From: a virus
DNA: 64,000 nucleotides
IMG/VR virus record: IMGVR_UViG_3300037071_003688
Strand: one strand, 5' to 3'
Part shown: piece by piece, positions 1 through 64,000 of the stretch
Position numbering within the stretch: position 1 is the first letter of the stretch
Layout of the letters: the number at the start of each line of letters is the position of its first letter
Notes under the pieces: model-generated
What the model saw: the letters and a program-made list of their open reading frames with translations, nothing else
Database searches by the model: none
What the model was told of the DNA's origin: nothing
Program-made: the position numbers and the translations under genes

Positions 1-1023
1 GACGACATGGGCATGTCGGACAGCGACGTGGAACTCCTCAAGGACCGCGTCGTGGAGCGCAAGCGCGCCCTGTTCCAGTACCTCCTCGACAAGCGCCACG
101 GCCGCGACAACCCGCGCGGCCTCGACCGGCTCGGCAAGATCTCGGCCCGCAAGGACGCGATCAAGGCCGCGGCCGAGGGCGGCGAGTTGGACGTGACGAC
201 GGGCATGACGTGGGAGACCGCGTTGTCGCTCGGCGGCTCGAACGCGGAGACGTGGCAGAAGGTCATCCCGCAGATGGGCTACATGGCTCTGCTGCGCAAC
301 CTGCGCAACTTCGAGGACGCCAAGCTGCCCGCCAACGTCCTCATGCAGGTCGCGTCGACGCTGGCCGACCCCGAGCAGGTCGCCAAGTCGCGCCAGTTCC
401 CGTTCCGGTTCCTGTCGGCGTGGTCGGCGTCCGGCTCGATGATGTGGGGTCAGGCGCTCGAACTCGCGCTCGAAGCGTCGTGCGCCAACATCCCCGAGTT
501 CCCGGGCAAGACGCTGATCATGGTCGACGTGTCGGGTTCGATGGACGGCAAGATGTCGGCCAAGTCGACGGTGTCGCGCAAGGTCGCCGGTGCCGTATTC
601 GGCGCGGCCGTGATGAAGCGGTCGGCTCCCGGCTCGAAGCTCGGCGTGTACGCCACGCTGTGCGCCGTGCAGGACAAGCCACGCTCGGTCCTGCGCACCG
701 CCGAGGAGATCGGCAAGCTGTCGGGCGTCGGCGGTCACGGCACGAACACGTGGCCATCGACGTGGATGCTGTGGCAGGAGTACGGCCCATTCGACCGGAT
801 CCTCATCTTCACCGACGAGCAGCACCACCCATCGCACATCACGGCCGGTTCGTTCCCCAAGGACGTCCCGATCTACGTGTGGTGCCTGGGCGGCTACCGT
901 CCGGCGTCGCTCGACCTCGGCACGGGCCGCTACCTGCTCGCCGGTCTCAACGACCAGTGCTTCAAGCTGATCAAGATCCTCGAAGCCGGGTCCGAGGGAC
1001 GCTGGCCGTGGGAGGTCGACTGA
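1..1023 (+). CDS. TROVE/Ro60-like RNA-binding protein, C-terminal part (TROVE + vWA); 5' end lies outside the window
   Basis: TWETALS, MALLRNLRN and SRQFPFRFLSA are TROVE motifs, followed by the vWA MIDAS motif DVSGSM...GT...FTDEQ; frame is open from position 1. Confidence 0.9.
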   Translation, partial: DDMGMSDSDVELLKDRVVERKRALFQYLLDKRHGRDNPRGLDRLGKISARKDAIKAAAEGGELDVTTGMTWETALSLGGSNAETWQKVIPQMGYMALLRNLRNFEDAKLPANVLMQVASTLADPEQVAKSRQFPFRFLSAWSASGSMMWGQALELALEASCANIPEFPGKTLIMVDVSGSMDGKMSAKSTVSRKVAGAVFGAAVMKRSAPGSKLGVYATLCAVQDKPRSVLRTAEEIGKLSGVGGHGTNTWPSTWMLWQEYGPFDRILIFTDEQHHPSHITAGSFPKDVPIYVWCLGGYRPASLDLGTGRYLLAGLNDQCFKLIKILEAGSEGRWPWEVD

Positions 1024-1026
1024 GCC

Positions 1027-1353
1027 GTGGCTCAGTTCGCGATTCCGAGTCGGGACCGCGAGACCATCTACATCGAAGGTGAACTCCTCGGCGAAGCCTC
1101 ATCGAGGGAACCAGGCAAACCTCGATGGGGCGAGTACCGGCTATTCCGGCTGACTCTCGGCGGGGGCTACGTCCTCGCCGGGGTCGGCCGCTCCTCGATC
1201 GCGGGCGAGGTCGACCGACCGTGGTTCAAGCCCTGCGAGACAGAGGATGCTGTCGTGCGCGCGTTGCTGTACGAGAGACGCCCGGGTGTGTGGGTGCTGC
1301 CACCATCCGGGCGTCTGCTATTGGAACGGGCCGGGCTGTCAGCGCCCGACTAG
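1027..1353 (+). CDS. hypothetical protein
   Basis: ORF directly follows the TROVE gene; plausible protein composition. Confidence 0.6.
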   Translation: MAQFAIPSRDRETIYIEGELLGEASSREPGKPRWGEYRLFRLTLGGGYVLAGVGRSSIAGEVDRPWFKPCETEDAVVRALLYERRPGVWVLPPSGRLLLERAGLSAPD

Positions 1354-1354
1354 G

Positions 1355-1573
1355 TCACGGCACGGTCACCGTGAAGCGTGTGCCATCGGCCGACTCGGTG
1401 ATCTCGCCGGGCGAGCACCAGCCGAAGTCGTAGCCGAACCCGGCCATCTCGACGGCGCGAGCCGCCGCAACCTTCGACGCCTTCTCGGCGTCGGCGAGGT
1501 TGTCGTAGGTGTACCAGCCGACCTTGCAGCCGGACCGACGCTCGATCGGCGTCGGGTACTTGGGCATCTCCAT
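1355..1573 (-). CDS. small hypothetical protein
   Basis: GGAAGGAAACCGCCACG-ATG ribosome-binding motif on the minus strand; GC3-rich codons. Confidence 0.7.
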   Translation of the reverse strand: MEMPKYPTPIERRSGCKVGWYTYDNLADAEKASKVAAARAVEMAGFGYDFGWCSPGEITESADGTRFTVTVP

Positions 1574-1632
1574 CGTGGCGGTTTCCTTCCCGTGGGAGGC
1601 GTCTCCTCCCACATCAACATCGTAACACGGGT

Positions 1633-1672
1633 GTCAAGTCTGTTGACAAACCGTGGACGATCTGCGCATAAT
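1633..1672 (+). promoter_or_regulatory. repeated sigma-70-like promoter
   Basis: GTCAA-N5-TTGACA-N18-CATAAT. Confidence 0.85.
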
Positions 1673-1682
1673 GATGGTGGAC

Positions 1683-1904
1683 ATGGAAACCACCACCAAC
1701 TACATCACCGTCTTCCCGGCGACGAACAATCGGCGGGGCTGGATGGTCGCCACCCGCGACGGCGCGAACATCCGCCACGTCCGTTTGGAGACGGCTTCGA
1801 TCCACGACCCCGAGGCCGCACGAGCCGAGGCAGCCAAGCTGTTCCCCGGCAAGGCGATCTACATGGCCGGTGACACGGTCAAGCCGTGGGAGGCGGCTGC
1901 TTGA
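1683..1904 (+). CDS. small hypothetical early protein
   Basis: ATG GAA ACC ACC start just downstream of the promoter. Confidence 0.75.
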   Translation: METTTNYITVFPATNNRRGWMVATRDGANIRHVRLETASIHDPEAARAEAAKLFPGKAIYMAGDTVKPWEAAA

Positions 1905-2140
1905 TGCCACGAACCCTCACCGCCCGCTACACCGGGACCTGCCGCCGCTGCGACGGCCCGATCACCCCGGGCGACACCATCCTGTTCCTCGGCAAGCGCA
2001 ACACCGTCCACGAGAACTGCGCCGAGCGGGCCGAGTCGGGCGTGATCGAGATCTACTTCCCCTCGACCGGCAACCGGATCACCCGCAACCGGCGGGGCAC
2101 CTGCGAAGACGCCCCGGCGTGTGGATGCTGCACCTTCTAA
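1904..2140 (+). CDS. small Cys-rich hypothetical protein
   Basis: CxxC...HxxC...CxDxPxCGCC; coupled by a TGATG overlap. Confidence 0.75.
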   Translation: MPRTLTARYTGTCRRCDGPITPGDTILFLGKRNTVHENCAERAESGVIEIYFPSTGNRITRNRRGTCEDAPACGCCTF

Positions 2141-2535
2141 CGAGCGAGGTACGCCGCAGCCCGAGCAACGATCTCCGGATCATCGTGCCAGATCCCGATC
2201 GCTCGATTGCACAGTCGACAGAGCAGCCCGCGCACCCTCCCCGTCGCGTGGTTGTGGTCAACGCCGAGGCGGAACCGGCTCGACGGATCGAGGTCGCCCG
2301 GTGCCAGGCAGATCGCGCAGCACCCGCCCTGAGCGGCAACCATCGCGTCGTAGTCGGCCTGTGTCAGCCCGTAGCGCCGCAGCTTGATGTCGCGCCGGAC
2401 GCGCTGTGCCTGCTCGGGATGCGCACGGCTGTGTTCCCGGCGTTTCTCGTGCTCGCACGCCTTGCACTGCTTCGAGCGCCTGCTGGCGTAGAACTCCGTC
2501 GATGGCTTGTCGGCGCCGCATTCCGAGCAGATCAT
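2137..2535 (-). CDS. endonuclease VII-family (HNH-like) endonuclease
   Basis: YGLT..DY..M...Q.G.CAIC...VDHNH.TG.VRGLLC..CN..IG signature. Confidence 0.9.
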   Translation of the reverse strand: MICSECGADKPSTEFYASRRSKQCKACEHEKRREHSRAHPEQAQRVRRDIKLRRYGLTQADYDAMVAAQGGCCAICLAPGDLDPSSRFRLGVDHNHATGRVRGLLCRLCNRAIGIWHDDPEIVARAAAYLAR

Positions 2536-2562
2536 GCGACCATGCTACAGCCGTAGGTGCTG

Positions 2563-2602
2563 GTCAACTCTGTTGACAAACCGTGGACATTCTGCGCATA
2601 AT
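2563..2602 (+). promoter_or_regulatory. repeated sigma-70-like promoter
   Basis: GTCAA-N5-TTGACA-N18-CATAAT, near-identical to the copy at 1633. Confidence 0.85.
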
Positions 2603-2641
2603 AATGGTGTGAGGGAAGGTCCCTCCGCTGAAAGGATCCGG

Positions 2642-2824
2642 ATGTTGAGCAACTGGGGCGCCTACCCCGTCGAGCGGTTGAGACCGGACAGCGAGACCTG
2701 GGAGAGGGGCACGTGCTACCTCGGCTCGTGGGCCGACACCCTCCTACGAGCCGCCTACGAGCGTGGCGAGGACGAAGCGGTCACCGCCGATGGCTGGCGG
2801 TACAGGTACGCCTACGACAGATGA
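2642..2824 (+). CDS. small hypothetical protein
   Basis: GAAAGGA RBS, downstream of promoter. Confidence 0.6.
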   Translation: MLSNWGAYPVERLRPDSETWERGTCYLGSWADTLLRAAYERGEDEAVTADGWRYRYAYDR

Positions 2825-2834
2825 AAGGAACCAC

Positions 2835-3176
2835 ATGACAGACTTCGACCGAATCGCCGAGGCTTTCGCTGATGAGTTCGGCCGCACTCCACCGATGCAT
2901 TGGGAGGTCTGCGGCGCCTGTAGCGGCCGGGGCATCATGACGTTGAAGCGGCTGGCGATCTCGTCCGAGGACTTCGACGCCGACCCGGACTTCCGGGAGG
3001 ATTACTTCAACGGGGTGTACGACGAGCCGTGCGACGAGTGCCGGGGCCGCACCACCGTCTCGGTGATAGACGAGAGCCGCCTGACGACCGCGGAGGTCGC
3101 CTGGGTCGAGGAGTGGTGGGCCGACGAGCGGGACTACGCAGCGTTGGTCGCGATGGAACGCCGGATGGGTTGCTGA
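2835..3176 (+). CDS. hypothetical protein with two CxxCxG zinc-knuckle motifs
   Basis: GAAAGGAACCAC RBS; CGACSGRG and CDECRGR. Confidence 0.75.
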   Translation: MTDFDRIAEAFADEFGRTPPMHWEVCGACSGRGIMTLKRLAISSEDFDADPDFREDYFNGVYDEPCDECRGRTTVSVIDESRLTTAEVAWVEEWWADERDYAALVAMERRMGC

Positions 3177-3493
3177 TGACCACCATCGGCTACACGAACT
3201 ACACGAACCTCGATGCCTACTTCGGGCGGGGCTACCGACGCGGCGACCGGCTCGTCAAGGGCTACAGCGGCGAGATCGAGATCAGCGACTTGGAGTACGA
3301 CCTGGAAGCGATCTTCGCTCGCCACAACCGTGACGACCGCCCAGACGGCAGGCTTTGCCCGTCGATGTCGGTCGGCGATGTAATCATCCTCGGCGAGGGT
3401 GCCTTCACCGTCGAGAGCGAGGGGTTCAGCCCGATCAACCTCGACCTGCGAGATCTGATCACCGACCGCACATGGAGCGAGGTCGACCGATGA
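3176..3493 (+). CDS. YodL-like domain protein
   Basis: LEAIFARHN..DRP.....SMSVGDVI resembles the YodL family motif. Confidence 0.6.
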   Translation: MTTIGYTNYTNLDAYFGRGYRRGDRLVKGYSGEIEISDLEYDLEAIFARHNRDDRPDGRLCPSMSVGDVIILGEGAFTVESEGFSPINLDLRDLITDRTWSEVDR

Positions 3494-3702
3494 GCGCCGC
3501 CTGGATCGTTATCGGCTGGCCCGACGCCCACGACCGGCGCACCATCAGGAACCGGCGCACCGGCGAACTGATCGGCTACATCCGCTCGACACCGGACCCG
3601 GTCCGTTACTTCGCCGAAGATCGCAACGGCTTCCCGATCGAGGGGACGTTCTACACCCGCCACAACGCGCTCGACGCGCTGATCGAATCGACACGGCGAT
3701 GA
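3490..3702 (+). CDS. small hypothetical protein
   Basis: ATGA-coupled ORF. Confidence 0.65.
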   Translation: MSAAWIVIGWPDAHDRRTIRNRRTGELIGYIRSTPDPVRYFAEDRNGFPIEGTFYTRHNALDALIESTRR

Positions 3703-3902
3703 TCTTCGAGGTCGACCATGAGCGCGACGGCTACTCCGTCGAGATCTACACCGAGCCGGACGCCAACGGCATGATGGACTTCCTCGGTCGGATCGACCTG
3801 TTCTCGGGCTGGCTGTACTTGGAGGATGGCCGCGAGTTCGAGATCCCGCACGCCCTCGTCGGGCGAGACGCCATCCGGGCGTGGGCCACCGCCAAACTGT
3901 GA
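3699..3902 (+). CDS. small hypothetical protein
   Basis: ATGA-coupled ORF. Confidence 0.65.
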   Translation: MIFEVDHERDGYSVEIYTEPDANGMMDFLGRIDLFSGWLYLEDGREFEIPHALVGRDAIRAWATAKL

Positions 3903-3938
3903 AATGTGTTGACAAACCCGGGACGACCTGGGCATAAT
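3899..3938 (+). promoter_or_regulatory. repeated sigma-70-like promoter
   Basis: TTGACA(3909)-N18-CATAAT. Confidence 0.85.
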
Positions 3939-3948
3939 GTAGTTGGAC

Positions 3949-5220
3949 ATGGAAACCACCACGATGACCACCAACCTGAGCTTCACTCCCATCGAGTCGA
4001 CGCTCACCGGCGTGAGCATCCACCTCGCCGACTACCTGAACGTCAAGCTCGCCAAGATCAACAAGCGGCTCGCCAAGATCGGCGCTCCCGCCGCCACGTT
4101 GACGTTCGGCCCGGAAGTCGAGCGCACCGAGACCGACGAGTTCACCGGTTTCAAGCGCACCTTCCGCGAGTTCGAGTTCGTCACGGTCACCGGCTTCGAG
4201 GCCAAGTTCGCCGGTTGGACCGGCGTCGCCGTCCTCGACTGGCGGCTCGACCCGCACGAGGCATTGGTCGCCAAGTTCCCCGGCGAGGAAGACACCGCCG
4301 TTAGCGAGGTGTTCGTCCGGGAGGGCGCCTGGTGCGACCACTGCAACAAGATCCGCTCCCGCAACACCACGGTCCTGTTCCGCCACGAGGACGGCACCGA
4401 GATGCGGGTCGGCACTTCCTGCATCCTCGACTTCATCGGAGTCGACCCCTCCAACGTCACGTGGCTCGCCACCCCGATGTTCGGCGGCGCCGACGACGAG
4501 GAGGAGTTCCGGACCGGCGGTGGCCGCTTCGAGGTCTCGCCCGCCGAGTTCCTCGCCGCAGCCGCCGAGGCGACTCGCCTGTTCGGGTTCGTCAAGTCCC
4601 GCCCCGACACCGCATACGACACGCCGACCCGGTCGCACGCCGCGACGCTCTGCTACCGCCGCCTCAACGACTACGAGAAGAAACTGTACGCCGAGGTTGA
4701 CCACGGCCGGGGCGCCGCCGAGGCCGACAAGATCCTCGCCTGGGTCGATGAGGTCAACGACTTCTCCGACTTCATGCGCTCCGCCAAGCTCGCCTGCCGG
4801 GCCGATCGGGTCATCGACCGCACCGAGGGTCTGCTGGCGGCGCTGCCCTTCTCCTACATGAAGGCGATGGGCAAGCTCGCCGAGCGCAAGGCAGCCGCCG
4901 CCGCCAAGCCCACCGACTTCCTCGGAACGGTCGGCGAGAAGCTGACGGTCGAGGGCACCGTGACCTTCAAGATGGCGATGGAGCCTTACGCCTACAACGG
5001 GCCGACGCCCTATCGACTGACCATCGTCACCGACGACGGCTACACGCTCACGACGAAGGGTTCCGGCAACACCCTCTGGGAGGCCGAGGTTGGCGACCGG
5101 ATCACCTGGACCGGCAAGGTCATCGAGCTTGAGGATCACGAGAAGTGGGGCAAGCGGACCGAGTGCCGGATGGTCAAGATCAAGATCCTCGTCCCCGCCG
5201 CCGAGGCCACCGACGAATGA
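3949..5220 (+). CDS. phage protein with a CxHC zinc motif and a probable C-terminal OB fold (nucleic-acid binding)
   Basis: CDHC...R.R...VGTSC..DFIG; C-terminal FLGTVGEKL...TGKV beta-rich segment; strong codon bias. Confidence 0.75.
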   Translation: METTTMTTNLSFTPIESTLTGVSIHLADYLNVKLAKINKRLAKIGAPAATLTFGPEVERTETDEFTGFKRTFREFEFVTVTGFEAKFAGWTGVAVLDWRLDPHEALVAKFPGEEDTAVSEVFVREGAWCDHCNKIRSRNTTVLFRHEDGTEMRVGTSCILDFIGVDPSNVTWLATPMFGGADDEEEFRTGGGRFEVSPAEFLAAAAEATRLFGFVKSRPDTAYDTPTRSHAATLCYRRLNDYEKKLYAEVDHGRGAAEADKILAWVDEVNDFSDFMRSAKLACRADRVIDRTEGLLAALPFSYMKAMGKLAERKAAAAAKPTDFLGTVGEKLTVEGTVTFKMAMEPYAYNGPTPYRLTIVTDDGYTLTTKGSGNTLWEAEVGDRITWTGKVIELEDHEKWGKRTECRMVKIKILVPAAEATDE

Positions 5221-5234
5221 GAAAGGAAACCACC

Positions 5235-5519
5235 ATGACGACCGACGCCTGGACCGAAGCCCACCGCTTCCCGTTCAACACCGACGAGAACTGGTCCGAA
5301 ACCGAGGAAGGTCTGCTCACCATCCACGACATGAACCCGGGTCTGATCGCCCCCGGGATCGCCGCCCGAGTGATCTACGAACTGCGCCTCGACGTCGCCC
5401 GCCTCAACAGCGAGGCCATCGAGGTCACCGCCAAGTACCGGAGGGAACTCGCCCTCCGCCTGGCAGCCGAAACCGAACTGGCGCTGATCAAGACCGCCCT
5501 GCGAGACCTCACCGCATGA
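5235..5519 (+). CDS. hypothetical protein
   Basis: GAAAGGAAACCACC-ATG. Confidence 0.7.
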   Translation: MTTDAWTEAHRFPFNTDENWSETEEGLLTIHDMNPGLIAPGIAARVIYELRLDVARLNSEAIEVTAKYRRELALRLAAETELALIKTALRDLTA

Positions 5520-5536
5520 GAAAGGAAACCACCACG

Positions 5537-5764
5537 ATGACCTGGAACTACCGCAAGTACGGCGGGCTGGTCACCTACACCACCGACATCAACACCTTCG
5601 CTTGTGTTGTCGAAGGCTGGGATGACGGACCGTGGAAGTGGTACGTCTACGAAGATCCGATGACCCACCACTACGGCGGGACGCCCGAGTCGGCCGGTGA
5701 GGAAGCCACCATCAAGGAAGCGATGGCCGCGGCCGAGAGCTACGCCACGGCGGTGACACGATGA
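5537..5764 (+). CDS. hypothetical protein
   Basis: GAAAGGAAACCACCACG-ATG. Confidence 0.7.
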   Translation: MTWNYRKYGGLVTYTTDINTFACVVEGWDDGPWKWYVYEDPMTHHYGGTPESAGEEATIKEAMAAAESYATAVTR

Positions 5765-5949
5765 GCGGCGAGATCACGATCACGATCGTGCCCGACTCCC
5801 CGTGCCCCGACTGCGGCGCCGCCTGGGGTCACCCGGACAAGGCGCTTGACTTCCCGAACCGCCCGAAGGTCGGCGACGCCGATGGGACCTGGTGGTGGAA
5901 GTGCTACAACCCCGCCTGCGCCCGGGACTACTACCTGCCGCTGCTCTAA
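5761..5949 (+). CDS. small zinc-ribbon protein
   Basis: CPDCG...CYNPAC; coupled start. Confidence 0.65.
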   Translation: MSGEITITIVPDSPCPDCGAAWGHPDKALDFPNRPKVGDADGTWWWKCYNPACARDYYLPLL

Positions 5950-5965
5950 CCGAAAGGAAACCACC

Positions 5966-6136
5966 ATGACCACCCACCGACTCGTGATCCTGAGCTACGA
6001 GGATCCCACCTACCGCCACGTGATCGCCGAACGCGAGACCGAGGCGAGCCTGGCCCGCATCTCGGCCGGGGTCAACATCAACCTCAACCACGACGAGTTC
6101 TTCACCGAGATCGAGGAGGTCGACGGCGATGAGTGA
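5966..6136 (+). CDS. small hypothetical protein
   Basis: GAAAGGAAACCACC-ATG. Confidence 0.7.
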   Translation: MTTHRLVILSYEDPTYRHVIAERETEASLARISAGVNINLNHDEFFTEIEEVDGDE

Positions 6137-6347
6137 CACCCGCTGCCTGGAAGCCGGGCCGGACTGCCGGGGCCGGGTCGAGATGTGGACGACGGACGGC
6201 CTGCGCTACTGGCCGCGCTGCGACTTCCACGGCGAACGCCGCTTGGAGCGGTACGAGAACTCGCTCGAACGCTACGCCGATAGCCCGCTGGCGCCCGACT
6301 GGTTCGATCCGACCATCGCCGGTGAACGCTGGGACGACGACTACTGA
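6129..6347 (+). CDS. small hypothetical protein (C-terminal PDWFDP..AGERWDDDY)
   Basis: coupled ORF with Cys/His motif. Confidence 0.7.
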   Translation: MSDTRCLEAGPDCRGRVEMWTTDGLRYWPRCDFHGERRLERYENSLERYADSPLAPDWFDPTIAGERWDDDY

Positions 6348-6360
6348 TGCTCAAGACTCC

Positions 6361-6399
6361 GTCAACAGAGTTGCCAACCTCGGACCATCGAGGTAAGGT
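6361..6399 (+). promoter_or_regulatory. repeated promoter variant
   Basis: GTCAA-N5-TTGCCA-N17-TAAGGT. Confidence 0.6.
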
Positions 6400-6420
6400 T
6401 AAGTGCAAGAGAGGAGAGGA

Positions 6421-6618
6421 ATGACCACGACATACACCCGCCGCTACTTCCTCGAAATACGCGGCTCCCCCGAGGTGGAAGTCACCGAGGCCGAGTTCGT
6501 CGCGGCTGAACGAGCGAACGGCATCAACCCCAGCTACGGCGAGGATCCGGACCGGCCCGTCACCGGCGGCTTCGGCAATGCTCGCATCCGTGCCCGCACG
6601 GAGACCATCTACAACTAG
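6421..6618 (+). CDS. small hypothetical protein
   Basis: GAGGAGAGGA RBS. Confidence 0.65.
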   Translation: MTTTYTRRYFLEIRGSPEVEVTEAEFVAAERANGINPSYGEDPDRPVTGGFGNARIRARTETIYN

Positions 6619-6634
6619 GAAAGGAAACCACCAC

Positions 6635-6988
6635 ATGGACACACTCGGATTCGGACTGCGCAACGCAGTCCCCAACACCGCCGAAGCGGCATGGGGCGCA
6701 CGCTTCATCATCTACGCCGATGGCGGAGTCGACTTCGTTCCCAACCGGACCGACGTCGTCGGCACCACTGAGAGCAAGGCGGCACTGCTCGCACTGCTCA
6801 ACGAGAAGCTGCCGAAGCGGGCACTGATCGACATCATCAGCGCCAAGATCAAGGCGTACGAGATCTCGACACGAGAACCCAACGAGGTCGTCCTGTTCGA
6901 CGCTGACGGACTCAAGGTCGTCGGCAACTCGAACGGCTCGCACGGCTACTTCTACGTCGCCGCCTTCCCCACCGCGAGCGTCGCATGA
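6635..6988 (+). CDS. hypothetical protein
   Basis: GAAAGGAAACCACCAC-ATG; SNGSHGYFYV motif. Confidence 0.75.
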   Translation: MDTLGFGLRNAVPNTAEAAWGARFIIYADGGVDFVPNRTDVVGTTESKAALLALLNEKLPKRALIDIISAKIKAYEISTREPNEVVLFDADGLKVVGNSNGSHGYFYVAAFPTASVA

Positions 6989-7257
6989 GCGCACTCCCTG
7001 TCGCACTTGACGACGGCCGATCGACCGTGGCACTGCGGATCCTGTCACACCGTGCCCGCAGGAACCTGACCCGGCTCGTGCCCGACCTGGACAACTGGTG
7101 CTCGATGCGCGACGGCCACGTGTTCCTCATGGCCAGCGACGATCTCGACGCCGCGCTGGACGCCATGCCGCGCTACTGCCGGGGTTCGATCCGGCCGCTC
7201 AAGCGCCTCCCATCCGGTGACGGTTGGGGCCGGGCATGGCGATCGGTGACGACATGA
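6985..7257 (+). CDS. hypothetical protein
   Basis: coupled ORF. Confidence 0.55.
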   Translation: MSALPVALDDGRSTVALRILSHRARRNLTRLVPDLDNWCSMRDGHVFLMASDDLDAALDAMPRYCRGSIRPLKRLPSGDGWGRAWRSVTT

Positions 7258-7436
7258 GGCTCAAGCCGTTCGCGGTGACGCTGACCTACTTCGTCGGCAA
7301 CATGGGCACGTCGTCCACCATCGACGTGTGGACGGCGACGGCGAAGGCGGCGCGCGAGTGCGGCGAGTCGTACGCCCGCGAGGAAGGCATCCCCGACGCC
7401 ACGATCACGGTCACCCCGCACCGTGAATACTCTTGA
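7254..7436 (+). CDS. small hypothetical protein
   Basis: coupled ORF. Confidence 0.6.
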   Translation: MRLKPFAVTLTYFVGNMGTSSTIDVWTATAKAARECGESYAREEGIPDATITVTPHREYS

Positions 7437-7462
7437 CAACCCTAGTCCGGATGGGAGATAAT
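7423..7462 (+). promoter_or_regulatory. repeated sigma-70-like promoter
   Basis: TTGACA(7433)-N18-GATAAT; near-identical to the copies at 42059 and 43662. Confidence 0.8.
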
Positions 7463-7468
7463 ACAGAC

Positions 7469-7687
7469 GTGACAGAAACCACCACCATCTACCGGATCGC
7501 GGAGGGCACCGAGACCGCGGACGGCGTCAAGCCCGTCTGCGTGATGTTCGCACTCTGCGACAACGACGCCACCTTGCTGATCCCCCACCCGGTCCTCGAC
7601 TGGGTGTTCTCGTGCGAACGCTGCGCCCGCAAGCTGGGCTACGACGTCAACGACAACCTGCTCACCGCCGACGTCAGCTTCGACTGA
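7469..7687 (+). CDS. small Cys-containing hypothetical protein (probably leaderless)
   Basis: GTG 6 nt after the -10 box; C..FALC...HP......SCERC. Confidence 0.65.
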   Translation: MTETTTIYRIAEGTETADGVKPVCVMFALCDNDATLLIPHPVLDWVFSCERCARKLGYDVNDNLLTADVSFD

Positions 7688-7699
7688 AAGGAAGCCACC

Positions 7700-8023
7700 A
7701 TGACCACCTCCACCCCCGCCGACATCAACCGGCTCGCCACCCTGCTCGAACGAATCGAGATCCTCGCCAACAAGATCGACATGCCATTCGAGACCGACGT
7801 CGGAGCGAAGTACATCCGAGTGGTCGACACGAGCTACAGCCGCTCGGTCCACGCCTTCGTTGATCGCGAGACCGGCGACCTGTTGAAGGCTGGCGGCTGG
7901 AAAGCCCCCGCCAAGCGTAAGGGCGGCCCGGCGACTGTCGGCAGCCTGCTCAACGACGACGACTTCGCCACCATCCTCGCCCGCGCCGACCGCTACGGCG
8001 GCTACCTCTACAAGCGTCCCTGA
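7700..8023 (+). CDS. phage hypothetical protein
   Basis: KYIRV...SVHAFVD..TGDLLKA.GWKAPAK...YLY motif. Confidence 0.75.
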   Translation: MTTSTPADINRLATLLERIEILANKIDMPFETDVGAKYIRVVDTSYSRSVHAFVDRETGDLLKAGGWKAPAKRKGGPATVGSLLNDDDFATILARADRYGGYLYKRP

Positions 8024-8041
8024 CCGAAAGGAAACCACCAC

Positions 8042-8536
8042 ATGACCACCGACGATGACATGGTGTTCGACAGCCGATACGCGCTCTACGGGTACGCCAG
8101 GGCCGAGGCCGCTGACGCCCTCATTGACGAGTTCATCGCCACCCTCACCACCGAGGATCTCGACGGGATCCACAACGCTGTGAGCGATGAAGCCTGGGCG
8201 CTGGTCGACCGCTGCTCGACGTGGTGCGTCGCCCGCGGGATCGACATCAACGCCCTCGGGTTCTCCGACACGGCGTCGCGCGAGTGCTTCCTCGACGCCG
8301 CCTTCGAGCGCAACGCCGAGGCGCCGCTCACCGCGATCGAGGTGGCCGAGACGCTGATCAACGGCAACATCTCGACGGCGCGCGAAGCGATCGTGCTGAA
8401 CCACACCCCGCACGAGGTCGCCGTGTTCACCATCGACGTCGTGCTCGCCCTCGCCGAACTGAGCGGCGAGGCGGACGACGGAGGCGCCTTCGCCGAGGCG
8501 CTCGGGCGGGTCCGCAGGTGCGTGAACCGTGGCTGA
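8042..8536 (+). CDS. hypothetical protein
   Basis: GAAAGGAAACCACCAC-ATG; codon bias. Confidence 0.7.
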   Translation: MTTDDDMVFDSRYALYGYARAEAADALIDEFIATLTTEDLDGIHNAVSDEAWALVDRCSTWCVARGIDINALGFSDTASRECFLDAAFERNAEAPLTAIEVAETLINGNISTAREAIVLNHTPHEVAVFTIDVVLALAELSGEADDGGAFAEALGRVRRCVNRG

Positions 8537-8690
8537 GATCTGCGAGGCCACCGGCGGCGAGGCTTCCATCAGACGATGGCGATGCTGTTCGCGATGGGCG
8601 CGAGGCGCTCGGTCTCGTCAAGTGCCTGCTGCCCCGCGACATGTGGGACGCGCTCCCGGGCGGGGTCCCGTACTACGTCATCCTCGACAA

Positions 8691-8730
8691 GTCAACTCTC
8701 TTGACGAACCCGGGACGAGGCGAGTAGTGT
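8691..8730 (+). promoter_or_regulatory. repeated promoter variant
   Basis: GTCAA-N5-TTGACG-N18-TAGTGT. Confidence 0.7.
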
Positions 8731-8755
8731 TTCAAGAAATGAAAGGGAAACCACC

Positions 8756-8932
8756 ATGAAACTGATCCTCAAGATCCCTGACGGCGTCGACCCGGTGCTG
8801 GCGATGGAAATGACCATCGACCGGATGGAGGCGCTCTCCGATGTCGGTCACTCGCCTGCGCCCGGCCCATCCCGATTCGATCTCGACTTCGGCATCGACC
8901 ACGGCCTCGGCTGGTGGAAGATCGAACCATGA
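8756..8932 (+). CDS. small hypothetical protein (58 aa, not in the ORF track)
   Basis: GAAAGGGAAACCACC-ATG, reads MKLILKIPDGVDP..., stop overlaps the next ATG. Confidence 0.65.
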   Translation: MKLILKIPDGVDPVLAMEMTIDRMEALSDVGHSPAPGPSRFDLDFGIDHGLGWWKIEP

Positions 8933-9303
8933 GCGGCGTCGAACGCTTCGAGTACCCGCAGTCGCCCGGCGACTGCTACATCGAACTCGGCGAAGTGATC
9001 GGCGCCGGACTCGCCGACGACGACCGGCTGATCCTCGACGCTGACGGCGCCTCGAACTACATCGCCAACCTCATCAGCGGCTTCACCGGCGACGAGGTCG
9101 ACGGCGACGGCGACCCCTGGTCGATCGTCTGCGAACACCTCCACGGCCTGCTCCACAACCTGAGCGAGGCTCTGCACTACACGAACCCGGACGCGCCCTA
9201 CAGCGATCTGGGCGACGCTGGTGTTCTCGTCCGCGAGTACCTCCGCGACGAGTACGGCCTCGAAGTCAACCCACCCGCCAAGCCCACCCCGCAACAGGAG
9301 TAA
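8929..9303 (+). CDS. acidic hypothetical protein
   Basis: coupled ORF, codon bias. Confidence 0.7.
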   Translation: MSGVERFEYPQSPGDCYIELGEVIGAGLADDDRLILDADGASNYIANLISGFTGDEVDGDGDPWSIVCEHLHGLLHNLSEALHYTNPDAPYSDLGDAGVLVREYLRDEYGLEVNPPAKPTPQQE

Positions 9304-9307
9304 CCCA

Positions 9308-9514
9308 ATGCCAACCACGCACCCACCGGTCACCATCAAGGATCCGGTCAATAGCTCGATGATCTGTGAACGACTCAAGATCGACGCGTCCGCGCTTTCG
9401 CAGTGGCAGACCCGCTACGAGACCTTCCCGGTACCGAAGCTCCACCTCGGCACGAACACGAAGATCTGGGAGTGGTCCGAGGTCAAGGACTGGCACAAGC
9501 AGAACCGCGGCTGA
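9308..9514 (+). CDS. AlpA/excisionase-like HTH DNA-binding protein
   Basis: ICERL.I..S.LSQW..R...FP.P.......IW.W.EV..W pattern. Confidence 0.7.
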   Translation: MPTTHPPVTIKDPVNSSMICERLKIDASALSQWQTRYETFPVPKLHLGTNTKIWEWSEVKDWHKQNRG

Positions 9515-9556
9515 ACATCTGTTGTAGCGTCGCGGGCAGGCAACGACAACAGGAGG

Positions 9557-9877
9557 ATGATCGTGGATGATGCGTGGGTAGTGCTGACGTGTCGTGACGG
9601 CGTGGCGGAGTATTGGGCGTGGTGTCGACCAAGACGCGACAGCCCCGGCTTCGATGAGATCTTCTACACACAGCGCGACGGGATCACCGCGTTCAGCCCG
9701 GACGGCGACCAACTCCCGCAGTTGATGGGGCATGTGTTCACGCTCATGTTCCCGAGCGAGGGGGTTGCCTCGACGGGCGCCCGATTTCCCGAGCGGGTCG
9801 ACCTCCGGAGCAACGCCGAGTGGCGACCGGCCCCCCCGACGCTGGCGGTTGAGACGGATGCTGGGAGTCCCGGCTGA
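9557..9877 (+). CDS. hypothetical protein
   Basis: AGGAGG RBS. Confidence 0.55.
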   Translation: MIVDDAWVVLTCRDGVAEYWAWCRPRRDSPGFDEIFYTQRDGITAFSPDGDQLPQLMGHVFTLMFPSEGVASTGARFPERVDLRSNAEWRPAPPTLAVETDAGSPG

Positions 9878-10512
9878 TGGGCGCGACGACGACGATGCGG
9901 GAACTGGCAGCACTGTGGCCGGAACTGACGAGTGAGGAACGACTCAACTATCGGGTGAGGTTCGGCGACGACGTGTTGGAGATCATCTCGATAGAAGCTG
10001 GGGGTGAAGACGCGACAGTCCGCGGATACCAGTTGAACGGGCCGATGGCCGAGGAGCAGCGCGACGACAGATCCCGCGCGGCCCGGGTGAGAGTGTTCCC
10101 GATCCGGATGGGGATCGAGATCCTCGACCGCGACGAACCCGTCGACAACGACGACCCCGGCCCGCCGCCGACGCTGCGCCTGGCCGACTCCGGTGACATC
10201 GAACCGATCGAGCCACCCCCAGCGGCCTCCGTCGACGGCAGCACCATCGTGCCCTCGAACACCACGGCGGCGCCGCCTGAGAACTGGGCCGGTGACCCGG
10301 CCTACGCCCCCACGCCCGAGCCGCCTCGTTCGAGCGCGCTCGACATGCCCGTCGACACGTGGGCGAGCACCGCAGTTCGCCTCCCACACGAGATCCTGGA
10401 TAGAGCCTCAAAGGAAGCCCGGCGGCGTGGCATTAGCCGCAATATCTTGATGGCTCATTTGCTTGACCAGGGGCTTTCCGGCCTCGAAGGCCGACCCCTC
10501 ATCGGTAACTGA
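9877..10512 (+). CDS. hypothetical protein with a C-terminal ribbon-helix-helix-like DNA-binding motif
   Basis: TAVRLP.EI..R...EA.RRGISRN.LM..LL..GL. Confidence 0.65.
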   Translation: MGATTTMRELAALWPELTSEERLNYRVRFGDDVLEIISIEAGGEDATVRGYQLNGPMAEEQRDDRSRAARVRVFPIRMGIEILDRDEPVDNDDPGPPPTLRLADSGDIEPIEPPPAASVDGSTIVPSNTTAAPPENWAGDPAYAPTPEPPRSSALDMPVDTWASTAVRLPHEILDRASKEARRRGISRNILMAHLLDQGLSGLEGRPLIGN

Positions 10513-10513
10513 T

Positions 10514-10542
10514 TTGACAACCGTTCCCATTTCGTGTAAAGT
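10514..10542 (+). promoter_or_regulatory. sigma-70-like promoter (leaderless start at 10550)
   Basis: TTGACA-N17-TAAAGT, ATG 7 nt downstream. Confidence 0.8.
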
Positions 10543-10549
10543 TAAATAT

Positions 10550-10837
10550 ATGGGAACCACCACTGCTAGGTCAGCCCGATCAACCAACAACCATCCGAAG
10601 CCGATCACGGGCCGGGTCACCGAGTTCCGGATCGGCCCCTACCGAGTGCTCGAAGCGGGCGATGAGGCCGACGTCCACTTCCCCGAGAAGCGCAAGTCCT
10701 ACCGTCGAGCGAAGTTCGTCTACGCCGTGGGCAACACGCTGGTGTTCGTCAAGCCTGACACCGGCGGACTGGTCGGCGTGCTGCCCGACAAGGTCGGCAC
10801 CATCCACCGTCTGAATCGTTTGAGAGGCTCCGAATGA
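10550..10837 (+). CDS. hypothetical protein
   Basis: ATG at the inferred transcription start. Confidence 0.7.
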   Translation: MGTTTARSARSTNNHPKPITGRVTEFRIGPYRVLEAGDEADVHFPEKRKSYRRAKFVYAVGNTLVFVKPDTGGLVGVLPDKVGTIHRLNRLRGSE

Positions 10838-11049
10838 CCACCATCCGATTGAAGATCACCTACGAGTGGTCCGGTCTCGAAGAACTCTGCCTCCCCCAAG
10901 CCGACAAGGTGATGGCCGCTCTGATGGCGACCGATGACCGCGAGCCACGAGCGTTGAACCGACCGAAGGTGTCGATGGACGTGAAGCTGATGTCGCACCG
11001 CTACGAAGGCCCGGACCGCCCGTACGAACAACCGGTCGAGCACGAATGA
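10834..11049 (+). CDS. small hypothetical protein
   Basis: coupled ORF. Confidence 0.6.
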   Translation: MTTIRLKITYEWSGLEELCLPQADKVMAALMATDDREPRALNRPKVSMDVKLMSHRYEGPDRPYEQPVEHE

Positions 11050-11243
11050 ACCTCACCCTGACCGCCGAGCAGAACGCCGACCGGGAACGGCCGACTTGTG
11101 CGATCAAACTTCCGTCGCACGTCGGCACGCCCGCCACATGGGCAGACGCCAATCACCCGCAGTGGTACGTATGCGACCGCCACCGCCGCCAGTACGAGGA
11201 ACGAGCGGACGAGTTCGGCCCGTTCGCCTGGGAACCAATCTGA
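11046..11243 (+). CDS. small hypothetical protein
   Basis: coupled ORF. Confidence 0.6.
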   Translation: MNLTLTAEQNADRERPTCAIKLPSHVGTPATWADANHPQWYVCDRHRRQYEERADEFGPFAWEPI

Positions 11244-11854
11244 TGCAACTCCAACTCAGCGACTCGCAGAACGCCGACCGGGAACGGCTAGGAGCATGCG
11301 TCGTGGTCGGCCAACTGTGCGGCTATCACGCTGACGGCCGTCCGAAGCCGCCCATTGATGCCGCCTGTGCGTGCTACCAGTTCCCGCCCCGCCAGTTCGC
11401 CGACGCCGCAGCACCATGCCCGTGTGGGAAGTTGACCGGCAAACCCGGCTGGACCCTGGCTCCCGGCTTCAAGCAGATGAAGCCCTGCCCGGATTGTCGT
11501 GACGGCAAGCCGATCATCGAGATACGGGTGCCGTGTCCGAACAACTGCACGCGCTTCGATGGCAAGGTACCCGGTCACATTTACGGGTCGAACTGGCCGT
11601 GGGTGCCGTGCCAGACGTGCATGGGCACGATGTTCGTCGTGGTGGCTCGGGCCACCGTCACGCTGCTGCCGGTCCTCGACGCCACAGACACCAACGACCA
11701 CGTCAACGTGCGACACGTCTGCATCGCTCAAGGCAGCGACCCGGCCCCGCAGGCGTTCTTGGACGGCGGCTCGGCCGGTATGCGGCGGCTCGCATTCGAT
11801 CCGTTGCCTGTGGCTGGCAGGGATTGGATCGCCGTGTTCGAGGATGTCGCGTGA
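11243..11854 (+). CDS. Cys-rich hypothetical protein
   Basis: several CxxC motifs; coupled start. Confidence 0.6.
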   Translation: MQLQLSDSQNADRERLGACVVVGQLCGYHADGRPKPPIDAACACYQFPPRQFADAAAPCPCGKLTGKPGWTLAPGFKQMKPCPDCRDGKPIIEIRVPCPNNCTRFDGKVPGHIYGSNWPWVPCQTCMGTMFVVVARATVTLLPVLDATDTNDHVNVRHVCIAQGSDPAPQAFLDGGSAGMRRLAFDPLPVAGRDWIAVFEDVA

Positions 11855-12042
11855 TCGTGGTCGGTCAGCACTGGCAGTCAGGCCCGTGGCGCGAGACGCC
11901 CCGCGAGATCGTGATCGAGGCCGTGCTTCCCATCGGGGCCGAGATCCCCGAGGATGTCGCGTTCCGGTTCCTCGACGGAGAGCAGACCTCGACGTGCTCG
12001 CTCAACGCCTTCCGCCGGACCTACGTCGAGGTGCCATCGTGA
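11851..12042 (+). CDS. small hypothetical protein
   Basis: GTGA-coupled ORF. Confidence 0.55.
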   Translation: MIVVGQHWQSGPWRETPREIVIEAVLPIGAEIPEDVAFRFLDGEQTSTCSLNAFRRTYVEVPS

Positions 12043-12190
12043 GAGTTCGTCGCTTCCCGCGCAAACCGATCGACCGGTCCCGGCCACCGCTCGGCCCGGG
12101 CGGGGCGAGGGTCATCCTGCTGTATCCGAACGGTGCCAGCACCGGGATCACGTACACGTCGGTCCAAGCACTGGCGAAGGACCAGACCTC

Positions 12191-12451
12191 ATGATGCCGC
12201 CGGACTGCGTCCTGTGCGAGGAGCCGATCGGGTCGCTCGACGTGGTGCGGATCCACCCGGGCTACGCCCACCGCGAGTGCGCGATGCGGTCGGCGCTGGG
12301 CGGGATCGGCCACTTCGAGGATCACGACTTCTGGTGCGAGAACATGGGCGACCCGGACGGCGGACGGACGTACCATCAGTCGGCGCTCGAAGTCGCCGCG
12401 TTGTGGGACGCCGGGAAGATCTCGTCTTCCGAGTCGGGTGTGGGAGACTGA
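12191..12451 (+). CDS. small zinc-binding hypothetical protein
   Basis: CVLCEE...HREC. Confidence 0.6.
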   Translation: MMPPDCVLCEEPIGSLDVVRIHPGYAHRECAMRSALGGIGHFEDHDFWCENMGDPDGGRTYHQSALEVAALWDAGKISSSESGVGD

Positions 12452-12456
12452 CGACC

Positions 12457-13140
12457 ATGCGACTGTTGTTCCGCCCGCTCGGTGTGTGGCCCCGACAACT
12501 GACAACCCATCCCGATCGGTCCCCGTTCACAACCGGATGGTCGAGCACCGTCGATCTCCTCGAACGTGAGATCAACCATCTGATCCTGCGGTCGAAGCCC
12601 GAGGTGCTGATCCAGATCGACGCTCCCGAGGGAGCGATGCGGATGGACGGCGGTCTGCGCGCTGACGCCCGCGCCAAGTTCCACGGCGTGATGATCTCGT
12701 TCGAGTCGAAGTACGGCCCCAAGAGCTTCACGTGCGACCGGTACAGCGCGCCGAACTGGGCGAACCGCGGCGAGCAACCGTGGAAGGACAACGCCCGCGC
12801 AATCGCGCTCGGCCTCGAAGCTCTCCGCAAGCTCGACCGCTACGGGATCACCGACTCGGGCCAACAGTACGAGGGCTGGAAGGCGCTCGGCTCCGGGATC
12901 CCGATGCCCGCCGCCCAGATGACCGTCGAGGACGCCGCCCGGTTCATCGCCGTCCACTCGTCCGCCATCGACATCAAGACCGACGCCTGGCGGATCCTGC
13001 TCGGCGACCCGGATCTCGTGAAGGCCCGCTACAAGGACGCCGCCTGGAAGCTGCACCCCGACAGTGACACGGGCGACGCCGCATTGTTCAAGCAACTCGG
13101 CGAAGCCCGAGATCTACTACTGAGAGAGGTTCGAGTATGA
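12457..13140 (+). CDS. phage protein with a C-terminal DnaJ (J-domain)-like region
   Basis: N.RAIALGLEALR.LDRYG...QY.GW motif plus Y..AA.KLHPD...F..L.EA. Confidence 0.8.
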   Translation: MRLLFRPLGVWPRQLTTHPDRSPFTTGWSSTVDLLEREINHLILRSKPEVLIQIDAPEGAMRMDGGLRADARAKFHGVMISFESKYGPKSFTCDRYSAPNWANRGEQPWKDNARAIALGLEALRKLDRYGITDSGQQYEGWKALGSGIPMPAAQMTVEDAARFIAVHSSAIDIKTDAWRILLGDPDLVKARYKDAAWKLHPDSDTGDAALFKQLGEARDLLLREVRV

Positions 13141-13661
13141 GCACCGACCCGAACGACCAGGGCGCCATCGGCGCACGCCGCAACGAGGTCGTGCGCAGCG
13201 AGCCTGTCAACGAGCAGTTCGCGCAGTACGTCCAGTCGACGGCGTTCTCGCTGTCGCTCGGCCGGACCCACATGCGGGCGCTGATCCGGTTGGCGACCCG
13301 CGATCCGTTGTGGATGTCGAGCAACGGCAGCAGTAGCCCGACCGCGCTGCACGGCCTCGAACGGCGCGGCCTGGTCACGCACCATCCGCACGTTGGCGAG
13401 CCGCCGCCGTTCGGCGACGACGCCCAGGACTGGGAGTTGACGACGGCAGGCAAGCTCGTCGTGATGTTGCTCGCCGAAGCCGGTCTCGTGCAGGCCGGGC
13501 TGATGTCGGAGTTCCCGCCGCCGCCGCCGGGCTGGACTGACCCGCGCCCGAAGATGGTGCCGCGCCGCGGCGCTGATGGGATGCCGATCGGCGACTGGGA
13601 TCTCATGCCATCGGATCGGGAACTCGCAGGGTCCGCCACAACCAGTGACGCGAGGTCTTAG
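13137..13661 (+). CDS. hypothetical protein (possible winged helix)
   Basis: L.RRGLV...W.LT.AG. Confidence 0.6.
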   Translation: MSTDPNDQGAIGARRNEVVRSEPVNEQFAQYVQSTAFSLSLGRTHMRALIRLATRDPLWMSSNGSSSPTALHGLERRGLVTHHPHVGEPPPFGDDAQDWELTTAGKLVVMLLAEAGLVQAGLMSEFPPPPPGWTDPRPKMVPRRGADGMPIGDWDLMPSDRELAGSATTSDARS

Positions 13662-13671
13662 GATGCCGGTC

Positions 13672-13983
13672 ATGTCGGACCCAGTAGGCATCAAAGAACT
13701 CGCCGCGCGCCTCGGCTCGAACCGACGCACCATCTGGGTGTGGCGCGACGAGAAGCTGATGCCCGCACCCGACTACGCGTTCGTCAACAACTACCCGGCG
13801 TGGGAGTGGTCGAAGGTGTTGAAGTGGGCGGGCGACTCGGGACGCCTCCACCATGAACCGGCCCGGCAGGCGTACCGCGAGATGTTCAAGAAAGAACCGC
13901 GCGCCTACCGTGGGGGCGGGCCAACTCCGAAGGACATTCGCAAGGTGACCGAGAAGGTGCGCAAGCAAACGGCCAAGGCGTGA
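13672..13983 (+). CDS. AlpA-like HTH DNA-binding protein
   Basis: DPVGIKELAARLG..R.TI..WR....MP.PD.......W.W..V..WA...GRL. Confidence 0.75.
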   Translation: MSDPVGIKELAARLGSNRRTIWVWRDEKLMPAPDYAFVNNYPAWEWSKVLKWAGDSGRLHHEPARQAYREMFKKEPRAYRGGGPTPKDIRKVTEKVRKQTAKA

Positions 13984-14176
13984 AACCCGTCGAGTGCTCT
14001 CGCTACGCAGCGGAGGGGTACGGCCGGAAGGTCACCGACTGCCCGACGCTCTGCAAGTCGTCATGCCTGACGGAGCAGGAACTCGCTGAACTCGCATACC
14101 CGCTCCATCACCCCGCGACCGCTCTGGCGAACTACAGGTCGGGCCGTGAAGTGTGGGACACCAACGGAGACATGTG

Positions 14177-14608
14177 GTGATCAAGCCGTTCACGCTCCTC
14201 GTCGCCGGTCTCGCCGGGCAGCGGGCGGCGCAGGCGATCTCGGCTGACAAGGTGACCCAACCGGTCCGCGATCGGGTCCTGTTGTGGTCGATGGACGACA
14301 AGCAGACATCGACGCAGTACGAGCGCCGAGCGAAGATCGCGCAGTTCATCCACTGCCCGCACTGCACCGGGTTCTGGTTGTCGGCGGTGACGCTCGCTAT
14401 GTACTCGGTCGTCCGGCGGTACCCGCGCAATCGCACCGCGCGTGGGATGTCGCTCGTGGTCGAGTGGTGGGCGGTGGCGTCGATCCAAACGATGCTGACG
14501 GCGGCGTGGGCGATGTTCTCCGACGTCGCGCATCATGCCGAGGTCGAGACGAAGCTCGCCGAAGCCGAACTCCTCAAGCAACGCCAGGCTCATATCCCAC
14601 CGTCGTAA
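14177..14608 (+). CDS. DUF1360-like membrane protein
   Basis: D..T.P.R...I..FIHCPHCTGFW plus hydrophobic helices; lies immediately before the portal. Confidence 0.7.
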   Translation: MIKPFTLLVAGLAGQRAAQAISADKVTQPVRDRVLLWSMDDKQTSTQYERRAKIAQFIHCPHCTGFWLSAVTLAMYSVVRRYPRNRTARGMSLVVEWWAVASIQTMLTAAWAMFSDVAHHAEVETKLAEAELLKQRQAHIPPS

Positions 14609-14661
14609 CCACGTCCGTGTAATCCCCGGGGGCTACCATGCTGCGACATGGCCGTGGGAGG

Positions 14662-16752
14662 ATGAACGTGGCTGCTCGACAGAAGGCCGACACCCGCAAG
14701 CTGCGACTGTTCGCCCGGGAAACGAAGCGCCACGGCGACTTCGCGATGGTGATGCCCCGTGCCACGGCCGGGTTGAAGCAGATCAAGGAAGGCTTCGAGC
14801 CACGCAACCTGCGTGACGGCTGGGCACGCGACGCCTACGTATTCGCCGACGAGATCGGCGAGGTCGGGTTCGTGATGAACCTGCAAGCCAACACCGGCGC
14901 CCAATGCGCGCTGCAACCCCAGAAGTACGACGTCGAGACTCGCCAGTGGTTGGAGACCGACGACGAGCGGGTGCTGCGAGTCCACGCCGCGTTCGTCGGC
15001 CCGCAGGGCGGCTCGGCCGAGTTGATGCGCCGCGGCTTCCTGCATCTCGGCATCGCCGGGGAAACCTTGCTGCTCGGCTCACCGGTCGATGAGGTCGACC
15101 TGAGCTACGGGCTGCACTGGGAGTTCCTGTCGTCGGAGGAGTTGGTGCTGCAACGCGGCGGCAAGGCCGTCCGCAAGTTCGACGGGAACAGCGGCGAAGC
15201 GTTGGGCGACGAGTATTACCTGGCCCGCATCTTCCGGTCGCACCCGATGTTCTCGGCGCTCGCCGACTCCCCGATGCGCCGCGTCCTGGCGATCTGCCAG
15301 GAGATCATCAACCTGACGCAGATGGTGTCGGGCATCGTCCGCTCACGGCTCGCCGCCGGGATCCTGTACGTCCCCGAGGAGATCACCTTCGCGACGGACG
15401 CCGACCCCGACGACCCGGACTCGGATCTCGATGAGGGCGACCTGCGCGACATGGTCGAGGTGTTCCTCAAGCAGTTGGCCGAACACCTCCGCGCCCCAGT
15501 CGAGGATCGCGCTTCGGCGGCTGCGCTCGTCCCCTTGTTGATGCGCGGCCCGGCCGAACTGTTCGACAAGATCGGTCTGATCGAAGTCGCGCGCGGCCTC
15601 GATACGTACGCCCAGGATCTCCGCAAAGAGGCACTCGCCCGGCTCGCCGCCGGACTCGACATCGACCCGGCGTTGATCGAGGGCGCGGCGTCGCTGAACC
15701 ATTGGACGCTGTACCAGGTCGACGCCAACTTCGTCACGAAGCAGGTCCGCCCGACCGGCGACCTGCTGGCCCGGGCGTTGACCGAGGTCTACCTGCGCAC
15801 CATGCTCGAAACGTTCGAGGGGATGGAGCCGACCGAGGTCCGCCTGTACCGGTGGATCTTCGACCCGGCCGCGATCATGGCCCGCACCGACGAAGCCGCG
15901 TCGAGCCGGATCCTGTACGACATGAACGTCCTCTCGGAGGACGCCCTGCTGCGCGCCAACGGCTTCGCCGACGCCGACGCCGTCGAGGACGACGAGTTGA
16001 ACAAGCGGCTCGCGATGCAGATGTTGCTGCGCGACCCGGCCAACATGGGGCCGGTCGTGTCCGATGTCCTCGGCCTCCAAGGCTGGGATTGGTCGAAGCT
16101 GCCATCCGCCGCCGGGGGCAGCCCGTTCGGGACACCGGGGGCGCCGGGCGCCCCGCCCGGTCCGGGATCGTTGGGAGCGCCTGCGCCACGCAAGGGGCTG
16201 CCACCATTGAACGCGACACCCCCGGCGAACGGTCAGCCGCCGAACCCGAACCAGCAGTTCCCGGACAAGACGACCGGGATGCAGGAACCACCGAACCCGG
16301 GCTTCTCGCTGCTCGTGGACCGCCTCGCGGTCGCCGCCGACGCCGCCGTCGAACGAGCATTGGAGAAGGCCGCAGCGCGGTTCGTCACGAAGGCCCGCCG
16401 CGTCGAGGGGTTGCGTCAACGCGTCGAGCACGTGCAAGGCACCGCGGTGCTGACCGCGGTGTCACCATCGGATCTGCTGTCGGTCGACTGCCCACCGGCG
16501 ATGCTGCTCGCCAAGGCGTGGGACTCGTTCGGCGACAACGCCCGCCGGTGGGTCAAGACCTACGCCATGAACCTCGGCGCCGATCAACTCTCCGCCGATG
16601 ACCTGGCCGCGCTCGCCTCCTCGAAGCTGTGCGAGTCGTTGCAGGAGTTGATGACGCTCAACATGCACGAGCGGCTCCCGGTCACGGGCAACGGCACCAA
16701 GGTCAACTCGGCTCTGATCTCCAACGCATTGCGTGCCGCCGGGGTCTGGTGA
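14662..16752 (+). CDS. portal protein
   Basis: about 700 aa, at the start of the head/MuF block; HP.....ADSP.R, SRLAAGILYVP.E, RLA.GLD and NHW motifs typical of actinophage portals; Pro/Gly linker then a C-terminal domain; start uncertain (14638/14662/14668). Confidence 0.8.
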   Translation: MNVAARQKADTRKLRLFARETKRHGDFAMVMPRATAGLKQIKEGFEPRNLRDGWARDAYVFADEIGEVGFVMNLQANTGAQCALQPQKYDVETRQWLETDDERVLRVHAAFVGPQGGSAELMRRGFLHLGIAGETLLLGSPVDEVDLSYGLHWEFLSSEELVLQRGGKAVRKFDGNSGEALGDEYYLARIFRSHPMFSALADSPMRRVLAICQEIINLTQMVSGIVRSRLAAGILYVPEEITFATDADPDDPDSDLDEGDLRDMVEVFLKQLAEHLRAPVEDRASAAALVPLLMRGPAELFDKIGLIEVARGLDTYAQDLRKEALARLAAGLDIDPALIEGAASLNHWTLYQVDANFVTKQVRPTGDLLARALTEVYLRTMLETFEGMEPTEVRLYRWIFDPAAIMARTDEAASSRILYDMNVLSEDALLRANGFADADAVEDDELNKRLAMQMLLRDPANMGPVVSDVLGLQGWDWSKLPSAAGGSPFGTPGAPGAPPGPGSLGAPAPRKGLPPLNATPPANGQPPNPNQQFPDKTTGMQEPPNPGFSLLVDRLAVAADAAVERALEKAAARFVTKARRVEGLRQRVEHVQGTAVLTAVSPSDLLSVDCPPAMLLAKAWDSFGDNARRWVKTYAMNLGADQLSADDLAALASSKLCESLQELMTLNMHERLPVTGNGTKVNSALISNALRAAGVW

Positions 16753-16758
16753 CCGATC

Positions 16759-19700
16759 GTGGCCACCGCCACGTTCGCCAATCCGTGGCATGACGAAATA
16801 GGTCGCTTCGCGCCCAAGGGAACCGGCACGAAGTTCGGCGCGACGCAGGACGAGATGCGGTCTCTGTTCGAGCCGGTGCGTCCGCTCGTGGACGTCCTCG
16901 AAGGCGCCGGTGCGAAGACCTACCTCGTGGGCGGCTCGGTCCGTGACCGGCTGCTCGGCATCGACGCCAAGGACATTGACATCGAAGTCCACGGGCTGAC
17001 CCCCGACGAGACCATCGCACTGTTGAAGGAACGGGGCGCCCGCGTCGATGAGGTCGGCAAGGCGTTCGGCGTGTTGAAGGTGACATTCGACGGCGAGACC
17101 CACGACTTCTCGTTCCCCCGCACCGAGGTCAAGACCGGCGAAGGCCACACCGGCTTCGATGTCACCGTCGACCCGAACCTCGGCATCGAGCAGGCGCTCG
17201 CCCGCCGCGACTTCACCATGAACGCGCTCGCCGTCGACTCCGACGGCAACATGGTCGACCCGTTCGGCGGGGTCGCTGACCTCAAGGCCGGTGTGCTGCG
17301 CCACGTCGGCCCGGCGTTCTCAGAGGATCCGCTCCGCATCCTGCGCGGCGTCCAGTTCGCCGCCCGCCTCGGCCTCAAGTTCGACCCGGAGACCGCCAAG
17401 CTCGCCCACGACCTGCTGCCCGAGTTGGAGAACATCTCGACGGAACGCGTGTGGGGCGAGTTCGAGAAGCTCGGCGGTAAGGGCGTCTCGATGGAGGCCG
17501 GTGTCCAGGCACTCAAGGACGTCGGTCTCGACACCCGCTACGGCAACGTCCACTTCGACGGCGAACCGAACCTGACCGGTCTCACCGGCGACCATCGCGC
17601 CGCCGTCGCGCTCACCGCGATCGGCGTCGACCCCCGCCAGATCGGAGCGCCGAACACCGTCTCCCGCACCATGCGCGACGTCAGCCAGGCGCTCGCGTTC
17701 ACCGGCGACCAGGCCGCATCCCGGACCGCGGCCCGCGAGTTGAAGTACGGCACGTTCGAGGACGCCGCCCGGATCGCAGGCCCAAACGACAACGTCGACC
17801 CACGTGTCCTCACCGGCCCACTCCCCGGACTCGTGACCGGCAACGACGTGATGGCCCGCGGTGTGCGCGGCTCAGCGATCGGCGAGGTCCTGCGCGCCGT
17901 GCAACAGGCCCAGGACAACGAGACCATCGTGACCCGCGAGGACGCGCTCGCCTGGCTCGACAAGCACGCCACCGCCGCTATCCGCCGCTCCGCCGCGTTC
18001 GTGAATCCGTGGCACGACGAGGTCGGACGGTTCGCCCCGAAGGGAACGGGACGCCGGTTCGAGCCGCGCGGCGGCGCCGACGCCCAAGCACAGGCGCTCG
18101 CAGAAGCGATGGCGACACGAGCCGAGTTGAACGGCGGGTTCACATTCGACCCGCGCGGCAACCTGTTCATCAAACCCGATCCGTCGCTGCCCCGCGAGGA
18201 ACATCGCGGCGCTGTCGCCGTGCCCGGCCATTCGGCGATCATCACGATGGAAGCCTTCCAGGACCCGACACGTGGCAAACAGTTCATCCGCGACTACCTC
18301 GACCAGCACGCCGAAACCATCGCCTCGCAACCGGACATCTTCATCGGCGGCTGGCACGACCGAGCGCACGGCGAGGTCGTGCTCGACCTGTCGCAGGTGC
18401 GCCCCCTCGATGAGGCGATCAAACTCGGGATCGAACGCGGCGAACAAGCGATCTTCGATCTCGACAGCGAGGAAGACGTCCCAACTCACGGGACAGGCGG
18501 ACGCGAGAACGTCAAGATAGTTGACGCATCGGGTCAGGGTTTGGTACGATTCAGTCATGGCAGATACCGCGGACCACCGCCAGCAGGCGCCGGACGTAAC
18601 GGTACGTCCGGGCGACCTGGAAGGCTGGGCGGACAAGTCCGAGGAGGAGAAGCAGGCGATCGTGGACGCCATGTACGAGGGTCTGAGTTCGCCAACCCCT
18701 GGCACGACGAGATAGGCCAGTTCGCGCCGAAAGGAACCGGCTCGACCGGGAAGGGCCGCTCCTCGAAGGCGGAGGAGGCCGCAGCGGCGAAGCTCGCCCG
18801 GGCGAAGGCCCGCAAGGTCCCGAAGCCGACCGAGGACGACGTGATCCAAGGCCAGGTCGACGCCCTCCTCGCGCGTGAGGGTTTGGTGCGCGCCGGTGGC
18901 GATCGGCGTGGCAACAACACGGCCCGGAAGAAGCGCGCCAAGGCGCTCGCCGCCGAGTTCGGCGACGGCACGACCTGCGCCTGCCCGGACTGCGGGCAGC
19001 GCATCGCGGCCGACGCGGCAACCGCCGAGAAGCTCGGCATCGACGCGCTCACGCAGGACAAGATCCTGGTGGGCACGTTGGGTGGCTCCTACAAGATGGA
19101 GAACCTGATCCCGACCTGCCCGCCATGCAACCAGTCGCGCGGCGACCGGGAGGGCATCGGTGTCGTCGGCGACGTGCGCCAGACGTGGGGATCAGCGGAA
19201 CGGTTCACGCGGACGGTGGTGCGTCAGCACGGCGACGCCATCGCTCAACGCTTCCAGGAGCGCCGGTCGGCGATCATGAAGCGCAAGGGGATCACGTGGG
19301 AGGAGCACATCGCCGAGAACCCGGACGCGCTCCCGCAGGACTTCGATCGGCTACGCCGCCCGGTCGGCGGGAACTTCGCCGTCGACGGCTGGACCCCCGG
19401 GGAGATCGTCACCGACTGGCTCGATCGTGTCGCCGTCAACGGCCACGCCGTCGACCATGAACTTCGTGTAGACGATCCCGTTCGAGTCGACTTCCCAGGT
19501 GAGCAACTCACCCTCGACCCCTGGGTCACCGACGATCGGGTTGTCGAGGTCATCGGGGGTGTCCCACCCGAACCGCTTGGCTCGCACGATCGTGCCGTCC
19601 TCAACCACAGACCGCAGCGTAGCGAGTTCGGCAACCCGTGGCATGACGAGATCGGTCAGTTCGCGCCGAAGGGCACGGGCACCAACTTCGCCAACATCGC

Positions 19701-22008
19701 CCGTCGCGCGGACGAAGCGGAAGCGGCCGGATCGCAGATCTCAGAACTCGACCTTGAGCAGGCCGCACTGCTCGATGACCGGCTGCGCGAGTTCGGGAAG
19801 GCGATGGGCAGCGACTTCCAGAACGACGACGGCGTCAGGCTGACCCATCACGCACTCGACCAGCGGCATGGGCGTGGGACGATGAACGGACTCGCCGCCA
19901 CCAACCCGGATGGCGTGGTGCTGGGCGCGATCGCCTACAACAAGAACCCCGGCGACTACCACATCGAGTTCCTCGGCTCGACCGGTCTCGTCAAGGGCGT
20001 CGGTTCGCAGTTGGTGATCCCCGTGATGGAACGGGCCGCAGCCGATGGGGCAAAGGTGACACTCAAGGTCGCCGGGACAAAGAGCGCCGCCTCGTTCTGG
20101 GAGTCGCTCGGCTTCGAGCGGGACTGGGAGAGCGCCACCGGCGCCACCATGCAGCCCGCCGACGTGCAGGCATGGGTGGCGAATCTCAACCGCGAACGCG
20201 AGGGTGTCTTGGTCGGCGCAGGCGCAGCACCAGAAGGATGGGATCCCGACGACGACCGCTGGGCTGCCCACGCGATCGAACTCGGGCTGATGTCCATTGT
20301 CGCCTCCGCGGCGCAGTTCATGAACCCGTGGCACGACGAGGTGGGTCGGTTCGCGCCGAAGGGGACCGGGCGCAAGTTCGGTAAGCACGTCTCGTGGCAT
20401 GTCGGCTCAAACGGCTACGAGGTGATGCACAACGGGAAATGGGTCCGGACGCCGGAAGCCATCAAGCACTACGGCGCGCTCGAAGTAGCGCAGCACATGT
20501 CGCCGCTCGAAGCCCGTCAACTCCGTGAGGAGTTGGAAGGCCAGACGATGATCGACCTTCTCAATGACACGGACGTTCAGTACAAGGCAACGGCATCGCT
20601 GGCGGTCCTGACTCACGACCCGAACTTGCACGGCAAGGAAGGTTTCGAGCATCTTCAACGTCAAGTCACCTTCGCCAAAGAGGCCGACCTCGGGCTGGTG
20701 ATGCAGTTGTACGCCGCAGAGCAGTTCGCCTCATGGGAACACTCCGGGGTCGACATCGCCCTGTTGAAGGAAGCCACGCAGGCGCACATGCGCGGTGAGA
20801 TTGACGCCGCCTCACTGTCACGGATGATCACCGAGCAGTACGGGATCACGGTCGAATCGGGCGCCGTTGGCTGGTTCAACCGGGCCTGGCAGATCTCCGC
20901 CGTCTCCCACGAATCAACTGCGATGCAGATCCAGATCGCCGAGCAACGCGGTCTAAGCGCAGCCGATGCGGCGATGCGCGACTACGTCGGCGACTCGACG
21001 CTGGACAAAGCCAACGATCTGACGTGGTCGATGGGAGCGACGATCAACGCCGTGACGTCGGCTCACATCCGCAACACTGAGGAGAAGCTGACCCAGGCCC
21101 CGGAACTGGCGTTGCCGACGATCCACCGAGGCTTGAAGGGTGAACAGTTCACCAGCATCCAGGCCGGTGACACGGTCCAGTCGAACCCCTTGTCGTCGTG
21201 GTCGTTCGACCCGAACCAGGCCGAGCACTTCGCCACCAACTTCATCGACACACAAGGGATCGTGATCACCACCGAGTTCAACCCGGCCAACGTGCTCACC
21301 ATCAGCGACATCAGCGGCATGGGATCACTGGACGAGCGAGAAGTGATCATGATCGGCGAACCGGTCAAGGTCACCCGCGCTCGTCTTCCAACGAAGCCCA
21401 GCGGTTGGGCAGTGATCCCGGAGAACGTGTACCTGATTGACACCCCGGAGAACGTCGACTGGATCACCCGCGAACCCGACGAAGCTCTGACGGCATCGGC
21501 GGCCAAGTTCGCGAATCCGTGGCATGACGAGATCGGACGTTTCGCGCCGAAGGGTCAGGGCAGCACGTCCGGCGGGCTGGACAACGAGGAGGCTGACGCC
21601 GAGTTCGAGGAGAAGTACGGCAACGAACGCCGATCCGGCGACGGCGACTGCTTCGAGGTCGGTTTGCACTTCATCCACTCCATCCCTCGCGGCGAGGAGG
21701 ACCGCTACAAGCTGTGTCACGGCGTGCCCGAGGGCCAAGGCCCGATCGAAGGCGTCCGCTTCGATCACTGCTGGATCGAACGAACCGACCCGCTCCCCGA
21801 GACCATGACCCCCGAGCAGCGGGCGATGTTCGAGCAGTACGAGATGAACATCACCGTGATCGACAAGTCGAACGGCAACGATGTCGAGATGCCCCGACTG
21901 CTGTACTACCAGTTGGGCAGCATCAATCCTCGCGACGTCCGCCGCTACACACCAGACGAAGCCCGCCGCGAGGCCGTCCGAACCGGGGTTTACGGGCCGT
22001 GGACATAG
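16759..22008 (+). CDS. polyprotein 1 (6 tagged modules): CCA-adding tRNA nucleotidyltransferase / unknown domain / HNH / GNAT / ADP-ribosyltransferase-like / papain-like Cys hydrolase
   Basis: YLVGGSVRD..KDIDIEV..RRDFTMNA..EDPLRILR; CPDCG..GGSY..EN....CPPCN; IEFLGS..KGVGS..FWESLGF; HRG..SSWS..EREV; GDCF..HCWIE; six NPWHDE.G.FAPKG tags. Confidence 0.9.
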   Translation: MATATFANPWHDEIGRFAPKGTGTKFGATQDEMRSLFEPVRPLVDVLEGAGAKTYLVGGSVRDRLLGIDAKDIDIEVHGLTPDETIALLKERGARVDEVGKAFGVLKVTFDGETHDFSFPRTEVKTGEGHTGFDVTVDPNLGIEQALARRDFTMNALAVDSDGNMVDPFGGVADLKAGVLRHVGPAFSEDPLRILRGVQFAARLGLKFDPETAKLAHDLLPELENISTERVWGEFEKLGGKGVSMEAGVQALKDVGLDTRYGNVHFDGEPNLTGLTGDHRAAVALTAIGVDPRQIGAPNTVSRTMRDVSQALAFTGDQAASRTAARELKYGTFEDAARIAGPNDNVDPRVLTGPLPGLVTGNDVMARGVRGSAIGEVLRAVQQAQDNETIVTREDALAWLDKHATAAIRRSAAFVNPWHDEVGRFAPKGTGRRFEPRGGADAQAQALAEAMATRAELNGGFTFDPRGNLFIKPDPSLPREEHRGAVAVPGHSAIITMEAFQDPTRGKQFIRDYLDQHAETIASQPDIFIGGWHDRAHGEVVLDLSQVRPLDEAIKLGIERGEQAIFDLDSEEDVPTHGTGGRENVKIVDASGQGLVRFSHGRYRGPPPAGAGRNGTSGRPGRLGGQVRGGEAGDRGRHVRGSEFANPWHDEIGQFAPKGTGSTGKGRSSKAEEAAAAKLARAKARKVPKPTEDDVIQGQVDALLAREGLVRAGGDRRGNNTARKKRAKALAAEFGDGTTCACPDCGQRIAADAATAEKLGIDALTQDKILVGTLGGSYKMENLIPTCPPCNQSRGDREGIGVVGDVRQTWGSAERFTRTVVRQHGDAIAQRFQERRSAIMKRKGITWEEHIAENPDALPQDFDRLRRPVGGNFAVDGWTPGEIVTDWLDRVAVNGHAVDHELRVDDPVRVDFPGEQLTLDPWVTDDRVVEVIGGVPPEPLGSHDRAVLNHRPQRSEFGNPWHDEIGQFAPKGTGTNFANIARRADEAEAAGSQISELDLEQAALLDDRLREFGKAMGSDFQNDDGVRLTHHALDQRHGRGTMNGLAATNPDGVVLGAIAYNKNPGDYHIEFLGSTGLVKGVGSQLVIPVMERAAADGAKVTLKVAGTKSAASFWESLGFERDWESATGATMQPADVQAWVANLNREREGVLVGAGAAPEGWDPDDDRWAAHAIELGLMSIVASAAQFMNPWHDEVGRFAPKGTGRKFGKHVSWHVGSNGYEVMHNGKWVRTPEAIKHYGALEVAQHMSPLEARQLREELEGQTMIDLLNDTDVQYKATASLAVLTHDPNLHGKEGFEHLQRQVTFAKEADLGLVMQLYAAEQFASWEHSGVDIALLKEATQAHMRGEIDAASLSRMITEQYGITVESGAVGWFNRAWQISAVSHESTAMQIQIAEQRGLSAADAAMRDYVGDSTLDKANDLTWSMGATINAVTSAHIRNTEEKLTQAPELALPTIHRGLKGEQFTSIQAGDTVQSNPLSSWSFDPNQAEHFATNFIDTQGIVITTEFNPANVLTISDISGMGSLDEREVIMIGEPVKVTRARLPTKPSGWAVIPENVYLIDTPENVDWITREPDEALTASAAKFANPWHDEIGRFAPKGQGSTSGGLDNEEADAEFEEKYGNERRSGDGDCFEVGLHFIHSIPRGEEDRYKLCHGVPEGQGPIEGVRFDHCWIERTDPLPETMTPEQRAMFEQYEMNITVIDKSNGNDVEMPRLLYYQLGSINPRDVRRYTPDEARREAVRTGVYGPWT
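18511..18550 (+). promoter_or_regulatory. internal promoter within polyprotein 1
   Basis: GTCAA-N5-TTGACG-N18-TACGAT with TGn extension; ATG at 18557. Confidence 0.7.
18557..18715 (+). CDS. overprinted small acidic protein (52 aa) in another frame of polyprotein 1; candidate immunity protein
   Basis: own promoter and leaderless ATG; normal GC3 codons, while the polyprotein frame here is G/R-rich and shadow-like. Confidence 0.6.
   Translation: MADTADHRQQAPDVTVRPGDLEGWADKSEEEKQAIVDAMYEGLSSPTPGTTR
19351..19644 (-). CDS. antisense overprinted acidic protein inside polyprotein 1; candidate immunity protein
   Basis: DGTIVRA...VEGELL...YTKFMVDG..VD.DTIEPV resembles the C-terminal half of ORF 57217-57552; plus-frame codons here are atypically A/T-ending; start uncertain. 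Confidence 0.55.
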   Translation of the reverse strand: MPRVAELATLRSVVEDGTIVRAKRFGWDTPDDLDNPIVGDPGVEGELLTWEVDSNGIVYTKFMVDGVAVDGDTIEPVGDDLPGGPAVDGEVPADRAA

Positions 22009-25000
22009 CGCCGACCATCCCCGTCCCGACCACAGAGGCAGAGATCGGAACCCTGCGCGTCCCGATCGACCCCGACGATCCGCTGCTCGCCGATCAGACG
22101 CTCGTGGCGTCGGCCGGGATCATCGCCGACTTCGAGGACTCGTACCTCGATGAACTGACCGGCGCCGTCGAACAGTCGTTGCGATCACTCCGCCAGATGG
22201 TCGTGCAACGCCTCCGCGCGCACGCCACCATCGCGAAACCGATCGCTGCGTCGGCCGCACGCAACGGCCAGTTCATGAACCCGTGGCACGACGACCGAGG
22301 CCGCTTCGCTCCGAAGGGGACCGGCCGCGCGAACGCGATCCGGACGTGGGGCACCGACCGCAAGGTCACCATCGAGAAGTGGGTGTCGGGTCACAAGCAT
22401 TCGGTGACGACCTCGAACGGCGACGTGATCGTCCTCCACGACCACAACAACGTCCTGTCGCAAAGCCCCGGCGGCGAGCAAGCCATCAGCGACTTGTTGA
22501 ACGGCGCCGCCGACGCACATGACCTGTGCCCGGGGATGAACGTCCCGCAGATCATGGTCAAGAACGTCGACGGGCTGATCGCCGACATGGCCGCGCTGCA
22601 TGACATGCAACGCGTCGAATGGGAACGGCTCCGCAACGTCGGCGCGTTCGTCACCGGCAACAGCCCGGACGGCAATAAGGCGCCGGGCTGGATCTTCGTC
22701 AACCCGGACCGGCTGCACAGTGAGCAGCTTTACGCCCAGGATGACATGCCCGCCATGATCGCTCTCGGCCCGGCCCGCTACAAGGTGATGCACGAGTACG
22801 GGCATCTGCGCATGACCCAAGGTCTCGACTCGGTGTTCGCGATCAACGATCAGTTCAAGTACACGAGCGACTCGCGTCGCAGCGGCGGGATGTCGAAGTA
22901 CGGCAACACGAAACCGATCGAGGCGCACGCCGAGGCGTTCGCCGAATGGGCGGCACGCGGCGGCAACATCGAGCGCGGCCCGAAGGGCCAGTTCCTCACC
23001 GACATCGACTATGTCGTCACGTCGTACGCCAACGCGTTCGGGTGGGGCAAGGACCTCGAACAGGTCGGCCGTCCGCTCGCCGTCGCTGCCGCCGGTGGGC
23101 CGCAGGACCCGATCCCGTTGATCATCGGTGACAGCCCGGAAGGCCCGATCTACATCTACGCGGACGGAACCATCGAGGAGACGCTCGTCGCCTCCGCCGG
23201 GCAGTTCATGAACCCGTGGCACGACGAGATCGGCCGGTTCGCCCCGAAGGGGACCGGCCGCTACATCAAGGTGCTCGGCGAGTTCCCCGGCGAACCGTCG
23301 CAGGAGATGTTGGCGAACGCCGACTTCCGCTACCAGGCCGACATGGGCAAGCGGTTTACGTGGCTGTGGCAACGCACCTATCAGACGCATCGAGCGGTGA
23401 AGCAGATCGCCCGCAATCTGCTCGCCGGGAACGAGCCGTTCGACGGGGTCGATCTCAACGACCCGCTCTTGGAGCGGTACTCGAAGCCATCCCGCTTCGC
23501 GGGCGGCCCCAAGCACGAGTACAACGAAACCGATCTCCACAACGATCTGCAAGCCGCAGCCGAATGGATCCTGGTCCAGCCCGTCGAGAAGCAGCCCGTG
23601 CTCTACCGCGGGGCGATGACCGACGAATCGAAGATGGGTGTCTTCAAGGTCGGTGCTGACATCCCGCTCGACCTGGTCTCGGCGACACCGGACCGGTTCG
23701 AGGCCGCGCCGTACTCGTCACCATTCGGTTCTCCCACGTCCTACCTCGACCCGGTCCGGCTGTCGTTCCAGTTCACCGGCGCCGAAGGCACGAGCCTGCG
23801 TCCGCATGTGACCGGCAACATGAGCGACTCGAAGGAAGTCGTGATGCGGGGACGCGGCCGGATCACACGGATGGAGAAGAACGAGCACGGGATCTGGCAG
23901 ATCTGGGTCGACGCCTCGAACGCCCAAGAGGAGGCGTTGGCCGCGTCGATCGGCGACGACGCCGTGATCCTGGCGATCCTCGACCAACCGTTCCACCACT
24001 ACGACGAAACCGGCGCGCTCGTCGCCGCCGCCGGGCAGTTCATGAATCCGTGGCACGACGAGATCGGTCGCTTCGCGCCGAAAGGCACCGGCGTCAAGCG
24101 GCTCGGCCCGAAGACCCTCAACGACGACCCGACCGCCTACGACAAGGTCGATCTCGATGACATGGAGGCAACCAAGGCCAGCCTCGAAGCGTACGCCGAC
24201 CATGTGACCGCGGAACTCGCCGACATGTTCCCCGGCGAGGAACTCATCTTCGGCCTTGACGAGTATCACAAGATCGCCAAGAGCACCCGGCCCCCCGAAT
24301 ACCATGCTCAGTTTCGGCTGACGAACGCTGACGGCGAAGACGTGGCGAAGATGGCGCGGGTCATCGAGATGGAGGATGACAGCGCATTCGCTGCCGGGAT
24401 GTGGGTTGACGACTCGATGCAGGGCAAGGGCATCGGCACCGTGCTGCAAGAGGGCTTCGAGCACTGGGCGGCATCGCAGGATCTCAGTGCGATCAACGTG
24501 TTCGCCACGATGGTCGGCCGGTGGGCGTGGATGCGCGCCGGTTATGACTGGGCGAACACCGAAGCGTTCGGCGACATCGCCAACCTGCTCGGCGACGCCG
24601 ACCCAGTCGGTCGCTCATTCAGGCGGGCGTGGCAGGACGTCACCATCCCTGACGATCTACCAACGCCGTACGAGTTGTCGAACATTCTCGGTCGCAAAGC
24701 GATCCTCCATCCGCAGTTCCCGAACTGGTCGGGCACCAAGCCGCTGCGCACCCGGGCACTGGCACTCGCCGCCACCGCCATAGCGCCCCGTGAGGAGCGT
24801 CTCGCCAAGGTGCGCGAGGCGTACGCCCAGTGGTGGCCGCAGTACCCGGCCGCGGCCGAGGGCTACATCGTTGACCCGGAGGCCGAGGCCGCATGGGAAG
24901 CGTTGATGCAGGGCGGGCTGGTCGCGGCGGGGCCGTTCGATCTGGACGACTTCAACGTGATGACCGCCGAGGAGTGGGCGCTGGCGTTCGATGTCGAGGC

Positions 25001-26792
25001 AGCGGACATCGTCGGCGATGTCGTCGTGGACGCCGCCACCGGTCAGGCGCTCCGCCCCGGCCTGAACGTGTCGGACAAGATCATCACCGATCTCGTGGAC
25101 CGCCACATCGGACGGCTCCAAGATCTCGGCCCGCTCGTGCAAGCCTCACTGCGCGACGCGCTGCACCTCGCCGTCTCCAACCAGTTGACGCTCGATGAGG
25201 TCATCCGCGAGATCCAAGCCACCGGACCATTGGGAGCAACCGCGGCACGCGCGATCGCACGCACCGAACTCACCGCCGCCACGAACGGCGGGATGTTGAC
25301 CGGATGGAAACGCGACGGGTTCCCGTTCAAGCAATGGATCAGTCTTCACGACGAACGTGTCCGCCATGCGCACCTCGAAGCCGACAAGCAGATCAAACCG
25401 ACCGAGCAGGAGTTCGAGGTCGGCGGCTGGCCCGCCCAATACCCCGGCGACCCACGCCTCCCGGTGCATCTGCGCATCAACTGCCGCTGCTACATGGACC
25501 GCATCGGTGAAGATGGCACGACCATCGGCACACGGCTGGTCGACTCGACCCGCGCCACGCTGTACCGCCTCGCCCAAGAGTTGAACATTCCGGGCCGCTC
25601 GAAGATGCTGAAAGAGGACCTGTTCCAGGCGATCGACCGGTACCGCAACGGGTTCGGGTTCCAACCATTGGAGGAGATGTCCCGGGCGCAACTGCTGATC
25701 CGTGCCCGCGCGGCGGGGATCGTCGGCCGCTCGAAGATGTCGCGCCCCGAGTTGATGATCCGCTTGCGCGACCTGTCGACCGGTCGGACCCGTGACCGCT
25801 GGCTGATCGACGCCGGGCACGGCACCCGCGAACAGATCGCCGCCGTCCAAACCCAACTCGCCGCCGACATCGCCGCGCTGCACCAAGGTCCGATCGTCGG
25901 CGCCGGACCGCCACCATCAGTCGAGAAGGTCGACACGATGCGCCGCAAGGTGTTCCGCCGCTACGGCGGCGCCGACACCGGCACCGCGATGTGCGTCGGC
26001 TGCGCGGCCCGGATGCACTGGTCGAACACGACACGCTGGGAACAGGTGACGCTGATCCGGATCGACCCGAAGATCTCGTGGTCCGCCCGCAACGCGTTCC
26101 CGGCGTGCCTCGCCTGCGCCCCGAAGCTCGCCAAGCTCGGCACGGAGAAGCTCTCGGCGACGTTCACCATCGACAACTCATGGACGGCGATCGCCGCCAC
26201 GTTCACCGGCTGGGGACCGATCCTGGCCCAGTTCGCGAACCCGTGGCACGACGAGCAAGGCAAGTTCGCGCCGAAAGGCACCGGCAAGAAATACGACTCG
26301 GCGGCGATCAAGGCCAAGGTGAAAGCGTCGATGGAGGCCGGGGTCAACGTCGACCGCGTCGGCGACCCGCAGGCGACGCTCTCCAAGCTCGACGCCTGGG
26401 CCAAGCAGATGGGATCCGACTTCGACGCCGACGAAGGGGTCGGCATGATCCGCGAAGCGTTGAATGACGTCGGGGCTGGCTCGAAGTCGTTGATCGCCAA
26501 CCACAAGAACGGGATCGCCGGGATCATCTCGTACGACTACGACCCGGACAGCAAGATGTACATGATCCATCACCTCGGCTCGACCGGGATCGCCCCCGGG
26601 ACCGGCACTCGGCTGGCGACTCAGGTCATGATCCAAGCCGCGTCGAACGGTGCTGGGGTCGAGTTCGAGGCAGCCCAGAACGACACCGCTCCCGAGTTCT
26701 GGTCGTCGCTCGGCTTCGATGTTTCCGACCCCAAGCACGTCGTGATGAGTCCATCCGATGTCGGCGCCTGGATGCGAGACTTCACGGGATGA
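21999..26792 (+). CDS. polyprotein 2: MuF minor head protein carrying zincin metallopeptidase, ADP-ribosyltransferase-like, two GNAT, two Rho-N-like and a degenerate HNH-like module
   Basis: HEYGH..SKYG...EAHAEAF; LYRG..VSAT..KEVV; QGKGIG..W...GY; ARAIARTE..KQW...D.RVR.AH..YPGDP..INCRC (MuF); IPGRSKM.K.DL-like repeat twice; GTG start overlaps the preceding stop; four tags. Confidence 0.9.
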   Translation: MDIAPTIPVPTTEAEIGTLRVPIDPDDPLLADQTLVASAGIIADFEDSYLDELTGAVEQSLRSLRQMVVQRLRAHATIAKPIAASAARNGQFMNPWHDDRGRFAPKGTGRANAIRTWGTDRKVTIEKWVSGHKHSVTTSNGDVIVLHDHNNVLSQSPGGEQAISDLLNGAADAHDLCPGMNVPQIMVKNVDGLIADMAALHDMQRVEWERLRNVGAFVTGNSPDGNKAPGWIFVNPDRLHSEQLYAQDDMPAMIALGPARYKVMHEYGHLRMTQGLDSVFAINDQFKYTSDSRRSGGMSKYGNTKPIEAHAEAFAEWAARGGNIERGPKGQFLTDIDYVVTSYANAFGWGKDLEQVGRPLAVAAAGGPQDPIPLIIGDSPEGPIYIYADGTIEETLVASAGQFMNPWHDEIGRFAPKGTGRYIKVLGEFPGEPSQEMLANADFRYQADMGKRFTWLWQRTYQTHRAVKQIARNLLAGNEPFDGVDLNDPLLERYSKPSRFAGGPKHEYNETDLHNDLQAAAEWILVQPVEKQPVLYRGAMTDESKMGVFKVGADIPLDLVSATPDRFEAAPYSSPFGSPTSYLDPVRLSFQFTGAEGTSLRPHVTGNMSDSKEVVMRGRGRITRMEKNEHGIWQIWVDASNAQEEALAASIGDDAVILAILDQPFHHYDETGALVAAAGQFMNPWHDEIGRFAPKGTGVKRLGPKTLNDDPTAYDKVDLDDMEATKASLEAYADHVTAELADMFPGEELIFGLDEYHKIAKSTRPPEYHAQFRLTNADGEDVAKMARVIEMEDDSAFAAGMWVDDSMQGKGIGTVLQEGFEHWAASQDLSAINVFATMVGRWAWMRAGYDWANTEAFGDIANLLGDADPVGRSFRRAWQDVTIPDDLPTPYELSNILGRKAILHPQFPNWSGTKPLRTRALALAATAIAPREERLAKVREAYAQWWPQYPAAAEGYIVDPEAEAAWEALMQGGLVAAGPFDLDDFNVMTAEEWALAFDVEAADIVGDVVVDAATGQALRPGLNVSDKIITDLVDRHIGRLQDLGPLVQASLRDALHLAVSNQLTLDEVIREIQATGPLGATAARAIARTELTAATNGGMLTGWKRDGFPFKQWISLHDERVRHAHLEADKQIKPTEQEFEVGGWPAQYPGDPRLPVHLRINCRCYMDRIGEDGTTIGTRLVDSTRATLYRLAQELNIPGRSKMLKEDLFQAIDRYRNGFGFQPLEEMSRAQLLIRARAAGIVGRSKMSRPELMIRLRDLSTGRTRDRWLIDAGHGTREQIAAVQTQLAADIAALHQGPIVGAGPPPSVEKVDTMRRKVFRRYGGADTGTAMCVGCAARMHWSNTTRWEQVTLIRIDPKISWSARNAFPACLACAPKLAKLGTEKLSATFTIDNSWTAIAATFTGWGPILAQFANPWHDEQGKFAPKGTGKKYDSAAIKAKVKASMEAGVNVDRVGDPQATLSKLDAWAKQMGSDFDADEGVGMIREALNDVGAGSKSLIANHKNGIAGIISYDYDPDSKMYMIHHLGSTGIAPGTGTRLATQVMIQAASNGAGVEFEAAQNDTAPEFWSSLGFDVSDPKHVVMSPSDVGAWMRDFTG

Positions 26793-29700
26793 GCTTCGAC
26801 CCGGACGACGACCGCTGGGCCGAACGCGCAGCCGAGGTGGCAGTGACCACCATGACCCTCGAACCAGGCGGCGAGTTCACCGTCAAGTTCCGGGCCACCG
26901 AGTTCAACAACCCGTGGCATGACGAGATCGGACGGTTCGCGCCGAAGGGTTACGGGCACATGGGCGGCAACAAGTACAGCCGTGAGGTCGCGGTCCCCCG
27001 CAGCGTCGAGGACGCCGCCGCTGTGTACGCGGCGATGACCCTGTACAACGCCGTCAACCGTGGAGACCCGATGCCCGCCATCCACGAAGCCCTCCACGCG
27101 CTGATCAAGACAGCCGAGGCCGCAGACCAGGACCTCATGGAACGCCTGATCAAACCGGCCGCGCGGGCAATCGGCGACAACGACATGGACACGGCGCACG
27201 AGTTGATCGTTGACGCCGACAGCGAGGTGTTCAAGCCGTTCACCGAGGAGTTCGAGGTCCCGCCACCGGAGAAGATCACGGTCACCGGCGGGCAACCCCC
27301 GGAGTCCGGCTTCGGCCCGACGATCTGGCAGACCGTCACCCCCGAAGGGCACACCATCACGTTCAACAGCCGCGGTCACACCGTGACCGACGAACAGGCG
27401 TACACGATCCTGTCGGCAGCGACGACCGCGGCGCGCGCCGGGAACATGGACCAAGACGTCACCATCCAAGTCCAAGCCTCGTTCAACCGGGACACGATGT
27501 CGCGCGAGCCACTGGTGATGGGGTTCGTCGTCGCCAACCCGGACATCGGCACCGACCCGCATCGAACCGTCAACATCACACCCGAGTTGATCAACGGTAA
27601 CTTCGACCCGGGCGGGAGCACCGAGCGCATCCCGTCGACGTTGACGGCATCAGCGGCGCTCGTGGAACCGTTGCGGATCACCGTGCTGCACGAGATGGGC
27701 CACGTCTCGTTGTTCGAGGAGGCGTTCCACCGGCAAGGCGATCTCACGCAGGGCAAGGAATGGTTCAACGAGCAGATGATTCAGACGGCGAACACGACGC
27801 CGATCACCGACAAGCCGTTCATGTCGCTGTACGCCCAGGAGAACACGACCGAGATGCACGCCGAAGCGTTCGCTGAGTGGACCAACACCGGCGGCAACAC
27901 GAACAACCCGTGGGTGCTACGCATGGCCGACCAGTACGGCTGGTCGACGGGCCGCGCCGCCGAAGACCTGCCATTGGCCGCGGCAGGGGCGCCACCGATC
28001 GAGCCGTGGGTGCCGATCTGGTACTTCCCGGAGGAGCCGGTCATCCTCATCGACAGCCGCGACGGCGCCAGCTACGTGTACGGCGACGCGGCGCTCGCCG
28101 CCACCGAACCCGTTGTCGCCTCCGCCGGGCAGTTCATGAATCCTTGGCATGACGAGATCGGACGGTTCGCCCCGAAGGGGACCGGCTCCAAGTTCGACGC
28201 AGTGAGCGCGATGCAGGACGTGCAGAACGGCAAGCCGGTGTCGGTCACCGGCGTCGAGGCCGTCGACCTCGCGTTGGAGATGGCCCGGCTTTACCATCCG
28301 ATCGACATGACCCTCGTCACGGTCGACGGGTCGCACATGTTCAGTGAGATGCGAGCGAACGGGCGGTCACGGGTCGAGATGCCGCAGATCCCCGGCAAGT
28401 TCCACCCCGCCTTCGAGGAGCACCTGCGCGAGTTGGGTGTGACCATGACTCCGGAGACGATCGACCCCCGCGAGTTGCACGGCACCCAATCCGAGTTGGA
28501 CGGTCAGGCAGTCGGCAACATGATCCAGTCCTACCGGGACGGCGGCTTCAACTTCACGTCGAAGCCGTTGGTCGTCTCCTCCGACAACCGGATCCTGGAC
28601 GGTCACCATCGTTGGGCCGCGGCGGCGATCGAGTCCGCGGCGTGCGGCGGCTGCATCGAGATGCCGATCATGCGTGTCGACCTGCCGATGAGCGAACTGC
28701 TCCACGTCGCCGACGACTTCGTGGACAGTCTCGGCATCGTCCGTCAGGGCCACGGCGAGCACGGAAAGCACAGCCCGCAGCCGCCGCCCCTGCACGAGAA
28801 GATCGCCGCGGCTGTCATCCCACCATCGCAGAATGAGCAGGTGGAGTTCGAGTACGCGACCGACACCGATGACGGGATCACCGACGAGCAACTCGCCGAC
28901 CTGCCACACGGCGACGGCTCCGCGTTCGAGGAGGGGGAGGGCGTGGTCGCTTCCCCCGCCTCGTTCGCCAACCCTTGGCACGACGAGATCGGACGCTTCG
29001 CGCCCAAGGGCACCGGCACGAAGATCGGCTTCGACGCCGACGCCGCCTCCAACCAGTTCGCCGACGATCTCGCCACACTCAACGCCAACGCCGACGCGAT
29101 GGCCGAGCCATACCGCATCCACTACGAACGCGGCGGCGAGAAACAGTCGACGTTCGCTCAGGCCCGCGACGAGTACCTCGCCTACGGCTCATCGGAGATG
29201 GACCGCCAACTCCGCACCAACGGCGACAGCACAGTCAAGGATCCGGCGCACCGGCGGGCGCTGATGAACGCCGTCGTGCTCGATGAAGCCATCGAACGGT
29301 CCGGTGTCGTGTTCGCCGAGGACACCGTCCTGCTGCGCGGCGTGCGCAACACGCAGGCCGGGAACCTGACGGTCGGCACCGAGTTCACCGATCCCGCGTT
29401 CGTGTCCGTGACAGCGTCACCCGGCGAAGCCGCGCAGGCGTCCGGGCAGCAACAACGCCCGGCCGGTTTCCCACCCTCGGCGAACCCGGGCACCATCGTC
29501 GCGTTGAAGGTCCCGAAGGGAACCAAGGCGATGCCGGGCGCCGAGAACGAGAAGGAATGGGTGCTGCCACGTGGCGGCACGTACACCGTGACGAACGTGA
29601 TCGAGGGCGACGGGGTCCGCATCGCCGAGGTCGAGGTGACATTCCCCGAGTCGCCGCCGGTGACGAAGGGGATCCCAACCATCAACGACTTGCTCGAACG

Positions 29701-30319
29701 GACCGCGGGGCAACAAGAACGCCGCGGCCTCGCCGCCTCCGCCGGTGGCCTCATCGTTCACGAGCGCCTCTCATGGGATCCCGCCGACATCGACGTGATG
29801 ACGAACCGCCGCCAGTTCCGGCTGATCTGGGATGCGGGTGTCCTCGCCGACGCCACCATCACGCGTGCCGCGTTCGGCAACCCGTGGCATGACGAGGTCG
29901 GGCGCTTCGCGCCGAAGGGCACCGGCAAGCAGGTCGCCGCCGAGGGCCGGGCACGTGAACTGTTGGCCGGGGAACGAATCGCGCTCGCCGATGTCGACGT
30001 GCCAATGGGAACCCCCGAACAGATCAAGTTGACGACCGACACCCGCGACGACGACGCCCTGTGGGAAACCGCCACACCGATCAAGGTCTCGGCGCAGGAC
30101 AAGTTCGTCGCATCCGAGGAATCCGTCAAGACACGACCGGTGCGCGACGTCGTGCTCGACGGCGAAGCATTCCGACCCGGCTACCCGCCCCGCCTGTACC
30201 AGTTGCCGGACGGCAGCTACCTCGTCGCTGACGGCCACCATCGAATCGTGATGCACAAGCTGCTCGGCACCCCGAGCTTCGACGCAATCGTGCTGCCCTA
30301 TCCGGAGGAGAAGCAATGA
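26789..30319 (+). CDS. polyprotein 3: zincin metallopeptidase / ParB-Srx-like / VIP2-like ADP-ribosyltransferase / ParB-Srx-like
   Basis: HEMGH..SLYA..E.HAEAF; TQ..SSD.RILDGHHRW; LLRG..DPAFVSVT..EKEWVLPRG; LVADGHHR; four tags. Confidence 0.9.
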   Translation: MSFDPDDDRWAERAAEVAVTTMTLEPGGEFTVKFRATEFNNPWHDEIGRFAPKGYGHMGGNKYSREVAVPRSVEDAAAVYAAMTLYNAVNRGDPMPAIHEALHALIKTAEAADQDLMERLIKPAARAIGDNDMDTAHELIVDADSEVFKPFTEEFEVPPPEKITVTGGQPPESGFGPTIWQTVTPEGHTITFNSRGHTVTDEQAYTILSAATTAARAGNMDQDVTIQVQASFNRDTMSREPLVMGFVVANPDIGTDPHRTVNITPELINGNFDPGGSTERIPSTLTASAALVEPLRITVLHEMGHVSLFEEAFHRQGDLTQGKEWFNEQMIQTANTTPITDKPFMSLYAQENTTEMHAEAFAEWTNTGGNTNNPWVLRMADQYGWSTGRAAEDLPLAAAGAPPIEPWVPIWYFPEEPVILIDSRDGASYVYGDAALAATEPVVASAGQFMNPWHDEIGRFAPKGTGSKFDAVSAMQDVQNGKPVSVTGVEAVDLALEMARLYHPIDMTLVTVDGSHMFSEMRANGRSRVEMPQIPGKFHPAFEEHLRELGVTMTPETIDPRELHGTQSELDGQAVGNMIQSYRDGGFNFTSKPLVVSSDNRILDGHHRWAAAAIESAACGGCIEMPIMRVDLPMSELLHVADDFVDSLGIVRQGHGEHGKHSPQPPPLHEKIAAAVIPPSQNEQVEFEYATDTDDGITDEQLADLPHGDGSAFEEGEGVVASPASFANPWHDEIGRFAPKGTGTKIGFDADAASNQFADDLATLNANADAMAEPYRIHYERGGEKQSTFAQARDEYLAYGSSEMDRQLRTNGDSTVKDPAHRRALMNAVVLDEAIERSGVVFAEDTVLLRGVRNTQAGNLTVGTEFTDPAFVSVTASPGEAAQASGQQQRPAGFPPSANPGTIVALKVPKGTKAMPGAENEKEWVLPRGGTYTVTNVIEGDGVRIAEVEVTFPESPPVTKGIPTINDLLERTAGQQERRGLAASAGGLIVHERLSWDPADIDVMTNRRQFRLIWDAGVLADATITRAAFGNPWHDEVGRFAPKGTGKQVAAEGRARELLAGERIALADVDVPMGTPEQIKLTTDTRDDDALWETATPIKVSAQDKFVASEESVKTRPVRDVVLDGEAFRPGYPPRLYQLPDGSYLVADGHHRIVMHKLLGTPSFDAIVLPYPEEKQ

Positions 30320-32595
30320 CCGCCACCTTCGCCAACCCGTGGCACGACGAAATCGGCCGCTTCGCGCCGAAAGGCACCGGCACCAAGGGCGACATTGACG
30401 ACAGCGGCGGGATGACCCGACCAGGATGGCTGGGACTGCACGCCCCCAAGAGCGCGAAGACGCTGACGCGGGTCGCACGGATCCTGGACTCCATGCCCGA
30501 GACCCGCGAAGTAGCCGACCTCGTGAAGGGCGCGGCCGAGGCCGAAGACCCGGACGAGTTCGATGCGTGGATGGAGGACGCCTTGAACGCCATCGCACGC
30601 GCTGGCGGCACGAGCGGCGAGATGCTCGACATCGAACGCCAGTTGGACGAGATCCGCCGCGCCGGGTTCACCATGCCGCCTGTCCTCACGTGGGGGATCA
30701 ACGAGTTCGCCAACCCGTGGCACGACGAGGAAGGCAAGTTCGCGCCGAAGGGCGCAGGCACGAAGTCGTCCGGCGTCGCCGCTCCCGAGGGGACCGATCA
30801 GCCGACCCAGGGCAACGAGGGCGACATCGTCTCGAAGCTCGAAGTGAAGCCGGGCGGTAACCGCTCGACCGGAGTCGACCATGAGGCGCTCGCTCAGGAG
30901 GTGATCAACGGCGGCGACATCGTCGTCAACCCGATCGACGCCGACGACGTGATCCGCAACTTCGCCGACGCACCCCAGGACGTCGTTGACTTGACCGGGG
31001 TCACGGTCGAGGGCGCCCCCAACATGTTCTCGAAGATGCGCGAGTCAGGGCGCGCCCGTACCGAGATGCCGCAGATCACCCCCGACGTGCAACCCGAGTG
31101 GTTCGACACGCTCCGCCAGGAAGGCATCAACTTCGTCGCAAACGAAGTCGACCCGGCGTCACTGTCGGCAACACAGTCGGAACTGAACGGCAAGAAAGTC
31201 GGCGGCATGATCAGGGCGATGGAGGGCGGCACGATGTCGCTCGAAGGCGACGCCCTGCTCGTCTCGTCGGACGGCCACATCCTCGACGGCCACCATCGTT
31301 GGGCGGCTGCGGCGGCGATGTCAGCGGACTGTGGCGGCTGCATCAAGATCCCGGTGATCGTGATCGACCTGCCAATCACGGAACTGGTCTCGTACGGCCT
31401 CAACTGGACTGACGCACGAGGGATCCCCCGCGCCGGGGTCGGAACGCCGAGTAAGAAGCAGGCGGCTGGAATGTCGCCGTGGATCTTTACTATGAAGGGC
31501 GTGACCTTCGCGGCCAAGAACTTCATGGAGGGCGGAACCCCCGTCCCCGAGGGCGAGTACCCGAAGTTCGCGACCGACGCCGAGGACGGCCTCACCGACG
31601 CCGACTTCGTTGGTCTGCCGCAGGGCGACGGTTCGTTGTCCGCCGCCAACGCCAACACGGCTGTCGCCGAGAAGCCAGCCGAAGGCGACGCTGTGACGGC
31701 GTCGGGCGCCCGCCGCCAGTTCGGCCTGGCCGAGTTCATGAACCCATGGCACGACGAGATCGGGCGCTTCGCGCCGAAGGGAACCGGCACGCAGTCCGGC
31801 GGATCCCACCCGCCGGTGACGAGCGGTGACGTCACCATCGAGTTCGATGACAAGGGCGAGATCGTCGTGTCCGACGAGGCGATGGCGCTCGCCAAGCCGG
31901 TCTACGAGGAGGCCCAACGCCGTGAACGGGCGATCTCCGACCGGCTGATCGAGATCGTCGGCGACCGCTCCCCGGAGCAGTACGAGGAACCACCACCGCC
32001 GCAGTTGTACGGCTTCGAGTTCCGCCGCAAGGAACAAGACAAGATCGCCGAGAAGATCGAACGGGAAGTCCTCGAAGCCCACGAGGAAGGCATCGTGATG
32101 ACCCGCGAGCAAGCCGCCGCCAAGATCAAGGACGCGGTGCGCTACACCGTTCACTACACGCAAGACGAGTTCGGCGAGAAAGCGCAAGCCGTGATCGACC
32201 AACTCGCGCAGGACAACCCGGGCGGCAAGGTCAAGAACACGTGGCCCCCCGGCTCGAACAACGTGTACAAGGGCGTCAACGTCAACGTCACCACCGACGA
32301 TGGCTACACGTACGAGATCCAGTTCCACACCCCCGAGTCGCAAGCCATCAAGGACGCCCAACACGACCTGTACAAGCAGGCCCGTGTGCTCCCCAAAGGC
32401 GACCCGCGTCGAGTCCAACTCGAAGCGCAGATGGACCAGTTGAGCAAGGGCGTCGAACCGCCGACCGGCGCGATCGAGGTTTCGACGCCAGAGCGGTGGC
32501 GCGAACGGCTGGCAGCGAGCGCCGCCCGCCTCCGCCACTTCCTCACCCAACGACACATCCTCTCCCAGACCCGACATTGGAGCGTCCATGAGTAA
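30316..32595 (+). CDS. polyprotein 4: short helical module / ParB-Srx-like / RelA-SpoT-like (small alarmone synthetase fold) nucleotidyltransferase
   Basis: ILDGHHRW; R.K......KI..IKDAVRYT..KNTW..YKGVN..EIQFHTPES..H.LY; three tags. Confidence 0.88.
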   Translation: MTATFANPWHDEIGRFAPKGTGTKGDIDDSGGMTRPGWLGLHAPKSAKTLTRVARILDSMPETREVADLVKGAAEAEDPDEFDAWMEDALNAIARAGGTSGEMLDIERQLDEIRRAGFTMPPVLTWGINEFANPWHDEEGKFAPKGAGTKSSGVAAPEGTDQPTQGNEGDIVSKLEVKPGGNRSTGVDHEALAQEVINGGDIVVNPIDADDVIRNFADAPQDVVDLTGVTVEGAPNMFSKMRESGRARTEMPQITPDVQPEWFDTLRQEGINFVANEVDPASLSATQSELNGKKVGGMIRAMEGGTMSLEGDALLVSSDGHILDGHHRWAAAAAMSADCGGCIKIPVIVIDLPITELVSYGLNWTDARGIPRAGVGTPSKKQAAGMSPWIFTMKGVTFAAKNFMEGGTPVPEGEYPKFATDAEDGLTDADFVGLPQGDGSLSAANANTAVAEKPAEGDAVTASGARRQFGLAEFMNPWHDEIGRFAPKGTGTQSGGSHPPVTSGDVTIEFDDKGEIVVSDEAMALAKPVYEEAQRRERAISDRLIEIVGDRSPEQYEEPPPPQLYGFEFRRKEQDKIAEKIEREVLEAHEEGIVMTREQAAAKIKDAVRYTVHYTQDEFGEKAQAVIDQLAQDNPGGKVKNTWPPGSNNVYKGVNVNVTTDDGYTYEIQFHTPESQAIKDAQHDLYKQARVLPKGDPRRVQLEAQMDQLSKGVEPPTGAIEVSTPERWRERLAASAARLRHFLTQRHILSQTRHWSVHE

Positions 32596-32863
32596 CACCG
32601 AGACCACCCTGTCGCCGACCGGCTGGTTCCTGCGGTCCGACGACGAGGGCGGCTACATGGCGGCGGCTCGCTTCTACGCGCCGTCGTCCATCGACGTCGA
32701 CGTGTACAACGCCCAAACCGGCGACTGGACACCGTTCTCGGGTAGCACCAACCTGTTCGAGCGGCTCCAAACCGAACCGGACTGGGAGCAAGTCTCCGAG
32801 CAGGACGCCGAGGCGTGGATCGCGTCTAAGCGAGGCGGAGTGGCACCAGGTTCGATCGGGTGA
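32588..32863 (+). CDS. small acidic protein, candidate antitoxin for the RelA/SpoT-like module
   Basis: overlaps the end of polyprotein 4; ends W..VSEQDAEAWI. Confidence 0.7.
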   Translation: MSNTETTLSPTGWFLRSDDEGGYMAAARFYAPSSIDVDVYNAQTGDWTPFSGSTNLFERLQTEPDWEQVSEQDAEAWIASKRGGVAPGSIG

Positions 32864-33533
32864 TCGGCACCGGGTTCAAGTCGAGGATCGTGTCGACGTT
32901 GATCGGCATCACCTCGGACAGTTGACCCAACCAGTGTTCGGCAGCGAAGCGCGATTCGCGCCCGGGCCGACAGTTCTGGCGGACCAGTTCGAGCCGCGTC
33001 CACCAGAAGTTCCCGCCGAACATCCCGCCGACACCATCGAGGCCGGGCGGGTTCAACTCGCGGTTGCGCCACGCCTCGGCGAGCCGCTCGATGTCCGGGT
33101 CACCCTTGATCCAATGGCAGCCGACGATCGACTTGCCGTCGCACTCCAAGGCGGCGACAGCGACACGCCAGTCGACCACGCATAGCTGCTCCATCGACTG
33201 GCGCCACGGATTGTCGATCGACTCGACGCGACTCGACCCCTTGGTGTGCGTGTACAGCACGGCACCATCGTGGTCCTGCGAGAAGTCGTACAGCTTGTCG
33301 AGCGTCTCCTGCTCGAAACCCTGGGTGACCGACGCGACCGGCGTGTAGTTGACCCCGTACACGGCGAGAGCGTCGCACACCCGCTCGATGTTGTCGTCGG
33401 AGCCGACGAACCCGATCTGGAACGACGCCAACTGGTCGTAGAGACCACCGAAGCGCAGCGCGCCGATGTGCTCGTGGACGGGGATCTCCCAAGCACCATC
33501 GGCATAGCAATGGAAAAAGTGGTGTAAATCCAT
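32826..33533 (-). CDS. putative glycosyltransferase-like protein
   Basis: E..TL..L..VLY.HTKG..WR..M..GNFWW..R..AE.W motif. Confidence 0.6.
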   Translation of the reverse strand: MDLHHFFHCYADGAWEIPVHEHIGALRFGGLYDQLASFQIGFVGSDDNIERVCDALAVYGVNYTPVASVTQGFEQETLDKLYDFSQDHDGAVLYTHTKGSSRVESIDNPWRQSMEQLCVVDWRVAVAALECDGKSIVGCHWIKGDPDIERLAEAWRNRELNPPGLDGVGGMFGGNFWWTRLELVRQNCRPGRESRFAAEHWLGQLSEVMPINVDTILDLNPVPITRSNLVPLRLA

Positions 33534-34546
33534 CAGACTTGGCCGCCCTTGAAATAGTCGCTTGGTCGGGTCATACCGCGGATGTCGGCGGCGAAAGAGT
33601 CCTCCTCGTGGCTGAGTCGATTCAACATCTCCTCGAAATGTTCTGGTTCGGCCTTGATCTTGGCGGCTCCGCTACTGGTTGCTTTCTGACCAACCTGCAT
33701 CGCGAAGCGGAACGTCTCGATCGGCTCGCCGGTTCGCTCCACGTAGGCGCGTAGCGTCTTTAGATTCGGGAAGACGCCATGCTCGTCAGGCAGACCGCTG
33801 ATGCGCTGCTCCGCGATCCTGTGATAGTTGGCGTTCAACTCGGCGCCGAGGAACGTGCGGCTGAGATCCCTGGCCACGACGGCGACCGTTCCGGTCCCCA
33901 TGTACGGGTCGAGAACGACGGCGCCCTCGTTCGTCGTTGACAGGACGATCCGAGCGATCATGTCTTCGGGAAACTGGCATGGGTGGACCGTCTGTTCCTC
34001 GTGATTGTGTTTCACGTTTCGGAACACCCAGATGTCACCCGGGTTCTTCCCATCCGGGTGGCACGTCAACTCGCCTTTGCGATCACCCGTCCACGCTCTC
34101 TTGTTCCGGTATTTCTGCGGGACTCTGATGGGGTCGAGGTTGAACGTGTAGTCGTCACCCTTGGTGAACCACAGCACCGTCTCATGTCGCGCGCTGAACT
34201 TCCTTCGTCCGTGAAGCCCATGCTGACGAACCCAAATGATGCGGTTGCGGGGCCGAAGGCCAAGGTCTTCGAGAATCGGAAAGAAACGGACATCGAGTGG
34301 GATGAGCGTTCCGTCATCGGAGTGTGCTCCCACCTGCCAGAAGATCGAGGCTCCGTCATCCATGACCCGCACACACTCACGAAGTACCTCCGATTGTCGG
34401 GCGAGGTAGTCCGAAAGTGTCAACTTCGACTCGTACGACTTGCCGATGTTGTAAGGCGGCGATGAAACGACAAGATCAACGGACCCGTCGTCCAACGCCG
34501 CTAGGAGTTCCATACAGTCGCCTTGGTGGATCCGATTATGGAGCAT
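33533..34546 (-). CDS. N4-cytosine/N6-adenine DNA methyltransferase (beta class)
   Basis: GDC..SSPPYN..HPCQFP..DPYMGTGT..GAELN. Confidence 0.92.
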   Translation of the reverse strand: MLHNRIHQGDCMELLAALDDGSVDLVVSSPPYNIGKSYESKLTLSDYLARQSEVLRECVRVMDDGASIFWQVGAHSDDGTLIPLDVRFFPILEDLGLRPRNRIIWVRQHGLHGRRKFSARHETVLWFTKGDDYTFNLDPIRVPQKYRNKRAWTGDRKGELTCHPDGKNPGDIWVFRNVKHNHEEQTVHPCQFPEDMIARIVLSTTNEGAVVLDPYMGTGTVAVVARDLSRTFLGAELNANYHRIAEQRISGLPDEHGVFPNLKTLRAYVERTGEPIETFRFAMQVGQKATSSGAAKIKAEPEHFEEMLNRLSHEEDSFAADIRGMTRPSDYFKGGQV

Positions 34547-34556
34547 CGGACTATGG

Positions 34557-35012
34557 TTGCAGACCGTGACCACCGAGGCGTACCCGACGACTCCCTGCAT
34601 CGAGATCCCGGAGGCAGTCCGCATCAAGAGTGGGCGGGCCAAGGGCTACGGCTGGATGTGGTACACCGATGGCAGCGGTCGCCGCCGGAACCAGTACGTC
34701 CATCGCCGGATCGCTGAACGCATGGTCGGTCGAACCCTTGAACGGCACGAGGAGGTCATGCACCTGTGCGACAACCCACCCTGCTTCCGGGGCGACCATC
34801 TCGTTGTCGGCAGCCACGCCGAGAACCTTCGGATGGCGGCGAGCCGGGGAATGAATCAAGGCGAGCGCAACGGCCAAGCGAAGCTGACAACCGCCGAGGT
34901 CGCTGCCATCCGCTCGCGAAGCGAGAGCGCCCGCGTCCTGGCAGCCGAATACGGGGTCAATGCGAGTCACATCTACAAGATCCGATCCGGGCGTCGGAGG
35001 GCTGGGGCGTGA
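34557..35012 (+). CDS. HNH homing endonuclease with a C-terminal DNA-binding region
   Basis: GYG..YVHR..VMHLCDNP.C...HL..G...EN..GERNGQAKLT. Confidence 0.88.
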   Translation: MQTVTTEAYPTTPCIEIPEAVRIKSGRAKGYGWMWYTDGSGRRRNQYVHRRIAERMVGRTLERHEEVMHLCDNPPCFRGDHLVVGSHAENLRMAASRGMNQGERNGQAKLTTAEVAAIRSRSESARVLAAEYGVNASHIYKIRSGRRRAGA

Positions 35013-35755
35013 GAACCGAGTGTTACGTCACGATTCATGACCAAGATCTGGTGCTTGAAGCCGAGCGGACAGGGCAGTTCGACTTGCTCTCACATACGTA
35101 CCTGTTCGTGGGTCATCGCCCGGTGGATCGAATCCCGGCAGACGTCAAGGTCGTCGTCGCGCGTGACTACAGCCCCAATGTTGAGCATCTGCCAATGTTC
35201 TACGACTTCACCGGCTGGCATGTGCTCGCGAGCCACGAGTTGATCACGGCCGACCATGCGATCATGTTGCAGTACGACATGTGGATCATCGACTCCGAGA
35301 TCGAGACCAAGGTCGACGCGCTGCTCGACGCGGCGCCGGGGATGGTGGCGTTCAACGCCGGGTACTGGGGGCCGAACTGGATGCTGCACATCCCGGGCTT
35401 CGAGGAGGCGTACCGGGCCGGGCTGGCAACGGTCGGTGTCAACCCCGACGACTTCGGGCCGTTCAACGAGTGGCCATGCACACAGGGCACCGCCTGGCGC
35501 ACGAAGACGTTGACGGAGTTCATGATCTGGTTCGCGCCGATGTTCGAGGTGTTCAAGGATCACGTCTTCGCCGGGCATCTCGCCGAACGGACCGTGAAGG
35601 CGTACCTCGCGGCGAACGGGATCCCCGAGCAATACCTGCTCGGAGCGATCGCCCACGAAGCCGCCGACATGCACGGCACCGGCGCTTTGATGCGCGGCGA
35701 CCGGGCGCTCTACGAAGCGCGCAACGCCGAGTTCATGCGCGGCGTGCCGTCGTGA
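35009..35755 (+). CDS. putative glycosyltransferase-like protein
   Basis: LQYD...GH..ER motifs; sits among sugar-modification genes; GTGA-coupled start. Confidence 0.55.
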   Translation: MRTECYVTIHDQDLVLEAERTGQFDLLSHTYLFVGHRPVDRIPADVKVVVARDYSPNVEHLPMFYDFTGWHVLASHELITADHAIMLQYDMWIIDSEIETKVDALLDAAPGMVAFNAGYWGPNWMLHIPGFEEAYRAGLATVGVNPDDFGPFNEWPCTQGTAWRTKTLTEFMIWFAPMFEVFKDHVFAGHLAERTVKAYLAANGIPEQYLLGAIAHEAADMHGTGALMRGDRALYEARNAEFMRGVPS

Positions 35756-36543
35756 CCCCGGCGGCGCTCCGATACCCCGGATCGAAGTGGACGCTCGCAG
35801 CGACGATCGTCAACCAGTTTGAGCCGCACCGTCACTACATCGAACCGTTCTTCGGATCCGGCGCCGTGTTCTTCACCAAACCCCCAGTCCCGCACGAGGT
35901 GATCAACGACCGGAACGGCTCGGTCACCAACCTGTTCCGGGTGCTTCGCGACCGAACCGACGATCTGCGCTGGGCGCTTGAAGCGACACCGTGGAGCCGC
36001 GACGAATACGACCAGTGCGACACCGCGACCGTGGACGAACTCGAAGCGGCCCGCCGATTCGTCGTCCGATGCTGGCAGGCGCACGCCAGCGATCTCGCCA
36101 AGAAGACCGGATGGAAGAACCGGGGACCGAGCCAACGGGCGGCAGGCATGTCGCACCGTTGGAACAAGGTCCCCGCACAACTGCGACAGATCGCGTGGCG
36201 ATTGAAGGACGCCGAGATCGAGAACCGCGACGCACTCGAAGTCATCGAACGCCACGCCGGTCCTGACTGTCTCATCTACGCCGACCCGCCGTATCCGCAC
36301 GATGTGCGCACGCAGCCGATGTACGGCGACGAGATGTCCGACGCTGAACATCTCAAGCTGATCGCCGCGCTCCTCAATCATCCCGGCCCGGTCGTGGTGA
36401 GCGGCTACGCCAACCCGATGTACGACGAAGCGTTCGCTGACTGGCGGCGCCTGATCATCACCGCCCCCAAAGCCGAGAAGGCCGCCGTGCGCGCGGAGGT
36501 TCTTTGGGTCAAGCCGGGGATGAGCCAGGGGACGCTCTGCTGA
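35752..36543 (+). CDS. Dam-like (D12 class) DNA adenine methyltransferase
   Basis: RYPGSK..YIEPFFGSG..ND..YADPPY. Confidence 0.92.
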   Translation: MTPAALRYPGSKWTLAATIVNQFEPHRHYIEPFFGSGAVFFTKPPVPHEVINDRNGSVTNLFRVLRDRTDDLRWALEATPWSRDEYDQCDTATVDELEAARRFVVRCWQAHASDLAKKTGWKNRGPSQRAAGMSHRWNKVPAQLRQIAWRLKDAEIENRDALEVIERHAGPDCLIYADPPYPHDVRTQPMYGDEMSDAEHLKLIAALLNHPGPVVVSGYANPMYDEAFADWRRLIITAPKAEKAAVRAEVLWVKPGMSQGTLC

Positions 36544-37141
36544 CGAGGTAGTCGGCGTTCATGTACCAGTCTTCATAGGGCTGCTTGTAGTACAGCGGGT
36601 TCGGGTCCATGCAGAGAGCGTTGTCGACGACCCGCTCGAAGCCGTGACCGGTGAGGAAGTCGTAGATGGCGTCTTTGTGGGCTGGGCCGTCGGCGTAGAG
36701 GTTGTGTTCGACGGTCATCAGGATCACGGTGTACCTGTCGAAGTCCAAGCCTTGGAGGGCGATCAGTTCGCCGCCTTCGATGTCGAGCGACATGTAGTCG
36801 ATCGTGTCGGGCGCGCGCACGGACCGCAGGATCTCCGTGAGCGTCGCCGATGGCACCTGTACGCCCCCGTGACCGACGATCCGGTCCCCGAGCATCCACA
36901 CCTGCCCCTCGCGCTCTGCGACCGCCTTAGCGACCGTGTGGCACTTCCTGTTCGACGCGCAGGCGGCGGCGATCGACGGCGACGCCTCGATGCAGACACC
37001 ATCCCAACCCATCTTCTCCAACGCGAACGTGTTGGATGTCTGCACCCCGTCGTAGGCGCCGACATCCACGAAGTAGCCGGGCCGGTCACCGAGGGTGTCG
37101 ACCACCCACTGGTCCTGACCGGCCTGCGAGTACCAGTTCAT
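36509..37141 (-). CDS. FkbM-family SAM-dependent methyltransferase
   Basis: YSQ.GQD..FVDVGAYDG..SNT..IDYMSLDIEGGE. Confidence 0.9.
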   Translation of the reverse strand: MNWYSQAGQDQWVVDTLGDRPGYFVDVGAYDGVQTSNTFALEKMGWDGVCIEASPSIAAACASNRKCHTVAKAVAEREGQVWMLGDRIVGHGGVQVPSATLTEILRSVRAPDTIDYMSLDIEGGELIALQGLDFDRYTVILMTVEHNLYADGPAHKDAIYDFLTGHGFERVVDNALCMDPNPLYYKQPYEDWYMNADYLVSRASPGSSPA

Positions 37142-38097
37142 GCGATGCGTCGAAGATGAGCGGCGGTCTGCTCGGTGATCGCCGCCGACGATTCCTTGTA
37201 GACGGCGTCGACCTGCTGGGACCAGAACCGGTGATCGGCGAGCACCTCACTCAGTCGGACCTCGGGGAAATGCGCGCAGGCGCGATCGAAGTGGGCGAAC
37301 ATCGTGCAGTCGGTCACCATGATCGGACGACGGGCGGCGACGAGGTAGTCGAGCGCCGACGACAGCCCGGCGTTGTGCTGACCGGGAACGTAGAACAGAC
37401 AGTTGACGGTGTTCTCGGCGAGCCGGGCGACGACGTCGTCCGCTTCGAGATGGTCGCTCGTGCGGTGCAGACGCAGCCCGGGATGACCATCGAAGATCTC
37501 CTCGATCTGGCGCACGATCCCCGGACCGTACAGTTCGCGGCCCCCAGCGCCGTTGAAGTACGCCTCGGGCATGTGGAGATCGAAGATGGCGACCTGCAAC
37601 GTCGCCGCGATCTCGGTGGCGACGGCCGGGAAGTTCTTGTGCGGGAACGCGAACCCGAACGATCCGATCCGCGGCGGTGACGGCAACGGTCCGAGCGTGA
37701 CGGTGTCGGGTAGCGGCCGGTCGGTGACGAGCACCCACGGGTTCGTGGCGATCAACGTCGGGTCGAGCGCGAGCATGAAGTCGAACAGGCGGTGATGGTC
37801 GGCGGCGACCTGGTCGATTGTGTCGTGCTGGTAGTTGTGGATCACCGCGATTCGTGTCGCCCGATGTCGCTTGATGTCCTCGGTCACCCACGGCATGATC
37901 CCCGGCATGAAGTTGATGATCACCGCGTCGAACTTGTCGGACTCCATCACCCGGTGATACGCCTCGATGTCGTTGACCTCGATGTAGTCGAGCGCGATGT
38001 CCTCCCCGAGCGCGACCAGTCGGGCGTGTCGCCGCCCAAGATCGTGTACGCCGCACACCTCGCTGTGAGCGTGGTTGACGTACAAGACGTTGATCAT
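37138..38097 (-). CDS. GT-B-like glycosyltransferase
   Basis: CGV..; IGSFGFAFPHK; G.SSALD....RP. Confidence 0.65.
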   Translation of the reverse strand: MINVLYVNHAHSEVCGVHDLGRRHARLVALGEDIALDYIEVNDIEAYHRVMESDKFDAVIINFMPGIMPWVTEDIKRHRATRIAVIHNYQHDTIDQVAADHHRLFDFMLALDPTLIATNPWVLVTDRPLPDTVTLGPLPSPPRIGSFGFAFPHKNFPAVATEIAATLQVAIFDLHMPEAYFNGAGGRELYGPGIVRQIEEIFDGHPGLRLHRTSDHLEADDVVARLAENTVNCLFYVPGQHNAGLSSALDYLVAARRPIMVTDCTMFAHFDRACAHFPEVRLSEVLADHRFWSQQVDAVYKESSAAITEQTAAHLRRIA

Positions 38098-39314
38098 GCG
38101 CCGATCACCCGGAACTCCGGACAGGGCACGATGAACTGACCGCCACCTTCGAGGTAGGCGCGCTCGCGCTTCACGAACTCGGAGATGAAGTGCCACGGCA
38201 GCACGAGCAGGTAGTCGGGGTTGGCGGCGCGCATCTCGTCCTCCGAGACGATCGGGATGTTCGTGCCGACCGTGCGCAGCCCGAACTTGTACTGCGACCG
38301 TTCGGCGATGCCGTCGATCATCGTGTGGTCGAGACCGAAGTATTGGAGCAACGTGTTGCCCTTGGTCGACGCCCCGTACGCCCACACCGACTTGCCGCGG
38401 GCGCGCTCCTGCGCAATGAAGCTGACGACGGTCGCCTTGAGCGACTCGATCTTGTCGCGGAACGCGAACCACACCTCGGGCGAGTTGAGATCGTGTACGA
38501 ACTCCATCGCTTCGAGCGCCGCGATCCGCATGTGGCACACGTCGCGGTGCGGCTGCGTCGCGAACATCGTCGGGTCGCCGCCGTGCTTCATCGCGTACAC
38601 CCGGAACGAGCCACCATTGACGTCGTTCAACTGGACATCCACGATCCGCAGCCCAGCGGACCGGAACAAGGCGTCGATCGTCGCCAACGTGTAGTAGTGG
38701 ATGTGCTCGTGGCAGATGTTGTCGAACGCGACCTGGCGCAGCATCAACGGTGTGTACGACATCTGGACGACGAACAGACCATCGTCACGCATGAGATCCA
38801 CGACGTCGCGCAGGAACGGCATCGGATCTTCGAGGTCGTAGAACATGGCGATGCACGTCACGACCTTGGCGCGCAGGTTCCCGAGTTCGGAGTTCTTCCA
38901 CCCGCTGTAGCTGAACGGCTCCTGCAAGATCAGATCGGCGTGGCGGCGCGACTCGACCGCGAACGTGTCATCGGCCGGGTCGATCCCGGCGCGCACCATC
39001 GACTCGGGCACGTGGGCGAGCAGCGTCCCGTCGTTGCAGGCGATGTCGACCCACAGATCACCGCGCTCGATCGGCATCGCGTCGGTGATCGACGTGACGA
39101 TCCCAGCCAACTCGTTGGTCATCGTCGCGTTCGTACCGGACCGGTACCAGTAGCGGCCGTACATGAACTCGGCGTCCGCCGACTCGGAGAGATGGACGCG
39201 CCGCGTCGACTCATCGAACACGAGCTTCAACTCGACCGGCTCGGCCCGCGGTTCCTCGTCCGGGCGAAGGAAGTCCGACACGTACAACCGACCGAGCGAG
39301 AACAGATCCGTCAT
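38094..39314 (-). CDS. NDP-sugar C-methyltransferase
   Basis: Y.YRSG..DIACNDGTLL..FD.ICHEH..YGASTKGNTLL..PWHF. Confidence 0.9.
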   Translation of the reverse strand: MTDLFSLGRLYVSDFLRPDEEPRAEPVELKLVFDESTRRVHLSESADAEFMYGRYWYRSGTNATMTNELAGIVTSITDAMPIERGDLWVDIACNDGTLLAHVPESMVRAGIDPADDTFAVESRRHADLILQEPFSYSGWKNSELGNLRAKVVTCIAMFYDLEDPMPFLRDVVDLMRDDGLFVVQMSYTPLMLRQVAFDNICHEHIHYYTLATIDALFRSAGLRIVDVQLNDVNGGSFRVYAMKHGGDPTMFATQPHRDVCHMRIAALEAMEFVHDLNSPEVWFAFRDKIESLKATVVSFIAQERARGKSVWAYGASTKGNTLLQYFGLDHTMIDGIAERSQYKFGLRTVGTNIPIVSEDEMRAANPDYLLVLPWHFISEFVKRERAYLEGGGQFIVPCPEFRVIGA

Positions 39315-39358
39315 GACATCAACGTAGTTCTGGCCTGCTCCACCATCGAGGAATACCT

Positions 39359-39398
39359 GTGAAATGTGTTGACAAACCCTGGACGTTCTGCGCATAAT
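39359..39398 (+). promoter_or_regulatory. repeated sigma-70-like promoter driving the ncRNA/tRNA array
   Basis: TTGACA(39369)-N18-CATAAT. Confidence 0.85.
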
Positions 39399-39441
39399 AC
39401 TGGTGGAAGGAGAAGGGAGTTGGGGTTCTTCTCCTCCGAGA

Positions 39442-39603
39442 GTTCCTGTGCTGTCAGCGTCGTCTCAACCCGGCGCCGAGCAGACTCACGGTCCGTGCAC
39501 GGAGCGTGAGAGAAGGTCCGTGGCCCACGGCACCTGGTGGCCACCAGGGTGGGTACGACCGGTTAGCGGTTCGAGTCCGCTACGGCGCTGAGAGCACAGG
39601 AAC
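39442..39603 (+). ncRNA. tRNA-like structured RNA with no recognisable anticodon arm
   Basis: about 22-bp terminal stem, D-like arm, two long hairpins, T-arm AGCGG-TTCGAGT-CCGCT. Confidence 0.65.
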
Positions 39604-39611
39604 CGCCCAAT

Positions 39612-39684
39612 GATGCTGTAGCTCAGTGGAAAGAGCACCGGCTTGCGAAGCCGGTTGTCGCAGGTTCGAGTCCTGCCAGCGTCA
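39612..39684 (+). tRNA. tRNA-Arg(GCG)
   Basis: cloverleaf, anticodon arm CCGGC-TTGCGAA-GCCGG. Confidence 0.85.
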
Positions 39685-39687
39685 CTA

Positions 39688-39824
39688 CTCCACCGCAAAG
39701 GTTGGCTTAGAAGCAGCCATCCTCTAAGGAGTGACACCCGAGTCCGGACGGTCCGGTGGGAGCCAGGGAACTGGTGAGGAACCTATAGAGCCTCGTCTTA
39801 GGCGTAACAGCACATGCGGTGGGG
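39688..39824 (+). ncRNA. 23S rRNA H43/H44 (L11-binding, GTPase-associated centre) mimic with an insertion
   Basis: GGTTGGCTTAGAAGCAGCCATCCTCTAAGGAGT...GCGTAACAGCAC closed by a 10-bp stem. Confidence 0.8.
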
Positions 39825-39827
39825 CGA

Positions 39828-39900
39828 CCGAATGTGGCGCAGTTGGTAGCGCACCTGGTTTGGGACCAGGGGGTCGGGAGTTCGAGCCTCTCCATTCGGA
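39828..39900 (+). tRNA. tRNA-Pro(TGG)
   Basis: cloverleaf, CCTGG-TTTGGGA-CCAGG. Confidence 0.9.
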
Positions 39901-39977
39901 CGAGCAGTTCGGCGAGACTTGAATGACCCGCTGAAAACCCGGGGTGCGGCCCGGGCGTCGAACTGCCAGAATGAACT

Positions 39978-40050
39978 GATGGTGTAGCTCAGTGGATAGA
40001 GCACCAGCTTCCGAAGCTGGGTGTCGCAGGTTCGAGTCCTGTCACCGTCG
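39978..40050 (+). tRNA. tRNA-Arg(CCG)
   Basis: cloverleaf, CCAGC-TTCCGAA-GCTGG. Confidence 0.9.
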
Positions 40051-40118
40051 CCCAAGGCCCAGGCCCGAGTCACCAGCCTGGGACCGTCGCCGGAACGCGT
40101 GGCGGCGGGACAGAAAAT

Positions 40119-40191
40119 GGGGATGAAGCTCAGAGGGTAGAGCAACTGCTTCGCACGCAGAAGGTTGCGGGTTCGACTCCCGTCCTCTCCA
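40119..40191 (+). tRNA. tRNA-Ala(CGC)
   Basis: cloverleaf, loop TTCGCAC, G3:U70 pair. Confidence 0.85.
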
Positions 40192-40192
40192 C

Positions 40193-40264
40193 GCCGCCGT
40201 AACTCAACGGCAGAGTACCGGCCCGTCAAGCCGGAAGTCGCGGGGTCAGCACCCGCCGGTGGCG
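40193..40264 (+). tRNA. tRNA-Asp(GTC), non-canonical
   Basis: CCGGC-CCGTCAA-GCCGG (C33), T-loop GTCAGCA. Confidence 0.7.
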
Positions 40265-40273
40265 CTCAACATA

Positions 40274-40344
40274 GGGAACGTCGTCCAGTGGTAGGGCGCC
40301 TGATTCCAGTCCAGGCTACGAGGGTTCGATTCCTTCCGGTCCCG
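40274..40344 (+). tRNA. tRNA-Trp(CCA)
   Basis: cloverleaf, loop TTCCAGT. Confidence 0.75.
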
Positions 40345-40374
40345 CTCAAACCGCCACGAGAGGAGGAAACCACC

Positions 40375-40512
40375 ATGCTGCGTCCGCGTTACGACCTGGA
40401 CCCCGACGCGATGACGGACAACGAGCGGCGCGCCAAGCGGCGCTTCGACGCCTACTTCGTCTTCGAGACGATGCCGTGGCCACCGGCGGACCTCCCCGCA
40501 GATCCGGACTAG
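40375..40512 (+). CDS. small hypothetical protein
   Basis: GAGGAAACCACC-ATG. Confidence 0.55.
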   Translation: MLRPRYDLDPDAMTDNERRAKRRFDAYFVFETMPWPPADLPADPD

Positions 40513-40516
40513 GGAC

Positions 40517-40556
40517 GTCAACAGTCTTGACAAACCCTAGTCCGTCTGCGCATAAT
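40517..40556 (+). promoter_or_regulatory. repeated sigma-70-like promoter
   Basis: GTCAA-N5-TTGACA-N18-CATAAT. Confidence 0.85.
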
Positions 40557-40562
40557 GAAGAC

Positions 40563-40802
40563 GTGAGAGAGGGTCCCACCACCTGCGGCAAGATCAAGAA
40601 TGTCCGGGTCAGCCGGGGCGTCCTCGGCAAGGGCAAAGAGTCGTTCACGACCCGCCCTGTCATCTGCGGCGCCAACGTCGCGCCCGGATCGGACCTGTGC
40701 CCGATGCACCTGGCGAACGCCAAGCGTTGGGAGGCCAAGCTGGCCGCGAAGAAAGCGTGGCTGGCCGCGAACCCCACCGCCACGAAAGCGAGGAACAAGT
40801 GA
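40563..40802 (+). CDS. small basic hypothetical protein (leaderless GTG)
   Basis: start 6 nt after the -10 box; C...C...C..H. Confidence 0.6.
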   Translation: MREGPTTCGKIKNVRVSRGVLGKGKESFTTRPVICGANVAPGSDLCPMHLANAKRWEAKLAAKKAWLAANPTATKARNK

Positions 40803-40951
40803 TCGCCACCGCCAACCACCCACCCATCAGCCTCGACGCCTCGAACATCACGATCCGTCTGGGCGATCGGCGCCTGCCGCCGTTCAGCGAGTTCCCGGCC
40901 TGGGCGGCGCTGACCGAGTACCTGGCAATGATCCTCGGACCCATCGAACCT

Positions 40952-40991
40952 GGCAAGTGACTTGACAACCCTAGTCACGATGACCTAAGAT
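40952..40991 (+). promoter_or_regulatory. repeated sigma-70-like promoter
   Basis: GGCAA-N5-TTGACA-N18-TAAGAT. Confidence 0.8.
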
Positions 40992-41035
40992 TCTCTTGTG
41001 AGGGAAGGACCCTCACGGAAAGGAAACCACCACTC

Positions 41036-41245
41036 ATGGCCTACGCCGACAGGAACTTCAAGACGAAGAAAGCCTTGAAAGAGGCCGTAGCCGCGGGCGA
41101 GAAGGTCGGGATCTTCAACCCCGGCCTGGGAGTCGCCCCCGAGAACGGGACGGCCAGCCTCGAAGGTCCCCACTTCCCGGCCGCTCACACCTGGTACGCC
41201 AGGGTGGCCGTCGTCAACGGGGTGATCACGAAGGTCATCAGCTAG
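41036..41245 (+). CDS. small phage protein
   Basis: NFKTKKALKEAV..G...EGPH.P..H.WYA; RBS motif. Confidence 0.8.
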   Translation: MAYADRNFKTKKALKEAVAAGEKVGIFNPGLGVAPENGTASLEGPHFPAAHTWYARVAVVNGVITKVIS

Positions 41246-41251
41246 CCGGAA

Positions 41252-41267
41252 CGTTTCACGTGAAACG
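41252..41267. other. parS-like palindrome
   Basis: CGTTTCACGTGAAACG, intergenic; the core matches the bacterial chromosomal parS consensus GTTTCACGTGAAAC. Confidence 0.75.
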
Positions 41268-41430
41268 TCCGAGAGAGGAGAAACCACCACGACAGAACCC
41301 ATGAGCCAGCTTCCCGGCCGGGTACCACAACCCGACAACTACGTCGCCGGGAGGCTGCCCGGGGAGTCGTGAGCCGCCCACCCACTGGCTCCGACTCCCC
41401 GTTCAGCCAGACGAAAGGAAACCACCACCG

Positions 41431-41640
41431 ATGACCCGATGGACACGAGTGACCGACCCCGGTGGTCGGGTGATCGGCTACAAGAGCGAGGTAGGAGCCG
41501 TGGACAAGAACCCGCACGGCGACGGCCTTTGGTTCCTGTCGCCCGCCGGTGACCACGGACGAACCGCCCACCTCACGCTCACCGCCGCCAAGGCCCGCGC
41601 CGAGGCGCTCGCCCGAATGAGAAAGGAAACCACCCCATGA
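41431..41640 (+). CDS. small hypothetical protein
   Basis: GAAAGGAAACCACC RBS. Confidence 0.65.
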   Translation: MTRWTRVTDPGGRVIGYKSEVGAVDKNPHGDGLWFLSPAGDHGRTAHLTLTAAKARAEALARMRKETTP

Positions 41641-41789
41641 CCGACTTCGAGAAGTTCCTCAAGGAACACGTGATGGTCATCCCGGTCGGCTTCACCCGGA
41701 AGTGTCGCGAGTGCGGCCGGGTGTTCGACCTGTGCGACCCGACCGACGCCGACGAGTTCACCAACGGCCACGACTGCGAGGCCAACTGA
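41637..41789 (+). CDS. small zinc-binding protein (50 aa, not in the ORF track)
   Basis: RBS motif; CRECGRVFDL...GHDCE. Confidence 0.65.
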   Translation: MTDFEKFLKEHVMVIPVGFTRKCRECGRVFDLCDPTDADEFTNGHDCEAN

Positions 41790-42052
41790 TGAGCCGCTAC
41801 AAGGTCCACGGCGACTGGACAGTCGACGGCGAACTCGGCCCACGCGACATGTTCTTCGTGATGTTCGCTGATGCGCTCGACACGAAGACCGGCGACGTGT
41901 TCCGAGCCGGTGCCTACCGAGTTGTCGACGCCTACGGCAAGCCCGCCGTCAAGGGCAAGGGCGGCACCGTCCCGTTCTACGGCGAGTCGGCCTGGTCAAA
42001 CGCCGCACGGCTGGCCGAGGATCTCACCTTCGCCGCCCGCCGAGCGTCGTGA
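41789..42052 (+). CDS. hypothetical protein
   Basis: coupled ORF. Confidence 0.65.
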   Translation: MSRYKVHGDWTVDGELGPRDMFFVMFADALDTKTGDVFRAGAYRVVDAYGKPAVKGKGGTVPFYGESAWSNAARLAEDLTFAARRAS

Positions 42053-42088
42053 ATACTCTTGACAACCTTAGTCCGGATGGGAGATAAT
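42049..42088 (+). promoter_or_regulatory. repeated sigma-70-like promoter
   Basis: TTGACA(42059)-N18-GATAAT. Confidence 0.8.
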
Positions 42089-42118
42089 CAAGACGTGAGA
42101 AAGGAAACCACCACCACC

Positions 42119-42289
42119 ATGACCCACACTTACGAAGTCAGCCACCCGAACCTGTCGCATCCGCTGGTGATGGACTCCGAGGTCGAACGGACCCCGCGAG
42201 CACTCGCCGCCTGGGCGTCGATGTACATCCTGCGGGAGTTCGATGAGATGCTCCCCCTTGACGAGTTCACGGTCACGGAGGTGACGTGA
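42119..42289 (+). CDS. small hypothetical protein
   Basis: RBS motif. Confidence 0.6.
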   Translation: MTHTYEVSHPNLSHPLVMDSEVERTPRALAAWASMYILREFDEMLPLDEFTVTEVT

Positions 42290-42525
42290 TGTCAGATCCC
42301 ACCGAAGCCGCACGACGGGAGTTGATCCCGACCATGCCCGCCGAGGCGCTCGCCGCGGCCGAGCGCGGTGAGCCGGTCTGGACGACCGACGAGATGACCG
42401 CCGAGTTCGAGGCGATCGGATTCCTCGCCCCGTTCGTGATGGTCCGGCGCCGGTCCGATGGCGTCAAGGGCACGCTGATGTTCAGCGGTCGCCCCCGCTT
42501 CTACTTCGGATTCGCCGAGGCATGA
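42286..42525 (+). CDS. small phage protein
   Basis: W.T.E...F...GF.AP.V.VRR.SDGVKG.L.F...PR.YF. Confidence 0.75.
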   Translation: MMSDPTEAARRELIPTMPAEALAAAERGEPVWTTDEMTAEFEAIGFLAPFVMVRRRSDGVKGTLMFSGRPRFYFGFAEA

Positions 42526-42719
42526 GCATGAACGCCACCGTCACGGTCACCTACGACGGAGAGTCGGTCACCTTCGAGTTGGAGGGGGCCGAACTGTCCG
42601 AGATCCATCTGAGCGACACGCTCACCAACCGCTACCTCAACAACGCCAGCCGCAGCGTCATCGCCGACGAGGTCGAGAAGGCGCTGCTTCACCTCGCCCA
42701 CGGAAAGGCACTCTCGTGA
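42522..42719 (+). CDS. small hypothetical protein
   Basis: coupled ORF. Confidence 0.6.
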   Translation: MSMNATVTVTYDGESVTFELEGAELSEIHLSDTLTNRYLNNASRSVIADEVEKALLHLAHGKALS

Positions 42720-42973
42720 CCGGCACCTTCAACACGCCGCTCGGCAAGATCCGCGTCGCCTCGATGCGACGCTTCATCCTGCTGCGCCGCTACACCGACA
42801 AGCCGGTCATCGTCAAGCGGTCCGACAGCATGGAGACTCTGCTGCGGCTGCGCCGCACCGGCGACTTCATCCTCGACACGGCGTGCCTGTGCGACCGTCG
42901 CCCCGGCGACTTCATCGTCAACCCCAGGTGCGCCAAGCACGGCGCCCACGAGTACCACGGAGCACCAACATGA
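42716..42973 (+). CDS. small hypothetical protein
   Basis: coupled ORF. Confidence 0.6.
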   Translation: MTGTFNTPLGKIRVASMRRFILLRRYTDKPVIVKRSDSMETLLRLRRTGDFILDTACLCDRRPGDFIVNPRCAKHGAHEYHGAPT

Positions 42974-43227
42974 AACTGACCAACGGGGCGACCGTTCTGC
43001 GCGCTGCCATCAACTACGAGGGCGAGACGGCCACAGCGGTCGTGCTCGCGACGTGGAACGCTCACGAGTTCGTCACCTGGGACGCCTACCTGCGTCCAGG
43101 CGAGACCGAGTGGGACGCCGAGGTCGGCCACTACTTCAACGCCCACGAGCCGTTCAGCGAGGCCACCATCGCCGCCGCCAAGGACGCCGCGATCGGCGAC
43201 TTCCGCGCAAGGATCGGAGCACGATGA
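42970..43227 (+). CDS. small hypothetical protein
   Basis: coupled ORF; FVTW..GHYF motif. Confidence 0.7.
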   Translation: MKLTNGATVLRAAINYEGETATAVVLATWNAHEFVTWDAYLRPGETEWDAEVGHYFNAHEPFSEATIAAAKDAAIGDFRARIGAR

Positions 43228-43418
43228 ACACGAAGCACACAGGCGACCACCGCCACCGCACTGAGGTCCACTTTGAGCGGATGCCCGGCCTGGCGTTCGC
43301 CAAGACCACCGCCTACTTCGCGACCTGCGACTGCGGCTGGGTCGGACGCGAGATGGTCTCGCGCCGCGACGCCGAGAGCGACGCCAACGAGCACGCCTGC
43401 GCGATGGCGGGCGAATGA
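43224..43418 (+). CDS. small zinc-binding protein
   Basis: CDCGW...H. Confidence 0.6.
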   Translation: MNTKHTGDHRHRTEVHFERMPGLAFAKTTAYFATCDCGWVGREMVSRRDAESDANEHACAMAGE

Positions 43419-43690
43419 TGTTCGTCTGGGACGAGTACGCCGGGTGGATCGAGATGTCGTGCCCCGAGCACAACCTCGATTGGGCGTGGTCCGCGGGCAC
43501 GCCGTTCTGCCCCGTCTGCCGGTACGTCCCCGAGGGCGCCCGACCCGCCACGAGCGAGCCGAGCATCACCTGCCCGGTGTGCGCCATGACCTCGTACAAC
43601 CCGAACGATATTCGGGAGGGCTACTGCGGCAACTGCCACGAGTTCACCGGCGTAAAGACTCTTGACAACCCTGGTCCGGATGGGAGATAA
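43415..43690 (+). CDS. small Cys-rich protein
   Basis: CPVC..TSYNPND..GYCGNCH. Confidence 0.65.
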   Translation: MMFVWDEYAGWIEMSCPEHNLDWAWSAGTPFCPVCRYVPEGARPATSEPSITCPVCAMTSYNPNDIREGYCGNCHEFTGVKTLDNPGPDGR

Positions 43691-43691
43691 T
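43652..43691 (+). promoter_or_regulatory. repeated sigma-70-like promoter
   Basis: TTGACA(43662)-N18-GATAAT; ATG at 43698. Confidence 0.8.
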
Positions 43692-43697
43692 CAAGGT

Positions 43698-44048
43698 ATG
43701 GAAACCACCACCGCAACGCCCACCACTCACGACATCGTCGTCGGCGACATCTTCGAGTATTCGTGGGGCTACGACCAAACGAACGTCGACTACTTCGAGG
43801 TCGTCGCCACCACCGCGAAGACCGTGAAGATCCGCAAGATCGGCGCCCACTCGGTGCCCGGCTCGGAAGGCTTCATGAGCGACAAGTGCGTGCCGGTCCC
43901 CGGCAAGTTCGTGTCCGAGACAATCCTCACGAAGCGCCCGTACCTGTCGACCTGGCGCGGCGAGAACATCTGGATGCTCTCGTTCGACTTCGGCTGCGGC
44001 GAGCGCATCGCCCCGACCGAGGCGACACGCCGGTCGTGGTACGCATGA
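43698..44048 (+). CDS. phage hypothetical protein
   Basis: VGDIF..SWGYDQTNVD.F.VV motif. Confidence 0.8.
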   Translation: METTTATPTTHDIVVGDIFEYSWGYDQTNVDYFEVVATTAKTVKIRKIGAHSVPGSEGFMSDKCVPVPGKFVSETILTKRPYLSTWRGENIWMLSFDFGCGERIAPTEATRRSWYA

Positions 44049-44227
44049 AGGTTCGGGTCGCGTTCACGGTCGACGTCGATGACGAGATCCGCGCCTCGAT
44101 CAGCGAGTGGTACGGCCGCACCGGGCTGGCCACTCGCGACGAGGTGCGGCGTTGGTACGAGTCGAACGGTTCCTCGATGGACGCCGACCTGAGCGAGATG
44201 GCGGGACGCCGTGAAGATCGGGATTGA
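44045..44227 (+). CDS. small hypothetical protein
   Basis: coupled ORF. Confidence 0.6.
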   Translation: MKVRVAFTVDVDDEIRASISEWYGRTGLATRDEVRRWYESNGSSMDADLSEMAGRREDRD

Positions 44228-44467
44228 CGACTCGACGCCGTGTGCGCACTGCGGGACATCGGCTCTCGAATGCGGCCGTCGCTTCCGGGAAACCACTCCG
44301 AACGAATGGTGCTGCGCGACGTGCCGGGAACAGGGCGCTCTGTGGGCGCACAGCGAAACCGTCGACGCGGCTGTCACACCCGAGTGATACCATCGGTGTC
44401 GTGACCCGATTGCTACGACTCCGAGAGCGACTCGAACGCTGACCGCGAGGTCGACGCGTTCGTCCCT

Positions 44468-44544
44468 AGCGACGTAGCCCAATCCACGGCAGAGGCACCG
44501 GTTTCAGGAACCGGCCAGTGCGGGTTCGATCCCCGTCGTCGCTA
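44468..44544 (+). tRNA. tRNA-Leu(CAG)
   Basis: CCGGT-TTCAGGA-ACCGG, short variable loop. Confidence 0.85.
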
Positions 44545-44550
44545 CTCAAT

Positions 44551-44628
44551 CCCGAGATAGTCCAATCTGGCAGAGACATCGGTCTGAGGGGCCGACCAGT
44601 GCGGGTTCGACCCCCGCTCTCGGGACCA
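44551..44628 (+). tRNA. tRNA-Leu(GAG)
   Basis: TCGGT-CTGAGGG-GCCGA, encoded CCA. Confidence 0.85.
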
Positions 44629-44629
44629 A

Positions 44630-44702
44630 GCCGAGGTAGCACAACGGCAGATGCAGCGCACTCAAAATGCGTCCAGTGCAGGTTCGACTCCTGTCCTCGG
44701 TA
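44630..44702 (+). tRNA. tRNA-Leu(CAA)
   Basis: GCGCA-CTCAAAA-TGCGT. Confidence 0.85.
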
Positions 44703-44713
44703 CTCACAATCAA

Positions 44714-44784
44714 GCCGCCATCGTCTAACGGCAGGACACCAGGTTCTCAACCTGACAATGCGGGATCGTCCCCCGCTGGCGGTA
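44714..44784 (+). tRNA. tRNA-Glu(CTC)
   Basis: loop TTCTCAA; atypical T-loop ATCGTCC. Confidence 0.75.
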
Positions 44785-44790
44785 CTACAA

Positions 44791-44866
44791 GGCGCGTTGG
44801 TCGAGAGGTACGGACGCCTGGCTTTCAACCAGGAGATCGCGGGTTCGATCCCCGCACGCGCTACCA
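44791..44866 (+). tRNA. tRNA-Glu(TTC)
   Basis: CCTGG-CTTTCAA-CCAGG, encoded CCA. Confidence 0.9.
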
Positions 44867-44867
44867 A

Positions 44868-44944
44868 GGTGATGTAGCTCAGTGGATTAGAGCAGCGGTC
44901 TACGGAACCGCGTGTCGCAGGTTCGAGTCCTGCCATCGCCACCA
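44868..44944 (+). tRNA. tRNA-Arg(ACG)
   Basis: GCGGT-CTACGGA-ACCGC, encoded CCA. Confidence 0.92.
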
Positions 44945-44974
44945 GACTGTGGACGCCGGGTCTACGATCCCGGC

Positions 44975-45181
44975 ATGGAACTGCACGTCAAGAAAGACCA
45001 TGCCGGTGAGGTCCGCTGGACCGCGATCGCTGACGGGAACTACAAGAAACTCGGCGACAGCGGCGAGGGCTACCACCATCAGCAGGACGCGCTCGCCGGG
45101 TTCGCGCTGATCCGCGGCTGCACCGTCGAGGAACTGCTTGACGGCTCGGCCGGTGTCAAGGTCGTGTTCGACGTCGACTAG
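44975..45181 (+). CDS. DUF1508/YegP-like small protein
   Basis: KD.AGE.RW...A.N....DSGEGY....DA. Confidence 0.75.
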
Positions 45182-45900
45182 CCGTTGCCGGGTCGGCAGT
45201 TCCCGCGGCTCGCCTGGCAGTACGCCTGGACGGCGGCGATCAACTGCGCCTGCGTCGGCCCGGGTCCGGGTGGACCCTGAGCACCGGGCGGACCCGCCGG
45301 ACCGGCGGGACCCTGCGGACCTTCCGGCCCCTGCGGACCGACAGGACCGACACAGTTGAACGTCGAGCAGTACAGCGTCACTGCCGCCAGTAGCTCCTCC
45401 TGCGTCGGTGATGGCCCCGCTGGCCCCTCCGGACCCGCTGGCCCTGGCGGTCCCGTAGCGCCCGTCTCACCGGCCTCTCCGGTCCCTGGCGGGCCACTCG
45501 GTCCAGGAGGGCCACTCGGCCCGGGCGGTCCGCTCACGCCTGGCGCGCCGGTGTCACCAGGGGCGCCGGGCGACCCAGGTTCACCTACGCCCGGTGCGCC
45601 TGGTTCTCCTGGCGCGCCGGGTACGCCCTGCTCGCCCTGCTCGCCCTGGATGGTCTGGATGTCGACTTGATCGCCGACTCCGGCGTTATCGAGAACGGCC
45701 TCGGGCGACGGGATCGACAACGTCGGGTACTTGGCCTGCAACTCATCGAGCGCCCCGGCGAGCGCGGCGGCGCCGCTCTCGACCGTGGAGATCCGGTCGT
45801 CCTGCTTGTCGTCGTTGCGGGCGTTCGCCACGAGCGTCACACCGAGCCACCCGACGATCACGGCCGCGGCTCCGACCACCAATCCCTCCCGCTTACTCAT
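45178..45900 (-). CDS. membrane-anchored collagen-like (Gly-X-Y) protein
   Basis: N-terminal transmembrane helix, long GxP triplet runs, two repeats of PT..(E/Q)L.AAV..YC....C. Confidence 0.85.
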
Positions 45901-46181
45901 GCTGCCCCTCCGGTCTTCGACGCGCGTAGTTCGGCCTCTTGCTCGGCGACTCGTTCGCGGAGATGTCGGATGTGGGCGTCCTTGTCGGCCACGGCATCAA
46001 TCATCGCTTGTCGATGAGCGGTGTCCTTGGCGGCCATCGCGTCGCGATGCTCGATGATCATGTCTTTACGTTCGCGCTCACGGTCGCGGGAGTTCGTGAT
46101 CCACGTCTTCAACAGGAACGCGAGCATCGCCGCCGCGCCCGTGAGCGGCACGTACTCCTGGAACTCCGCCGGGGCAGGCAC
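45897..46181 (-). CDS. small single-TM coiled-coil protein (possible lysis-associated protein)
   Basis: hydrophobic N-terminus plus coiled coil; coupled to the collagen-like gene. Confidence 0.6.
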
Positions 46182-46343
46182 ACCGCGAAAGTACCTGTCA
46201 AATGTGCGCCGTCAGCGCGATGCCGATCACACGCAGCGATAAACCCTGTGGCAACCATGGACCGGGGTCTGCTACGCTCTCAACCGTGCTCACGCGCCGA
46301 CCGCAACCCTGAACCCCCGGCCCTCATCGGGCTGGGACGCGTA

Positions 46344-46415
46344 CGGGGAGCAGCGTAGTGGTCTCGCACCTGGCCTGGGACCAGGATGGCGTCAGTTCGA
46401 TTCTGACCTCCCCGA
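46344..46415 (+). tRNA. tRNA-Pro(TGG), non-canonical
   Basis: CCTGG-CCTGGGA-CCAGG (C33). Confidence 0.7.
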
Positions 46416-46416
46416 C

Positions 46417-46487
46417 TGACCGCTCGTTCAACGGTAGGACCCTGGTCTTTGGTGCCGGGTATCGAGGTTCGATTCCTCGGCGGTCTA
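46417..46487 (+). tRNA. tRNA-Gln(TTG)
   Basis: loop CTTTGGT. Confidence 0.8.
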
Positions 46488-46488
46488 C

Positions 46489-47091
46489 CTACTGCCACTC
46501 ATCCCAGCGGCGACGCTCGGTGTACGGAACGAGGCCGATCGGATCCCAGTTCTTGTCGCCGAGGTCCTCGTCCAGACCTTCCATGAACTTGTCGACCAAC
46601 TCGTGAAGCTTGCGCTTCACCCGGTCCCTGAGCGGCGGCTTGATGTCATGGACGCCGTCCAGTGATTCCTTCAACACCCGGTTCACCTCGCCGTAGAAGT
46701 CATCGACCTGGCTGCTCTTGACCAACGGCCGCGAGGCCGCCCCGCCCTTCGGCAACGGGTTCAGCCACGGCAGAGGACTCGGACCGCCACCATCGGGGGC
46801 GACGCTCGTGTTCTTCGCCACGATGTCGCCGCCCTCGCGGCGGCGGACGTCGGACCAGGGTGGATCGTCTTCGCCTGGCGGCATGAGGGCGCCGATCGAG
46901 TCCTTGAGTAGCTCGATGTCCGAGTCGCGCAGCCGTGGGCGTCCGCGCAGGAAGATGTCGATCTCGTCCTCGATCTTGCGGCGCAACGACCCGGGCTGCG
47001 ATTCGCTCTTGGCCACGATGTCGCCGCCCGACTTCGTGCCGGTCCCCTTCGGCGCGAAACGCCCGATCTCGTCGTGCCACGGGTTCGGCAT
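46489..47091 (-). CDS. stand-alone protein beginning with the NPWHDEIGRFAPKGTG tag
   Basis: starts MPNPWHDEIGRFAPKGTGTK; internal GGDIVAK repeat; CATACT -10 box just upstream of the ATG. Confidence 0.85.
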   Translation of the reverse strand: MPNPWHDEIGRFAPKGTGTKSGGDIVAKSESQPGSLRRKIEDEIDIFLRGRPRLRDSDIELLKDSIGALMPPGEDDPPWSDVRRREGGDIVAKNTSVAPDGGGPSPLPWLNPLPKGGAASRPLVKSSQVDDFYGEVNRVLKESLDGVHDIKPPLRDRVKRKLHELVDKFMEGLDEDLGDKNWDPIGLVPYTERRRWDEWQ

Positions 47092-47147
47092 GGCCACCAG
47101 TATGACCACCATCGAGGATGTCGTCGCGGATGACTATGGTGCGCGCC

Positions 47148-47417
47148 ATGACGACATGGTTGACCCACGTGACCGCAGTGACCGAGGAGTACGAACTCGG
47201 ACCGATGTTGAAGTTGGCGCCGCTCGCCTGGGACAAGAGCGAGCAACACATGTTGCAGTCGACCTCGCACAAAGAGGGCGGTGGGTTCCTGTGGATCCCG
47301 CGCTGGGACCATCGCGAGCACGGCGAGTTCCGCCTGGGAAGCCAGATCCGGATCACGCTCGAACACGCCGAGCACGAGGAGATCCCGAAATACTGGGACC
47401 TGCTCCGGAATCACTGA
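47148..47417 (+). CDS. small hypothetical protein
   Basis: ATG 7 nt after TGTCGT-N10-TATGGT. Confidence 0.6.
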   Translation: MTTWLTHVTAVTEEYELGPMLKLAPLAWDKSEQHMLQSTSHKEGGGFLWIPRWDHREHGEFRLGSQIRITLEHAEHEEIPKYWDLLRNH

Positions 47418-47425
47418 AACCCACC

Positions 47426-47454
47426 TTGTCAACTGAGTTGACGTGTGGTACGAT
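47426..47454 (+). promoter_or_regulatory. promoter for tRNA sub-cluster
   Basis: TTGTCA-N17-TACGAT containing GTCAA-N5-TTGAC. Confidence 0.7.
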
Positions 47455-47460
47455 CATGTC

Positions 47461-47535
47461 AGCGCGGTAGAGCAGTCCGGTAGCTCATCAGCCTCATAAG
47501 CTGAAAGTCGGTGGGTTCAAATCCCCCTCGCGCCA
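47461..47535 (+). tRNA. tRNA-Met(CAT), initiator-like
   Basis: TCAGC-CTCATAA-GCTGA, 1:72 mismatch, A11:U24. Confidence 0.85.
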
Positions 47536-47588
47536 CGATGAACACGCAGACCATCGCCCGATGTCGAGGTTGTCGAATCGCCTAGCGC

Positions 47589-47664
47589 GATCCGGTAGCC
47601 AACGTGGTGAAGGCGCCCGCCTGCAAAGCGGGACATGCGAGTTCGATTCCCGCCCGGATCTCCA
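47589..47664 (+). tRNA. tRNA-Cys(GCA)
   Basis: CCCGC-CTGCAAA-GCGGG, U73, encoded CCA. Confidence 0.9.
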
Positions 47665-47665
47665 T

Positions 47666-47740
47666 TGGGGTGTAGCTCAGTCCGGTTAGAGCAGTTGTCT
47701 GATACGCAACGTGTCCCAGGTTCAAGTCCTGGCTCCCCAA
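47666..47740 (+). tRNA. tRNA-Ile(GAT)
   Basis: GTTGT-CTGATAC-GCAAC. Confidence 0.9.
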
Positions 47741-47785
47741 CGAGGCGGTCGATGATGGTTTGATCACCACCATCGGCCGCAGCCC

Positions 47786-47856
47786 GCGTCGATCGTTCAA
47801 CGGCAGGACCGTTGACTGCCAGTCAACCGATCGGGGTTCGAGTCCCCGTCGACGCT
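47786..47856 (+). tRNA. tRNA-Gly(GCC)
   Basis: GTTGA-CTGCCAG-TCAAC. Confidence 0.9.
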
Positions 47857-47880
47857 CTCACCGCCCAGTACCGTTCGCCC

Positions 47881-48414
47881 ATGCTCCTGGTGATCGTCGG
47901 CATCGCGTTGATCGCAGTCGGCGTCGCGCTCGGGATCTACCACCGCGGCGACGAGGCAGCAGGCGTCCAGTTCTTCAAGATCAACATCTCGGGCGCCTCG
48001 TGGTTGATCATCGTGGCGATGGGCCTCGCCGCGATCTTCGGGCACTGGTGGTTCGACACCGAGCACGTCAACCAGAAGGACCCACCATCGGAAGTGCCGC
48101 TCTCGGTTGTCGAGGAGGCCGTGTTCGATGAGTCCGCGCCGGATGAGCCGTACACGTTCGGCGACGACGGCGACCTCGATCAACTGTGGCTCGGCTGCGA
48201 GGCCGGGCAGATGCAAGCTTGCGACGATCTGTACCAGCAGTCGCCGGTCGATTCCGAGTACGAGTTCTTTGGCGGCACGTGCGGTCTGATCTTCGAGGCC
48301 GACACCGCCCCCGAGTTCTGTGTCGAGGCGCCGATCGAGGACACGTCGACCGATCTCACCTCGGGCGACTTCGAGGTCGAATCCTCGTCGGCCGACTTCC
48401 TGTCGAGCGGCTAG
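47881..48414 (+). CDS. membrane protein with an acidic Cys-containing C-terminal domain
   Basis: two TM helices; GDD..LD.LW..C.AG...ACD.LY..SP..SEYE.FG.TCG. Confidence 0.75.
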   Translation: MLLVIVGIALIAVGVALGIYHRGDEAAGVQFFKINISGASWLIIVAMGLAAIFGHWWFDTEHVNQKDPPSEVPLSVVEEAVFDESAPDEPYTFGDDGDLDQLWLGCEAGQMQACDDLYQQSPVDSEYEFFGGTCGLIFEADTAPEFCVEAPIEDTSTDLTSGDFEVESSSADFLSSG

Positions 48415-48423
48415 ATTGGCCGT

Positions 48424-48501
48424 GTCGGCATAGCTCAGTCAGGTTAGAGCGCCGCCCTGTCACGGCGGAGGTCGAGGGTTCAAGTCCCTTTGTCGGCGCC
48501 A
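48424..48501 (+). tRNA. tRNA-Asp(GTC)
   Basis: CCGCC-CTGTCAC-GGCGG, encoded CCA. Confidence 0.92.
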
Positions 48502-48945
48502 ATGAACACCAAGACCACCGGGAACCTGAGCGAGGCGAAGGTGCTCGCCGCCCTGCTCGGGGCCGGATACGCCGTGCTGTTGCCGTGGGGCGACAACGAA
48601 CGCTACGACATGGTCATCGAGCGCGCCGGTTCGTTCGAGCGCGTGCAGGTCAAGACCGGCCGGATCGTTCGAGGTGCCGTCCGCTTCAAGATGTACTCCG
48701 TGAAGCCCGCCACACGGGCTGCGCCGCAGGCGACGCGCTACTACACCGAGGCCGAGGTCGACCTGTTCGGTGTCTACTGTCCGGCGTTGGAAGCGGTGTA
48801 CTTGGTGCCGCGCTCAGATCTCGCGGCGAGCGATGGCGTGCTCCGCCTGGACCCGGCGAGGAACGGTCAGGTGACGGGCGTCAGATACGCCGCTCAATAC
48901 CTTGTTGCGCCGACGCCACCTGGGCCGGTACTGTCACTGGCATGA
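48502..48945 (+). CDS. PD-(D/E)XK homing-type endonuclease
   Basis: G..SE..V...L...GY.V..P.GDN.RYD.V.E.....RVQVKT...D.F.VYCP. Confidence 0.88.
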   Translation: MNTKTTGNLSEAKVLAALLGAGYAVLLPWGDNERYDMVIERAGSFERVQVKTGRIVRGAVRFKMYSVKPATRAAPQATRYYTEAEVDLFGVYCPALEAVYLVPRSDLAASDGVLRLDPARNGQVTGVRYAAQYLVAPTPPGPVLSLA

Positions 48946-49029
48946 CGAGGCGATTCACGACCCAGCGAACCAAGCGCACCGGCGCTGTGGTGACGCGATT
49001 CGTGAGCACACGAGTCAATCCCCAGCCCT

Positions 49030-49069
49030 GACAACTGTCTTGACAGACCCGGGACAGACCGGGTAGAGT
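49030..49069 (+). promoter_or_regulatory. repeated sigma-70-like promoter for tRNA sub-cluster
   Basis: GACAA-N5-TTGACA-N18-TAGAGT. Confidence 0.8.
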
Positions 49070-49084
49070 TGAGATGCAAGCCTT

Positions 49085-49158
49085 TCCGAGGTAGCTCAGT
49101 TGGCAGAGCGCCCGCCTGTTAAGCGGGTTCCGCGCAGGTTCGATCCCTGCCCTCGGAG
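49085..49158 (+). tRNA. tRNA-Asn(GTT)
   Basis: CCCGC-CTGTTAA-GCGGG. Confidence 0.9.
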
Positions 49159-49172
49159 CGCAATACAACAAC

Positions 49173-49244
49173 GCCGACGTGGTGTCAGTGGTAACACTCG
49201 CCTTTCGTAAGGACGCATCCCGGGTTCGACTCCTGGCGTCGGCT
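49173..49244 (+). tRNA. tRNA-Thr(CGT)
   Basis: loop TTCGTAA, imperfect anticodon stem. Confidence 0.75.
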
Positions 49245-49257
49245 CTCATCACAACGA

Positions 49258-49328
49258 TGGCGTGTAGCTCAACGGGAGAGCACTGGTCTCTGGAACCGGG
49301 GGCGCAGGTTCGACACCTGCCACGCCTA
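49258..49328 (+). tRNA. tRNA-Gln(CTG)
   Basis: CTGGT-CTCTGGA-ACCGG. Confidence 0.85.
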
Positions 49329-49337
49329 CAACACCCT

Positions 49338-49413
49338 GCGGGTGTAACTCAGACGGCAGAGTAGTCGCCTCTTAAGCGAACAGTCGGGGGTTCGATGCCC
49401 TCCACCCGCACCA
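49338..49413 (+). tRNA. tRNA-Lys(CTT)
   Basis: loop CTCTTAA, encoded CCA. Confidence 0.9.
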
Positions 49414-49414
49414 A

Positions 49415-49488
49415 GGTTCTGTAGCTCAGACGGCGAGAGCGTCGGCTTGAAACACCGAAGGCCGCAGGTTCAACTCCTGCCGGGACCA
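49415..49488 (+). tRNA. tRNA-Phe(GAA)
   Basis: loop TTGAAAC. Confidence 0.88.
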
Positions 49489-49493
49489 CACAA

Positions 49494-49570
49494 GGGGGCG
49501 TATGTCTCAGCGGCAGAGCTTCTGGTTTACACCCAGCCGGTCGGGGGTTCGAGTCCCTCCGCCCCCACCA
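49494..49570 (+). tRNA. tRNA-Val(TAC)
   Basis: loop TTTACAC, encoded CCA. Confidence 0.85.
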
Positions 49571-49571
49571 T

Positions 49572-49647
49572 GCGGTCGTAGCTCAATGGATAGAGCAGGA
49601 GCGTTCTAATCTTCGTGCTGGGGGTTCGAGTCCCTCCGACCGCACCA
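49572..49647 (+). tRNA. tRNA-Arg(TCT)
   Basis: loop GTTCTAA, encoded CCA. Confidence 0.82.
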
Positions 49648-49849
49648 TGAACGAACCACGACGCTGCGCCAACGGCAAGTGTGGGAATCACCCACCGAGG
49701 ATGTTCCCCGCGCCTTCGCCCCGGAACATCGAGTTCGTCGTCCTGTTCAAGGACGGCACGTTCTCCGACCCGGCGTCACTGCCCGAGATACAGGCGCTCG
49801 CCAAGTCGAGCGGCGGTCAGGCCCGCGCTCGCGCTCGCCAACCAGACAC

Positions 49850-49922
49850 GGGGGTATAGCTCAACGGTTAGAGCGTGGCACTCATAATGCCCGGGTCCGA
49901 GGTTCAACTCCTCGTGCCCCCA
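49850..49922 (+). tRNA. tRNA with CAT anticodon (Ile2 or elongator Met)
   Basis: loop CTCATAA, cloverleaf. Confidence 0.85.
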
Positions 49923-49984
49923 CCGCGTCAAGACTCATCCACCATCCGCGCCTCGCCGCCGACGCGCCGATCAGAGTTGATCGA

Positions 49985-50212
49985 ATGCAGACGTACGAGA
50001 TCTACGTCGCTCGCTGCCACACCGAAGATCTCACCCCGTTCTCGATCGAAGCGTGGGAACTCATCCGACACCCGATGACCATCCAGTCGATGAACCGGGC
50101 ATGGAACTCCACGCTCCGGATGCGTGGCGGCTGGGGCACCCGCCACGGCAACTGGGTCCACCACGAACAGATCTTCCGAGAGACCGTCGACTCGTTCAAG
50201 CGCGTCGGCTGA
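49985..50212 (+). CDS. small hypothetical protein
   Basis: plausible ORF. Confidence 0.5.
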   Translation: MQTYEIYVARCHTEDLTPFSIEAWELIRHPMTIQSMNRAWNSTLRMRGGWGTRHGNWVHHEQIFRETVDSFKRVG

Positions 50213-50243
50213 AACTGTCGCCGCGCTCGCGTACCATCGAACG

Positions 50244-50591
50244 ATGCCACGAGAACAGTTCAGCGTCGCCCTCTCAGCGCCGAGCGCGCCCGGCCTCTCA
50301 GTCGCCGCTTCGTTCGACGTCTGCCCCGAATGTTGGGTGCTCGTGCCGACCACGATGTTCTCGCTCCACGAGGTGACCCACAACACACCGCCGACCCGGC
50401 CGGGCAGCGACGCCGACCTACTGCAACTCGCGCTCGGGTTGCTCGCCGACATGGTCGACCCCGACGACTGCAACTACGACCATCACGGCGGGTGCCAAGC
50501 CCACGGCTTCCTCTCGCTCGAACCACCCGAGAAATGCCCACACCAGATCGCCAAAGATCTGCTCGACCAGGAAGGGATCGACTGGCGATGA
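50244..50591 (+). CDS. hypothetical protein
   Basis: ATG 6 nt after TGTCGC-N10-TACCAT; C..DHHG.CQAH motif. Confidence 0.65.
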   Translation: MPREQFSVALSAPSAPGLSVAASFDVCPECWVLVPTTMFSLHEVTHNTPPTRPGSDADLLQLALGLLADMVDPDDCNYDHHGGCQAHGFLSLEPPEKCPHQIAKDLLDQEGIDWR

Positions 50592-50797
50592 GCCTCCACT
50601 ACGTTCTTGTCGAGATCGGCGGTCCCCCCGAGGCAGCCATGACTCTGATCCGATCGCTACCCGGCGGCGAACACGACCCGCAGGACGAAGGCAACGGCCG
50701 CTACCTCGTGGCGACGACGAACGCCGGGTTCCTGCGTTTCGCGATCGAGCAGCAGGGCTACGGGAAGATCGTGAACGTCGAGAGGATCGTGCCATGA
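50588..50797 (+). CDS. small hypothetical protein
   Basis: coupled ORF. Confidence 0.6.
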   Translation: MSLHYVLVEIGGPPEAAMTLIRSLPGGEHDPQDEGNGRYLVATTNAGFLRFAIEQQGYGKIVNVERIVP

Positions 50798-50988
50798 GCG
50801 ACTGGGTGGCGTTCAACTCTGACGGGTTCCCGTACTCGTTCGGCGGCTGCCAGTTCTACCCGACGCTCGCCAAGTTCGCCAAGGAATGCCCCGACGCCGT
50901 GCGGATCGAACGGGTCGAGGGCGAGGAACGCACCCGCCTGTTGAAGATCCACGCCGGATACGACCCCGACCAGCCGTGGCCCTCCTGA
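50794..50988 (+). CDS. small hypothetical protein
   Basis: coupled ORF. Confidence 0.6.
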   Translation: MSDWVAFNSDGFPYSFGGCQFYPTLAKFAKECPDAVRIERVEGEERTRLLKIHAGYDPDQPWPS

Positions 50989-51020
50989 GAATGTCGCACC
51001 CCTCGCGTAAGATACGAGCG

Positions 51021-51156
51021 GATGGACCCGCCGGGCGACGGCCCGGGTCACGGGAGGACGTACGGCCTCTGAGGTTCCCACCGTCCCGGCTGCCGTGAGG
51101 CCGGGACGCTACACTCTGCCACGGTCGGCCGCTCCCGTGGAGGGTCGCAGCCATTC
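51021..51156 (+). ncRNA. candidate structured RNA or leader
   Basis: nested stems GACCC/GGGTC, CACGGGAG/CTCCCGTG, CGGCC/GGCCG and CGTCCCGGC/GCCGGGACG right after a promoter motif. Confidence 0.45.
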
Positions 51157-51185
51157 GTGAAGCCAATCAACCGAATGGAGCGATC

Positions 51186-51440
51186 ATGGGAGTGAAGTGC
51201 GTGTTCTACGTCGCCGAGGTGACCAAGGTCCCCCTGTCCGAGGGCCGCAAGGGCGGCAAGATCAAGCTGACCGCGACAGCGAAGGGACCGTACAAGAAAT
51301 GGTCGGAGTGGACGCCGACCGGCGAGTTCACGATGTCGACCACGAACCCGGCAGCCACGGCCTGGTTCGAGGAGAACCTCGGCGCTGACGTTGCGATCAC
51401 GATCGAGCGGGCGACCGAGGCGGATCTCCTCGCCGAGTGA
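51186..51440 (+). CDS. small phage protein
   Basis: KW...TP.G...M...NP.A motif; GGAG RBS. Confidence 0.75.
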   Translation: MGVKCVFYVAEVTKVPLSEGRKGGKIKLTATAKGPYKKWSEWTPTGEFTMSTTNPAATAWFEENLGADVAITIERATEADLLAE

Positions 51441-51565
51441 AGCGGCACTACCGCGACGACGAGGAACCCGAGGACGACTGGATCGACTGGTCAACGTGGC
51501 ACTACCCCGGCTGCCGCTTCTGCGGCTGGGAGGACCATCGCGAACAGACGTGCCCGAACCGCCCG

Positions 51566-51790
51566 TCAGATGTTGTTGTTCCAACCCCGCTTGTAGAAGC
51601 AACCTGAGTGGATCGGCTGCACCTCGATCACATCCCAGCGCCGGTCCGGCTCGTCATCGCGCAACGTCACCTGGTCGCCGACCTTGAACTTCGGGCCGTC
51701 GAAGATCGCGCGGAGATGCGTCGTGCCGCTGACGAGATGAGCCGGTGTGAGCATGATCGAAACGCTACACTCACGGTCGTGGGTTGCCAT
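51566..51790 (-). CDS. small hypothetical protein
   Basis: plausible ORF ending RGWNNNI. Confidence 0.55.
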   Translation of the reverse strand: MATHDRECSVSIMLTPAHLVSGTTHLRAIFDGPKFKVGDQVTLRDDEPDRRWDVIEVQPIHSGCFYKRGWNNNI

Positions 51791-51834
51791 CGGTCATATC
51801 TGAGCAAACACTTCCGCGGTCATTCGTTCACCGC

Positions 51835-51908
51835 GGGGGTGTAGCTCAACTAGGCAGAGCCACCGGCCTTTACCCGGAGAGTTGCAGGTTCGATTCCTGT
51901 CACCCTCA
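51835..51908 (+). tRNA. tRNA-Lys(TTT), C33 variant
   Basis: CCGG-CCTTTAC-CCGG. Confidence 0.75.
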
Positions 51909-51913
51909 CCGCG

Positions 51914-52141
51914 TCACAACGGCCCGACCTTGTACCGGCGCCGCCGCCGCGTGTTGACCCGAGGCTTGTGCCCGATGTGATAGTGCCCGGCGCCGGATGG
52001 ATGGGCGCGCCAGTCGTCGCAGTGGTACCTCGTGATCCGCTCACCGAGCGTCCGCCCGCGAGCAGCCGAAGCTGCCCGGGTGGCATCGGCTTTGGAGTAG
52101 CAGATCTTCCCGGTCGTCGGGCACTTGACGTCAGGAGACAC
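51914..52141 (-). CDS. small basic zinc-binding protein
   Basis: C..TGK.CY....A...Y.C......HYHIG. Confidence 0.65.
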   Translation of the reverse strand: MSPDVKCPTTGKICYSKADATRAASAARGRTLGERITRYHCDDWRAHPSGAGHYHIGHKPRVNTRRRRRYKVGPL

Positions 52142-52505
52142 GCTCGATCGTGTCCCCGTTCGGGCCGAGCAGCCAGGCGTGGGAGGCGAGATACCACTCC
52201 TGCTTGCCGTCGAGCCGGATGACGTGAATCAGACGTCCGCCGTCCTCGTTCTCGACACGGCTCGTGACCTCACCACCGTGATCGTCAACCTTGGTCGTGG
52301 TCTCCACGCCGACGACGCTCAGGTAGTTGAAGTACCCGGCTTCGCCTTCGTCCCACGCCTTCATCTTCTGCTCGCGGGTTCCGGCGTCGATGTGGCCGTG
52401 GACTCGGACCTCGCTGGCCGGGATGAACAAGGTGGTCTCGTCGGCGACTCCGCCGATCCCATCGACCGTCTCGTAGCGCGTCCAATAGATCTTCAACGTG
52501 TACAT
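52131..52505 (-). CDS. hypothetical protein (paralogue A)
   Basis: MYTLKI...AWLLGPNGDTIER. Confidence 0.75.
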   Translation of the reverse strand: MYTLKIYWTRYETVDGIGGVADETTLFIPASEVRVHGHIDAGTREQKMKAWDEGEAGYFNYLSVVGVETTTKVDDHGGEVTSRVENEDGGRLIHVIRLDGKQEWYLASHAWLLGPNGDTIERVS

Positions 52506-52570
52506 GTCCTACCTACCTTCCGATGTCGTGGTCCCGCACCGCTGCGGGCGACATCACGAAGGTAGCAAAC

Positions 52571-53203
52571 TCAGGGGCAGATCTTCTGGATCGTGTCACC
52601 GTTCGAGCCGAGCAGCCACGCCTTCTCCACGAGCATCCAGCGGTACTCGCCGTTGTCGAGGTTGACACCGATCACCTTGCGGATCGTGTTCTTCCCGGCG
52701 CCCGTCCACGTGTGGATCTCCATGCCGCCACCGGGGCCGACCAGATGAGCGAACCGCGGGTCGGCGCCGCTGAGAACGTCACGGATGCCCTTGCCGGGCA
52801 TCACCTCGCCGAGCGCGGTGACCTGGCGCACGCCACCGATCCACGCCTCGATCGTGTCGGACGGCTCGCTCTGGAACGTGATCCGGTCGATCTGGAAGTC
52901 AGGGTGCAGCTTGCCGTCGATCTCGTTCAGCTTCCAGATCGCGTACTCGGTCGAGTCGCGGAACGGGAGCTTCATGTAGACGCTGGCGCCCGGCGTGCCA
53001 GCGTCCTCGAACAGCTTGTTGCCCTCGAAGATGAGACCGGTGCGCGTCTCGACGTCCTCTTGGGTCTCCAACATGAAGTAGGCGGGACCGCTGACACCGA
53101 CCGATTCGGCGCCGTGCGCTCGGACCGCCACGCCGTTCAACTCGTACGTCCACCGGTAGGGGGCGCCTCGCCAGTCGATGTGGGACAGCTTCAAGGTGAG
53201 CAT
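52571..53203 (-). CDS. hypothetical protein (paralogue B)
   Basis: MLTLKL...AWLLGSNGDTIQK; GGAG RBS. Confidence 0.75.
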   Translation of the reverse strand: MLTLKLSHIDWRGAPYRWTYELNGVAVRAHGAESVGVSGPAYFMLETQEDVETRTGLIFEGNKLFEDAGTPGASVYMKLPFRDSTEYAIWKLNEIDGKLHPDFQIDRITFQSEPSDTIEAWIGGVRQVTALGEVMPGKGIRDVLSGADPRFAHLVGPGGGMEIHTWTGAGKNTIRKVIGVNLDNGEYRWMLVEKAWLLGSNGDTIQKICP

Positions 53204-53304
53204 GATCGTTCTCCGTTCGTACGTGTGTCGTTGGTCCCGGACCGCTCCGGGCGACACACGAAACGTAGTCGACGCCGCGCTCACCATCGCGTACACTGGT
53301 CAAT

Positions 53305-53376
53305 GCGTCGGTGGTCCAACGGCTACGACCTCAGACTTCCAATCTGATGATGCGGGTTCGACTCCCGTCCGGTGCT
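53305..53376 (+). tRNA. tRNA-Gly(TCC)
   Basis: TCAGA-CTTCCAA-TCTGA. Confidence 0.9.
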
Positions 53377-53473
53377 CTCTTTGCGATAGAGCCGCCACCG
53401 CCCCGATCCTCGCCGGTCGGGGCGGTGCCGCGTCCCGGCCAGAATGTCGCAGCCCTCGCGTACTCTGGACACC

Positions 53474-53932
53474 ATGTCCAAACGAGCGACCCGATTCAAG
53501 GCCGAAGTTCTTGACAGCGACGACAATGTCGTGTGGGAAGTGCTCGTGCATGACTGGCCGTCACCGAAGCTGGCGGCTCTGTTCCGATTGCACGGCTTTA
53601 AGGCGCGGCAACCCGTCAAGCCGTCCACTGAGCCGAAGGACCCGTTCCCGGTGTTCTCGCCGCTCGATCCGGCGAACTCGATCCGGGCGTTCGAGGAGTT
53701 CGCTGCGCGTCGGGACACGAAGACTGTGCGGATGTTGGAGTACATGTTGAAGATCCCGGGCGTGTGGATCGAGCGTGAGGTCGTACGCCAGGTCGCTGGC
53801 GACTCGGGTGATCGCCGCTACCGCGAGTTGCGCCAGAACGGCTGGCCGGTCGAGATCCAACAGCAGCGCGGCGGCTTGCCGTGGGCGGTTCGGCTCAACG
53901 TCCCGACCGAAACCGGCGAAACACTGTTCTGA
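53474..53932 (+). CDS. hypothetical protein with a C-terminal winged HTH
   Basis: G...G.RR.RELR..GW.VE. Confidence 0.7.
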   Translation: MSKRATRFKAEVLDSDDNVVWEVLVHDWPSPKLAALFRLHGFKARQPVKPSTEPKDPFPVFSPLDPANSIRAFEEFAARRDTKTVRMLEYMLKIPGVWIEREVVRQVAGDSGDRRYRELRQNGWPVEIQQQRGGLPWAVRLNVPTETGETLF

Positions 53933-53940
53933 GAACGCCC

Positions 53941-53979
53941 GGCAAGACAGTTGACAAACCGCAGTCCGAGTGAGAGACT
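53941..53979 (+). promoter_or_regulatory. repeated promoter
   Basis: GGCAA-N5-TTGACA-N17-GAGACT, ATG at 53987. Confidence 0.65.
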
Positions 53980-53986
53980 CTACGAT

Positions 53987-54328
53987 ATGGGAACCACCAC
54001 GTCCACCGACCTCACCGCCGCCGACCGGGCGATGCCCGGCGAGGATGCCCCACCCCGCTCCCCCTCGATGCGCCGGATCTTCGATGCCGACTGGTTCTCT
54101 GGCCGTCTCGGATTCGAGGAGTTCCACGGCGAACTCACCGACCGCCTCTGCCCGGCGTGCGCGACGTTCGACGGCCGTCTGCGTGGCCGCTCATCGTGGG
54201 CGAACATGCGCAGACACGAAGCTGTCCGCGTCGACGCCCTGCCGAAGTGCGACTTGTGCATCGTTCACTTCGCTGAGCGCGGTGTCGGTCTCGGACTCGG
54301 CGTCGGCCAAGAACTGATCGTCGGCTGA
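53987..54328 (+). CDS. hypothetical protein
   Basis: leaderless MGTTT start. Confidence 0.6.
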   Translation: MGTTTSTDLTAADRAMPGEDAPPRSPSMRRIFDADWFSGRLGFEEFHGELTDRLCPACATFDGRLRGRSSWANMRRHEAVRVDALPKCDLCIVHFAERGVGLGLGVGQELIVG

Positions 54329-54627
54329 TGGACAACCTCGACGCTGTCCCCGGGACACCGGCCGAGTTCGTGCCGCTGCTCGAAGCCGCCGAAGCCGCCG
54401 ACCTGTGCGTGACCCCGTTCCCGCCCAAGTCGTTCCTGTGGACGATGCCGCCGGACGGCTGGTCGTGGGGCACCGACAGTTGGCACATGACGCTGCGCCC
54501 GGTGCTGATCGAGAACGACGGGGTGGCCTGGTGGATCGAGTACAGCGACGACGACGGTCGGCACGCCATCCTCGGGACCAACCGTGCCCTCTCCGTCATC
54601 GCTGGCAACAGTGTTGACAAACCATAG
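54328..54627 (+). CDS. hypothetical protein
   Basis: coupled ORF. Confidence 0.6.
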   Translation: MDNLDAVPGTPAEFVPLLEAAEAADLCVTPFPPKSFLWTMPPDGWSWGTDSWHMTLRPVLIENDGVAWWIEYSDDDGRHAILGTNRALSVIAGNSVDKP

Positions 54628-54643
54628 TCGGTCTGCGCATAAT
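54604..54643 (+). promoter_or_regulatory. repeated sigma-70-like promoter
   Basis: GGCAA-N5-TTGACA-N18-CATAAT, then GTAGTTGGACATGGAAACCACC as at 3939. Confidence 0.85.
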
Positions 54644-54988
54644 GTAGTTGGACATGGAAACCACCACCTACATCACCACCACGACCGGATGGATCGTGTC
54701 GAGCGACGGCCGGATCTGGGGCACCCGATAATGGCCGGGATTGACGAGCGCCGGGTCACCGCCACCTCGGCGAAACGCTGCTATTCCTCATCACCACGCT
54801 GTACGGGATCAGCTTGATGGCGGCGTGGTCCAAGATCGTTAAGTTGGAACGTCGTGTCGAGGAACTCGAAACCGCCGCTGACGATGACGAGCCGGTCTGA
54901 TACCATCAACGGCATGACGAACTTCGTGTCACGTGCCCGATATACGGGTCGACATTCGAGTTCTTCCGCGTCGTCCCGTTGATCCAAC

Positions 54989-55072
54989 GGAGAGGTGCGC
55001 GAGTCAGGTAACCGGCCCGATTGCTAATCGGAGGCGCCTTCGGGTTCGTGGGTTCGAGTCCCACCCTCTCCG
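54989..55072 (+). tRNA. tRNA-Ser(GCT)
   Basis: loop TTGCTAA, long variable arm. Confidence 0.88.
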
Positions 55073-55076
55073 CCCA

Positions 55077-55164
55077 GGAGGGCGCCGCACATGCGTTGTG
55101 CGACCTGTCTCGAAAACAGGGAAGGTGCCTCACGGTAGGGGTTCGATTCCTCCGCCCTCCGCCA
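55077..55164 (+). tRNA. tRNA-Ser(CGA)
   Basis: CCTGT-CTCGAAA-ACAGG, variable arm, encoded CCA. Confidence 0.85.
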
Positions 55165-55219
55165 CCCCGCTTATAGGGGAACGACATCGCGAAATCTCGC
55201 GAGGAATCTGAGAAATCTT

Positions 55220-55303
55220 GGGTGACCGCCACCGGTGGTGAGGTGGGGCTGGCTGTAAACCAGTTGTCATTCGACTTGGGGGGTTCGAGTCCCTCGTCAC
55301 CCA
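55220..55303 (+). tRNA. tRNA-Tyr(GTA)
   Basis: GCTGG-CTGTAAA-CCAGT, variable arm. Confidence 0.85.
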
Positions 55304-55305
55304 CT

Positions 55306-55378
55306 GTGGCCGTAGTGTCAGTGGTTAGCACACCGGGATGTGGCCCCGGTAGGGCGAGTTCAAGTCTCGCCGGTCACC
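55306..55378 (+). tRNA. tRNA-His(GTG)
   Basis: CCGGG-ATGTGGC-CCCGG, C73. Confidence 0.85.
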
Positions 55379-55764
55379 GAAGTCATAGCGCGACGCTTCG
55401 CGTACCAGGCTCGCTTTGCAGCGTTGTGTGCGTCAGCGCATCGGCGACACCGGCACTTTCGTTTGGTGTATCCACCAGCAGTCCCGTGCTGGATGGGCGT
55501 TGCCGCGCGCCAGGCTGCCGTCTTCGCTCGATGACAGACGTGACAAAGGACTTGGCATTTCGCCAGTTCGGCGGCGCGACGTTGCTCGGACCACGACCAA
55601 ACGTTGTGGGTCACCTTGGTTGCTGGATCGACGTGGTCGACTTCGAGATCCTCGGACGAACCGCATGACGCGCAAGGCCCATGCTCGGCAATCCACGCGG
55701 ACCGTCGACCAGCGGCGTACTCGCGCTGATACTGCCGTTGGCGGTCAGGATCCAGATAGGTCAC
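55360..55764 (-). CDS. HNH endonuclease
   Basis: CASCGS..LEVDHVDP..KCQVLCHVCH; HGT..GY...CRC..C. Confidence 0.88.
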   Translation of the reverse strand: MTYLDPDRQRQYQREYAAGRRSAWIAEHGPCASCGSSEDLEVDHVDPATKVTHNVWSWSEQRRAAELAKCQVLCHVCHRAKTAAWRAATPIQHGTAGGYTKRKCRCRRCADAHNAAKRAWYAKRRAMTSVTGET

Positions 55765-55911
55765 CGGTCACCCTCAGCATCGGATGGTTCTCGCGCTGGC
55801 ACCATCCGATGATCGCCAGGTCCTCGCGTGTCAGGTCCTCCCGGTTGATGAGCCTCGATGCGCAGCGACGCATGTCGAGTTCGGACGGAGGGAGCGCGCC
55901 GTAGGTGTCTC

Positions 55912-56187
55912 TCACGGTCCCCCGATTCGGATGCGCGGTTTGCCGCGCCGCTTGAGGGGTAATGTCGCCTCATGCTTTGGACGATCCTGGTCATCCTCGC
56001 CATCGTGGCGCTGGTGTTGTTCATCCTCGGGTATCGCCGCCGCTCCTGACGCCACTGGCGGCCAGGCGAGCGTGAACGGGCACCCGGCCTCCTCCCACGC
56101 GGCTGCTTCCTCCGGGGATCCGAACTGCAACACGATCGTGCGTTGCGACTCCGGGTACCGCTTGCCCTGAATGATCGAACCGCTCAC
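55912..56187 (-). CDS. hypothetical protein
   Basis: GTGA-coupled to the upstream ORF. Confidence 0.5.
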   Translation of the reverse strand: MSGSIIQGKRYPESQRTIVLQFGSPEEAAAWEEAGCPFTLAWPPVASGAAAIPEDEQHQRHDGEDDQDRPKHEATLPLKRRGKPRIRIGGP

Positions 56188-56564
56188 GCGTCGGGACTCC
56201 GCATCTCATCGGTGAGTTGTTGTTCCTTGCGGCGCGCGAAGTCGGCCATCCACTTGTCGGGGTCGTCGGTCATGATGATCCCCGCCGAGATCCGCGAGCG
56301 GGCGTACGCCTCGGCCATCTTCGTCATCGCGATCATCTGCTTCTGCATGTCGGCGAGACCGTTGATCAACACCGCGAGGGTCGCCGCTTCGTCGGGGGAG
56401 GCGAGCGCGTGACGAATCACGTAGTGGAAGGCGGGACCCTCCTGGTCGACCTCGGCGAGCCGCTCGTAGTTCTCGGCCATGAACCGGGCGACCTGCTCGG
56501 CCAACGGATTGTGGCTGATCCCGTGGTACCAGTAGCTATAGGTCGTTCCCGGCGTGGTGCTCAT
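56184..56564 (-). CDS. hypothetical protein
   Basis: codon bias; promoter motif at 56573-56594 (-). Confidence 0.7.
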   Translation of the reverse strand: MSTTPGTTYSYWYHGISHNPLAEQVARFMAENYERLAEVDQEGPAFHYVIRHALASPDEAATLAVLINGLADMQKQMIAMTKMAEAYARSRISAGIIMTDDPDKWMADFARRKEQQLTDEMRSPDA

Positions 56565-56608
56565 GTCGATCCATCGTAAACAACCGCGGCGACAACTACG
56601 GTCGCGTC

Positions 56609-57217
56609 ATGGCCATCGGTCAACGGGACACGTACGGTCGGATTGTCAACACCGGCGCGCTGCTTCAACAACTCTGCGCTCGGTGCGGCACTTCGTTCAC
56701 CGTGTTCCGGAGCGATGTGAACCGTGGACGTCGCTTCTGCTCACCGAAATGCGCAGGCGTGGATCTGTCCGAGCACCGGCGCGGTCCGACTCACCACCGC
56801 TACCGGCGAGCGACGACACGCTGTGAGATCTGCGGCGTCGCCTTCGAGCACGTGCCAGCCAAGCGTCGGCGGTTCTGCTCGAAGTCCTGCTCGAACAGAT
56901 CCCGCAAGTACCCAAGTGGGTCGGCGAACCCGAACTGGCGGGGCGGCGTGGCAGCCCGGTGGCGGAACTTCTACCTCACCCCCGAATGGATCGCCGTTCG
57001 CGACGCCGTGCTTCAACGTGACGGATGGCGCTGTCAGCACACCGGATGCCCGGGACGGCGAGGGAAGTTGCACGTGCATCACATCATCCATCTCGGAGAT
57101 GGCGGCGCTCCGTATAACGACGCCAACCTAATCACGCTCTGCGGTGGTTGCCACACGGGGCACCATCGGCGAGGCGACGTGCTTGTGTTCGATCCGCCCC
57201 GACCGGGGGTGCAGTGA
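56609..57217 (+). CDS. HNH endonuclease with N-terminal zinc-finger repeats
   Basis: CxxCG..F...FCS..C twice, NPNW.GG, RD...CQ..LHVHHI..NL.TLC..CH. Confidence 0.9.
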   Translation: MAIGQRDTYGRIVNTGALLQQLCARCGTSFTVFRSDVNRGRRFCSPKCAGVDLSEHRRGPTHHRYRRATTRCEICGVAFEHVPAKRRRFCSKSCSNRSRKYPSGSANPNWRGGVAARWRNFYLTPEWIAVRDAVLQRDGWRCQHTGCPGRRGKLHVHHIIHLGDGGAPYNDANLITLCGGCHTGHHRRGDVLVFDPPRPGVQ

Positions 57218-57552
57218 TGCCAATGGGACCGTACCGGAACTTTGCGGACTGCGTCGCCAAGAACCAGGACAAGGCCAACCCGGAGGCGTATTGCGGCAAG
57301 ATCAAGCACCAGGCCGAAGGCGCCGTGTTCGCCACCGGGCGCGGCGCGCAGGACGGCGACTGGGTGCGCGCCCGGCCGATGAGCATCGAGGACACGGGGG
57401 ACATGATCGTCGGCGGCGCCCCCCACCCGGCGCCGGTCACCGGGCTGCTCACCATCGTGCGCTCGAAGCTCCCGGGCGTGTCGCGCTACTCGGTCGCCGG
57501 TCTCACCGTCGACCCGGCGACGATCACCGTCGTGGCTCCACCATCGCAATAG
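57217..57552 (+). CDS. small head-module protein
   Basis: MP.GPY..F.DCV..N.DK..PEAYCG.I N-terminus; lies before the 2H/protease/MCP genes. Confidence 0.65.
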   Translation: MPMGPYRNFADCVAKNQDKANPEAYCGKIKHQAEGAVFATGRGAQDGDWVRARPMSIEDTGDMIVGGAPHPAPVTGLLTIVRSKLPGVSRYSVAGLTVDPATITVVAPPSQ

Positions 57553-57562
57553 CCTGCGTTCG

Positions 57563-58699
57563 ATGGGCGCAGTGATCGTGCTACTCCCCGCCGACCCGGC
57601 GGCGCTCGCAGCGGACGACGGCGACCCGGCGGAGGAACTCCACGTCACCCTGCTGTACCTGTCCGACGAGACGCTGCCGCCCGACCAGTACGCGCTCGTG
57701 TCCGAAGCTGTCGCCTCGTGCGCGTCGATGCCGCCGATCGACGCCGACGTGTCCGGCGCCGGGATGCTCGGCAAGGACGCCGCGATCGTGCTGATCCTCG
57801 AATCGCAAGAGATCATGGATGTGCGCGCGCAACTCAAGGACGCCTGCGCGGCGTTGATGAACGACGCCGTCCAGTTCCCGTCGTTCATCCCGCATCTCAC
57901 CATCGGCTACGCCGACTCCGTCGAGCACGGCCAATCCCTCCTCGATCACTGCCTGCCGATGGTCGGCGACGTGATCACGCTCGACCGCCTCGCCTGCTTG
58001 AACGGCGACGAACGCCACGAAACCCCGCTCGGCGCCGCCGCCGAACCCGCCGAGGTCGACATCGAGTCCGATGTCTACTCGGAACCGATCTTCACATTCG
58101 CCGCCCCGGCAGCGGTCCCGCCGCCGGTGCCGGGCGCGGCTGCTCCCGCCCCGGGTCCCGCCCCGGGCGCGGGAGCACGTCCGAAGCGACAGGTGATCCT
58201 GGTCGGGATGCCGGTGGTCGATCCGAGCAAGGTGCCGTACAAGCCGACCGGCCTGCCGTACCAGTCACCGGAGCCGTACGTCGCGCTGCTCGAAGTCAAG
58301 CTCCGCCAGAACGAGGTCCCCGAGCAACTCGCCCAGGTGCTCGGGGACGTCCACCCGCCACCCGCCACGTCGACGGCGACGAAGTCGCTGACCGCATCGG
58401 ACACACGCCCGGCACGACGCGCGGTGCTGATGGACCCGGCACCATTGGCCGCGGCGTCCGACGCGATCAAGGCCGCGCTCGAACCGTACGGCACGACCGT
58501 CGATGACTACCCGTTCGTCGTGCAACTCGGCAACGAAGGCATCAGCAAAGCGGACGTGGTGGCATTGAAGGGCCAAGCGGTCGACTTCGCCGGACTGATC
58601 GCAGTCCTCCCGGACGGCACCGTGATCCACGAGGACAAAGGCCAGAGCGCGCCATCGACCACTGAGCCGACGACGGCCGATACTGTTGCGGCGACGTAG
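57563..58699 (+). CDS. 2H phosphoesterase (2'-5' RNA ligase-like)
   Basis: two HxT motifs: LHVTL and PHLTI. Confidence 0.85.
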   Translation: MGAVIVLLPADPAALAADDGDPAEELHVTLLYLSDETLPPDQYALVSEAVASCASMPPIDADVSGAGMLGKDAAIVLILESQEIMDVRAQLKDACAALMNDAVQFPSFIPHLTIGYADSVEHGQSLLDHCLPMVGDVITLDRLACLNGDERHETPLGAAAEPAEVDIESDVYSEPIFTFAAPAAVPPPVPGAAAPAPGPAPGAGARPKRQVILVGMPVVDPSKVPYKPTGLPYQSPEPYVALLEVKLRQNEVPEQLAQVLGDVHPPPATSTATKSLTASDTRPARRAVLMDPAPLAAASDAIKAALEPYGTTVDDYPFVVQLGNEGISKADVVALKGQAVDFAGLIAVLPDGTVIHEDKGQSAPSTTEPTTADTVAAT

Positions 58700-58755
58700 T
58701 TACACGGGTGCGGTTTCGGGTGTCCGGGCCGCATCCGCTGCAACAGGAGGATGCC

Positions 58756-60708
58756 ATGACAGCACCAGCCTCAACGACCGCCGCCAAGCCCGGCGACCGT
58801 TTCCGCGCCGCCGCCGCAGCCAAGCGTGCCACGTTCGCCGACCCGATGGCCGGTGACCCGATGGCCGGTGACGCGCCCGCCGAGCCAACCGGGGCAGCGA
58901 TCACGCTCGGACTGGTGGCCGAGGACGGCACACCGATCGGCGACATCGGCACCATCAACTACGACGGCGACCCGTCCGAGGTCGACGCCGCGCTCGCCGG
59001 TGTCTCGATCGTGTTCACGTCACCAGATGTCGTTGACCTCGCGCCGCTGCAATCGGCGTTGGAGGGTTTGGGAATCACCGAGGCACAGTTGAACAGCGCA
59101 CCCCCGGACGGGATCCCGGCCGAGGGTGGGACCTACACCGTCGCCGTCGTTGGGGGTGACGGCGGCGGCGGTGATGTCCCCGCTGACGTCCCGGCCCCCG
59201 AGTTCTCGTGGCGTCGGGCGGGCGACTTCGGCGCGGTCGCGGTCACCGACGACCCGAAGGCGCCCCGCTGGCAAGGTCTGCTCGTGGTCGAAGGCATCAA
59301 GTCCGGCGACGGACGCCAGATCGACTTTGAGGCGTTGACGTGGCGGAACCTGCCGCTGCCCTTGATGATGATGACCCGCAACCCAGTCGGCGGCGAAGGC
59401 CACGACGGAGCGGAACTCGCCGGACGGATCGACAAGATCGAACGCAAGGACAACGGCGAGATCTGGGGCAGCGGCATCCTCGACTCCGGGTCCGAAGCTG
59501 GCAAGGAAGCGATGCGGCTGCTCACCCCCGACGCTGACGGCTTCACGTTGCTGCGCGGCGTGTCCGTCGATCTCGATGACGTCGAGATGGCATTCGAGGG
59601 ACCCGAAGGCATCATCGACATCGGCGACCTCGGCATGTCGGCACCGATGAAGGTCGCCAAGGGCCGCATCATGGGCGCGACGTTGACGCCGTTCCCCGCG
59701 TTCCAAGAGGCACAAGTCACGCTCGTGTCCGACAACGCGCTGATCGCGGCGATCACCGGTGGCGGCTGCGACTGCGACCATGAGGCAGCGATGGTCGCCT
59801 CCGCTGGCGAACCGATGAAGGGCGCCCAGGTCCGGGTGTTCACACCATTCGGCGCCGACGCTCTCGTCGCCTCGGCCGGTTCGGCGCCGGTCATCCCGCT
59901 GCGCCCACCTGTCGCCTGGTTCGAGTGCCCGGCGCACGACGCCATCGCCGACGAGTCGGTTCGGATCACGAGCGACGGCCGCATCTACGGCCTCGCCGCC
60001 GACGACAAGTCGTGCCACATCGGCTTCGCCGATCGTTGCGTGCGGACACCCAAGTCGCGCGCCAACTACCGCTACTTCGCGAACAAGCAATGCGAGACCG
60101 CCGAAGGGATCATGGTCGCCTCGGGTCCGATCTTCATGGACACCGTCCACCCATCGTTGAAGTTGAAGGCATCGGACGCGCAGGCGTTCTACGCCCACAC
60201 CGGATGCGCTGTCGCGGACGTCGCCGTGTACGACACGCCGAAGGGCATGTACGTCGCCGGTGCCGTGCGACCATCCGCTACGCCCGACCAGATCCGTGCC
60301 CTGCGCGGCTCGGACATCTCGCCCGACTGGCGCATCATCCAAGGCCACCTCGAATGCGTCGCGCTGCTCGCCGTCAACACGTCCGGCTTCATCACCCCGG
60401 CGCTCGTCGCGTCGGCCGGTGAAGCCGCGCTCGACGGCGCGGTCAAGCCCGGCAAGGTCGCTGTCGAGGTGTCGTTCGAGACCGGCGAGATCCTGGCGCT
60501 CGTGGCGGCAGGCATGAAGCCGCACACCGGCTCCGGTGTCGCCGCGCTCTCGGCCGAGGTCGAGACACTGCGCGCGCAGGTCGAGACGCTGATGGCGACG
60601 CAACTCGCCGAACGCAAGGCAGCCGCGCTCGGCAAGCTGCAAGCCCGCCGCCAACGCGCGCTCGACGCCCGGTTCGCCGAGGCACGCCAGCGGTTTACGC
60701 GCAAGTGA
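58756..60708 (+). CDS. capsid maturation (prohead) protease, apparently with two protease-like domains
   Basis: EG..SGDGR..GHDG...GRI..GVSVDLD..GATL..PAF, then GRIYG..CHIG..H..S.DWR..LAVN..GF; upstream of the MCP; AGGAGG RBS. Confidence 0.8.
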   Translation: MTAPASTTAAKPGDRFRAAAAAKRATFADPMAGDPMAGDAPAEPTGAAITLGLVAEDGTPIGDIGTINYDGDPSEVDAALAGVSIVFTSPDVVDLAPLQSALEGLGITEAQLNSAPPDGIPAEGGTYTVAVVGGDGGGGDVPADVPAPEFSWRRAGDFGAVAVTDDPKAPRWQGLLVVEGIKSGDGRQIDFEALTWRNLPLPLMMMTRNPVGGEGHDGAELAGRIDKIERKDNGEIWGSGILDSGSEAGKEAMRLLTPDADGFTLLRGVSVDLDDVEMAFEGPEGIIDIGDLGMSAPMKVAKGRIMGATLTPFPAFQEAQVTLVSDNALIAAITGGGCDCDHEAAMVASAGEPMKGAQVRVFTPFGADALVASAGSAPVIPLRPPVAWFECPAHDAIADESVRITSDGRIYGLAADDKSCHIGFADRCVRTPKSRANYRYFANKQCETAEGIMVASGPIFMDTVHPSLKLKASDAQAFYAHTGCAVADVAVYDTPKGMYVAGAVRPSATPDQIRALRGSDISPDWRIIQGHLECVALLAVNTSGFITPALVASAGEAALDGAVKPGKVAVEVSFETGEILALVAAGMKPHTGSGVAALSAEVETLRAQVETLMATQLAERKAAALGKLQARRQRALDARFAEARQRFTRK

Positions 60709-60770
60709 ACATCCGCTGACAATCTGTCAACTCACTTTCACCGCGCTCCGTCACCAGCTATCCTGGTGTT

Positions 60771-60998
60771 ATGCGCGTAACTGTCGCGGTGCGTGAGATC
60801 CGGAGTGGGGACGCGATCCTCATCGAAGGTCGGGACAAGCCGTACATCGTCGCGAGCGTGCAGAGGTTCCGCGGGTTGACGTCGATCACCGCGTGTGATC
60901 CTGACTCGGTCGCGGTCGGCGCCTGCGGCGAGGAGTACCCAACGGACTGCGTCACGTTCGTGTTGGACGACTCCGACCGCGCTGCCGTCCTCGTGTAA
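60771..60998 (+). CDS. small hypothetical protein
   Basis: fills the gap between protease and MCP. Confidence 0.45.
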   Translation: MRVTVAVREIRSGDAILIEGRDKPYIVASVQRFRGLTSITACDPDSVAVGACGEEYPTDCVTFVLDDSDRAAVLV

Positions 60999-61169
60999 CC
61001 GCGGTACCCCGCGGGATTCTCGCGGGGTATCCACCATTCGTGTAACCACATCGCTGTAACTTCGCGTCCGATCGACGCGCGTAGTTCCGTCGTGAGCGAG
61101 CGGCCTAGCCGTCCCGCGGTGAGCAGATCCACCGCCCGCGAGGGCTTACACGACGCAGGAGCACGACGC

Positions 61170-62930
61170 ATGGACGTCATCAACTTCCCACAGGACCTCA
61201 CGCAACTCGAACCCGATCAGTTGACGGCGTTGGAGCAGCAGATCAACTCGCGCGGCGAAGAACTCTCCGACGCCGAGTCCTCGCCCGAGTCGGTCGATGA
61301 ACTCGAACTGCTCTCGCAGCAGGCCGACGCGATCGACGCCGAGAACACCCGCCGTGAGACCGAGCGGGCAGACCTCGACGGCCGCAAGGAAGCCGCCGCC
61401 GGGCGCTTCAAGAAGGACCTCGCCGACCCGACCGAGGGCGACCAGGTCACCATCGGCGAGAACGAGGAGGACCTGGACGAGGACGGCAAGCCGAAGGCCA
61501 AGGCCAAGGTCGAAGCCGCACCCGAGCCTGCGATCATCGACCAGATCGCCGCCGCCGTGTCGGCCGGGGTCACCCAGGCGCTCGCCATCGCCGGGGTCAC
61601 GATGCCGAACGGCAAGGGCGGGGTGCCGGGCAACGTCGCCGCCCTCTCAGCCCGCCAGTCGGCCCGCTCGAAGGTCCGCGAAGCCAGCAACGACGCCTTC
61701 ATGGTGGCGACGGCGCACGCCCCGCACATGCGCGAAGGCACCCCGTTCGAGGACCCGTTGGCCGTCGCCTCGGCGATCGTCAACAAGCGTCTCAGCCTGA
61801 CGTCGGTGCCGGGCGGCACGCGCGACTTCGTGTCGATCGCCCACACCGACAAGTTCATCGAGGGCGAGCACCTGTCGCAGATGGACGCGGCGGAGAACTT
61901 CCGCATCCTGCGCGACGTCCAGGTCGGAGCGCCGAAGGCACTCGTTGCCTCCGGTCACGCCTGCGCCGAGTACGCCCCGAGCTACGAGTTCTTCCGCCTC
62001 GCGGAGCCGCAGAACCCGTTTGAGCAGGGGACCAACGTCGTGCAGGCGCCTCGTGGCGGCATCAACTACATCGTGCCGCCGTCCGTCGCCGCCGCCGCCG
62101 CCGCCATCGACATCTCGGCCCAGGACCGCAACTTCGCAGCGTCGTTCGTGCAGTTCTCGGCCGGTCCGAAGGCGTGCATCACGGTGTCGTGCCCGAGCAC
62201 CTCGTCGGCCGAGGTGTCGGCCGTGTCGCAATGCGTCACGTTCGACAACCTCAACTACAAGGTGTTCCCGGAGCAGGTGTCGGCGTTCCTTGAGGACGTC
62301 GCCGTCCAGTTCATGTCGACCAAAGAGGTGTTCTACCTCGACTACGTCAACTCGAACTCGACGGCGGTCACCGGCAACTACTGCTACGGCTTCTCGCGCA
62401 GCCTGCTGCACGACTGGGTCACGGCCACGGTCGGCTACCGCAAGCGTCACGGCATGGCGTCGGACGCGACGATGCAAGTCGCCGCTCCGGACTGGGCGCG
62501 TGAGGCCGTCAAGCTCGACATGGCGATGGACGGGTACCAAGGTCTGTCGTTCTTCGACATCACCGACAACCACATGAACGCTGCCCTGTCGGCCCGCAAC
62601 ATCGACGCCATCTGGTACAACGACAACCCGACCGGGGTGTTGCCGAACCAGAAGTTCAACGGCGCCCAGGCGGTCGGTGGCCTCAACCAGTTCCCGACGA
62701 AGGTCAAGGCGTTCATCTACGCACCAGGGACGTTCGTCCGCCTCGACGGCGGCACGCTCGACGTCGGCCTCGTGCGTGACAGCACGCTCAACCGCACCAA
62801 CGACCTGCAACTGTTCATGGAGGAGTGGATCGGCATCGCGAAGCTCGGCTTCGAGTCGGTCGGCCTCCTGAGCACGCTGTGCGTCAACGGCTCGGGTCCC
62901 GCCGGTGTCACGCCTTGCACCTGCCCCTGA
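61170..62930 (+). CDS. major capsid protein with an N-terminal scaffold-like acidic coiled coil
   Basis: ALVASG..CA, RGGI.Y, K.C..V.CP, GTF..LDGGTLDVG.VRDSTLN.TND...F.E motifs of actinophage HK97-fold MCPs. Confidence 0.88.
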   Translation: MDVINFPQDLTQLEPDQLTALEQQINSRGEELSDAESSPESVDELELLSQQADAIDAENTRRETERADLDGRKEAAAGRFKKDLADPTEGDQVTIGENEEDLDEDGKPKAKAKVEAAPEPAIIDQIAAAVSAGVTQALAIAGVTMPNGKGGVPGNVAALSARQSARSKVREASNDAFMVATAHAPHMREGTPFEDPLAVASAIVNKRLSLTSVPGGTRDFVSIAHTDKFIEGEHLSQMDAAENFRILRDVQVGAPKALVASGHACAEYAPSYEFFRLAEPQNPFEQGTNVVQAPRGGINYIVPPSVAAAAAAIDISAQDRNFAASFVQFSAGPKACITVSCPSTSSAEVSAVSQCVTFDNLNYKVFPEQVSAFLEDVAVQFMSTKEVFYLDYVNSNSTAVTGNYCYGFSRSLLHDWVTATVGYRKRHGMASDATMQVAAPDWAREAVKLDMAMDGYQGLSFFDITDNHMNAALSARNIDAIWYNDNPTGVLPNQKFNGAQAVGGLNQFPTKVKAFIYAPGTFVRLDGGTLDVGLVRDSTLNRTNDLQLFMEEWIGIAKLGFESVGLLSTLCVNGSGPAGVTPCTCP

Positions 62931-63037
62931 CGATCCCTGACACAACTCAACAGTGACGGACACGGCGAGGGTGCCACCTGTGCAGCCGGGTGGCACCCGA
63001 ACCGTCCCCGTCCACCATCGAGAACCAGGAGTGAATC

Positions 63038-63973
63038 ATGTGGGGTCTTCGGGTCCAGGCACAACCGATCCAGGGTGAGGTCCCCCCGCACAACCTGCTC
63101 GCCGCCGCATGGCCCGGCCAGGTTGATCCGGACTGGGCGAACATCCCCGGCATCGGCGAGAACTGGCAGGAGGCATGGCGCGGCGGTGTGAAGTGGCGCC
63201 CCACCGGCTGCATCGGAGCGTTCGCTTGGGATCCGAACTGCGCCGACTTCCCGAAGGCTGACAAGTCGACGCCGCCCACCATCCCGGCGATGTTGGAAAC
63301 CGACACGTTCGTGATCGAAACGTCGGTGGGTTGCACGCTCGTCGGCAACGCCAACGGCTCGGCCACCGACGCGTACCGCCAGATCGCGTTGATGCAGTTG
63401 GATCTCGGCACACCCAAGGCGCTCGAAACCCAGTTCTGGACCGGGACGCTCGGCTCACGGATGCAGTCCCTCGACTCGTCGGCGACCGAGATCACCGGCC
63501 TCACGTCGGCGGCGACGATCGTCACCGGCTCCACCATCTTCGACCGCCAGGTCGGCCTGGCGATGGCCGAGAAGCAACTCGCCGGATGCGGCGCCGGGAC
63601 GAAGGGCATGATCCACGCACCATCGTGGCTCGTGACGCTCTGGATCGGTGATGGCATCGTGATCGAGAAGGACGGCTACCTCGTGACCGCAGGCCGCGAG
63701 GATCGCGTCGTCGCCGGATCCGGCTACCCGGGCACCGGCCCGAGCGGAGTCGCCGCGGTCACGGGTCTCGACACGTGGATCTTCGCCACCGGCCCGGTCG
63801 AGGTCTACATTGACGAAGGCGTGATCATCGGCGAGACGATCGCCGAGTCGTTCAACCGGACCACGAACTACGTCGAGTTCCGCGCCGAACGCCAGGCGCT
63901 CGTCCGCTTCGATCCGTGCTGCCATTCGGCGGTCCTGCTCAACGCTTCCACGAACAGTGGTGGCGGCGGCTGA
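63038..63973 (+). CDS. virion structural protein downstream of the MCP (minor capsid or decoration-like)
   Basis: position; W..GV, E..FW, G.IHA, G.GY.G, ATGPV, N....AER....FDPC motifs. Confidence 0.65.
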   Translation: MWGLRVQAQPIQGEVPPHNLLAAAWPGQVDPDWANIPGIGENWQEAWRGGVKWRPTGCIGAFAWDPNCADFPKADKSTPPTIPAMLETDTFVIETSVGCTLVGNANGSATDAYRQIALMQLDLGTPKALETQFWTGTLGSRMQSLDSSATEITGLTSAATIVTGSTIFDRQVGLAMAEKQLAGCGAGTKGMIHAPSWLVTLWIGDGIVIEKDGYLVTAGREDRVVAGSGYPGTGPSGVAAVTGLDTWIFATGPVEVYIDEGVIIGETIAESFNRTTNYVEFRAERQALVRFDPCCHSAVLLNASTNSGGGG

Positions 63974-64000
63974 TGCCGCGCTGGGGCCAGTTCGTGATTT

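Follow-up and report, generated by a model that had tools for sequence, protein, structure and literature searches.

Acidic tail peptides as candidate built-in partners of cargo enzymes in the tagged polyproteins of a large actinobacterial phage

The polyvalent locus

The window analysed is a stretch of 64,000 nucleotides from the IMG/VR virus record IMGVR_UViG_3300037071_003688, which represents a large actinobacterial phage. Four polyvalent genes (g1-g4) occupy positions 16759-32595 and adjoin the portal gene. They encode 17 modules, each of which is headed by an NPWHDExGRFAPKG tag. There are 18 copies of the NPWHDE tag, one of which is located on an unlinked gene. The genes, with their modules in order, are:

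14638..16752, + strand: portal protein, directly 5' of g1 (phrog_776, E 5.8e-84)
16759..22008, + strand: g1, polyvalent protein of 1749 aa; CCA-adding, unknown, HNH, GNAT-A, ART1, and C-terminal module
21999..26792, + strand: g2, polyvalent protein; N-terminal peptide, zincin 1, ART2, GNAT+MuF+Rho_N, and GNAT-B
26789..30319, + strand: g3, polyvalent protein; GNAT tail, zincin 2, ParB 1, ART3, and short ParB
30316..32595, + strand: g4, polyvalent protein; short module, ParB 2, and RelA/SpoT-like module

The NPWHD tags of g1 lie at 16780, 18004, 18694, 19633, 20323, and 21514. The true start of g2 is the GTG at 21999, which overlaps the end of g1. The g2 N-terminal peptide is conserved behind the C-terminal module of g1 in three phages. 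The one candidate for a separate immunity gene lies at 32588-32863.

The domains found in g1-g4 are PolyA_pol/CCA, HNH, GNAT, Phage_Mu_F, RelA_SpoT (weak), and the ParB fold, and zincin and ART motifs are present too. Among the four genes, MuF occurs only in g2, at an internal position and with a Phage_Mu_F score of 25.1 bits, below the Pfam cut-off of 29.6; MuF-like minor capsid proteins were among the tblastn matches. The products of g1-g4 are virion-cargo polyproteins of the polyvalent/MuF class: several unrelated effector or enzymatic domains share a polypeptide, the genes lie in the head module with MuF, and a zincin-like metallopeptidase is embedded. Pfam and PHROGs did not recognise the GNAT-A, GNAT-B, zincin, or ART modules. 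Megablast of the region against GenBank phages returned no match, nor did the ParB module when used for a single-protein scan of IMG/VR, and a full-text literature search for the tag motif (NPWHD and variants) yielded no relevant paper.

Acidic tails of the effector modules

Each GNAT, zincin, and long ParB module is closed by an acidic tail specific to its class. Acidic tails are found at the end of the three ART types as well; two of these recur in relatives and the third (ART2) is without a relative. Six module types therefore carry a short terminal peptide that is net acidic, as are nine of nine tails (D+E 5-11 vs K+R 0-4). The candidate peptides are 19-43 aa long and either form part of the polyprotein or open the gene that follows. 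The features of the two GNAT modules are:

19627..20208, + strand: GNAT-A core including the NPWHDE tag, with GNAT motifs A and B (weak profile match to solved GNATs, E 0.045)
20209..20226, + strand: site LVGAGA at the GNAT-A core/tail junction (ALVAAGPP or ALVGAG in P0010, P0021, P0028)
20239..20295, + strand: GNAT-A tail WDPDDDRWAAHAIELGLMS, in cis, kept in three other phage proteins with different downstream modules
20296..20313, + strand: site IVASAA, immediately 5' of the next tag
26232..26789, + strand: GNAT-B core, with which g2 closes; no tail follows in this protein
26789..26902, + strand: GNAT tail in trans, first 38 aa of g3, MSFDPDDDRWAERAAEV...; split form also in L009 and L014

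GNAT-A and GNAT-B are tentatively assigned as acetyltransferases. Motif A (Q/R-x-x-G-x-G/A) and motif B are present, and the module profile weakly matches solved GNATs over both motifs at E 0.045-0.058. The tail motif appears as WDPDDDRWA at g1 aa 1160-1168 (nt ~20236) and as FDPDDDRWA at g3 aa 3-11 (nt 26795), right after the ATGA stop/start overlap with g2. The two copies of the tail are identical in 8 of 8 positions, past a linker that cannot be aligned. In P0010, P0021, and P0028, the tail lies in cis before three different downstream modules. In the present phage (G000), L009, and L014, the GNAT core closes one gene and the tail opens the next, with 4-nt overlaps. Reading does not continue in-frame from g2 into g3, which uses the -1 frame and overlaps g2 by 4 nt. 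A programmed -1 frameshift that joins GNAT-B to its tail was rejected, as a slippery sequence is absent and three separate assemblies share the stop/start overlap; an assembly error was rejected on the same grounds. This GNAT family is rare, with six modules known. A word-based homologue search with GNAT-A returned 3 proteins, and an alignment scan with the GNAT, for which the tag was the sole pattern, returned one irrelevant locus. A degenerate DNA pattern for DPDDDRWA gave three matches over IMG/VR, all in stop-filled frames and thus due to chance.

For the zincin modules, the features are:

22272..23081, + strand: zincin 1 core, HEYGH ... EAHAEAF (motifs, fold match)
23082..23099, + strand: site VAAAGG at the zincin 1 core/tail junction, in a linker of pLDDT ~33
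23100..23183, + strand: zincin 1 tail PIPLIIGDSPEGPIYIYADG, predicted beta-hairpin (model and sequence)
23184..23201, + strand: site LVASAG, 3' of the zincin 1 tail
26903..27973, + strand: zincin 2 core, HEMGH (motifs)
27974..27991, + strand: site LAAAGA at the zincin 2 core/tail junction
27992..28111, + strand: zincin 2 tail …PVILIDSRDGASYVYGD…
28112..28129, + strand: site VVASAG, 3' of the zincin 2 tail

Both modules have HExxH and a downstream E, and P.I..DS..G..Y.Y.D follows them at nt ~23112 and ~28037. Their folds weakly resemble gluzincins in Foldseek (PPEP-3 with probability 0.94, also lethal factor and PepN). In the single-chain model, the tail hairpin reaches pLDDT 70-72 between segments of ~33 and below 50. 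The tail occurs in P0006, P0010, P0029, P0153, P0027, P0030, P0033, and P0046, and it is retained in polyproteins that use another boundary motif, FHLQGQHDQQTHAGG. In L014, the zincin gene stops after the core, and the next gene, of 51 aa, is the hairpin tail as a stand-alone product. This is a single case, for which a word-based homologue search returned the query alone; the same type of search with zincin 1 at near lengths returned none.

The long ParB modules comprise the following features:

28193..28732, + strand: ParB/Srx-like core 1, DGHHRW (AF2 pLDDT >90; Foldseek ParB-N and sulfiredoxin matches)
28850..28942, + strand: ParB 1 tail EYATDTDDGITDEQLADLPHGDGSAF… (pLDDT 78-87 within a low-confidence linker)
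28943..28960, + strand: site VVASPA, 3' of the ParB 1 tail
30880..31420 (approximate), + strand: ParB/Srx-like core 2
31564..31692, + strand: ParB 2 tail KFATDAEDGLTDADFVGLPQGDGS…
31693..31710, + strand: site VTASGA, 3' of the ParB 2 tail

The motif (Y/F)ATD..DG.TD.....LP.GDGS follows these modules at nt 28853 and 31567. The core has the ParB/Srx fold, with Foldseek matches to the pNOB8 ParB-N domain (probability 1.00), CTP-bound ParB, and sulfiredoxin; for the ParB and zincin models alike, these are weak matches at the superfamily level. A DGHHR-type phosphate-binding motif is conserved: D156, G157, H158, H159, and W161 do not vary, and R160 hardly varies. The tail is present in ~22 of 122 ParB-like matches and is often the extreme C-terminus of proteins without the tag system. 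Across 19 ParB homologues, identity is 0.60 in the tail, 0.50 in the core, and 0.25 in the linker, which spans 20-94 aa. The ParB 1 tail (pLDDT 78-87) stands between segments of ~54 and ~45 in the single-chain model. P0015, P0023, and P0025 keep the tail without a recognisable linker site, so any cleavage would not be universal.

The ART tails are:

21427..21486, + strand: ART1 tail VYLIDTPENVDWITREPDEA, then LTASAA; kept in P0028, with a looser form in P0030
23949..24017, + strand: ART2 tail, with ALAASIG and LVAAAG on either side; module without a relative found
29747..29860, + strand: ART3 tail (GLIVHERLSWD…), 3' of the site GLAASAGG; P0005 and P0059 share its ER.xWD motif

An earlier note on this DNA had described paired motifs after the related GNAT, ParB, and zincin modules, and all three pairs are indeed in place. 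It had also assigned separate short acidic peptides to the ARTs, which were located after ART1, ART2, and ART3, and had suggested a check of whether tail and enzyme occur together across homologues, as the GNAT, ParB, and zincin tails do in other phages. Overall identity between the paralogous modules is 41% for GNAT, 45% for ParB, and 36% for zincin. Because the same tails recur in other phages, those in the window exceed what chance or recent duplication would give. Tails keep their upstream enzyme in other phages irrespective of the downstream module. The peptide is specific to its enzyme family for five of the six module types, with ART2 having no relative. The CCA-adding module, which the earlier note had described as lacking such a peptide, runs directly into a boundary site in the window, and the same holds in P0010 and P0035. 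The HNH module, which is potentially harmful too, has no site-tail-site layout.

Putative cleavage sites and the capsid maturation protease

Sites of the form [LIVMT][VTA]AS[AP][AGS] were found 11 times against 0.08 expected from shuffles, and those of the form [LIVM][VA][AG]A[AG][AGP] 6 times against 0.26. Neither count was attained in any of 2000 shuffles (enrichment ~20-130x), although the patterns were composed with the data in view and the counts are inflated by paralogy. An hxAAG(P)P-type site lies in the disordered linker before the tail, and an hVASAG-type site follows most tails, just before the next tag. The suggestion that most peptides are flanked by LxAxA-type sites is thus upheld, with the flanking motifs far above shuffles. 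In the split forms of the GNAT and zincin modules, the hxAAG site is absent and a gene boundary takes its place. Similar motifs are present in one further protein:

58708..60708, + strand: capsid maturation protease, in which (M/L)VASAG occurs three times and LVAAG once; the major head protein (61092-62930) is encoded shortly downstream

Homologous capsid maturation proteases have similar motifs at aligned spots. The hVASAG motif is common to the sites and to the protease, which, like the enriched site motifs and the low-confidence linkers, indirectly supports cleavage, here by the head protease; this enzyme is probably the one that acts at the hVASAG sites.

Predicted binding of the GNAT tail

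Complex prediction paired the DPDDDRWA peptide from the N-terminus of g3 with GNAT-B at ipSAE 0.85, 0.83, and 0.85 in three runs (best control 0.02), values that express model confidence on shallow alignments of 4 and 5 rows. At least 93% of contacts were common to the three runs, and the partner pLDDT was at least 63. Of 80 solved complexes, 58 attained the ipSAE mark, as did 2 of 110 mismatched pairs, counts that apply only roughly here since our own alignments were used for the GNAT-peptide prediction. Solved structures include many GNAT-peptide complexes, so that memorisation by the model may contribute to the score.

Residues 115-126 of the interface (LGSTGIAPGTGT) match GNAT motif A in alignments with solved acetyltransferases. 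In the prediction, the tail lies over the acetyl-CoA pyrophosphate loop and the cleft beside it. For a GNAT toxin, KacT, acetyl-CoA binding is impaired by the C-terminus of its antitoxin KacA (PMC6698736). As the GNAT peptide is predicted to plug the cofactor site, the tails look like built-in safety catches, which may inhibit their enzymes. The earlier note had suggested co-folding each enzyme with its peptide as a check, and for GNAT-B this placed the DPDDDRWA peptide at the acetyl-CoA loop (ipSAE 0.85 vs 0.02 for the best control). The models also predict that the ParB and zincin tails dock in ordered form.

Proposed mechanism and alternative explanations

The tails are likely to be cognate docking peptides. 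Whether they inhibit is evenly balanced, and their removal or untethering by maturation proteolysis is slightly less probable than that. The earlier note had read the peptides as cleavable built-in inhibitors; its anatomical part stands, in that the tails are class-specific, belong to the upstream enzyme, and are separated from it by a linker with protease-type sites or by a gene boundary, and its functional part is carried forward here as a model. In this model, the peptide would be tethered by a disordered linker with an hxAAG(P)P-type site, or set apart by a stop/start gene boundary instead, and would fold back onto its own enzyme, in the case of GNAT onto the acetyl-CoA pyrophosphate loop and adjacent cleft. 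The docked peptide would keep the enzyme off during synthesis and packing of the polyprotein. The capsid maturation protease, perhaps with the help of the embedded zincins, would then cut the sites and thereby free a peptide whose tether had kept its local concentration very high. Once free, the peptide may leave the capsid, or dilution upon ejection may make it dissociate, and the enzyme would then be armed in the next host.

The same conservation and order that suit a docking peptide would also suit a structural or activating part of the enzyme, such as a small subunit or the final helix or strand, that serves folding, stability, or catalysis and does not inhibit. The tails are as conserved as the cores or more so, they are ordered in single-chain models, obligate subunits can also come from split genes, and the linker site is absent in some ParB homologues. 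Hypervariable low-confidence linkers of 20-94 aa would be unusual for an integral fold element, however, and a permanent element at the predicted GNAT contacts on the acetyl-CoA loop would block the cofactor; we regard this explanation as rather unlikely. A role in processing or assembly, to which we give somewhat less credence still, would make the tails spacers that present sites and order the cuts, or handshakes between polyproteins by which those without MuF pack with g2, for example through GNAT-B of g2 holding the N-terminus of g3. Sites are enriched on both sides of the tails, the predicted complex would tie g2, the sole MuF bearer, to g3, and the g2 N-terminal peptide is similarly kept after the g1 C-terminal module in three phages. 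Such a handshake leaves the in-cis tails and the free 51-aa zincin peptide of L014 unexplained, however, and a spacer role alone does not account for family-specific tails across differing boundary motifs.

Peptides for capsid targeting or cargo loading, like the C-terminal peptides of encapsulin cargo or the HK97 protease, would have a matching layout, with a cargo domain, a flexible Ala/Pro-rich linker, and a short conserved peptide that is often the extreme C-terminus. One capsid should need one signal, yet the tail differs per enzyme class, and in the case of GNAT the predicted binding partner of the tail is its own enzyme. The NPWHDExGRFAPKG tag, with its 18 copies including that on an unlinked gene, suits the role better, and a common capsid signal in the tails was rejected since the NPWHDE tag alone is common to all; targeting by the tails is very improbable. 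It is hardly credible that the common tails merely remain from module duplication and lack a function. The window does contain three paralogous pairs (36-45% identity), but conservation of the tails across phages above the linkers, and at or above the cores, contradicts this reading, and tails persist after a move to another gene.

Tethered cognate peptides that keep cargo enzymes off until they are untethered are the best explanation overall, one that we hold to be about as probable as its negation. A broader scheme is more speculative, and on balance we doubt that it holds in full. According to it, large actinophages would pack a set of toxin-like enzymes as tagged polyproteins, with each enzyme held off by a tethered pseudo-ligand peptide. 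The capsid maturation protease and embedded zincins would cut the tethers in the prohead, and the peptides would be lost by leakage or by dilution at ejection. Head maturation would be the arming step, a gene boundary could replace the cut, and antitoxin-in-cis would be a general principle.

For phages that inject enzymes, an open problem is how toxic activities are made and stored in the cell that builds the virion. For MuF toxins, the known solution is a separate immunity gene, to which a short peptide specific to the enzyme would offer a compact alternative. If the explanation is true, effector activation would be coupled to capsid maturation, and GNAT, ParB/Srx-like, zincin, and ART enzymes would each have natural peptide inhibitors. 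Polyvalent proteins, most of which are at present annotated as hypothetical, would also gain a rule by which their module borders can be found. Through the three split-gene cases, the idea of a built-in inhibitor is open to direct tests.

Comparison with known systems

The tails occur within effector proteins of the known polyvalent/MuF kind. Polyvalent proteins are giant multidomain proteins encoded next to the portal or MuF region, with ART, ParB, GNAT, zincin-like peptidase, HNH, and nucleotidyltransferase domains as here, and were proposed to pass from an inactive polyprotein to active products via embedded zincins (Iyer, Burroughs, Anand, de Souza, Aravind 2017; PMC5512222). Tethered enzyme-specific peptides, a repeated module tag, and site motifs are all absent from that description, the paper does not use the word 'linker', and the present phage differs further in having four consecutive genes with 17 tagged modules.

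The MuF polymorphic toxins of temperate phages have separate immunity proteins (Jamet et al. 2017, PMC5576092; APK toxins, PMC12226406). They resemble the present proteins in that a MuF head-morphogenesis domain is joined to toxin domains, including RelA/SpoT-like ones, and a cognate partner, in their case the neutraliser, is encoded just downstream. An N-terminal MuF, one C-terminal toxin, and an immunity gene define that class, whereas here MuF is internal and effector modules are many. Their neutraliser is a full immunity protein with its own gene, one per toxin; here it is a candidate peptide of 19-43 aa.

In GNAT/RHH type II toxin-antitoxin pairs (KacAT, AtaRT, TacAT), the GNAT is wrapped by a short partner segment, disordered in part, that hampers its binding of acetyl-CoA (PMC6698736), and the same loop is predicted to be bound here. 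The partner in the present phage is a peptide of 19-38 aa without an RHH/DUF1778 DNA-binding domain or operon autoregulation, it comes after the enzyme and not before it, and the GNAT is only distantly related to solved ones (E ~0.05).

Control of activity by a peptide that a protease removes is familiar from the zymogen pro-peptides of metallopeptidases. In T4, the prohead protease processes head proteins (Alt and internal proteins with a capsid-targeting sequence) inside the prohead. The peptide removed in T4 is one shared N-terminal targeting signal, whereas that of the present phage is an enzyme-specific C-terminal candidate partner.

Locus and Module Organization

The IMG/VR virus record is 147,492 bp long and estimated to be 97% complete, and the window corresponds to its bases 5329-69328, with a G+C content of 65% and 32 tRNA genes. 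A portal gene is followed by four giant, translationally coupled genes.

14638-16752, portal gene (phrog_776, E 5.8e-84)
16759-22008, g1
21999-26792, g2
26789-30319, g3
30316-32595, g4

The header tag F-x-NPWHDE-x-G(R/K)FAPKG, present in 17 copies (window 16780-31741, + strand), cuts g1-g4 into modules. They include a CCA-adding enzyme, HNH, GNAT with MuF and Rho_N, two zincins (both HExxH), two long and one short ParB/Srx-like modules, three ART-like modules assigned by motif, and one RelA/SpoT-like module. The four genes belong to the polyvalent protein class (PMC5512222) and are related to MuF polymorphic toxins (PMC5576092).

An 18th tag copy at 47085 (- strand) heads an unlinked 207-aa gene (46489-47112), and tag patterns matched 104 stretches in an IMG/VR scan; a full-text literature search returned no paper on the tag. 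The tag makes a stronger candidate for a common capsid-loading or recognition signal than the tails described below do. The 32 tRNA genes (39612-55378) separate the polyprotein block from the head genes, and the first cargo module (16759-17997) is the CCA-adding enzyme. Directly after the RelA/SpoT-like module, a 91-aa acidic ORF (32588-32863, +; D+E 14, K+R 5) overlaps the g4 stop and, by analogy with MuF-APK toxins, is a candidate separate immunity protein.

Class-Specific Tails

The earlier note had proposed that each effector class is followed by its own short acidic peptide, here called a tail, and the window bears this out. The two GNAT modules are 41% identical, and past an unalignable linker the motif DPDDDRWA (about 20240 and 26789) is identical at eight of eight positions. 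The long ParB modules (45% identical) have ATD.(D/E)DG.TD.....LP.GDGS in common after approximately 35 unconserved residues (about 28850 and 31565), and the zincins (36% identical) have the weaker P.I..DS..G..Y.Y.D (about 23110 and 28040). All nine acidic tails are net acidic. The CCA module lacks a tail in the window and in two relatives; the HNH module is likewise tail-less.

Homologues were collected by an exhaustive HMMER search with g3 (2375 matches). Co-occurrence across homologues also held, as the GNAT, ParB, zincin, ART1, and ART3 tails recur behind their enzymes in relatives. In three related proteins (P0010, P0021, and P0028), GNAT is followed by LV(G/A)AG(A/P)PEGWDPDDDRWAA(H/R)AIELGL, and the module downstream of this tail differs among them, being CCA, an unknown module, and ART, respectively. 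The ParB tail was found in 19 homologues, many of which are without the tag system, and in several it is the extreme C-terminus. Across these 19, the tail was the most conserved segment (mean pairwise identity 0.60), ahead of the core (0.50) and of the linker, which spans 20-94 aa (0.25). The zincin ALAAAG(P)P and hairpin tail are retained even where the module separator is another motif, FHLQGQHDQQTHAGG.

A further, non-zincin module class (L009:2019-3302, which is module 385-812 of P0028, and module 1375-1822 of P0046) ends in a conserved sequence of its own, (Y/F)I.RDG..Y.P.P(L/I)(L/I)ALLAHG.W.PV, preceded by a PLAAAGPP site. Thus, class-specific endings reach modules that are absent from the window. 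In other phage polyproteins (P0027 of locus L012, P0046 of locus L013, P0030, and P0033), the boundaries are marked by another repeated motif, (T/x)FHLQGQHDQQ(T/S)HAGG, in up to nine copies per protein, with the variants LLHPRGHDGKFIEKFG (P0018) and HDAHSGKFASKGG (P0086). Since boundary motifs differ, tagged-module polyproteins may form several families.

Tails Encoded as Separate Chains

The second GNAT type, GNAT-B (26232-26789), lies at the end of its protein, and the next gene opens with (F/Y)DPD… across a 4-nt stop/start overlap. This split was found in the phage of the window and in two related loci, L009 (Logan SRR26541668) and L014 (SRR14194070). The split has no slippery sequence and is the same in three assemblies, so a frameshift or assembly error is unlikely. 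The zincin gene of L014 also stops right after the core, and a 51-aa gene encoding the zincin tail (…FTVIDTIDGPEYRYG…) follows, the single case of a stand-alone zincin peptide gene. The hxAAG site is missing in both split forms, and the gene boundary lies at its expected place. This replacement suggests that, in the working state, the tail is covalently free.

The N-terminal ~40 residues of g2 (21999-22271; …LRVPIDPDDPLLADQTLVASAG) have conserved counterparts in P0006 and P0029, and this N-terminus always stands behind a gene that ends in a g1-type C-terminal module (…GVYGPWT). The two may represent a third enzyme-tail pair split by a gene boundary.

Docking Predictions

The AlphaFold2 model of the first ParB module (34-row alignment) had a mean pLDDT of 84, with the core above 90, the linker at ~54, and the tail at 78-87. 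For the first zincin (11 rows; mean pLDDT 69, pTM 0.77), the LAVAAAGGP linker scored ~33, the beta-hairpin tail 70-72, and the LVASAGQ end below 50.

Co-folding of each enzyme with its peptide had been suggested, and for GNAT-B with the first 38 residues of g3 it supports predicted binding. The ipSAE was 0.85, 0.83, and 0.85 in three runs, with 0.02 for the best of three controls; the runs had at least 93% of contacts in common and a partner pLDDT of at least 63. Of 80 solved complexes, 58 reach this ipSAE mark, as do 2 of 110 mismatched pairs; both counts are rough, as our own alignments were used. The alignments behind the docking models are shallow.

The contacts with the lowest error are between peptide residues 5-14 (PDDDRWAERA) and GNAT-B 118-126, inside the interface segment 115-126 (LGSTGIAPGTGT). 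In a profile alignment with solved GNATs, the LGSTG…G.G of GNAT-B aligned to motif A, the acetyl-CoA pyrophosphate loop. Further contacts involve residues 56-72, 91-94, and 151-156, the last of which we take to be the start of the motif-B helix. Among known GNAT toxins, the neutralisation of KacT comes partly from the C-terminus of an antitoxin, which hinders the binding of AcCoA (PMC6698736).

Putative Cleavage Sites and the Maturation Protease

Two putative site patterns are strongly enriched in g1-g4: [LIVMT][VTA]AS[AP][AGS] occurs 11 times (0.08 expected), six of them directly before a tag, and [LIVM][VA][AG]A[AG][AGP] six times (0.26 expected), three of them between core and tail; neither count was reached in 2000 shuffles, with patterns that had been picked after the data were seen. 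A candidate enzyme for such sites is encoded by the gene immediately preceding that of the major head protein.

58708-60708, capsid maturation protease

In 832 actinophage records, its product matches proteins carrying the annotation capsid maturation protease, and it has language-model features like those of S78/S77 prohead proteases. Within the protease itself, (M/L)VASAG occurs at three places and LVAAG at one; in homologous proteases, the aligned positions read (V/T)AS(G/A) and LVAAG. From these sequences, we infer that hVASAG is the maturation cleavage motif of this phage. ALVASGH and LAVASAI both lie in the N-terminal third of the major head protein (61092-62930) and, together with the motifs within the protease, are candidates for maturation cleavage sites.

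Many of the sites between core and tail have the form AG-P-P. For the zincin model (22272-23204), Foldseek found weak similarity to anthrax lethal factor and to Pro-Pro endopeptidases (PPEP-3, probability 0.94). As a lead from this modelling, the embedded zincins might cut the AG-P-P class of sites. Directly upstream of the protease lies a LigT/2',5'-RNA-ligase-like (2H phosphoesterase) gene (57563-58699), whose product had a faint match, at E 0.017 and below the cut-off, to Acb1, an anti-CBASS protein.

Role of the Tails

The best-supported reading, based in part on models, is that the tails are enzyme-specific partner peptides predicted to dock on their own enzyme and separable via proteolysis or a gene boundary. 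An inhibitory role would fit the predicted position on GNAT and the composition of the tails, which is acidic and ligand-like. It would also fit the tail-less state of the benign CCA enzyme and the requirement for silencing of ART, GNAT, ParB-like, and peptidase activities in the producing cell. However, some ParB linkers are without a site, the HNH module is tail-less, the alignments are shallow, and the stand-alone zincin peptide is one case.

A tethered peptide would act at a millimolar effective concentration on its enzyme. Untethering could lead to release of the tail, and the free peptide from one virion would presumably be diluted to nanomolar after ejection. The mechanism of the earlier note, built-in inhibitors that are removed at maturation, is a plausible hypothesis.

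Comparison with Known Systems

The polyprotein class and the proposal that it is activated by processing (PMC5512222) and the separate immunity proteins of MuF toxins (PMC5576092) have already been published. Class-specific tethered peptides, split-gene forms, and the shared site motif were not found in either paper or by a full-text motif search. In MuF toxins the neutraliser is a separate immunity protein, whereas g1-g4 carry candidate class-specific tethered peptides.

Follow-up and report, generated by a model that had tools for sequence, protein, structure and literature searches.

A candidate non-decoding RNA on a tRNA-Gly frame in a variable slot at the head of a phage tRNA operon

The first tRNA operon of an uncultured actinobacterial phage begins with a tRNA-like RNA of 162 nt, found in the course of analysing a 64-kb stretch of its genome (the window, to which all positions refer unless stated otherwise). 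Close syntenic relatives of the phage carry other folded RNAs at the same place, or none, indicating that this is probably an exchangeable accessory RNA and not the partner of the phage Ro60 protein that a first-pass annotation had suggested. The reading we prefer, with a probability of roughly one in three (0.35), is of an RNA that has the frame of tRNA-Gly but does not decode, and that would act in trans as a decoy or adaptor from a variable slot in the operon leader.

The source record, IMGVR_UViG_3300037071_003688 (G000), is a 147.5-kb IMG/VR phage genome of 65% GC, of which the window covers bases 5329-69328; its portal and major capsid proteins are distant kin of actinobacterial phage counterparts. 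From 39612 onward there are 32 tRNA genes by ARAGORN, and Rfam contributes one more at 40193. The latter (40193-40264; 52 bits in Rfam), which ARAGORN missed, is unusual in its T-loop (GGGGTCAGCACCC) and carries a C at position 33. The RNA heads the tRNA operon, its site being flanked by a sugar C-methyltransferase gene (38094-39314, minus strand) and by the first of the tRNAs, tRNA-Arg(GCG) at 39612. The open reading frames that overlap it have a third-position GC of 0.57 and 0.63, below the level of about 0.88 seen in genes, so the stretch is taken to be non-coding and a protein-coding reading was dropped. The window sequence recurs with 100% identity, over 8.5 and 12.2 kb, in two more assemblies made from other sequencing runs, which excludes an assembly artefact; being identical, these copies offer no variation.

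Upstream of the RNA lies a strong phage promoter of the sigma-70, host-like type, TTGACAAACC-N8-TCTGCGCATAAT (39369-39398, plus strand), in which TTGACA-18-CATAAT matches the consensus at 11 of 12 positions. The 30-nt motif has six copies in the window, where none is expected by chance, and it is present at the equivalent place in the relatives L144, L148, L147 and L149; L167 has kept the -35 half while its -10 has diverged, and in the related contig G001 the motif stands ahead of protein genes. The six copies, at 1643, 2573, 3909, 39369, 40527 and 54614, are all on the plus strand, with a conserved GGTGG downstream, close to the likely start site. Downstream of the promoter, a leader hairpin with the loop GGGAGUUGGGG folds at 39405-39437 (plus strand). 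It had been described as the 5' part of the tRNA-like RNA, and it does exist as described; it is, however, kept in relatives that lack the RNA. The window, L144 and L167 all have the hairpin, 4 of its 11 pairs being changed on both sides, and as L144 retains it though without the tRNA-like RNA, it is a separate leader element outside that RNA. No complementary target for its loop was found in the genome. At the other end, an 8-nt spacer (CGCCCAAU, 39604-39611, plus strand) separates the RNA from tRNA-Arg(GCG), whose start at 39612 is given by both ARAGORN and Rfam; L167 has a similar spacer, CCACCAACAU. No plus-strand terminator is predicted between the RNA and the tRNAs, and this, together with the lack of a U-tract, led to an intrinsic terminator or attenuator being dropped as a candidate.

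The RNA proper (39442-39603) is closed by a long helix, in which 39442-39463 pairs with 39582-39603 across 22 positions. Of these, 21 are paired, comprising 20 Watson-Crick pairs and one G.U (39460/39585), the exception being a G.G mismatch (39453/39592). The 5' strand consists of an outer GUUCCUG (39442-39448) and an inner GCGUCGU (39457-39463), and the 3' strand of ACGGCGC (39582-39588), a discriminator-like U (39589) and CAGGAAC (39597-39603). Across the whole window the two arms rank first among inverted repeats within 300 nt, and the helix is predicted with a pair probability of about 1.0, which bears out the stem of roughly 22 bp in the first-pass annotation; the promoter, arms and palindromes described there were likewise all verified in place. 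Folding, proposed there as a check, gives the 162 nt a minimum free energy (MFE) of -90.6 kcal/mol against -67.2 kcal/mol for shuffled sequences (z -5.66), with none of 200 shuffles as stable. The structure as drawn is a thermodynamic prediction, and its centre is ambiguous, as the MFE contains an AACC/GGUU pairing at a probability of 0.3. Its main weakness is that no homologue with sequence variation was found, and hence zero base pairs are backed by covariation.

Within the closing helix, four arms are predicted, all on the plus strand. A D-like arm (39464-39480), with a CUC/GAG stem and the loop AACCCGGCGCC, is obtained in a constrained fold just 1.7 kcal/mol above the MFE and is the weakest part of the structure model. 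Its loop has AA and GG at D-loop-like positions and contains the palindrome GGCGCC, and the arm is similar in sequence to that of the phage tRNA-Gly(GCC). Hairpin 1 (39485-39510; pair probability 0.93-0.98) consists of 6 bp, a bulge, 4 bp and the loop UGCA, and its tip is a 12-nt palindrome, TCCGTGCACGGA (39492-39503), that includes GTGCAC. Hairpin 2 (39515-39560; pair probability 0.85-0.93) has a GGUC/GACC base, followed by CCCAC/GUGGG and the tip CCUGGU-GGCC-ACCAGG, a 16-nt palindrome, CCTGGTGGCCACCAGG (39533-39548); its flanks, GGTCC...TACGACC, are the same as in the D-stem region of the phage tRNA-Gly(UCC), possibly by chance. The last arm is a canonical T-arm, AGCGG/UUCGAGU/CCGCU (39565-39581; pair probability 0.85-0.9), which directly adjoins the 3' strand of the closing helix in the fashion of a tRNA and contains an 11-nt sequence, GGTTCGAGTCC, common to many of the phage tRNAs.

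Both tetraloops, UGCA and GGCC, are self-complementary, for which the chance is about 1/256 in two random tetraloops. When two copies are co-folded at either tip, an extended duplex of about -17 to -21 kcal/mol is predicted. Dimerisation through the self-complementary tips, as the first-pass annotation had envisaged, is possible; as any palindromic hairpin shows such a gain, the co-folding is permissive and not positive evidence. The sequence of tip 1 is rare in the genome, with GTGCAC having two copies in 147 kb against 41 expected (about 20-fold depleted), one of which is the tip of hairpin 1; TGGCCA, from the tip of hairpin 2, occurs at 0.41 of its expected count. Retention of GTGCAC here can mean that the tip is under selection or was recently acquired. 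The phage genome as a whole strongly avoids 6-bp palindromes. Ten with between 22 and 200 expected copies are absent, namely GCCGGC (200 expected), ATCGAT (93), CTCGAG (90), GGGCCC (67), GAGCTC, TTCGAA, AGGCCT, AGCGCT, CAGCTG and CTGCAG, and GCATGC occurs once. Such avoidance suggests that the host exerts heavy restriction pressure, which is usual for phages of the Streptomyces type.

The first-pass annotation had proposed a tRNA mimic, a claim that the acceptor, discriminator and T-arm support and sharpen to tRNA-Gly. Together with the U that follows, the 7 innermost base pairs of the closing helix (GCGUCGU/ACGGCGC) match both phage tRNA-Gly genes (47786-47857 and 53305-53377) at 12 of 15 positions, whereas the other 31 of the 33 phage tRNAs compared, in the register of the T-arm, reach at most 8 and mostly 2-6. 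The first six acceptor nucleotides, GCGUCG, are identical to those of both genes, and G1-C72, C2-G71, G3-C70 and U at position 73, which together form the bacterial glycine acceptor set, are shared. Its T-loop is that of the phage tRNA-Gly(GCC) and is one base off that of tRNA-Gly(UCC). In sequence, therefore, the acceptor-like helix appears clearly derived from tRNA-Gly. A recent copy of a phage tRNA was ruled out, the longest match being the universal 11-nt T-loop block.

As in tRNA-Gly, the 7-bp acceptor (39457-39463/39582-39588) stacks on a 5-bp T-stem with a 7-nt T-loop, UUCGAGU; unlike in tRNA-Gly, about 100 nt instead of about 42 lie between acceptor and T-arm, and there is neither an anticodon arm nor a free 3' end. 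No 7-nt anticodon loop is present, both internal hairpins having 4-nt loops. Beyond position 1/72 the acceptor helix runs on for 15 further positions (14 pairs and the G.G mismatch), with pairs at positions 73-75 and the mismatch at position 76; because the helix continues in this way, the RNA would have no free acceptor end unless cut. The RNA matches no ordinary tRNA or tmRNA model in Rfam or ARAGORN, a result the first-pass annotation had singled out as bearing on its reading. The tRNA family RF00005 does not match it even at E values up to 10, and ARAGORN makes no plus-strand tRNA or tmRNA call with default settings, introns allowed, relaxed thresholds or tmRNA mode. In Rfam, matches to neighbouring tRNAs aside, no family reaches E = 1 or better over the RNA, and searches at the gathering threshold and at E up to 10 return the neighbouring tRNAs and noise, and nothing else. 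A tmRNA shares with the RNA an acceptor and T-arm linked through a large non-tRNA insert, and a reduced D-arm, but the RNA has no ACCA end, tag reading frame or pseudoknots. That identity was ruled out, as position 3:70 is G-C and not G3.U70 and the sole Rfam match to tmRNA is an 11-bit T-loop fragment.

Searches for homologues of the RNA found none in any collection covered. A blastn search covered 50,697 phage genomes, IMG/VR was searched with an exact 23-mer and with a three-block pattern, and 185,579 genomes were searched with a two-palindrome pattern. The three-block pattern was also run on 241 million metagenome records, giving 41 chance matches, of which none fits the model R1, a single-sequence covariance model of the RNA, at the pattern site. 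R1 itself found no homologue in the window, the whole phage genome, 80 methyltransferase loci or any of the relatives. Relatives by capsid protein (G001-G004) carry no tRNAs, and searches anchored on tRNA-Arg and tRNA-Pro gave nothing, or unrelated low-GC phages only. What led to syntenic relatives was the divergent methyltransferase gene, together with a small gene downstream. Relatives are present in the Logan runs SRR11673795, SRR14194069 and SRR22808031. Where the methyltransferase is more distantly related, no tRNA operon adjoins its gene.

Comparison of these relatives shows that the slot between the promoter and tRNA-Arg(GCG), which in the window holds the leader hairpin and then the tRNA-like RNA, varies in content. 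L144, the nearest syntenic relative (methyltransferase 90% identical in amino acids, flanks 88% in nucleotides), has the same promoter, the same hairpin and the same tRNA order (Arg-GCG, Pro, Arg-CCG, Ala, Trp), and after the hairpin only 11 nt; neither the tRNA-like RNA nor the 142-nt element that follows tRNA-Arg in the window is present. In L148 (methyltransferase 85%) the slot holds no leader hairpin and a different RNA of 173 nt (L148:291-463, minus strand; z -4.0), whose 11-bp closing helix starts with GUUCCUG and ends with CAGGGAAAC, the outer 7 pairs being common to it and the helix in the window. L167 (flanks 89%) has the hairpin, followed by yet another RNA, about 225 nt long (L167:5028-5255; z -3.1), the first domain of which has a 7-bp closing stem followed by UA and three arms in a cloverleaf-like arrangement. 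A homologue of this RNA, cut by the contig end, lies in L147 (methyltransferase 83%; L147:1-90, minus strand), without the leader hairpin, and between the two copies 6 of 23 pairs are compensatory. None of the slot RNAs of L148, L167 and L147 has a match in Rfam or in isolated phages.

Promoter, hairpin, outer helix, a short spacer and tRNA-Arg thus make up a conserved frame, which holds at least four slot states among close relatives. The first-pass annotation had counted lack of conservation against its own reading, and the RNA is indeed missing from the nearest syntenic relative and replaced in others. Its complete absence from L144 indicates that it is dispensable for that phage, and the variable content of the slot argues against an essential role; as the slot holds other structured RNAs in other relatives, however, absence of the RNA there is better seen as an exchange of cargo than as a lack of function.

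The spacer between tRNA-Arg(GCG) and tRNA-Pro (39686-39827) holds a second structured RNA, closed by CCACCGC/GCGGUGG. This element contains a 36-nt exact match to helices H43/H44 of 23S rRNA, the binding site of ribosomal protein L11, and the next 10 rRNA nucleotides resume after an insert of about 68 nt; it is the operon's second RNA to imitate part of the translation apparatus. A 34-nt pattern taken from it matches 23S genes of Dehalococcoidia, 'Bacterium 3DAC' and a Thermoplasmatota MAG. In L144 a 35-nt spacer takes its place, while L148 and L167 carry other RNAs after tRNA-Arg with a similar closing helix (GGUCACCCACC... and CUCCACCCACCG...). An rRNA mimic was also considered for the tRNA-like RNA and rejected, since it has no significant 23S or 16S match, where the neighbouring element matches at 36 of 36 nt.

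On the reading of a trans-acting decoy or adaptor, the RNA would be made early, within the tRNA precursor, and RNase P cleavage at tRNA-Arg(GCG) would set and free its 3' end. The sealed ends may confer stability while precluding charging and entry into the ribosome. Once released, the tRNA elbow and the acceptor/T helix could dock onto a host or phage protein that recognises tRNAs, and the rod-like hairpins, standing where the anticodon arm would be, might add specificity or join two copies. The decoy role is argued from genomic context: as the slot varies and the next slot copies the L11 site, we favour a part in taking over the host or countering its defences, with the translation apparatus as the target.

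An alternative that we regard as unlikely is a cis-acting element for processing or stability, in which the helix would serve as an RNase III-type stem or as an end clamp for the tRNA precursor, and the interior would be a functionless leftover. In its favour, the helix is nearly perfect, spans about two turns and stands right where a polycistronic tRNA transcript begins, and the stable RNAs of the T4 tRNA region need RNase III processing. Moreover, the outer helix is the part held in common with the different cargo of L148, suggesting that the frame is kept and not the interior. Set against this, the relatives manage with 11 bp (L148), with the 7 bp of a first domain (L167) or with nothing (L144), and a strongly folded interior of about 118 nt, complete with a canonical T-arm, would be superfluous for a mere stem.

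It is comparably doubtful that the RNA is a decaying or neutral duplicate of tRNA-Gly, expanded by insertions and carried in the leader as a functionless passenger. The evident descent of the acceptor from tRNA-Gly fits this idea, as do the absence of the RNA from L144 and the lack of any homologue in the other data searched. Decay should, however, cost pairing, and the closing helix, the T-arm and both hairpins are all nearly perfect, with a folding energy far from that of the shuffles; the RNA also retains a palindrome otherwise purged from the genome, and the compensatory pairs between L167 and L147 show that RNAs in this slot are under selection in relatives.

Considerably less probable is the proposal of the first-pass annotation that the RNA is a ligand of the phage Ro60, that is, a further Y RNA with an unpermuted layout as in Deinococcus Yrn1. 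Deinococcus Yrn1 is described as unpermuted, with a long terminal stem around a tRNA-like module (Chen et al., PMC4201824), and the overall plan of our RNA, a long end-to-end stem around a tRNA-mimicking interior with a T-arm, fits the general description of Y RNAs in the same work and resembles both Yrn1 and YrlA (RF02553). The phage does encode Ro60, and in Streptomyces phage Comrade a Ro-like gene lies near a homologous tRNA-Arg(GCG). In that phage (L172, NC_048728.1 69416-72396) the gene, for a Ro-like RNA-binding protein, is 1.3 kb upstream of the tRNA, which is the closest match to the window's tRNA-Arg in an isolated phage. The Ro60 (TROVE) gene here, on the other hand (G000 4738-6351), is about 39 kb upstream of the RNA in another transcription unit, whereas characterised phage Y RNAs adjoin the Ro60 gene (PMC4201824, PMC12135203). 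It also has Y-like RNAs of its own: directly upstream, just before the window, lies an array of Y-RNA-like units (G000 3950-4700; L001:101-177) sharing the scaffold GGTGCG..G.TGA ... YGGTTCTC, one of which contains a T-arm and a D-arm and matches YrlA at 32 bits (E 2e-4).

None of three patterns, the GGTGCG..G.TGA and YGGTTCTC motifs of the phage's own units and the GNCGAAN0-1G motif of PMC4201824, occurs in 39400-39615, and the RNA thus has neither the GNCGAA/CGAA stem motif nor the phage's own scaffold. The YrlA model scores 14.8 bits on the RNA against a cut-off of 69, and this sub-threshold match spans only 39561-39636, which takes in the T-arm and the 5' half of tRNA-Arg, a kind of false positive at adjacent tRNAs against which Chen et al. 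(2014) caution (PMC4201824). The arm order is tRNA-like and unpermuted, so that the first-pass annotation was right to set the topology apart from that of YrlA. With the TROVE gene so distant, furnished with its own Y-like RNAs, and their motifs missing here, the link to Ro60 is unsupported.

The weakest alternative, and a most improbable one, is a MITE-like mobile element inserted in the leader with the 22-bp arms as terminal inverted repeats, a reading which the presence of the RNA in the window, its absence in L144 and the inverted repeats at its bounds might suggest, but which is largely refuted by its single copy in the genome, by the lack of a target-site duplication at its boundaries, and by end sequences (GUUCCUG... 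and ...CCRCCMAAU) that are common to relatives with other interiors, and so indicate exchange of the interior and not insertion of a whole element.

That phage tRNA regions can encode non-decoding RNAs is already known, as is tRNA mimicry by Y RNAs. A close comparison for the RNA described here is with RNAs C and D of phage T4 (species 1 and 2), small non-decoding RNAs that are transcribed with the phage tRNA cluster and whose role is still unknown (PMC3014915). The position of our candidate in a tRNA cluster and the lack of a predicted terminator before the tRNAs would suit an RNA of this type; the T4 RNAs are not known for a sealed end of 22 bp or for palindromic tips, and they come from a phage of another host phylum. 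What is particular here is the combination of a tRNA-Gly frame whose end is sealed over 22 positions, palindromic tips, and exchange of cargo at one framed site. Phage tRNA clusters have come to be seen as a counter to tRNA-cutting enzymes of the host (PMC10264068).

A broader and distinctly tentative idea is that the leader and the first spacer of the tRNA operon in this lineage are sites for RNA cassettes, with GUUCCUG/CAGGAAC framing the first slot, and that the translation mimics they carry form an accessory island. If true, this would be an island made only of RNA, serving host takeover or counter-defence and comparable to the protein anti-defence islands of phages. The locus offers a compact test case, in which a single promoter and tRNA frame is conserved, the slot occurs in four or more states and the flanks are 85-89% identical, and it pairs one cargo that appears clearly taken from tRNA-Gly with another copied from the ribosomal L11 site. 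Should these RNAs act as decoys or adaptors, phages would swap translation-directed RNA modules as they swap genes for anti-defence proteins.

Follow-up and report, generated by a model that had tools for sequence, protein, structure and literature searches.

The stretch of DNA analysed here (the window) covers 64,000 nt of a virus record from IMG/VR that is 147,492 bp long and 97% complete, and between two of its tRNA genes it carries a 137-nt RNA element (39688-39824, + strand) that resembles the GTPase-associated centre (GAC) of bacterial 23S rRNA. The source is an uncultured soil actinophage, because the G+C content of the genome is about 65%, the window holds a set of 32-33 tRNA genes, the portal protein shares about 30% identity with the portals of Microbacterium, Mycobacterium and Gordonia phages, and the DNA was found only in soil and rhizosphere metagenome DNA runs. 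The phage uses the standard genetic code and has no suppressor tRNA. Read mapping with four related soil runs gave only pile-ups on the tRNAs and real soil 23S reads on the H43 part, with no usable variants of the element.

The positions of the features are collected in Table 1. The first-pass annotation had described, from the letters of the sequence, a piece between two tRNAs in which two rRNA-like stretches, separated by a three-hairpin insert of about 70 nt, are enclosed by a 10-bp stem, and all of these parts are indeed present at 39688-39824, with gaps of only 2-3 nt to tRNA-Arg and tRNA-Pro.

Table 1. Features of the window; positions are those of the window, and nucleotide numbers such as A1056 follow E. 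coli 23S rRNA.
Feature	Positions	Strand	Remarks
TROVE/Ro60 protein gene	7-1023	+	68.9 bits
DNA methyltransferase gene	33533-34642	-	upstream of the RNA operon
DNA methyltransferase gene	35281-36543	+	upstream of the RNA operon
Promoter-like site TTGACA-18-CATAAT	39369-39398	+	11/12 consensus matches; putative promoter
163-nt structured RNA	39442-39604	+	between the promoter-like site and the first tRNA
tRNA-Arg(GCG)	39612-39685	+	72 bits; the element starts 3 nt downstream
Closing helix, 5' strand	39688-39697	+	CUCCACCGCA; equivalent of the top of H42; 39697 = E. coli 1055
A1056		+	between the closing helix 5' strand and the H43 copy
H43 copy (E. coli 1057-1081)	39699-39723	+	AGG-U-UGGCU-UAGAAGC-AGCCA-U-CCU (stem AGG/CCU, U1060, UGGCU/AGCCA, loop UAGAAGC); A1067 = 39709
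1082-1090 segment	39724-39732	+	CUAAGGAGU = CUAAG-GAGU; tertiary pair C1082-G1086, then G1087, A1088, G1089, U1090
Insert in H44, 65 nt	39733-39797	+	closing helix GAC (39733-39735) / GUC (39795-39797)
Insert hairpin 1	39737-39760	+	minimum-energy fold
Insert hairpin 2	39763-39774	+	CCAG-GGAA-CUGG; minimum-energy fold
Insert hairpin 3	39776-39794	+	GAGG...CCUC; minimum-energy fold
Linker UUAG	39798-39801	+	UUUG in nearly all relatives
Upper H44 hairpin GC-GUAACA-GC (1091-1100), then A1101, C1102, A1103	39802-39814	+	GCGUAACAGC-ACA; A1095 = 39806
Closing helix, 3' strand	39815-39824	+	UGCGGUGGGG; 10 bp with 39688-39697
tRNA-Pro(UGG)	39828-39901	+	65 bits; directly 3' of the element
Self-complementary spacer	39902-39976	+	among tRNA-Pro, tRNA-Arg and tRNA-Ala
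Self-complementary spacer	40055-40118	+	among tRNA-Pro, tRNA-Arg and tRNA-Ala
tRNA, Asp-type GUC anticodon	40193-40264	+	Rfam match, 52 bits
Second promoter-like site TTGACA-18-CATAAT	40527-40556	+	ahead of the next gene block
2H-phosphoesterase / 2'-5' RNA ligase-like gene	57563-58699	+	after the tRNA region

The promoter-like site that precedes the first tRNA block is one of four such sites in 2 kb, where 0.3 would be expected, and it is followed by a block of RNA genes, i.e., a Y-RNA-like RNA, tRNA-Arg, the GAC mimic, tRNA-Pro and then four more tRNA genes. The hexamers and the spacing of the second site in Table 1 are identical to those of the first. In the 163-nt structured RNA, GUUCCUGUGCU and AGCACAGGAAC form a long terminal stem, GCGGUUCGAGUCCGC resembles the T-arm of a tRNA, and the motif GGUCCG occurs twice; the 211-nt stretch containing it (39401-39611) folds with a z-score of -4.3, and in Rfam only a weak YrlA match was obtained. 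The same phage encodes a TROVE/Ro60 protein, and this RNA is probably a phage Y-RNA-like RNA with that protein as its Ro partner. The two spacers listed in Table 1 are long and self-complementary (e.g., GCAGUUCG...CGAACUGC), and could represent additional small RNAs or hairpins for processing. The tRNA with the GUC anticodon, which has an odd T-loop, was missed by ARAGORN and brings the total to 33 tRNA genes. The two DNA methyltransferase genes are of the N6_N4_Mtase and D12 class. In Xanthomonas phage XacN1 a gene annotated as 2'-5' RNA ligase (L317 826-1476) lies directly upstream of the GAC-mimic RNA, and the occurrence of such genes in both phages may be a coincidence or a link to RNA repair.

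In actinobacterial 23S rRNA the corresponding stretch reads CCAGG-AGG-U-UGGCUUAGAAGCAGCCA-C-CCU-UGAAA-GAGU-GCGUAAUAGC-UCA-CUGG. The H43 stem of the window is the same as the H43 stem of this rRNA, whereas the whole closing helix, C1082-G1086 (U-A in the rRNA), U1083 (G in the rRNA), C1097 and A1101 (U in the rRNA) differ, as do the insert and the linker. The earlier remark that the loops are kept and the stems differ is therefore right for the closing helix and for 1082-1086, 1083, 1097 and 1101, but wrong for the H43 stem. Unlike genuine 23S, the locus has tRNAs on both sides and an H44 that is interrupted by a 65-nt insert; no LSU match was found in Rfam up to an E-value of 10, nor any further 23S sequence around the element. 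Chance resemblance is excluded, since the 15-mer GGCTTAGAAGCAGCC occurs a single time in the window at zero mismatches, and the element scores 101.4 bits (E about 1e-26) against a covariance model built from its relatives, as the sole match in the whole 147-kb genome, where it is thus single-copy.

The relatives were collected in three pattern scans of IMG/VR and one genome scan, and after de-duplication at least 128 distinct full-length relatives remained, with lengths of 105-410 nt and a median of about 196 nt, and the element of the window is among the smallest members of the family. An exact IMG/VR scan with a 17-mer of H43 gave at least 117 loci, nearly all of which are non-rRNA, short self-closed elements of the same plan, while the family-specific 3' half TTTGGCGTAAYAGCACA, a pattern absent from real 23S, gave at least 120 loci. 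In 185,579 species genomes the latter pattern was found in 106 places. True elements account for about two dozen of these and lie for the most part on contigs of MAGs from many phyla, with a few in isolates, and the rest are chance matches in coding DNA. Four cultured phages, namely Pseudomonas phage pf16, Xanthomonas phage XacN1, Cronobacter phage GAP32 and Aeromonas phage 4_4572, carry full-length, unannotated members according to covariance model R1, which together with alignments A1-A3 defines the phage GAC-mimic RNA family. These members are located at about 29.4-29.6 kb in pf16 (KU873925), about 150.4 kb in XacN1 (AP018399), about 289.5 kb in GAP32 (JN882285) and about 75.1 kb in 4_4572 (MK813943). 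Well-aligned full-length matches score 62-116 bits with R1, and phage elements 81-116 bits; the real GACs of 61 Actinomycetes genomes mostly score 41-54 bits, a few of them less, and are always 64 nt long and without an insert.

When 50,697 phage records were searched with the element by BLASTN, the matches were limited to the 33-36-nt H43 part, which is why BLAST alone misses the family. The match in Paenibacillus phage Pd_22F was rejected as a member, as it is a plain rRNA-like piece without the insert; this piece (MZ092003, at about 84.0 kb; L316 1490-1553) lies near the end of an 86-kb record, has U1101 and continues as 23S does, and could stem from host rRNA DNA or from the end of an assembly. 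Rfam 15 contains no family for the element at gathering thresholds or at E-values up to 10, and the searchable full-text literature gave us no account of a GAC mimic in phages; this is an RNA family without a description found in either source.

All relatives follow a common plan, in which the insert is always placed between 1090 and 1091, position 1101 is A instead of the U of rRNA (60/60 and 67/67 members), and a UUUG linker is present. The window departs from this linker by one base. Its UUAG is rare, with 7 viral contigs compared with more than 120 for UUUG, and the score with the full model is still 101 bits. The other features of the family are all found in the window: a self-closing helix directly flanking 1056/1103, the H43 copy, the 1082-1086 pair, GAGU, the insert site with its own closing helix, A1101, the H44 loop GUAAYA, and the location in a virus genome on the strand of the adjacent tRNAs. 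A1101, GAGU, U1083, the UUUG linker and the position of the insert are common to phages of Gammaproteobacteria, Firmicutes, Bacteroidota-type and other hosts, and, because these signatures are shared by phages of unrelated hosts, the family looks like one old lineage and not like repeated captures of host rRNA.

The inserts are about 40-340 nt long, and their sequence is not conserved. About one third of them contain a conserved hairpin, CACC-CCN-tetraloop-N'GG-UAAGG, near the 3' end, and the insert of the window carries a similar CCAG-GGAA-CUGG-UGAGG. The collected family set holds no close relatives of the window's own insert, so its three hairpins rest on folding. In some members (L018, L034, L047, L060, L072, L077, L089, L090, L097, L104, L123 and L225) a second, smaller hairpin was observed right after A1077, between the upper and lower stems of H43, which represents a second tolerated expansion site.

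As in the window, tRNAs abut both sides of some relatives. Among 126 members, the distance to a tRNA gene is at most 10 nt in 39, at most 200 nt in 61 and at most 1 kb in 78, and all 78 of the latter have the same strand as that tRNA. This adjacency on the same strand fits an RNA that is freed by tRNA-processing enzymes. No conserved protein partner was found: when 1596 ORFs located up to 5 kb from 128 elements were compared all-against-all by BLASTP, none of the resulting clusters was present in more than 8 loci.

The fold is supported by covariation in the family. In a MAFFT alignment of 40 small members, 98% of the cells are paired in the proposed structure; the figure is 70% for shuffles and 33-50% for slid controls. 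Changes on both sides of a pair occur in 260 cells, compared with 80 in shuffles. Homologues with compensatory changes, for which a covariation check had been suggested together with the first-pass annotation, are thus present among the 128 relatives. All ten pairs of the closing helix covary in the family, with up to 6 pair types per position, although this helix was partly selected by our own filter; the other pairs reported here were not. Pair 1057-1081 is found in the family alignment as AU102 / CG18 and pair 1058-1080 as UA51 / GC41 / AU27 / CG4, each of the three insert-closing pairs occurs as 4-6 standard pair types (GC, AU, UA and CG among them), and pair 1082-1086, a feature of the GAC tertiary fold, is found as UA57 / CG38 / AU17 (n = 128). 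In a mutual-information scan over all variable core columns, the top signals were model pairs only, followed by a triple-like signal of 1056 with pair 1082-1086, where G1056 goes with U1082-A1086 and A1056 with C1082-G1086; the form present in the window, A1056 with C1082-G1086, ranks second in frequency. Folded by itself, the lone sequence does not give the GAC fold at minimum energy (z-score -1.9) and pairs CUAAG (1082-1086) with CUUAG, i.e., with the last base of the insert helix and the linker.

Since 67 members were found only via the 3' half, their 5' half is free of search bias. In this set U1060, A1088, G1071, C1072, A1077, A1084, A1085, G1087, G1089 and U1090 are 96-100% conserved, and GAGU (1087-1090) is invariant. 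The most variable loop bases are A1067 (A50/G11/C4/U1), G1068 (G48/A18) and A1070 (A51/G15).

These results decide the question of whether the element could be a decaying fragment of host 23S or a chance resemblance, to which the 33 nt that are identical or nearly so to real 23S rRNA might point. The element has its own closing helix, flanking tRNAs and no further 23S sequence, its derived signatures are common to 128 relatives with compensatory changes, and the inserts are no closer to 23S than shuffled controls. To this explanation we would give practically no credence, and the covariation and family data refute it. The idea that the insert is a copy of other 23S helices was likewise rejected (Salmonella 23S gave 101 weak hits, against 81 for shuffled inserts, with no clustering), and a comparison of the inserts with the flanks of the actinobacterial 23S gave nothing significant. 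The earlier view that the locus holds a free-standing mimic of H42-H44 under selection, and not an rRNA remnant, is thus borne out by the family-wide covariation and the tRNA-operon context.

The same data bear on the proposal that the GAC-like core is a mere stable scaffold or processing spacer, and that any activity resides in the variable, phage-specific insert. The range of insert lengths and the lack of conservation would agree with this, as would the many members that abut tRNAs with no spacer in between. However, the other spacers of the operon are unrelated hairpins; moreover, the tertiary bases of the GAC are invariant, 1082-1086 covaries with 1056, and loops identical to those of rRNA are kept across the phages of unrelated hosts. 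We therefore consider the scaffold proposal very improbable.

As for function, uL11 binds a 58-nt GAC fragment via its C-terminal domain (CTD), for which the tertiary fold is required, and the GAC folds autonomously (PMC6239185, PMC1802607). The contact surface of the uL11-CTD comprises 1058-1060, 1062-1065, 1075-1083 and 1088, while 1067, 1068 and 1070 face the uL11-NTD, thiostrepton and factors (PMC1802607). In the element, the contact positions of the CTD and the bases that define the fold are kept, and the insertion site 1090/1091 is outside the contact surface. Because the CTD contact set is preserved, the insert lies outside it and the factor-facing loop bases are the most variable ones, a uL11-binding mimic is favoured, and titration of uL11 appears to be the functional reading that fits best. 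Since 1067, 1068 and 1070 are the least conserved loop bases, the pattern fits selection for the fold and the CTD site rather than for factor docking.

We infer that the element would be transcribed from the 39369-39398 promoter together with the phage tRNAs, as a stable, non-coding RNA of about 137-143 nt, with a 5' end produced by RNase Z or by 3' trimming of tRNA-Arg and a 3' end produced by the RNase P cut at the 5' end of tRNA-Pro. This RNA folds, as the covariation supports, into a self-closed copy of the GAC with a peripheral three-hairpin domain grafted into H44 between 1090 and 1091, and most likely would bind a natural ligand of the GAC, with uL11 as the first candidate because its C-terminal domain reads exactly such a tertiary fold. 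Binding could then change the amount of uL11, or of another GAC-directed factor, that is available to host ribosomes in infection, and a lower uL11 occupancy would be expected to blunt RelA activation and to shift RF1-dependent termination; these effects of low uL11 are those of rplK/relC mutants. To hypothesize, a stable phage RNA that is processed with tRNAs and, as a replica of the GAC, binds a GAC ligand off the ribosome, most obviously uL11, is the explanation towards which we lean, with a confidence only slightly better than even. Several points were counted against it: we know of no phage example of a gain from sequestering uL11, the phage genome contains no uL11, bL12, MazG or RelA/SpoT genes that would hint at the pathway, and there are the lack of a conserved protein partner, the UUAG linker and the fold preference of the single sequence.

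Both hairpin loops, including A1095 and G1093-U1094, are conserved beyond what binding of the uL11-CTD needs, and for this reason another loop-reading ligand may be the real target. The main rival to the uL11 mimic is a decoy for attackers of the GAC, such as an rRNA-modifying or rRNA-cleaving toxin, a defence effector (e.g., Tre23) or thiopeptides, where the free copies would spare the ribosomes. Phage tRNA arrays are a known site of counter-defence RNAs, and the host class of the window phage includes thiopeptide producers, both of which count for such a decoy, as does the fact that A1067 and A1095 are both kept in the window. On the other hand, we know of no anti-phage system aimed at the GAC and found none in the literature, and an attacker that concerns phages of so many phyla and habitats would have to be nearly universal. 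A bacterial toxin aimed at exactly this domain does exist, namely the ADP-ribosyltransferase Tre23, which modifies H44 at 1095-1098, but it is an interbacterial T6SS toxin (PMC8661411). In the members that were not selected for H43, A1067 is missing in 24%, which speaks against general thiopeptide binding. On balance we regard a decoy as unlikely, though as an explanation to be taken seriously. Of the ideas put forward in the first-pass annotation, those of RelA and of a toxin decoy are possible, while a thiopeptide sponge is unlikely as a general role of the family because of the missing A1067 and the many habitats of the phages. Binding of uL10 is also unlikely, because this protein binds lower H42, whereas the element copies no more of H42 than its top, in the form of a plain helix.

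The ligand could also be a factor that docks at the GAC and not uL11 itself, i.e., a translational GTPase, RelA, a release factor (through uL11) or the tRNA elbow, and the RNA would then tune elongation, termination (UAG versus UGA) or the stringent response. The GAC touches these ligands on the ribosome. However, an isolated GAC is without the sarcin-ricin loop and the uL10-bL12 stalk, which are the sources of factor affinity, the factor-touching positions 1067, 1068 and 1070 are the most variable of the loops, and the standard code and absence of suppressor tRNAs in the window phage count against this explanation as well. In favour of a release factor, domain 1 of RF1 contacts the uL11-NTD (PMC3677378). 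A tRNA(CUA) of the amber-suppressor type was observed near 8 of the 128 family loci (L008, L026, L082, L138, L143, L156, L166 and L214), a UUA tRNA near 1 locus and a UCA tRNA near none, which could be a lead in the same direction but has no baseline for comparison. Altogether, we find a docking factor as the ligand improbable.

If the uL11-binding explanation is extended to large tRNA-carrying phages of many bacterial phyla, an abundant GAC replica might withhold uL11 from ribosomes or strip it from them, so that infection would phenocopy relC (rplK), blind the RelA-dependent stringent response and shift the balance of RF1 and RF2. As a general scheme this is a speculation that we hold to be rather doubtful, but if the uL11-withholding reading were true, it would be a takeover of a ribosomal functional site by RNA only. 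If the mimic itself is what it appears to be, phages carry a whole functional domain of rRNA as a free-standing RNA, and would have an RNA route onto the translation machinery in addition to phage-borne tRNAs, tmRNA and ribosomal proteins. The family would then also offer a natural self-stabilised GAC, with the insert, the UUUG linker and A1101 as stabilisers, that could serve structural studies and antibiotic research involving thiopeptides and uL11. The family is large, and cultured phages that infect Pseudomonas, Xanthomonas, Cronobacter and Aeromonas carry it, so its function is directly testable.

The setting of the element is that of other structured phage RNAs beside tRNAs, such as GOLLD, ROOL and the bacterial Y RNAs (YrlA), to which it has no relation in sequence or structure. 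Species 1 and 2 of T4 (rnaC and rnaD) are likewise small stable RNAs beside phage tRNA genes and are presumably freed by tRNA processing; they were rejected as members of the family, as R1 with filters off gave at best 8.6 bits in the T4 tRNA region, outside rnaC/rnaD. Leaders of r-protein mRNAs (the L10 leader RF00557 and the L1 site on the L11 operon mRNA) are also non-ribosomal RNAs that copy an rRNA protein-binding site, but they are cis-acting 5' UTRs of cellular r-protein operons in which only a local motif is copied, while the element is a trans-encoded phage RNA with a whole tertiary domain, no r-protein gene nearby and no Rfam match. In 6S RNA, CsrB/RsmZ, phage RNA anti-CRISPRs and the phage tRNAs that replace cleaved host tRNAs, an abundant RNA mimic competes for a ligand. 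The logic proposed here is the same, and the difference is the imitated target, a functional domain of rRNA, for which we found no description in mobile elements. The closest counterpart remains the GAC of bacterial 23S itself (E. coli 1051-1108; the 58-60-nt fragment that binds uL11 and thiostrepton). Unlike it, the element forms a free-standing gene within a phage tRNA operon, has a closing helix of unrelated sequence, and lacks lower H42, where uL10 binds, as well as all other parts of 23S. In the phage family as a whole, 40-340 nt are inserted between 1090 and 1091, the linker is UUUG/UUAG, and A1101 replaces U. Both are alike in the three-way junction, in the loops of H43 and H44, and in the tertiary bases U1060, A1088, G1071 and C1072, the 1082-1086 pair and a purine at 1056 opposite A1103, and the GAC of 23S is, in likeness to the element, an autonomous, self-folding domain.
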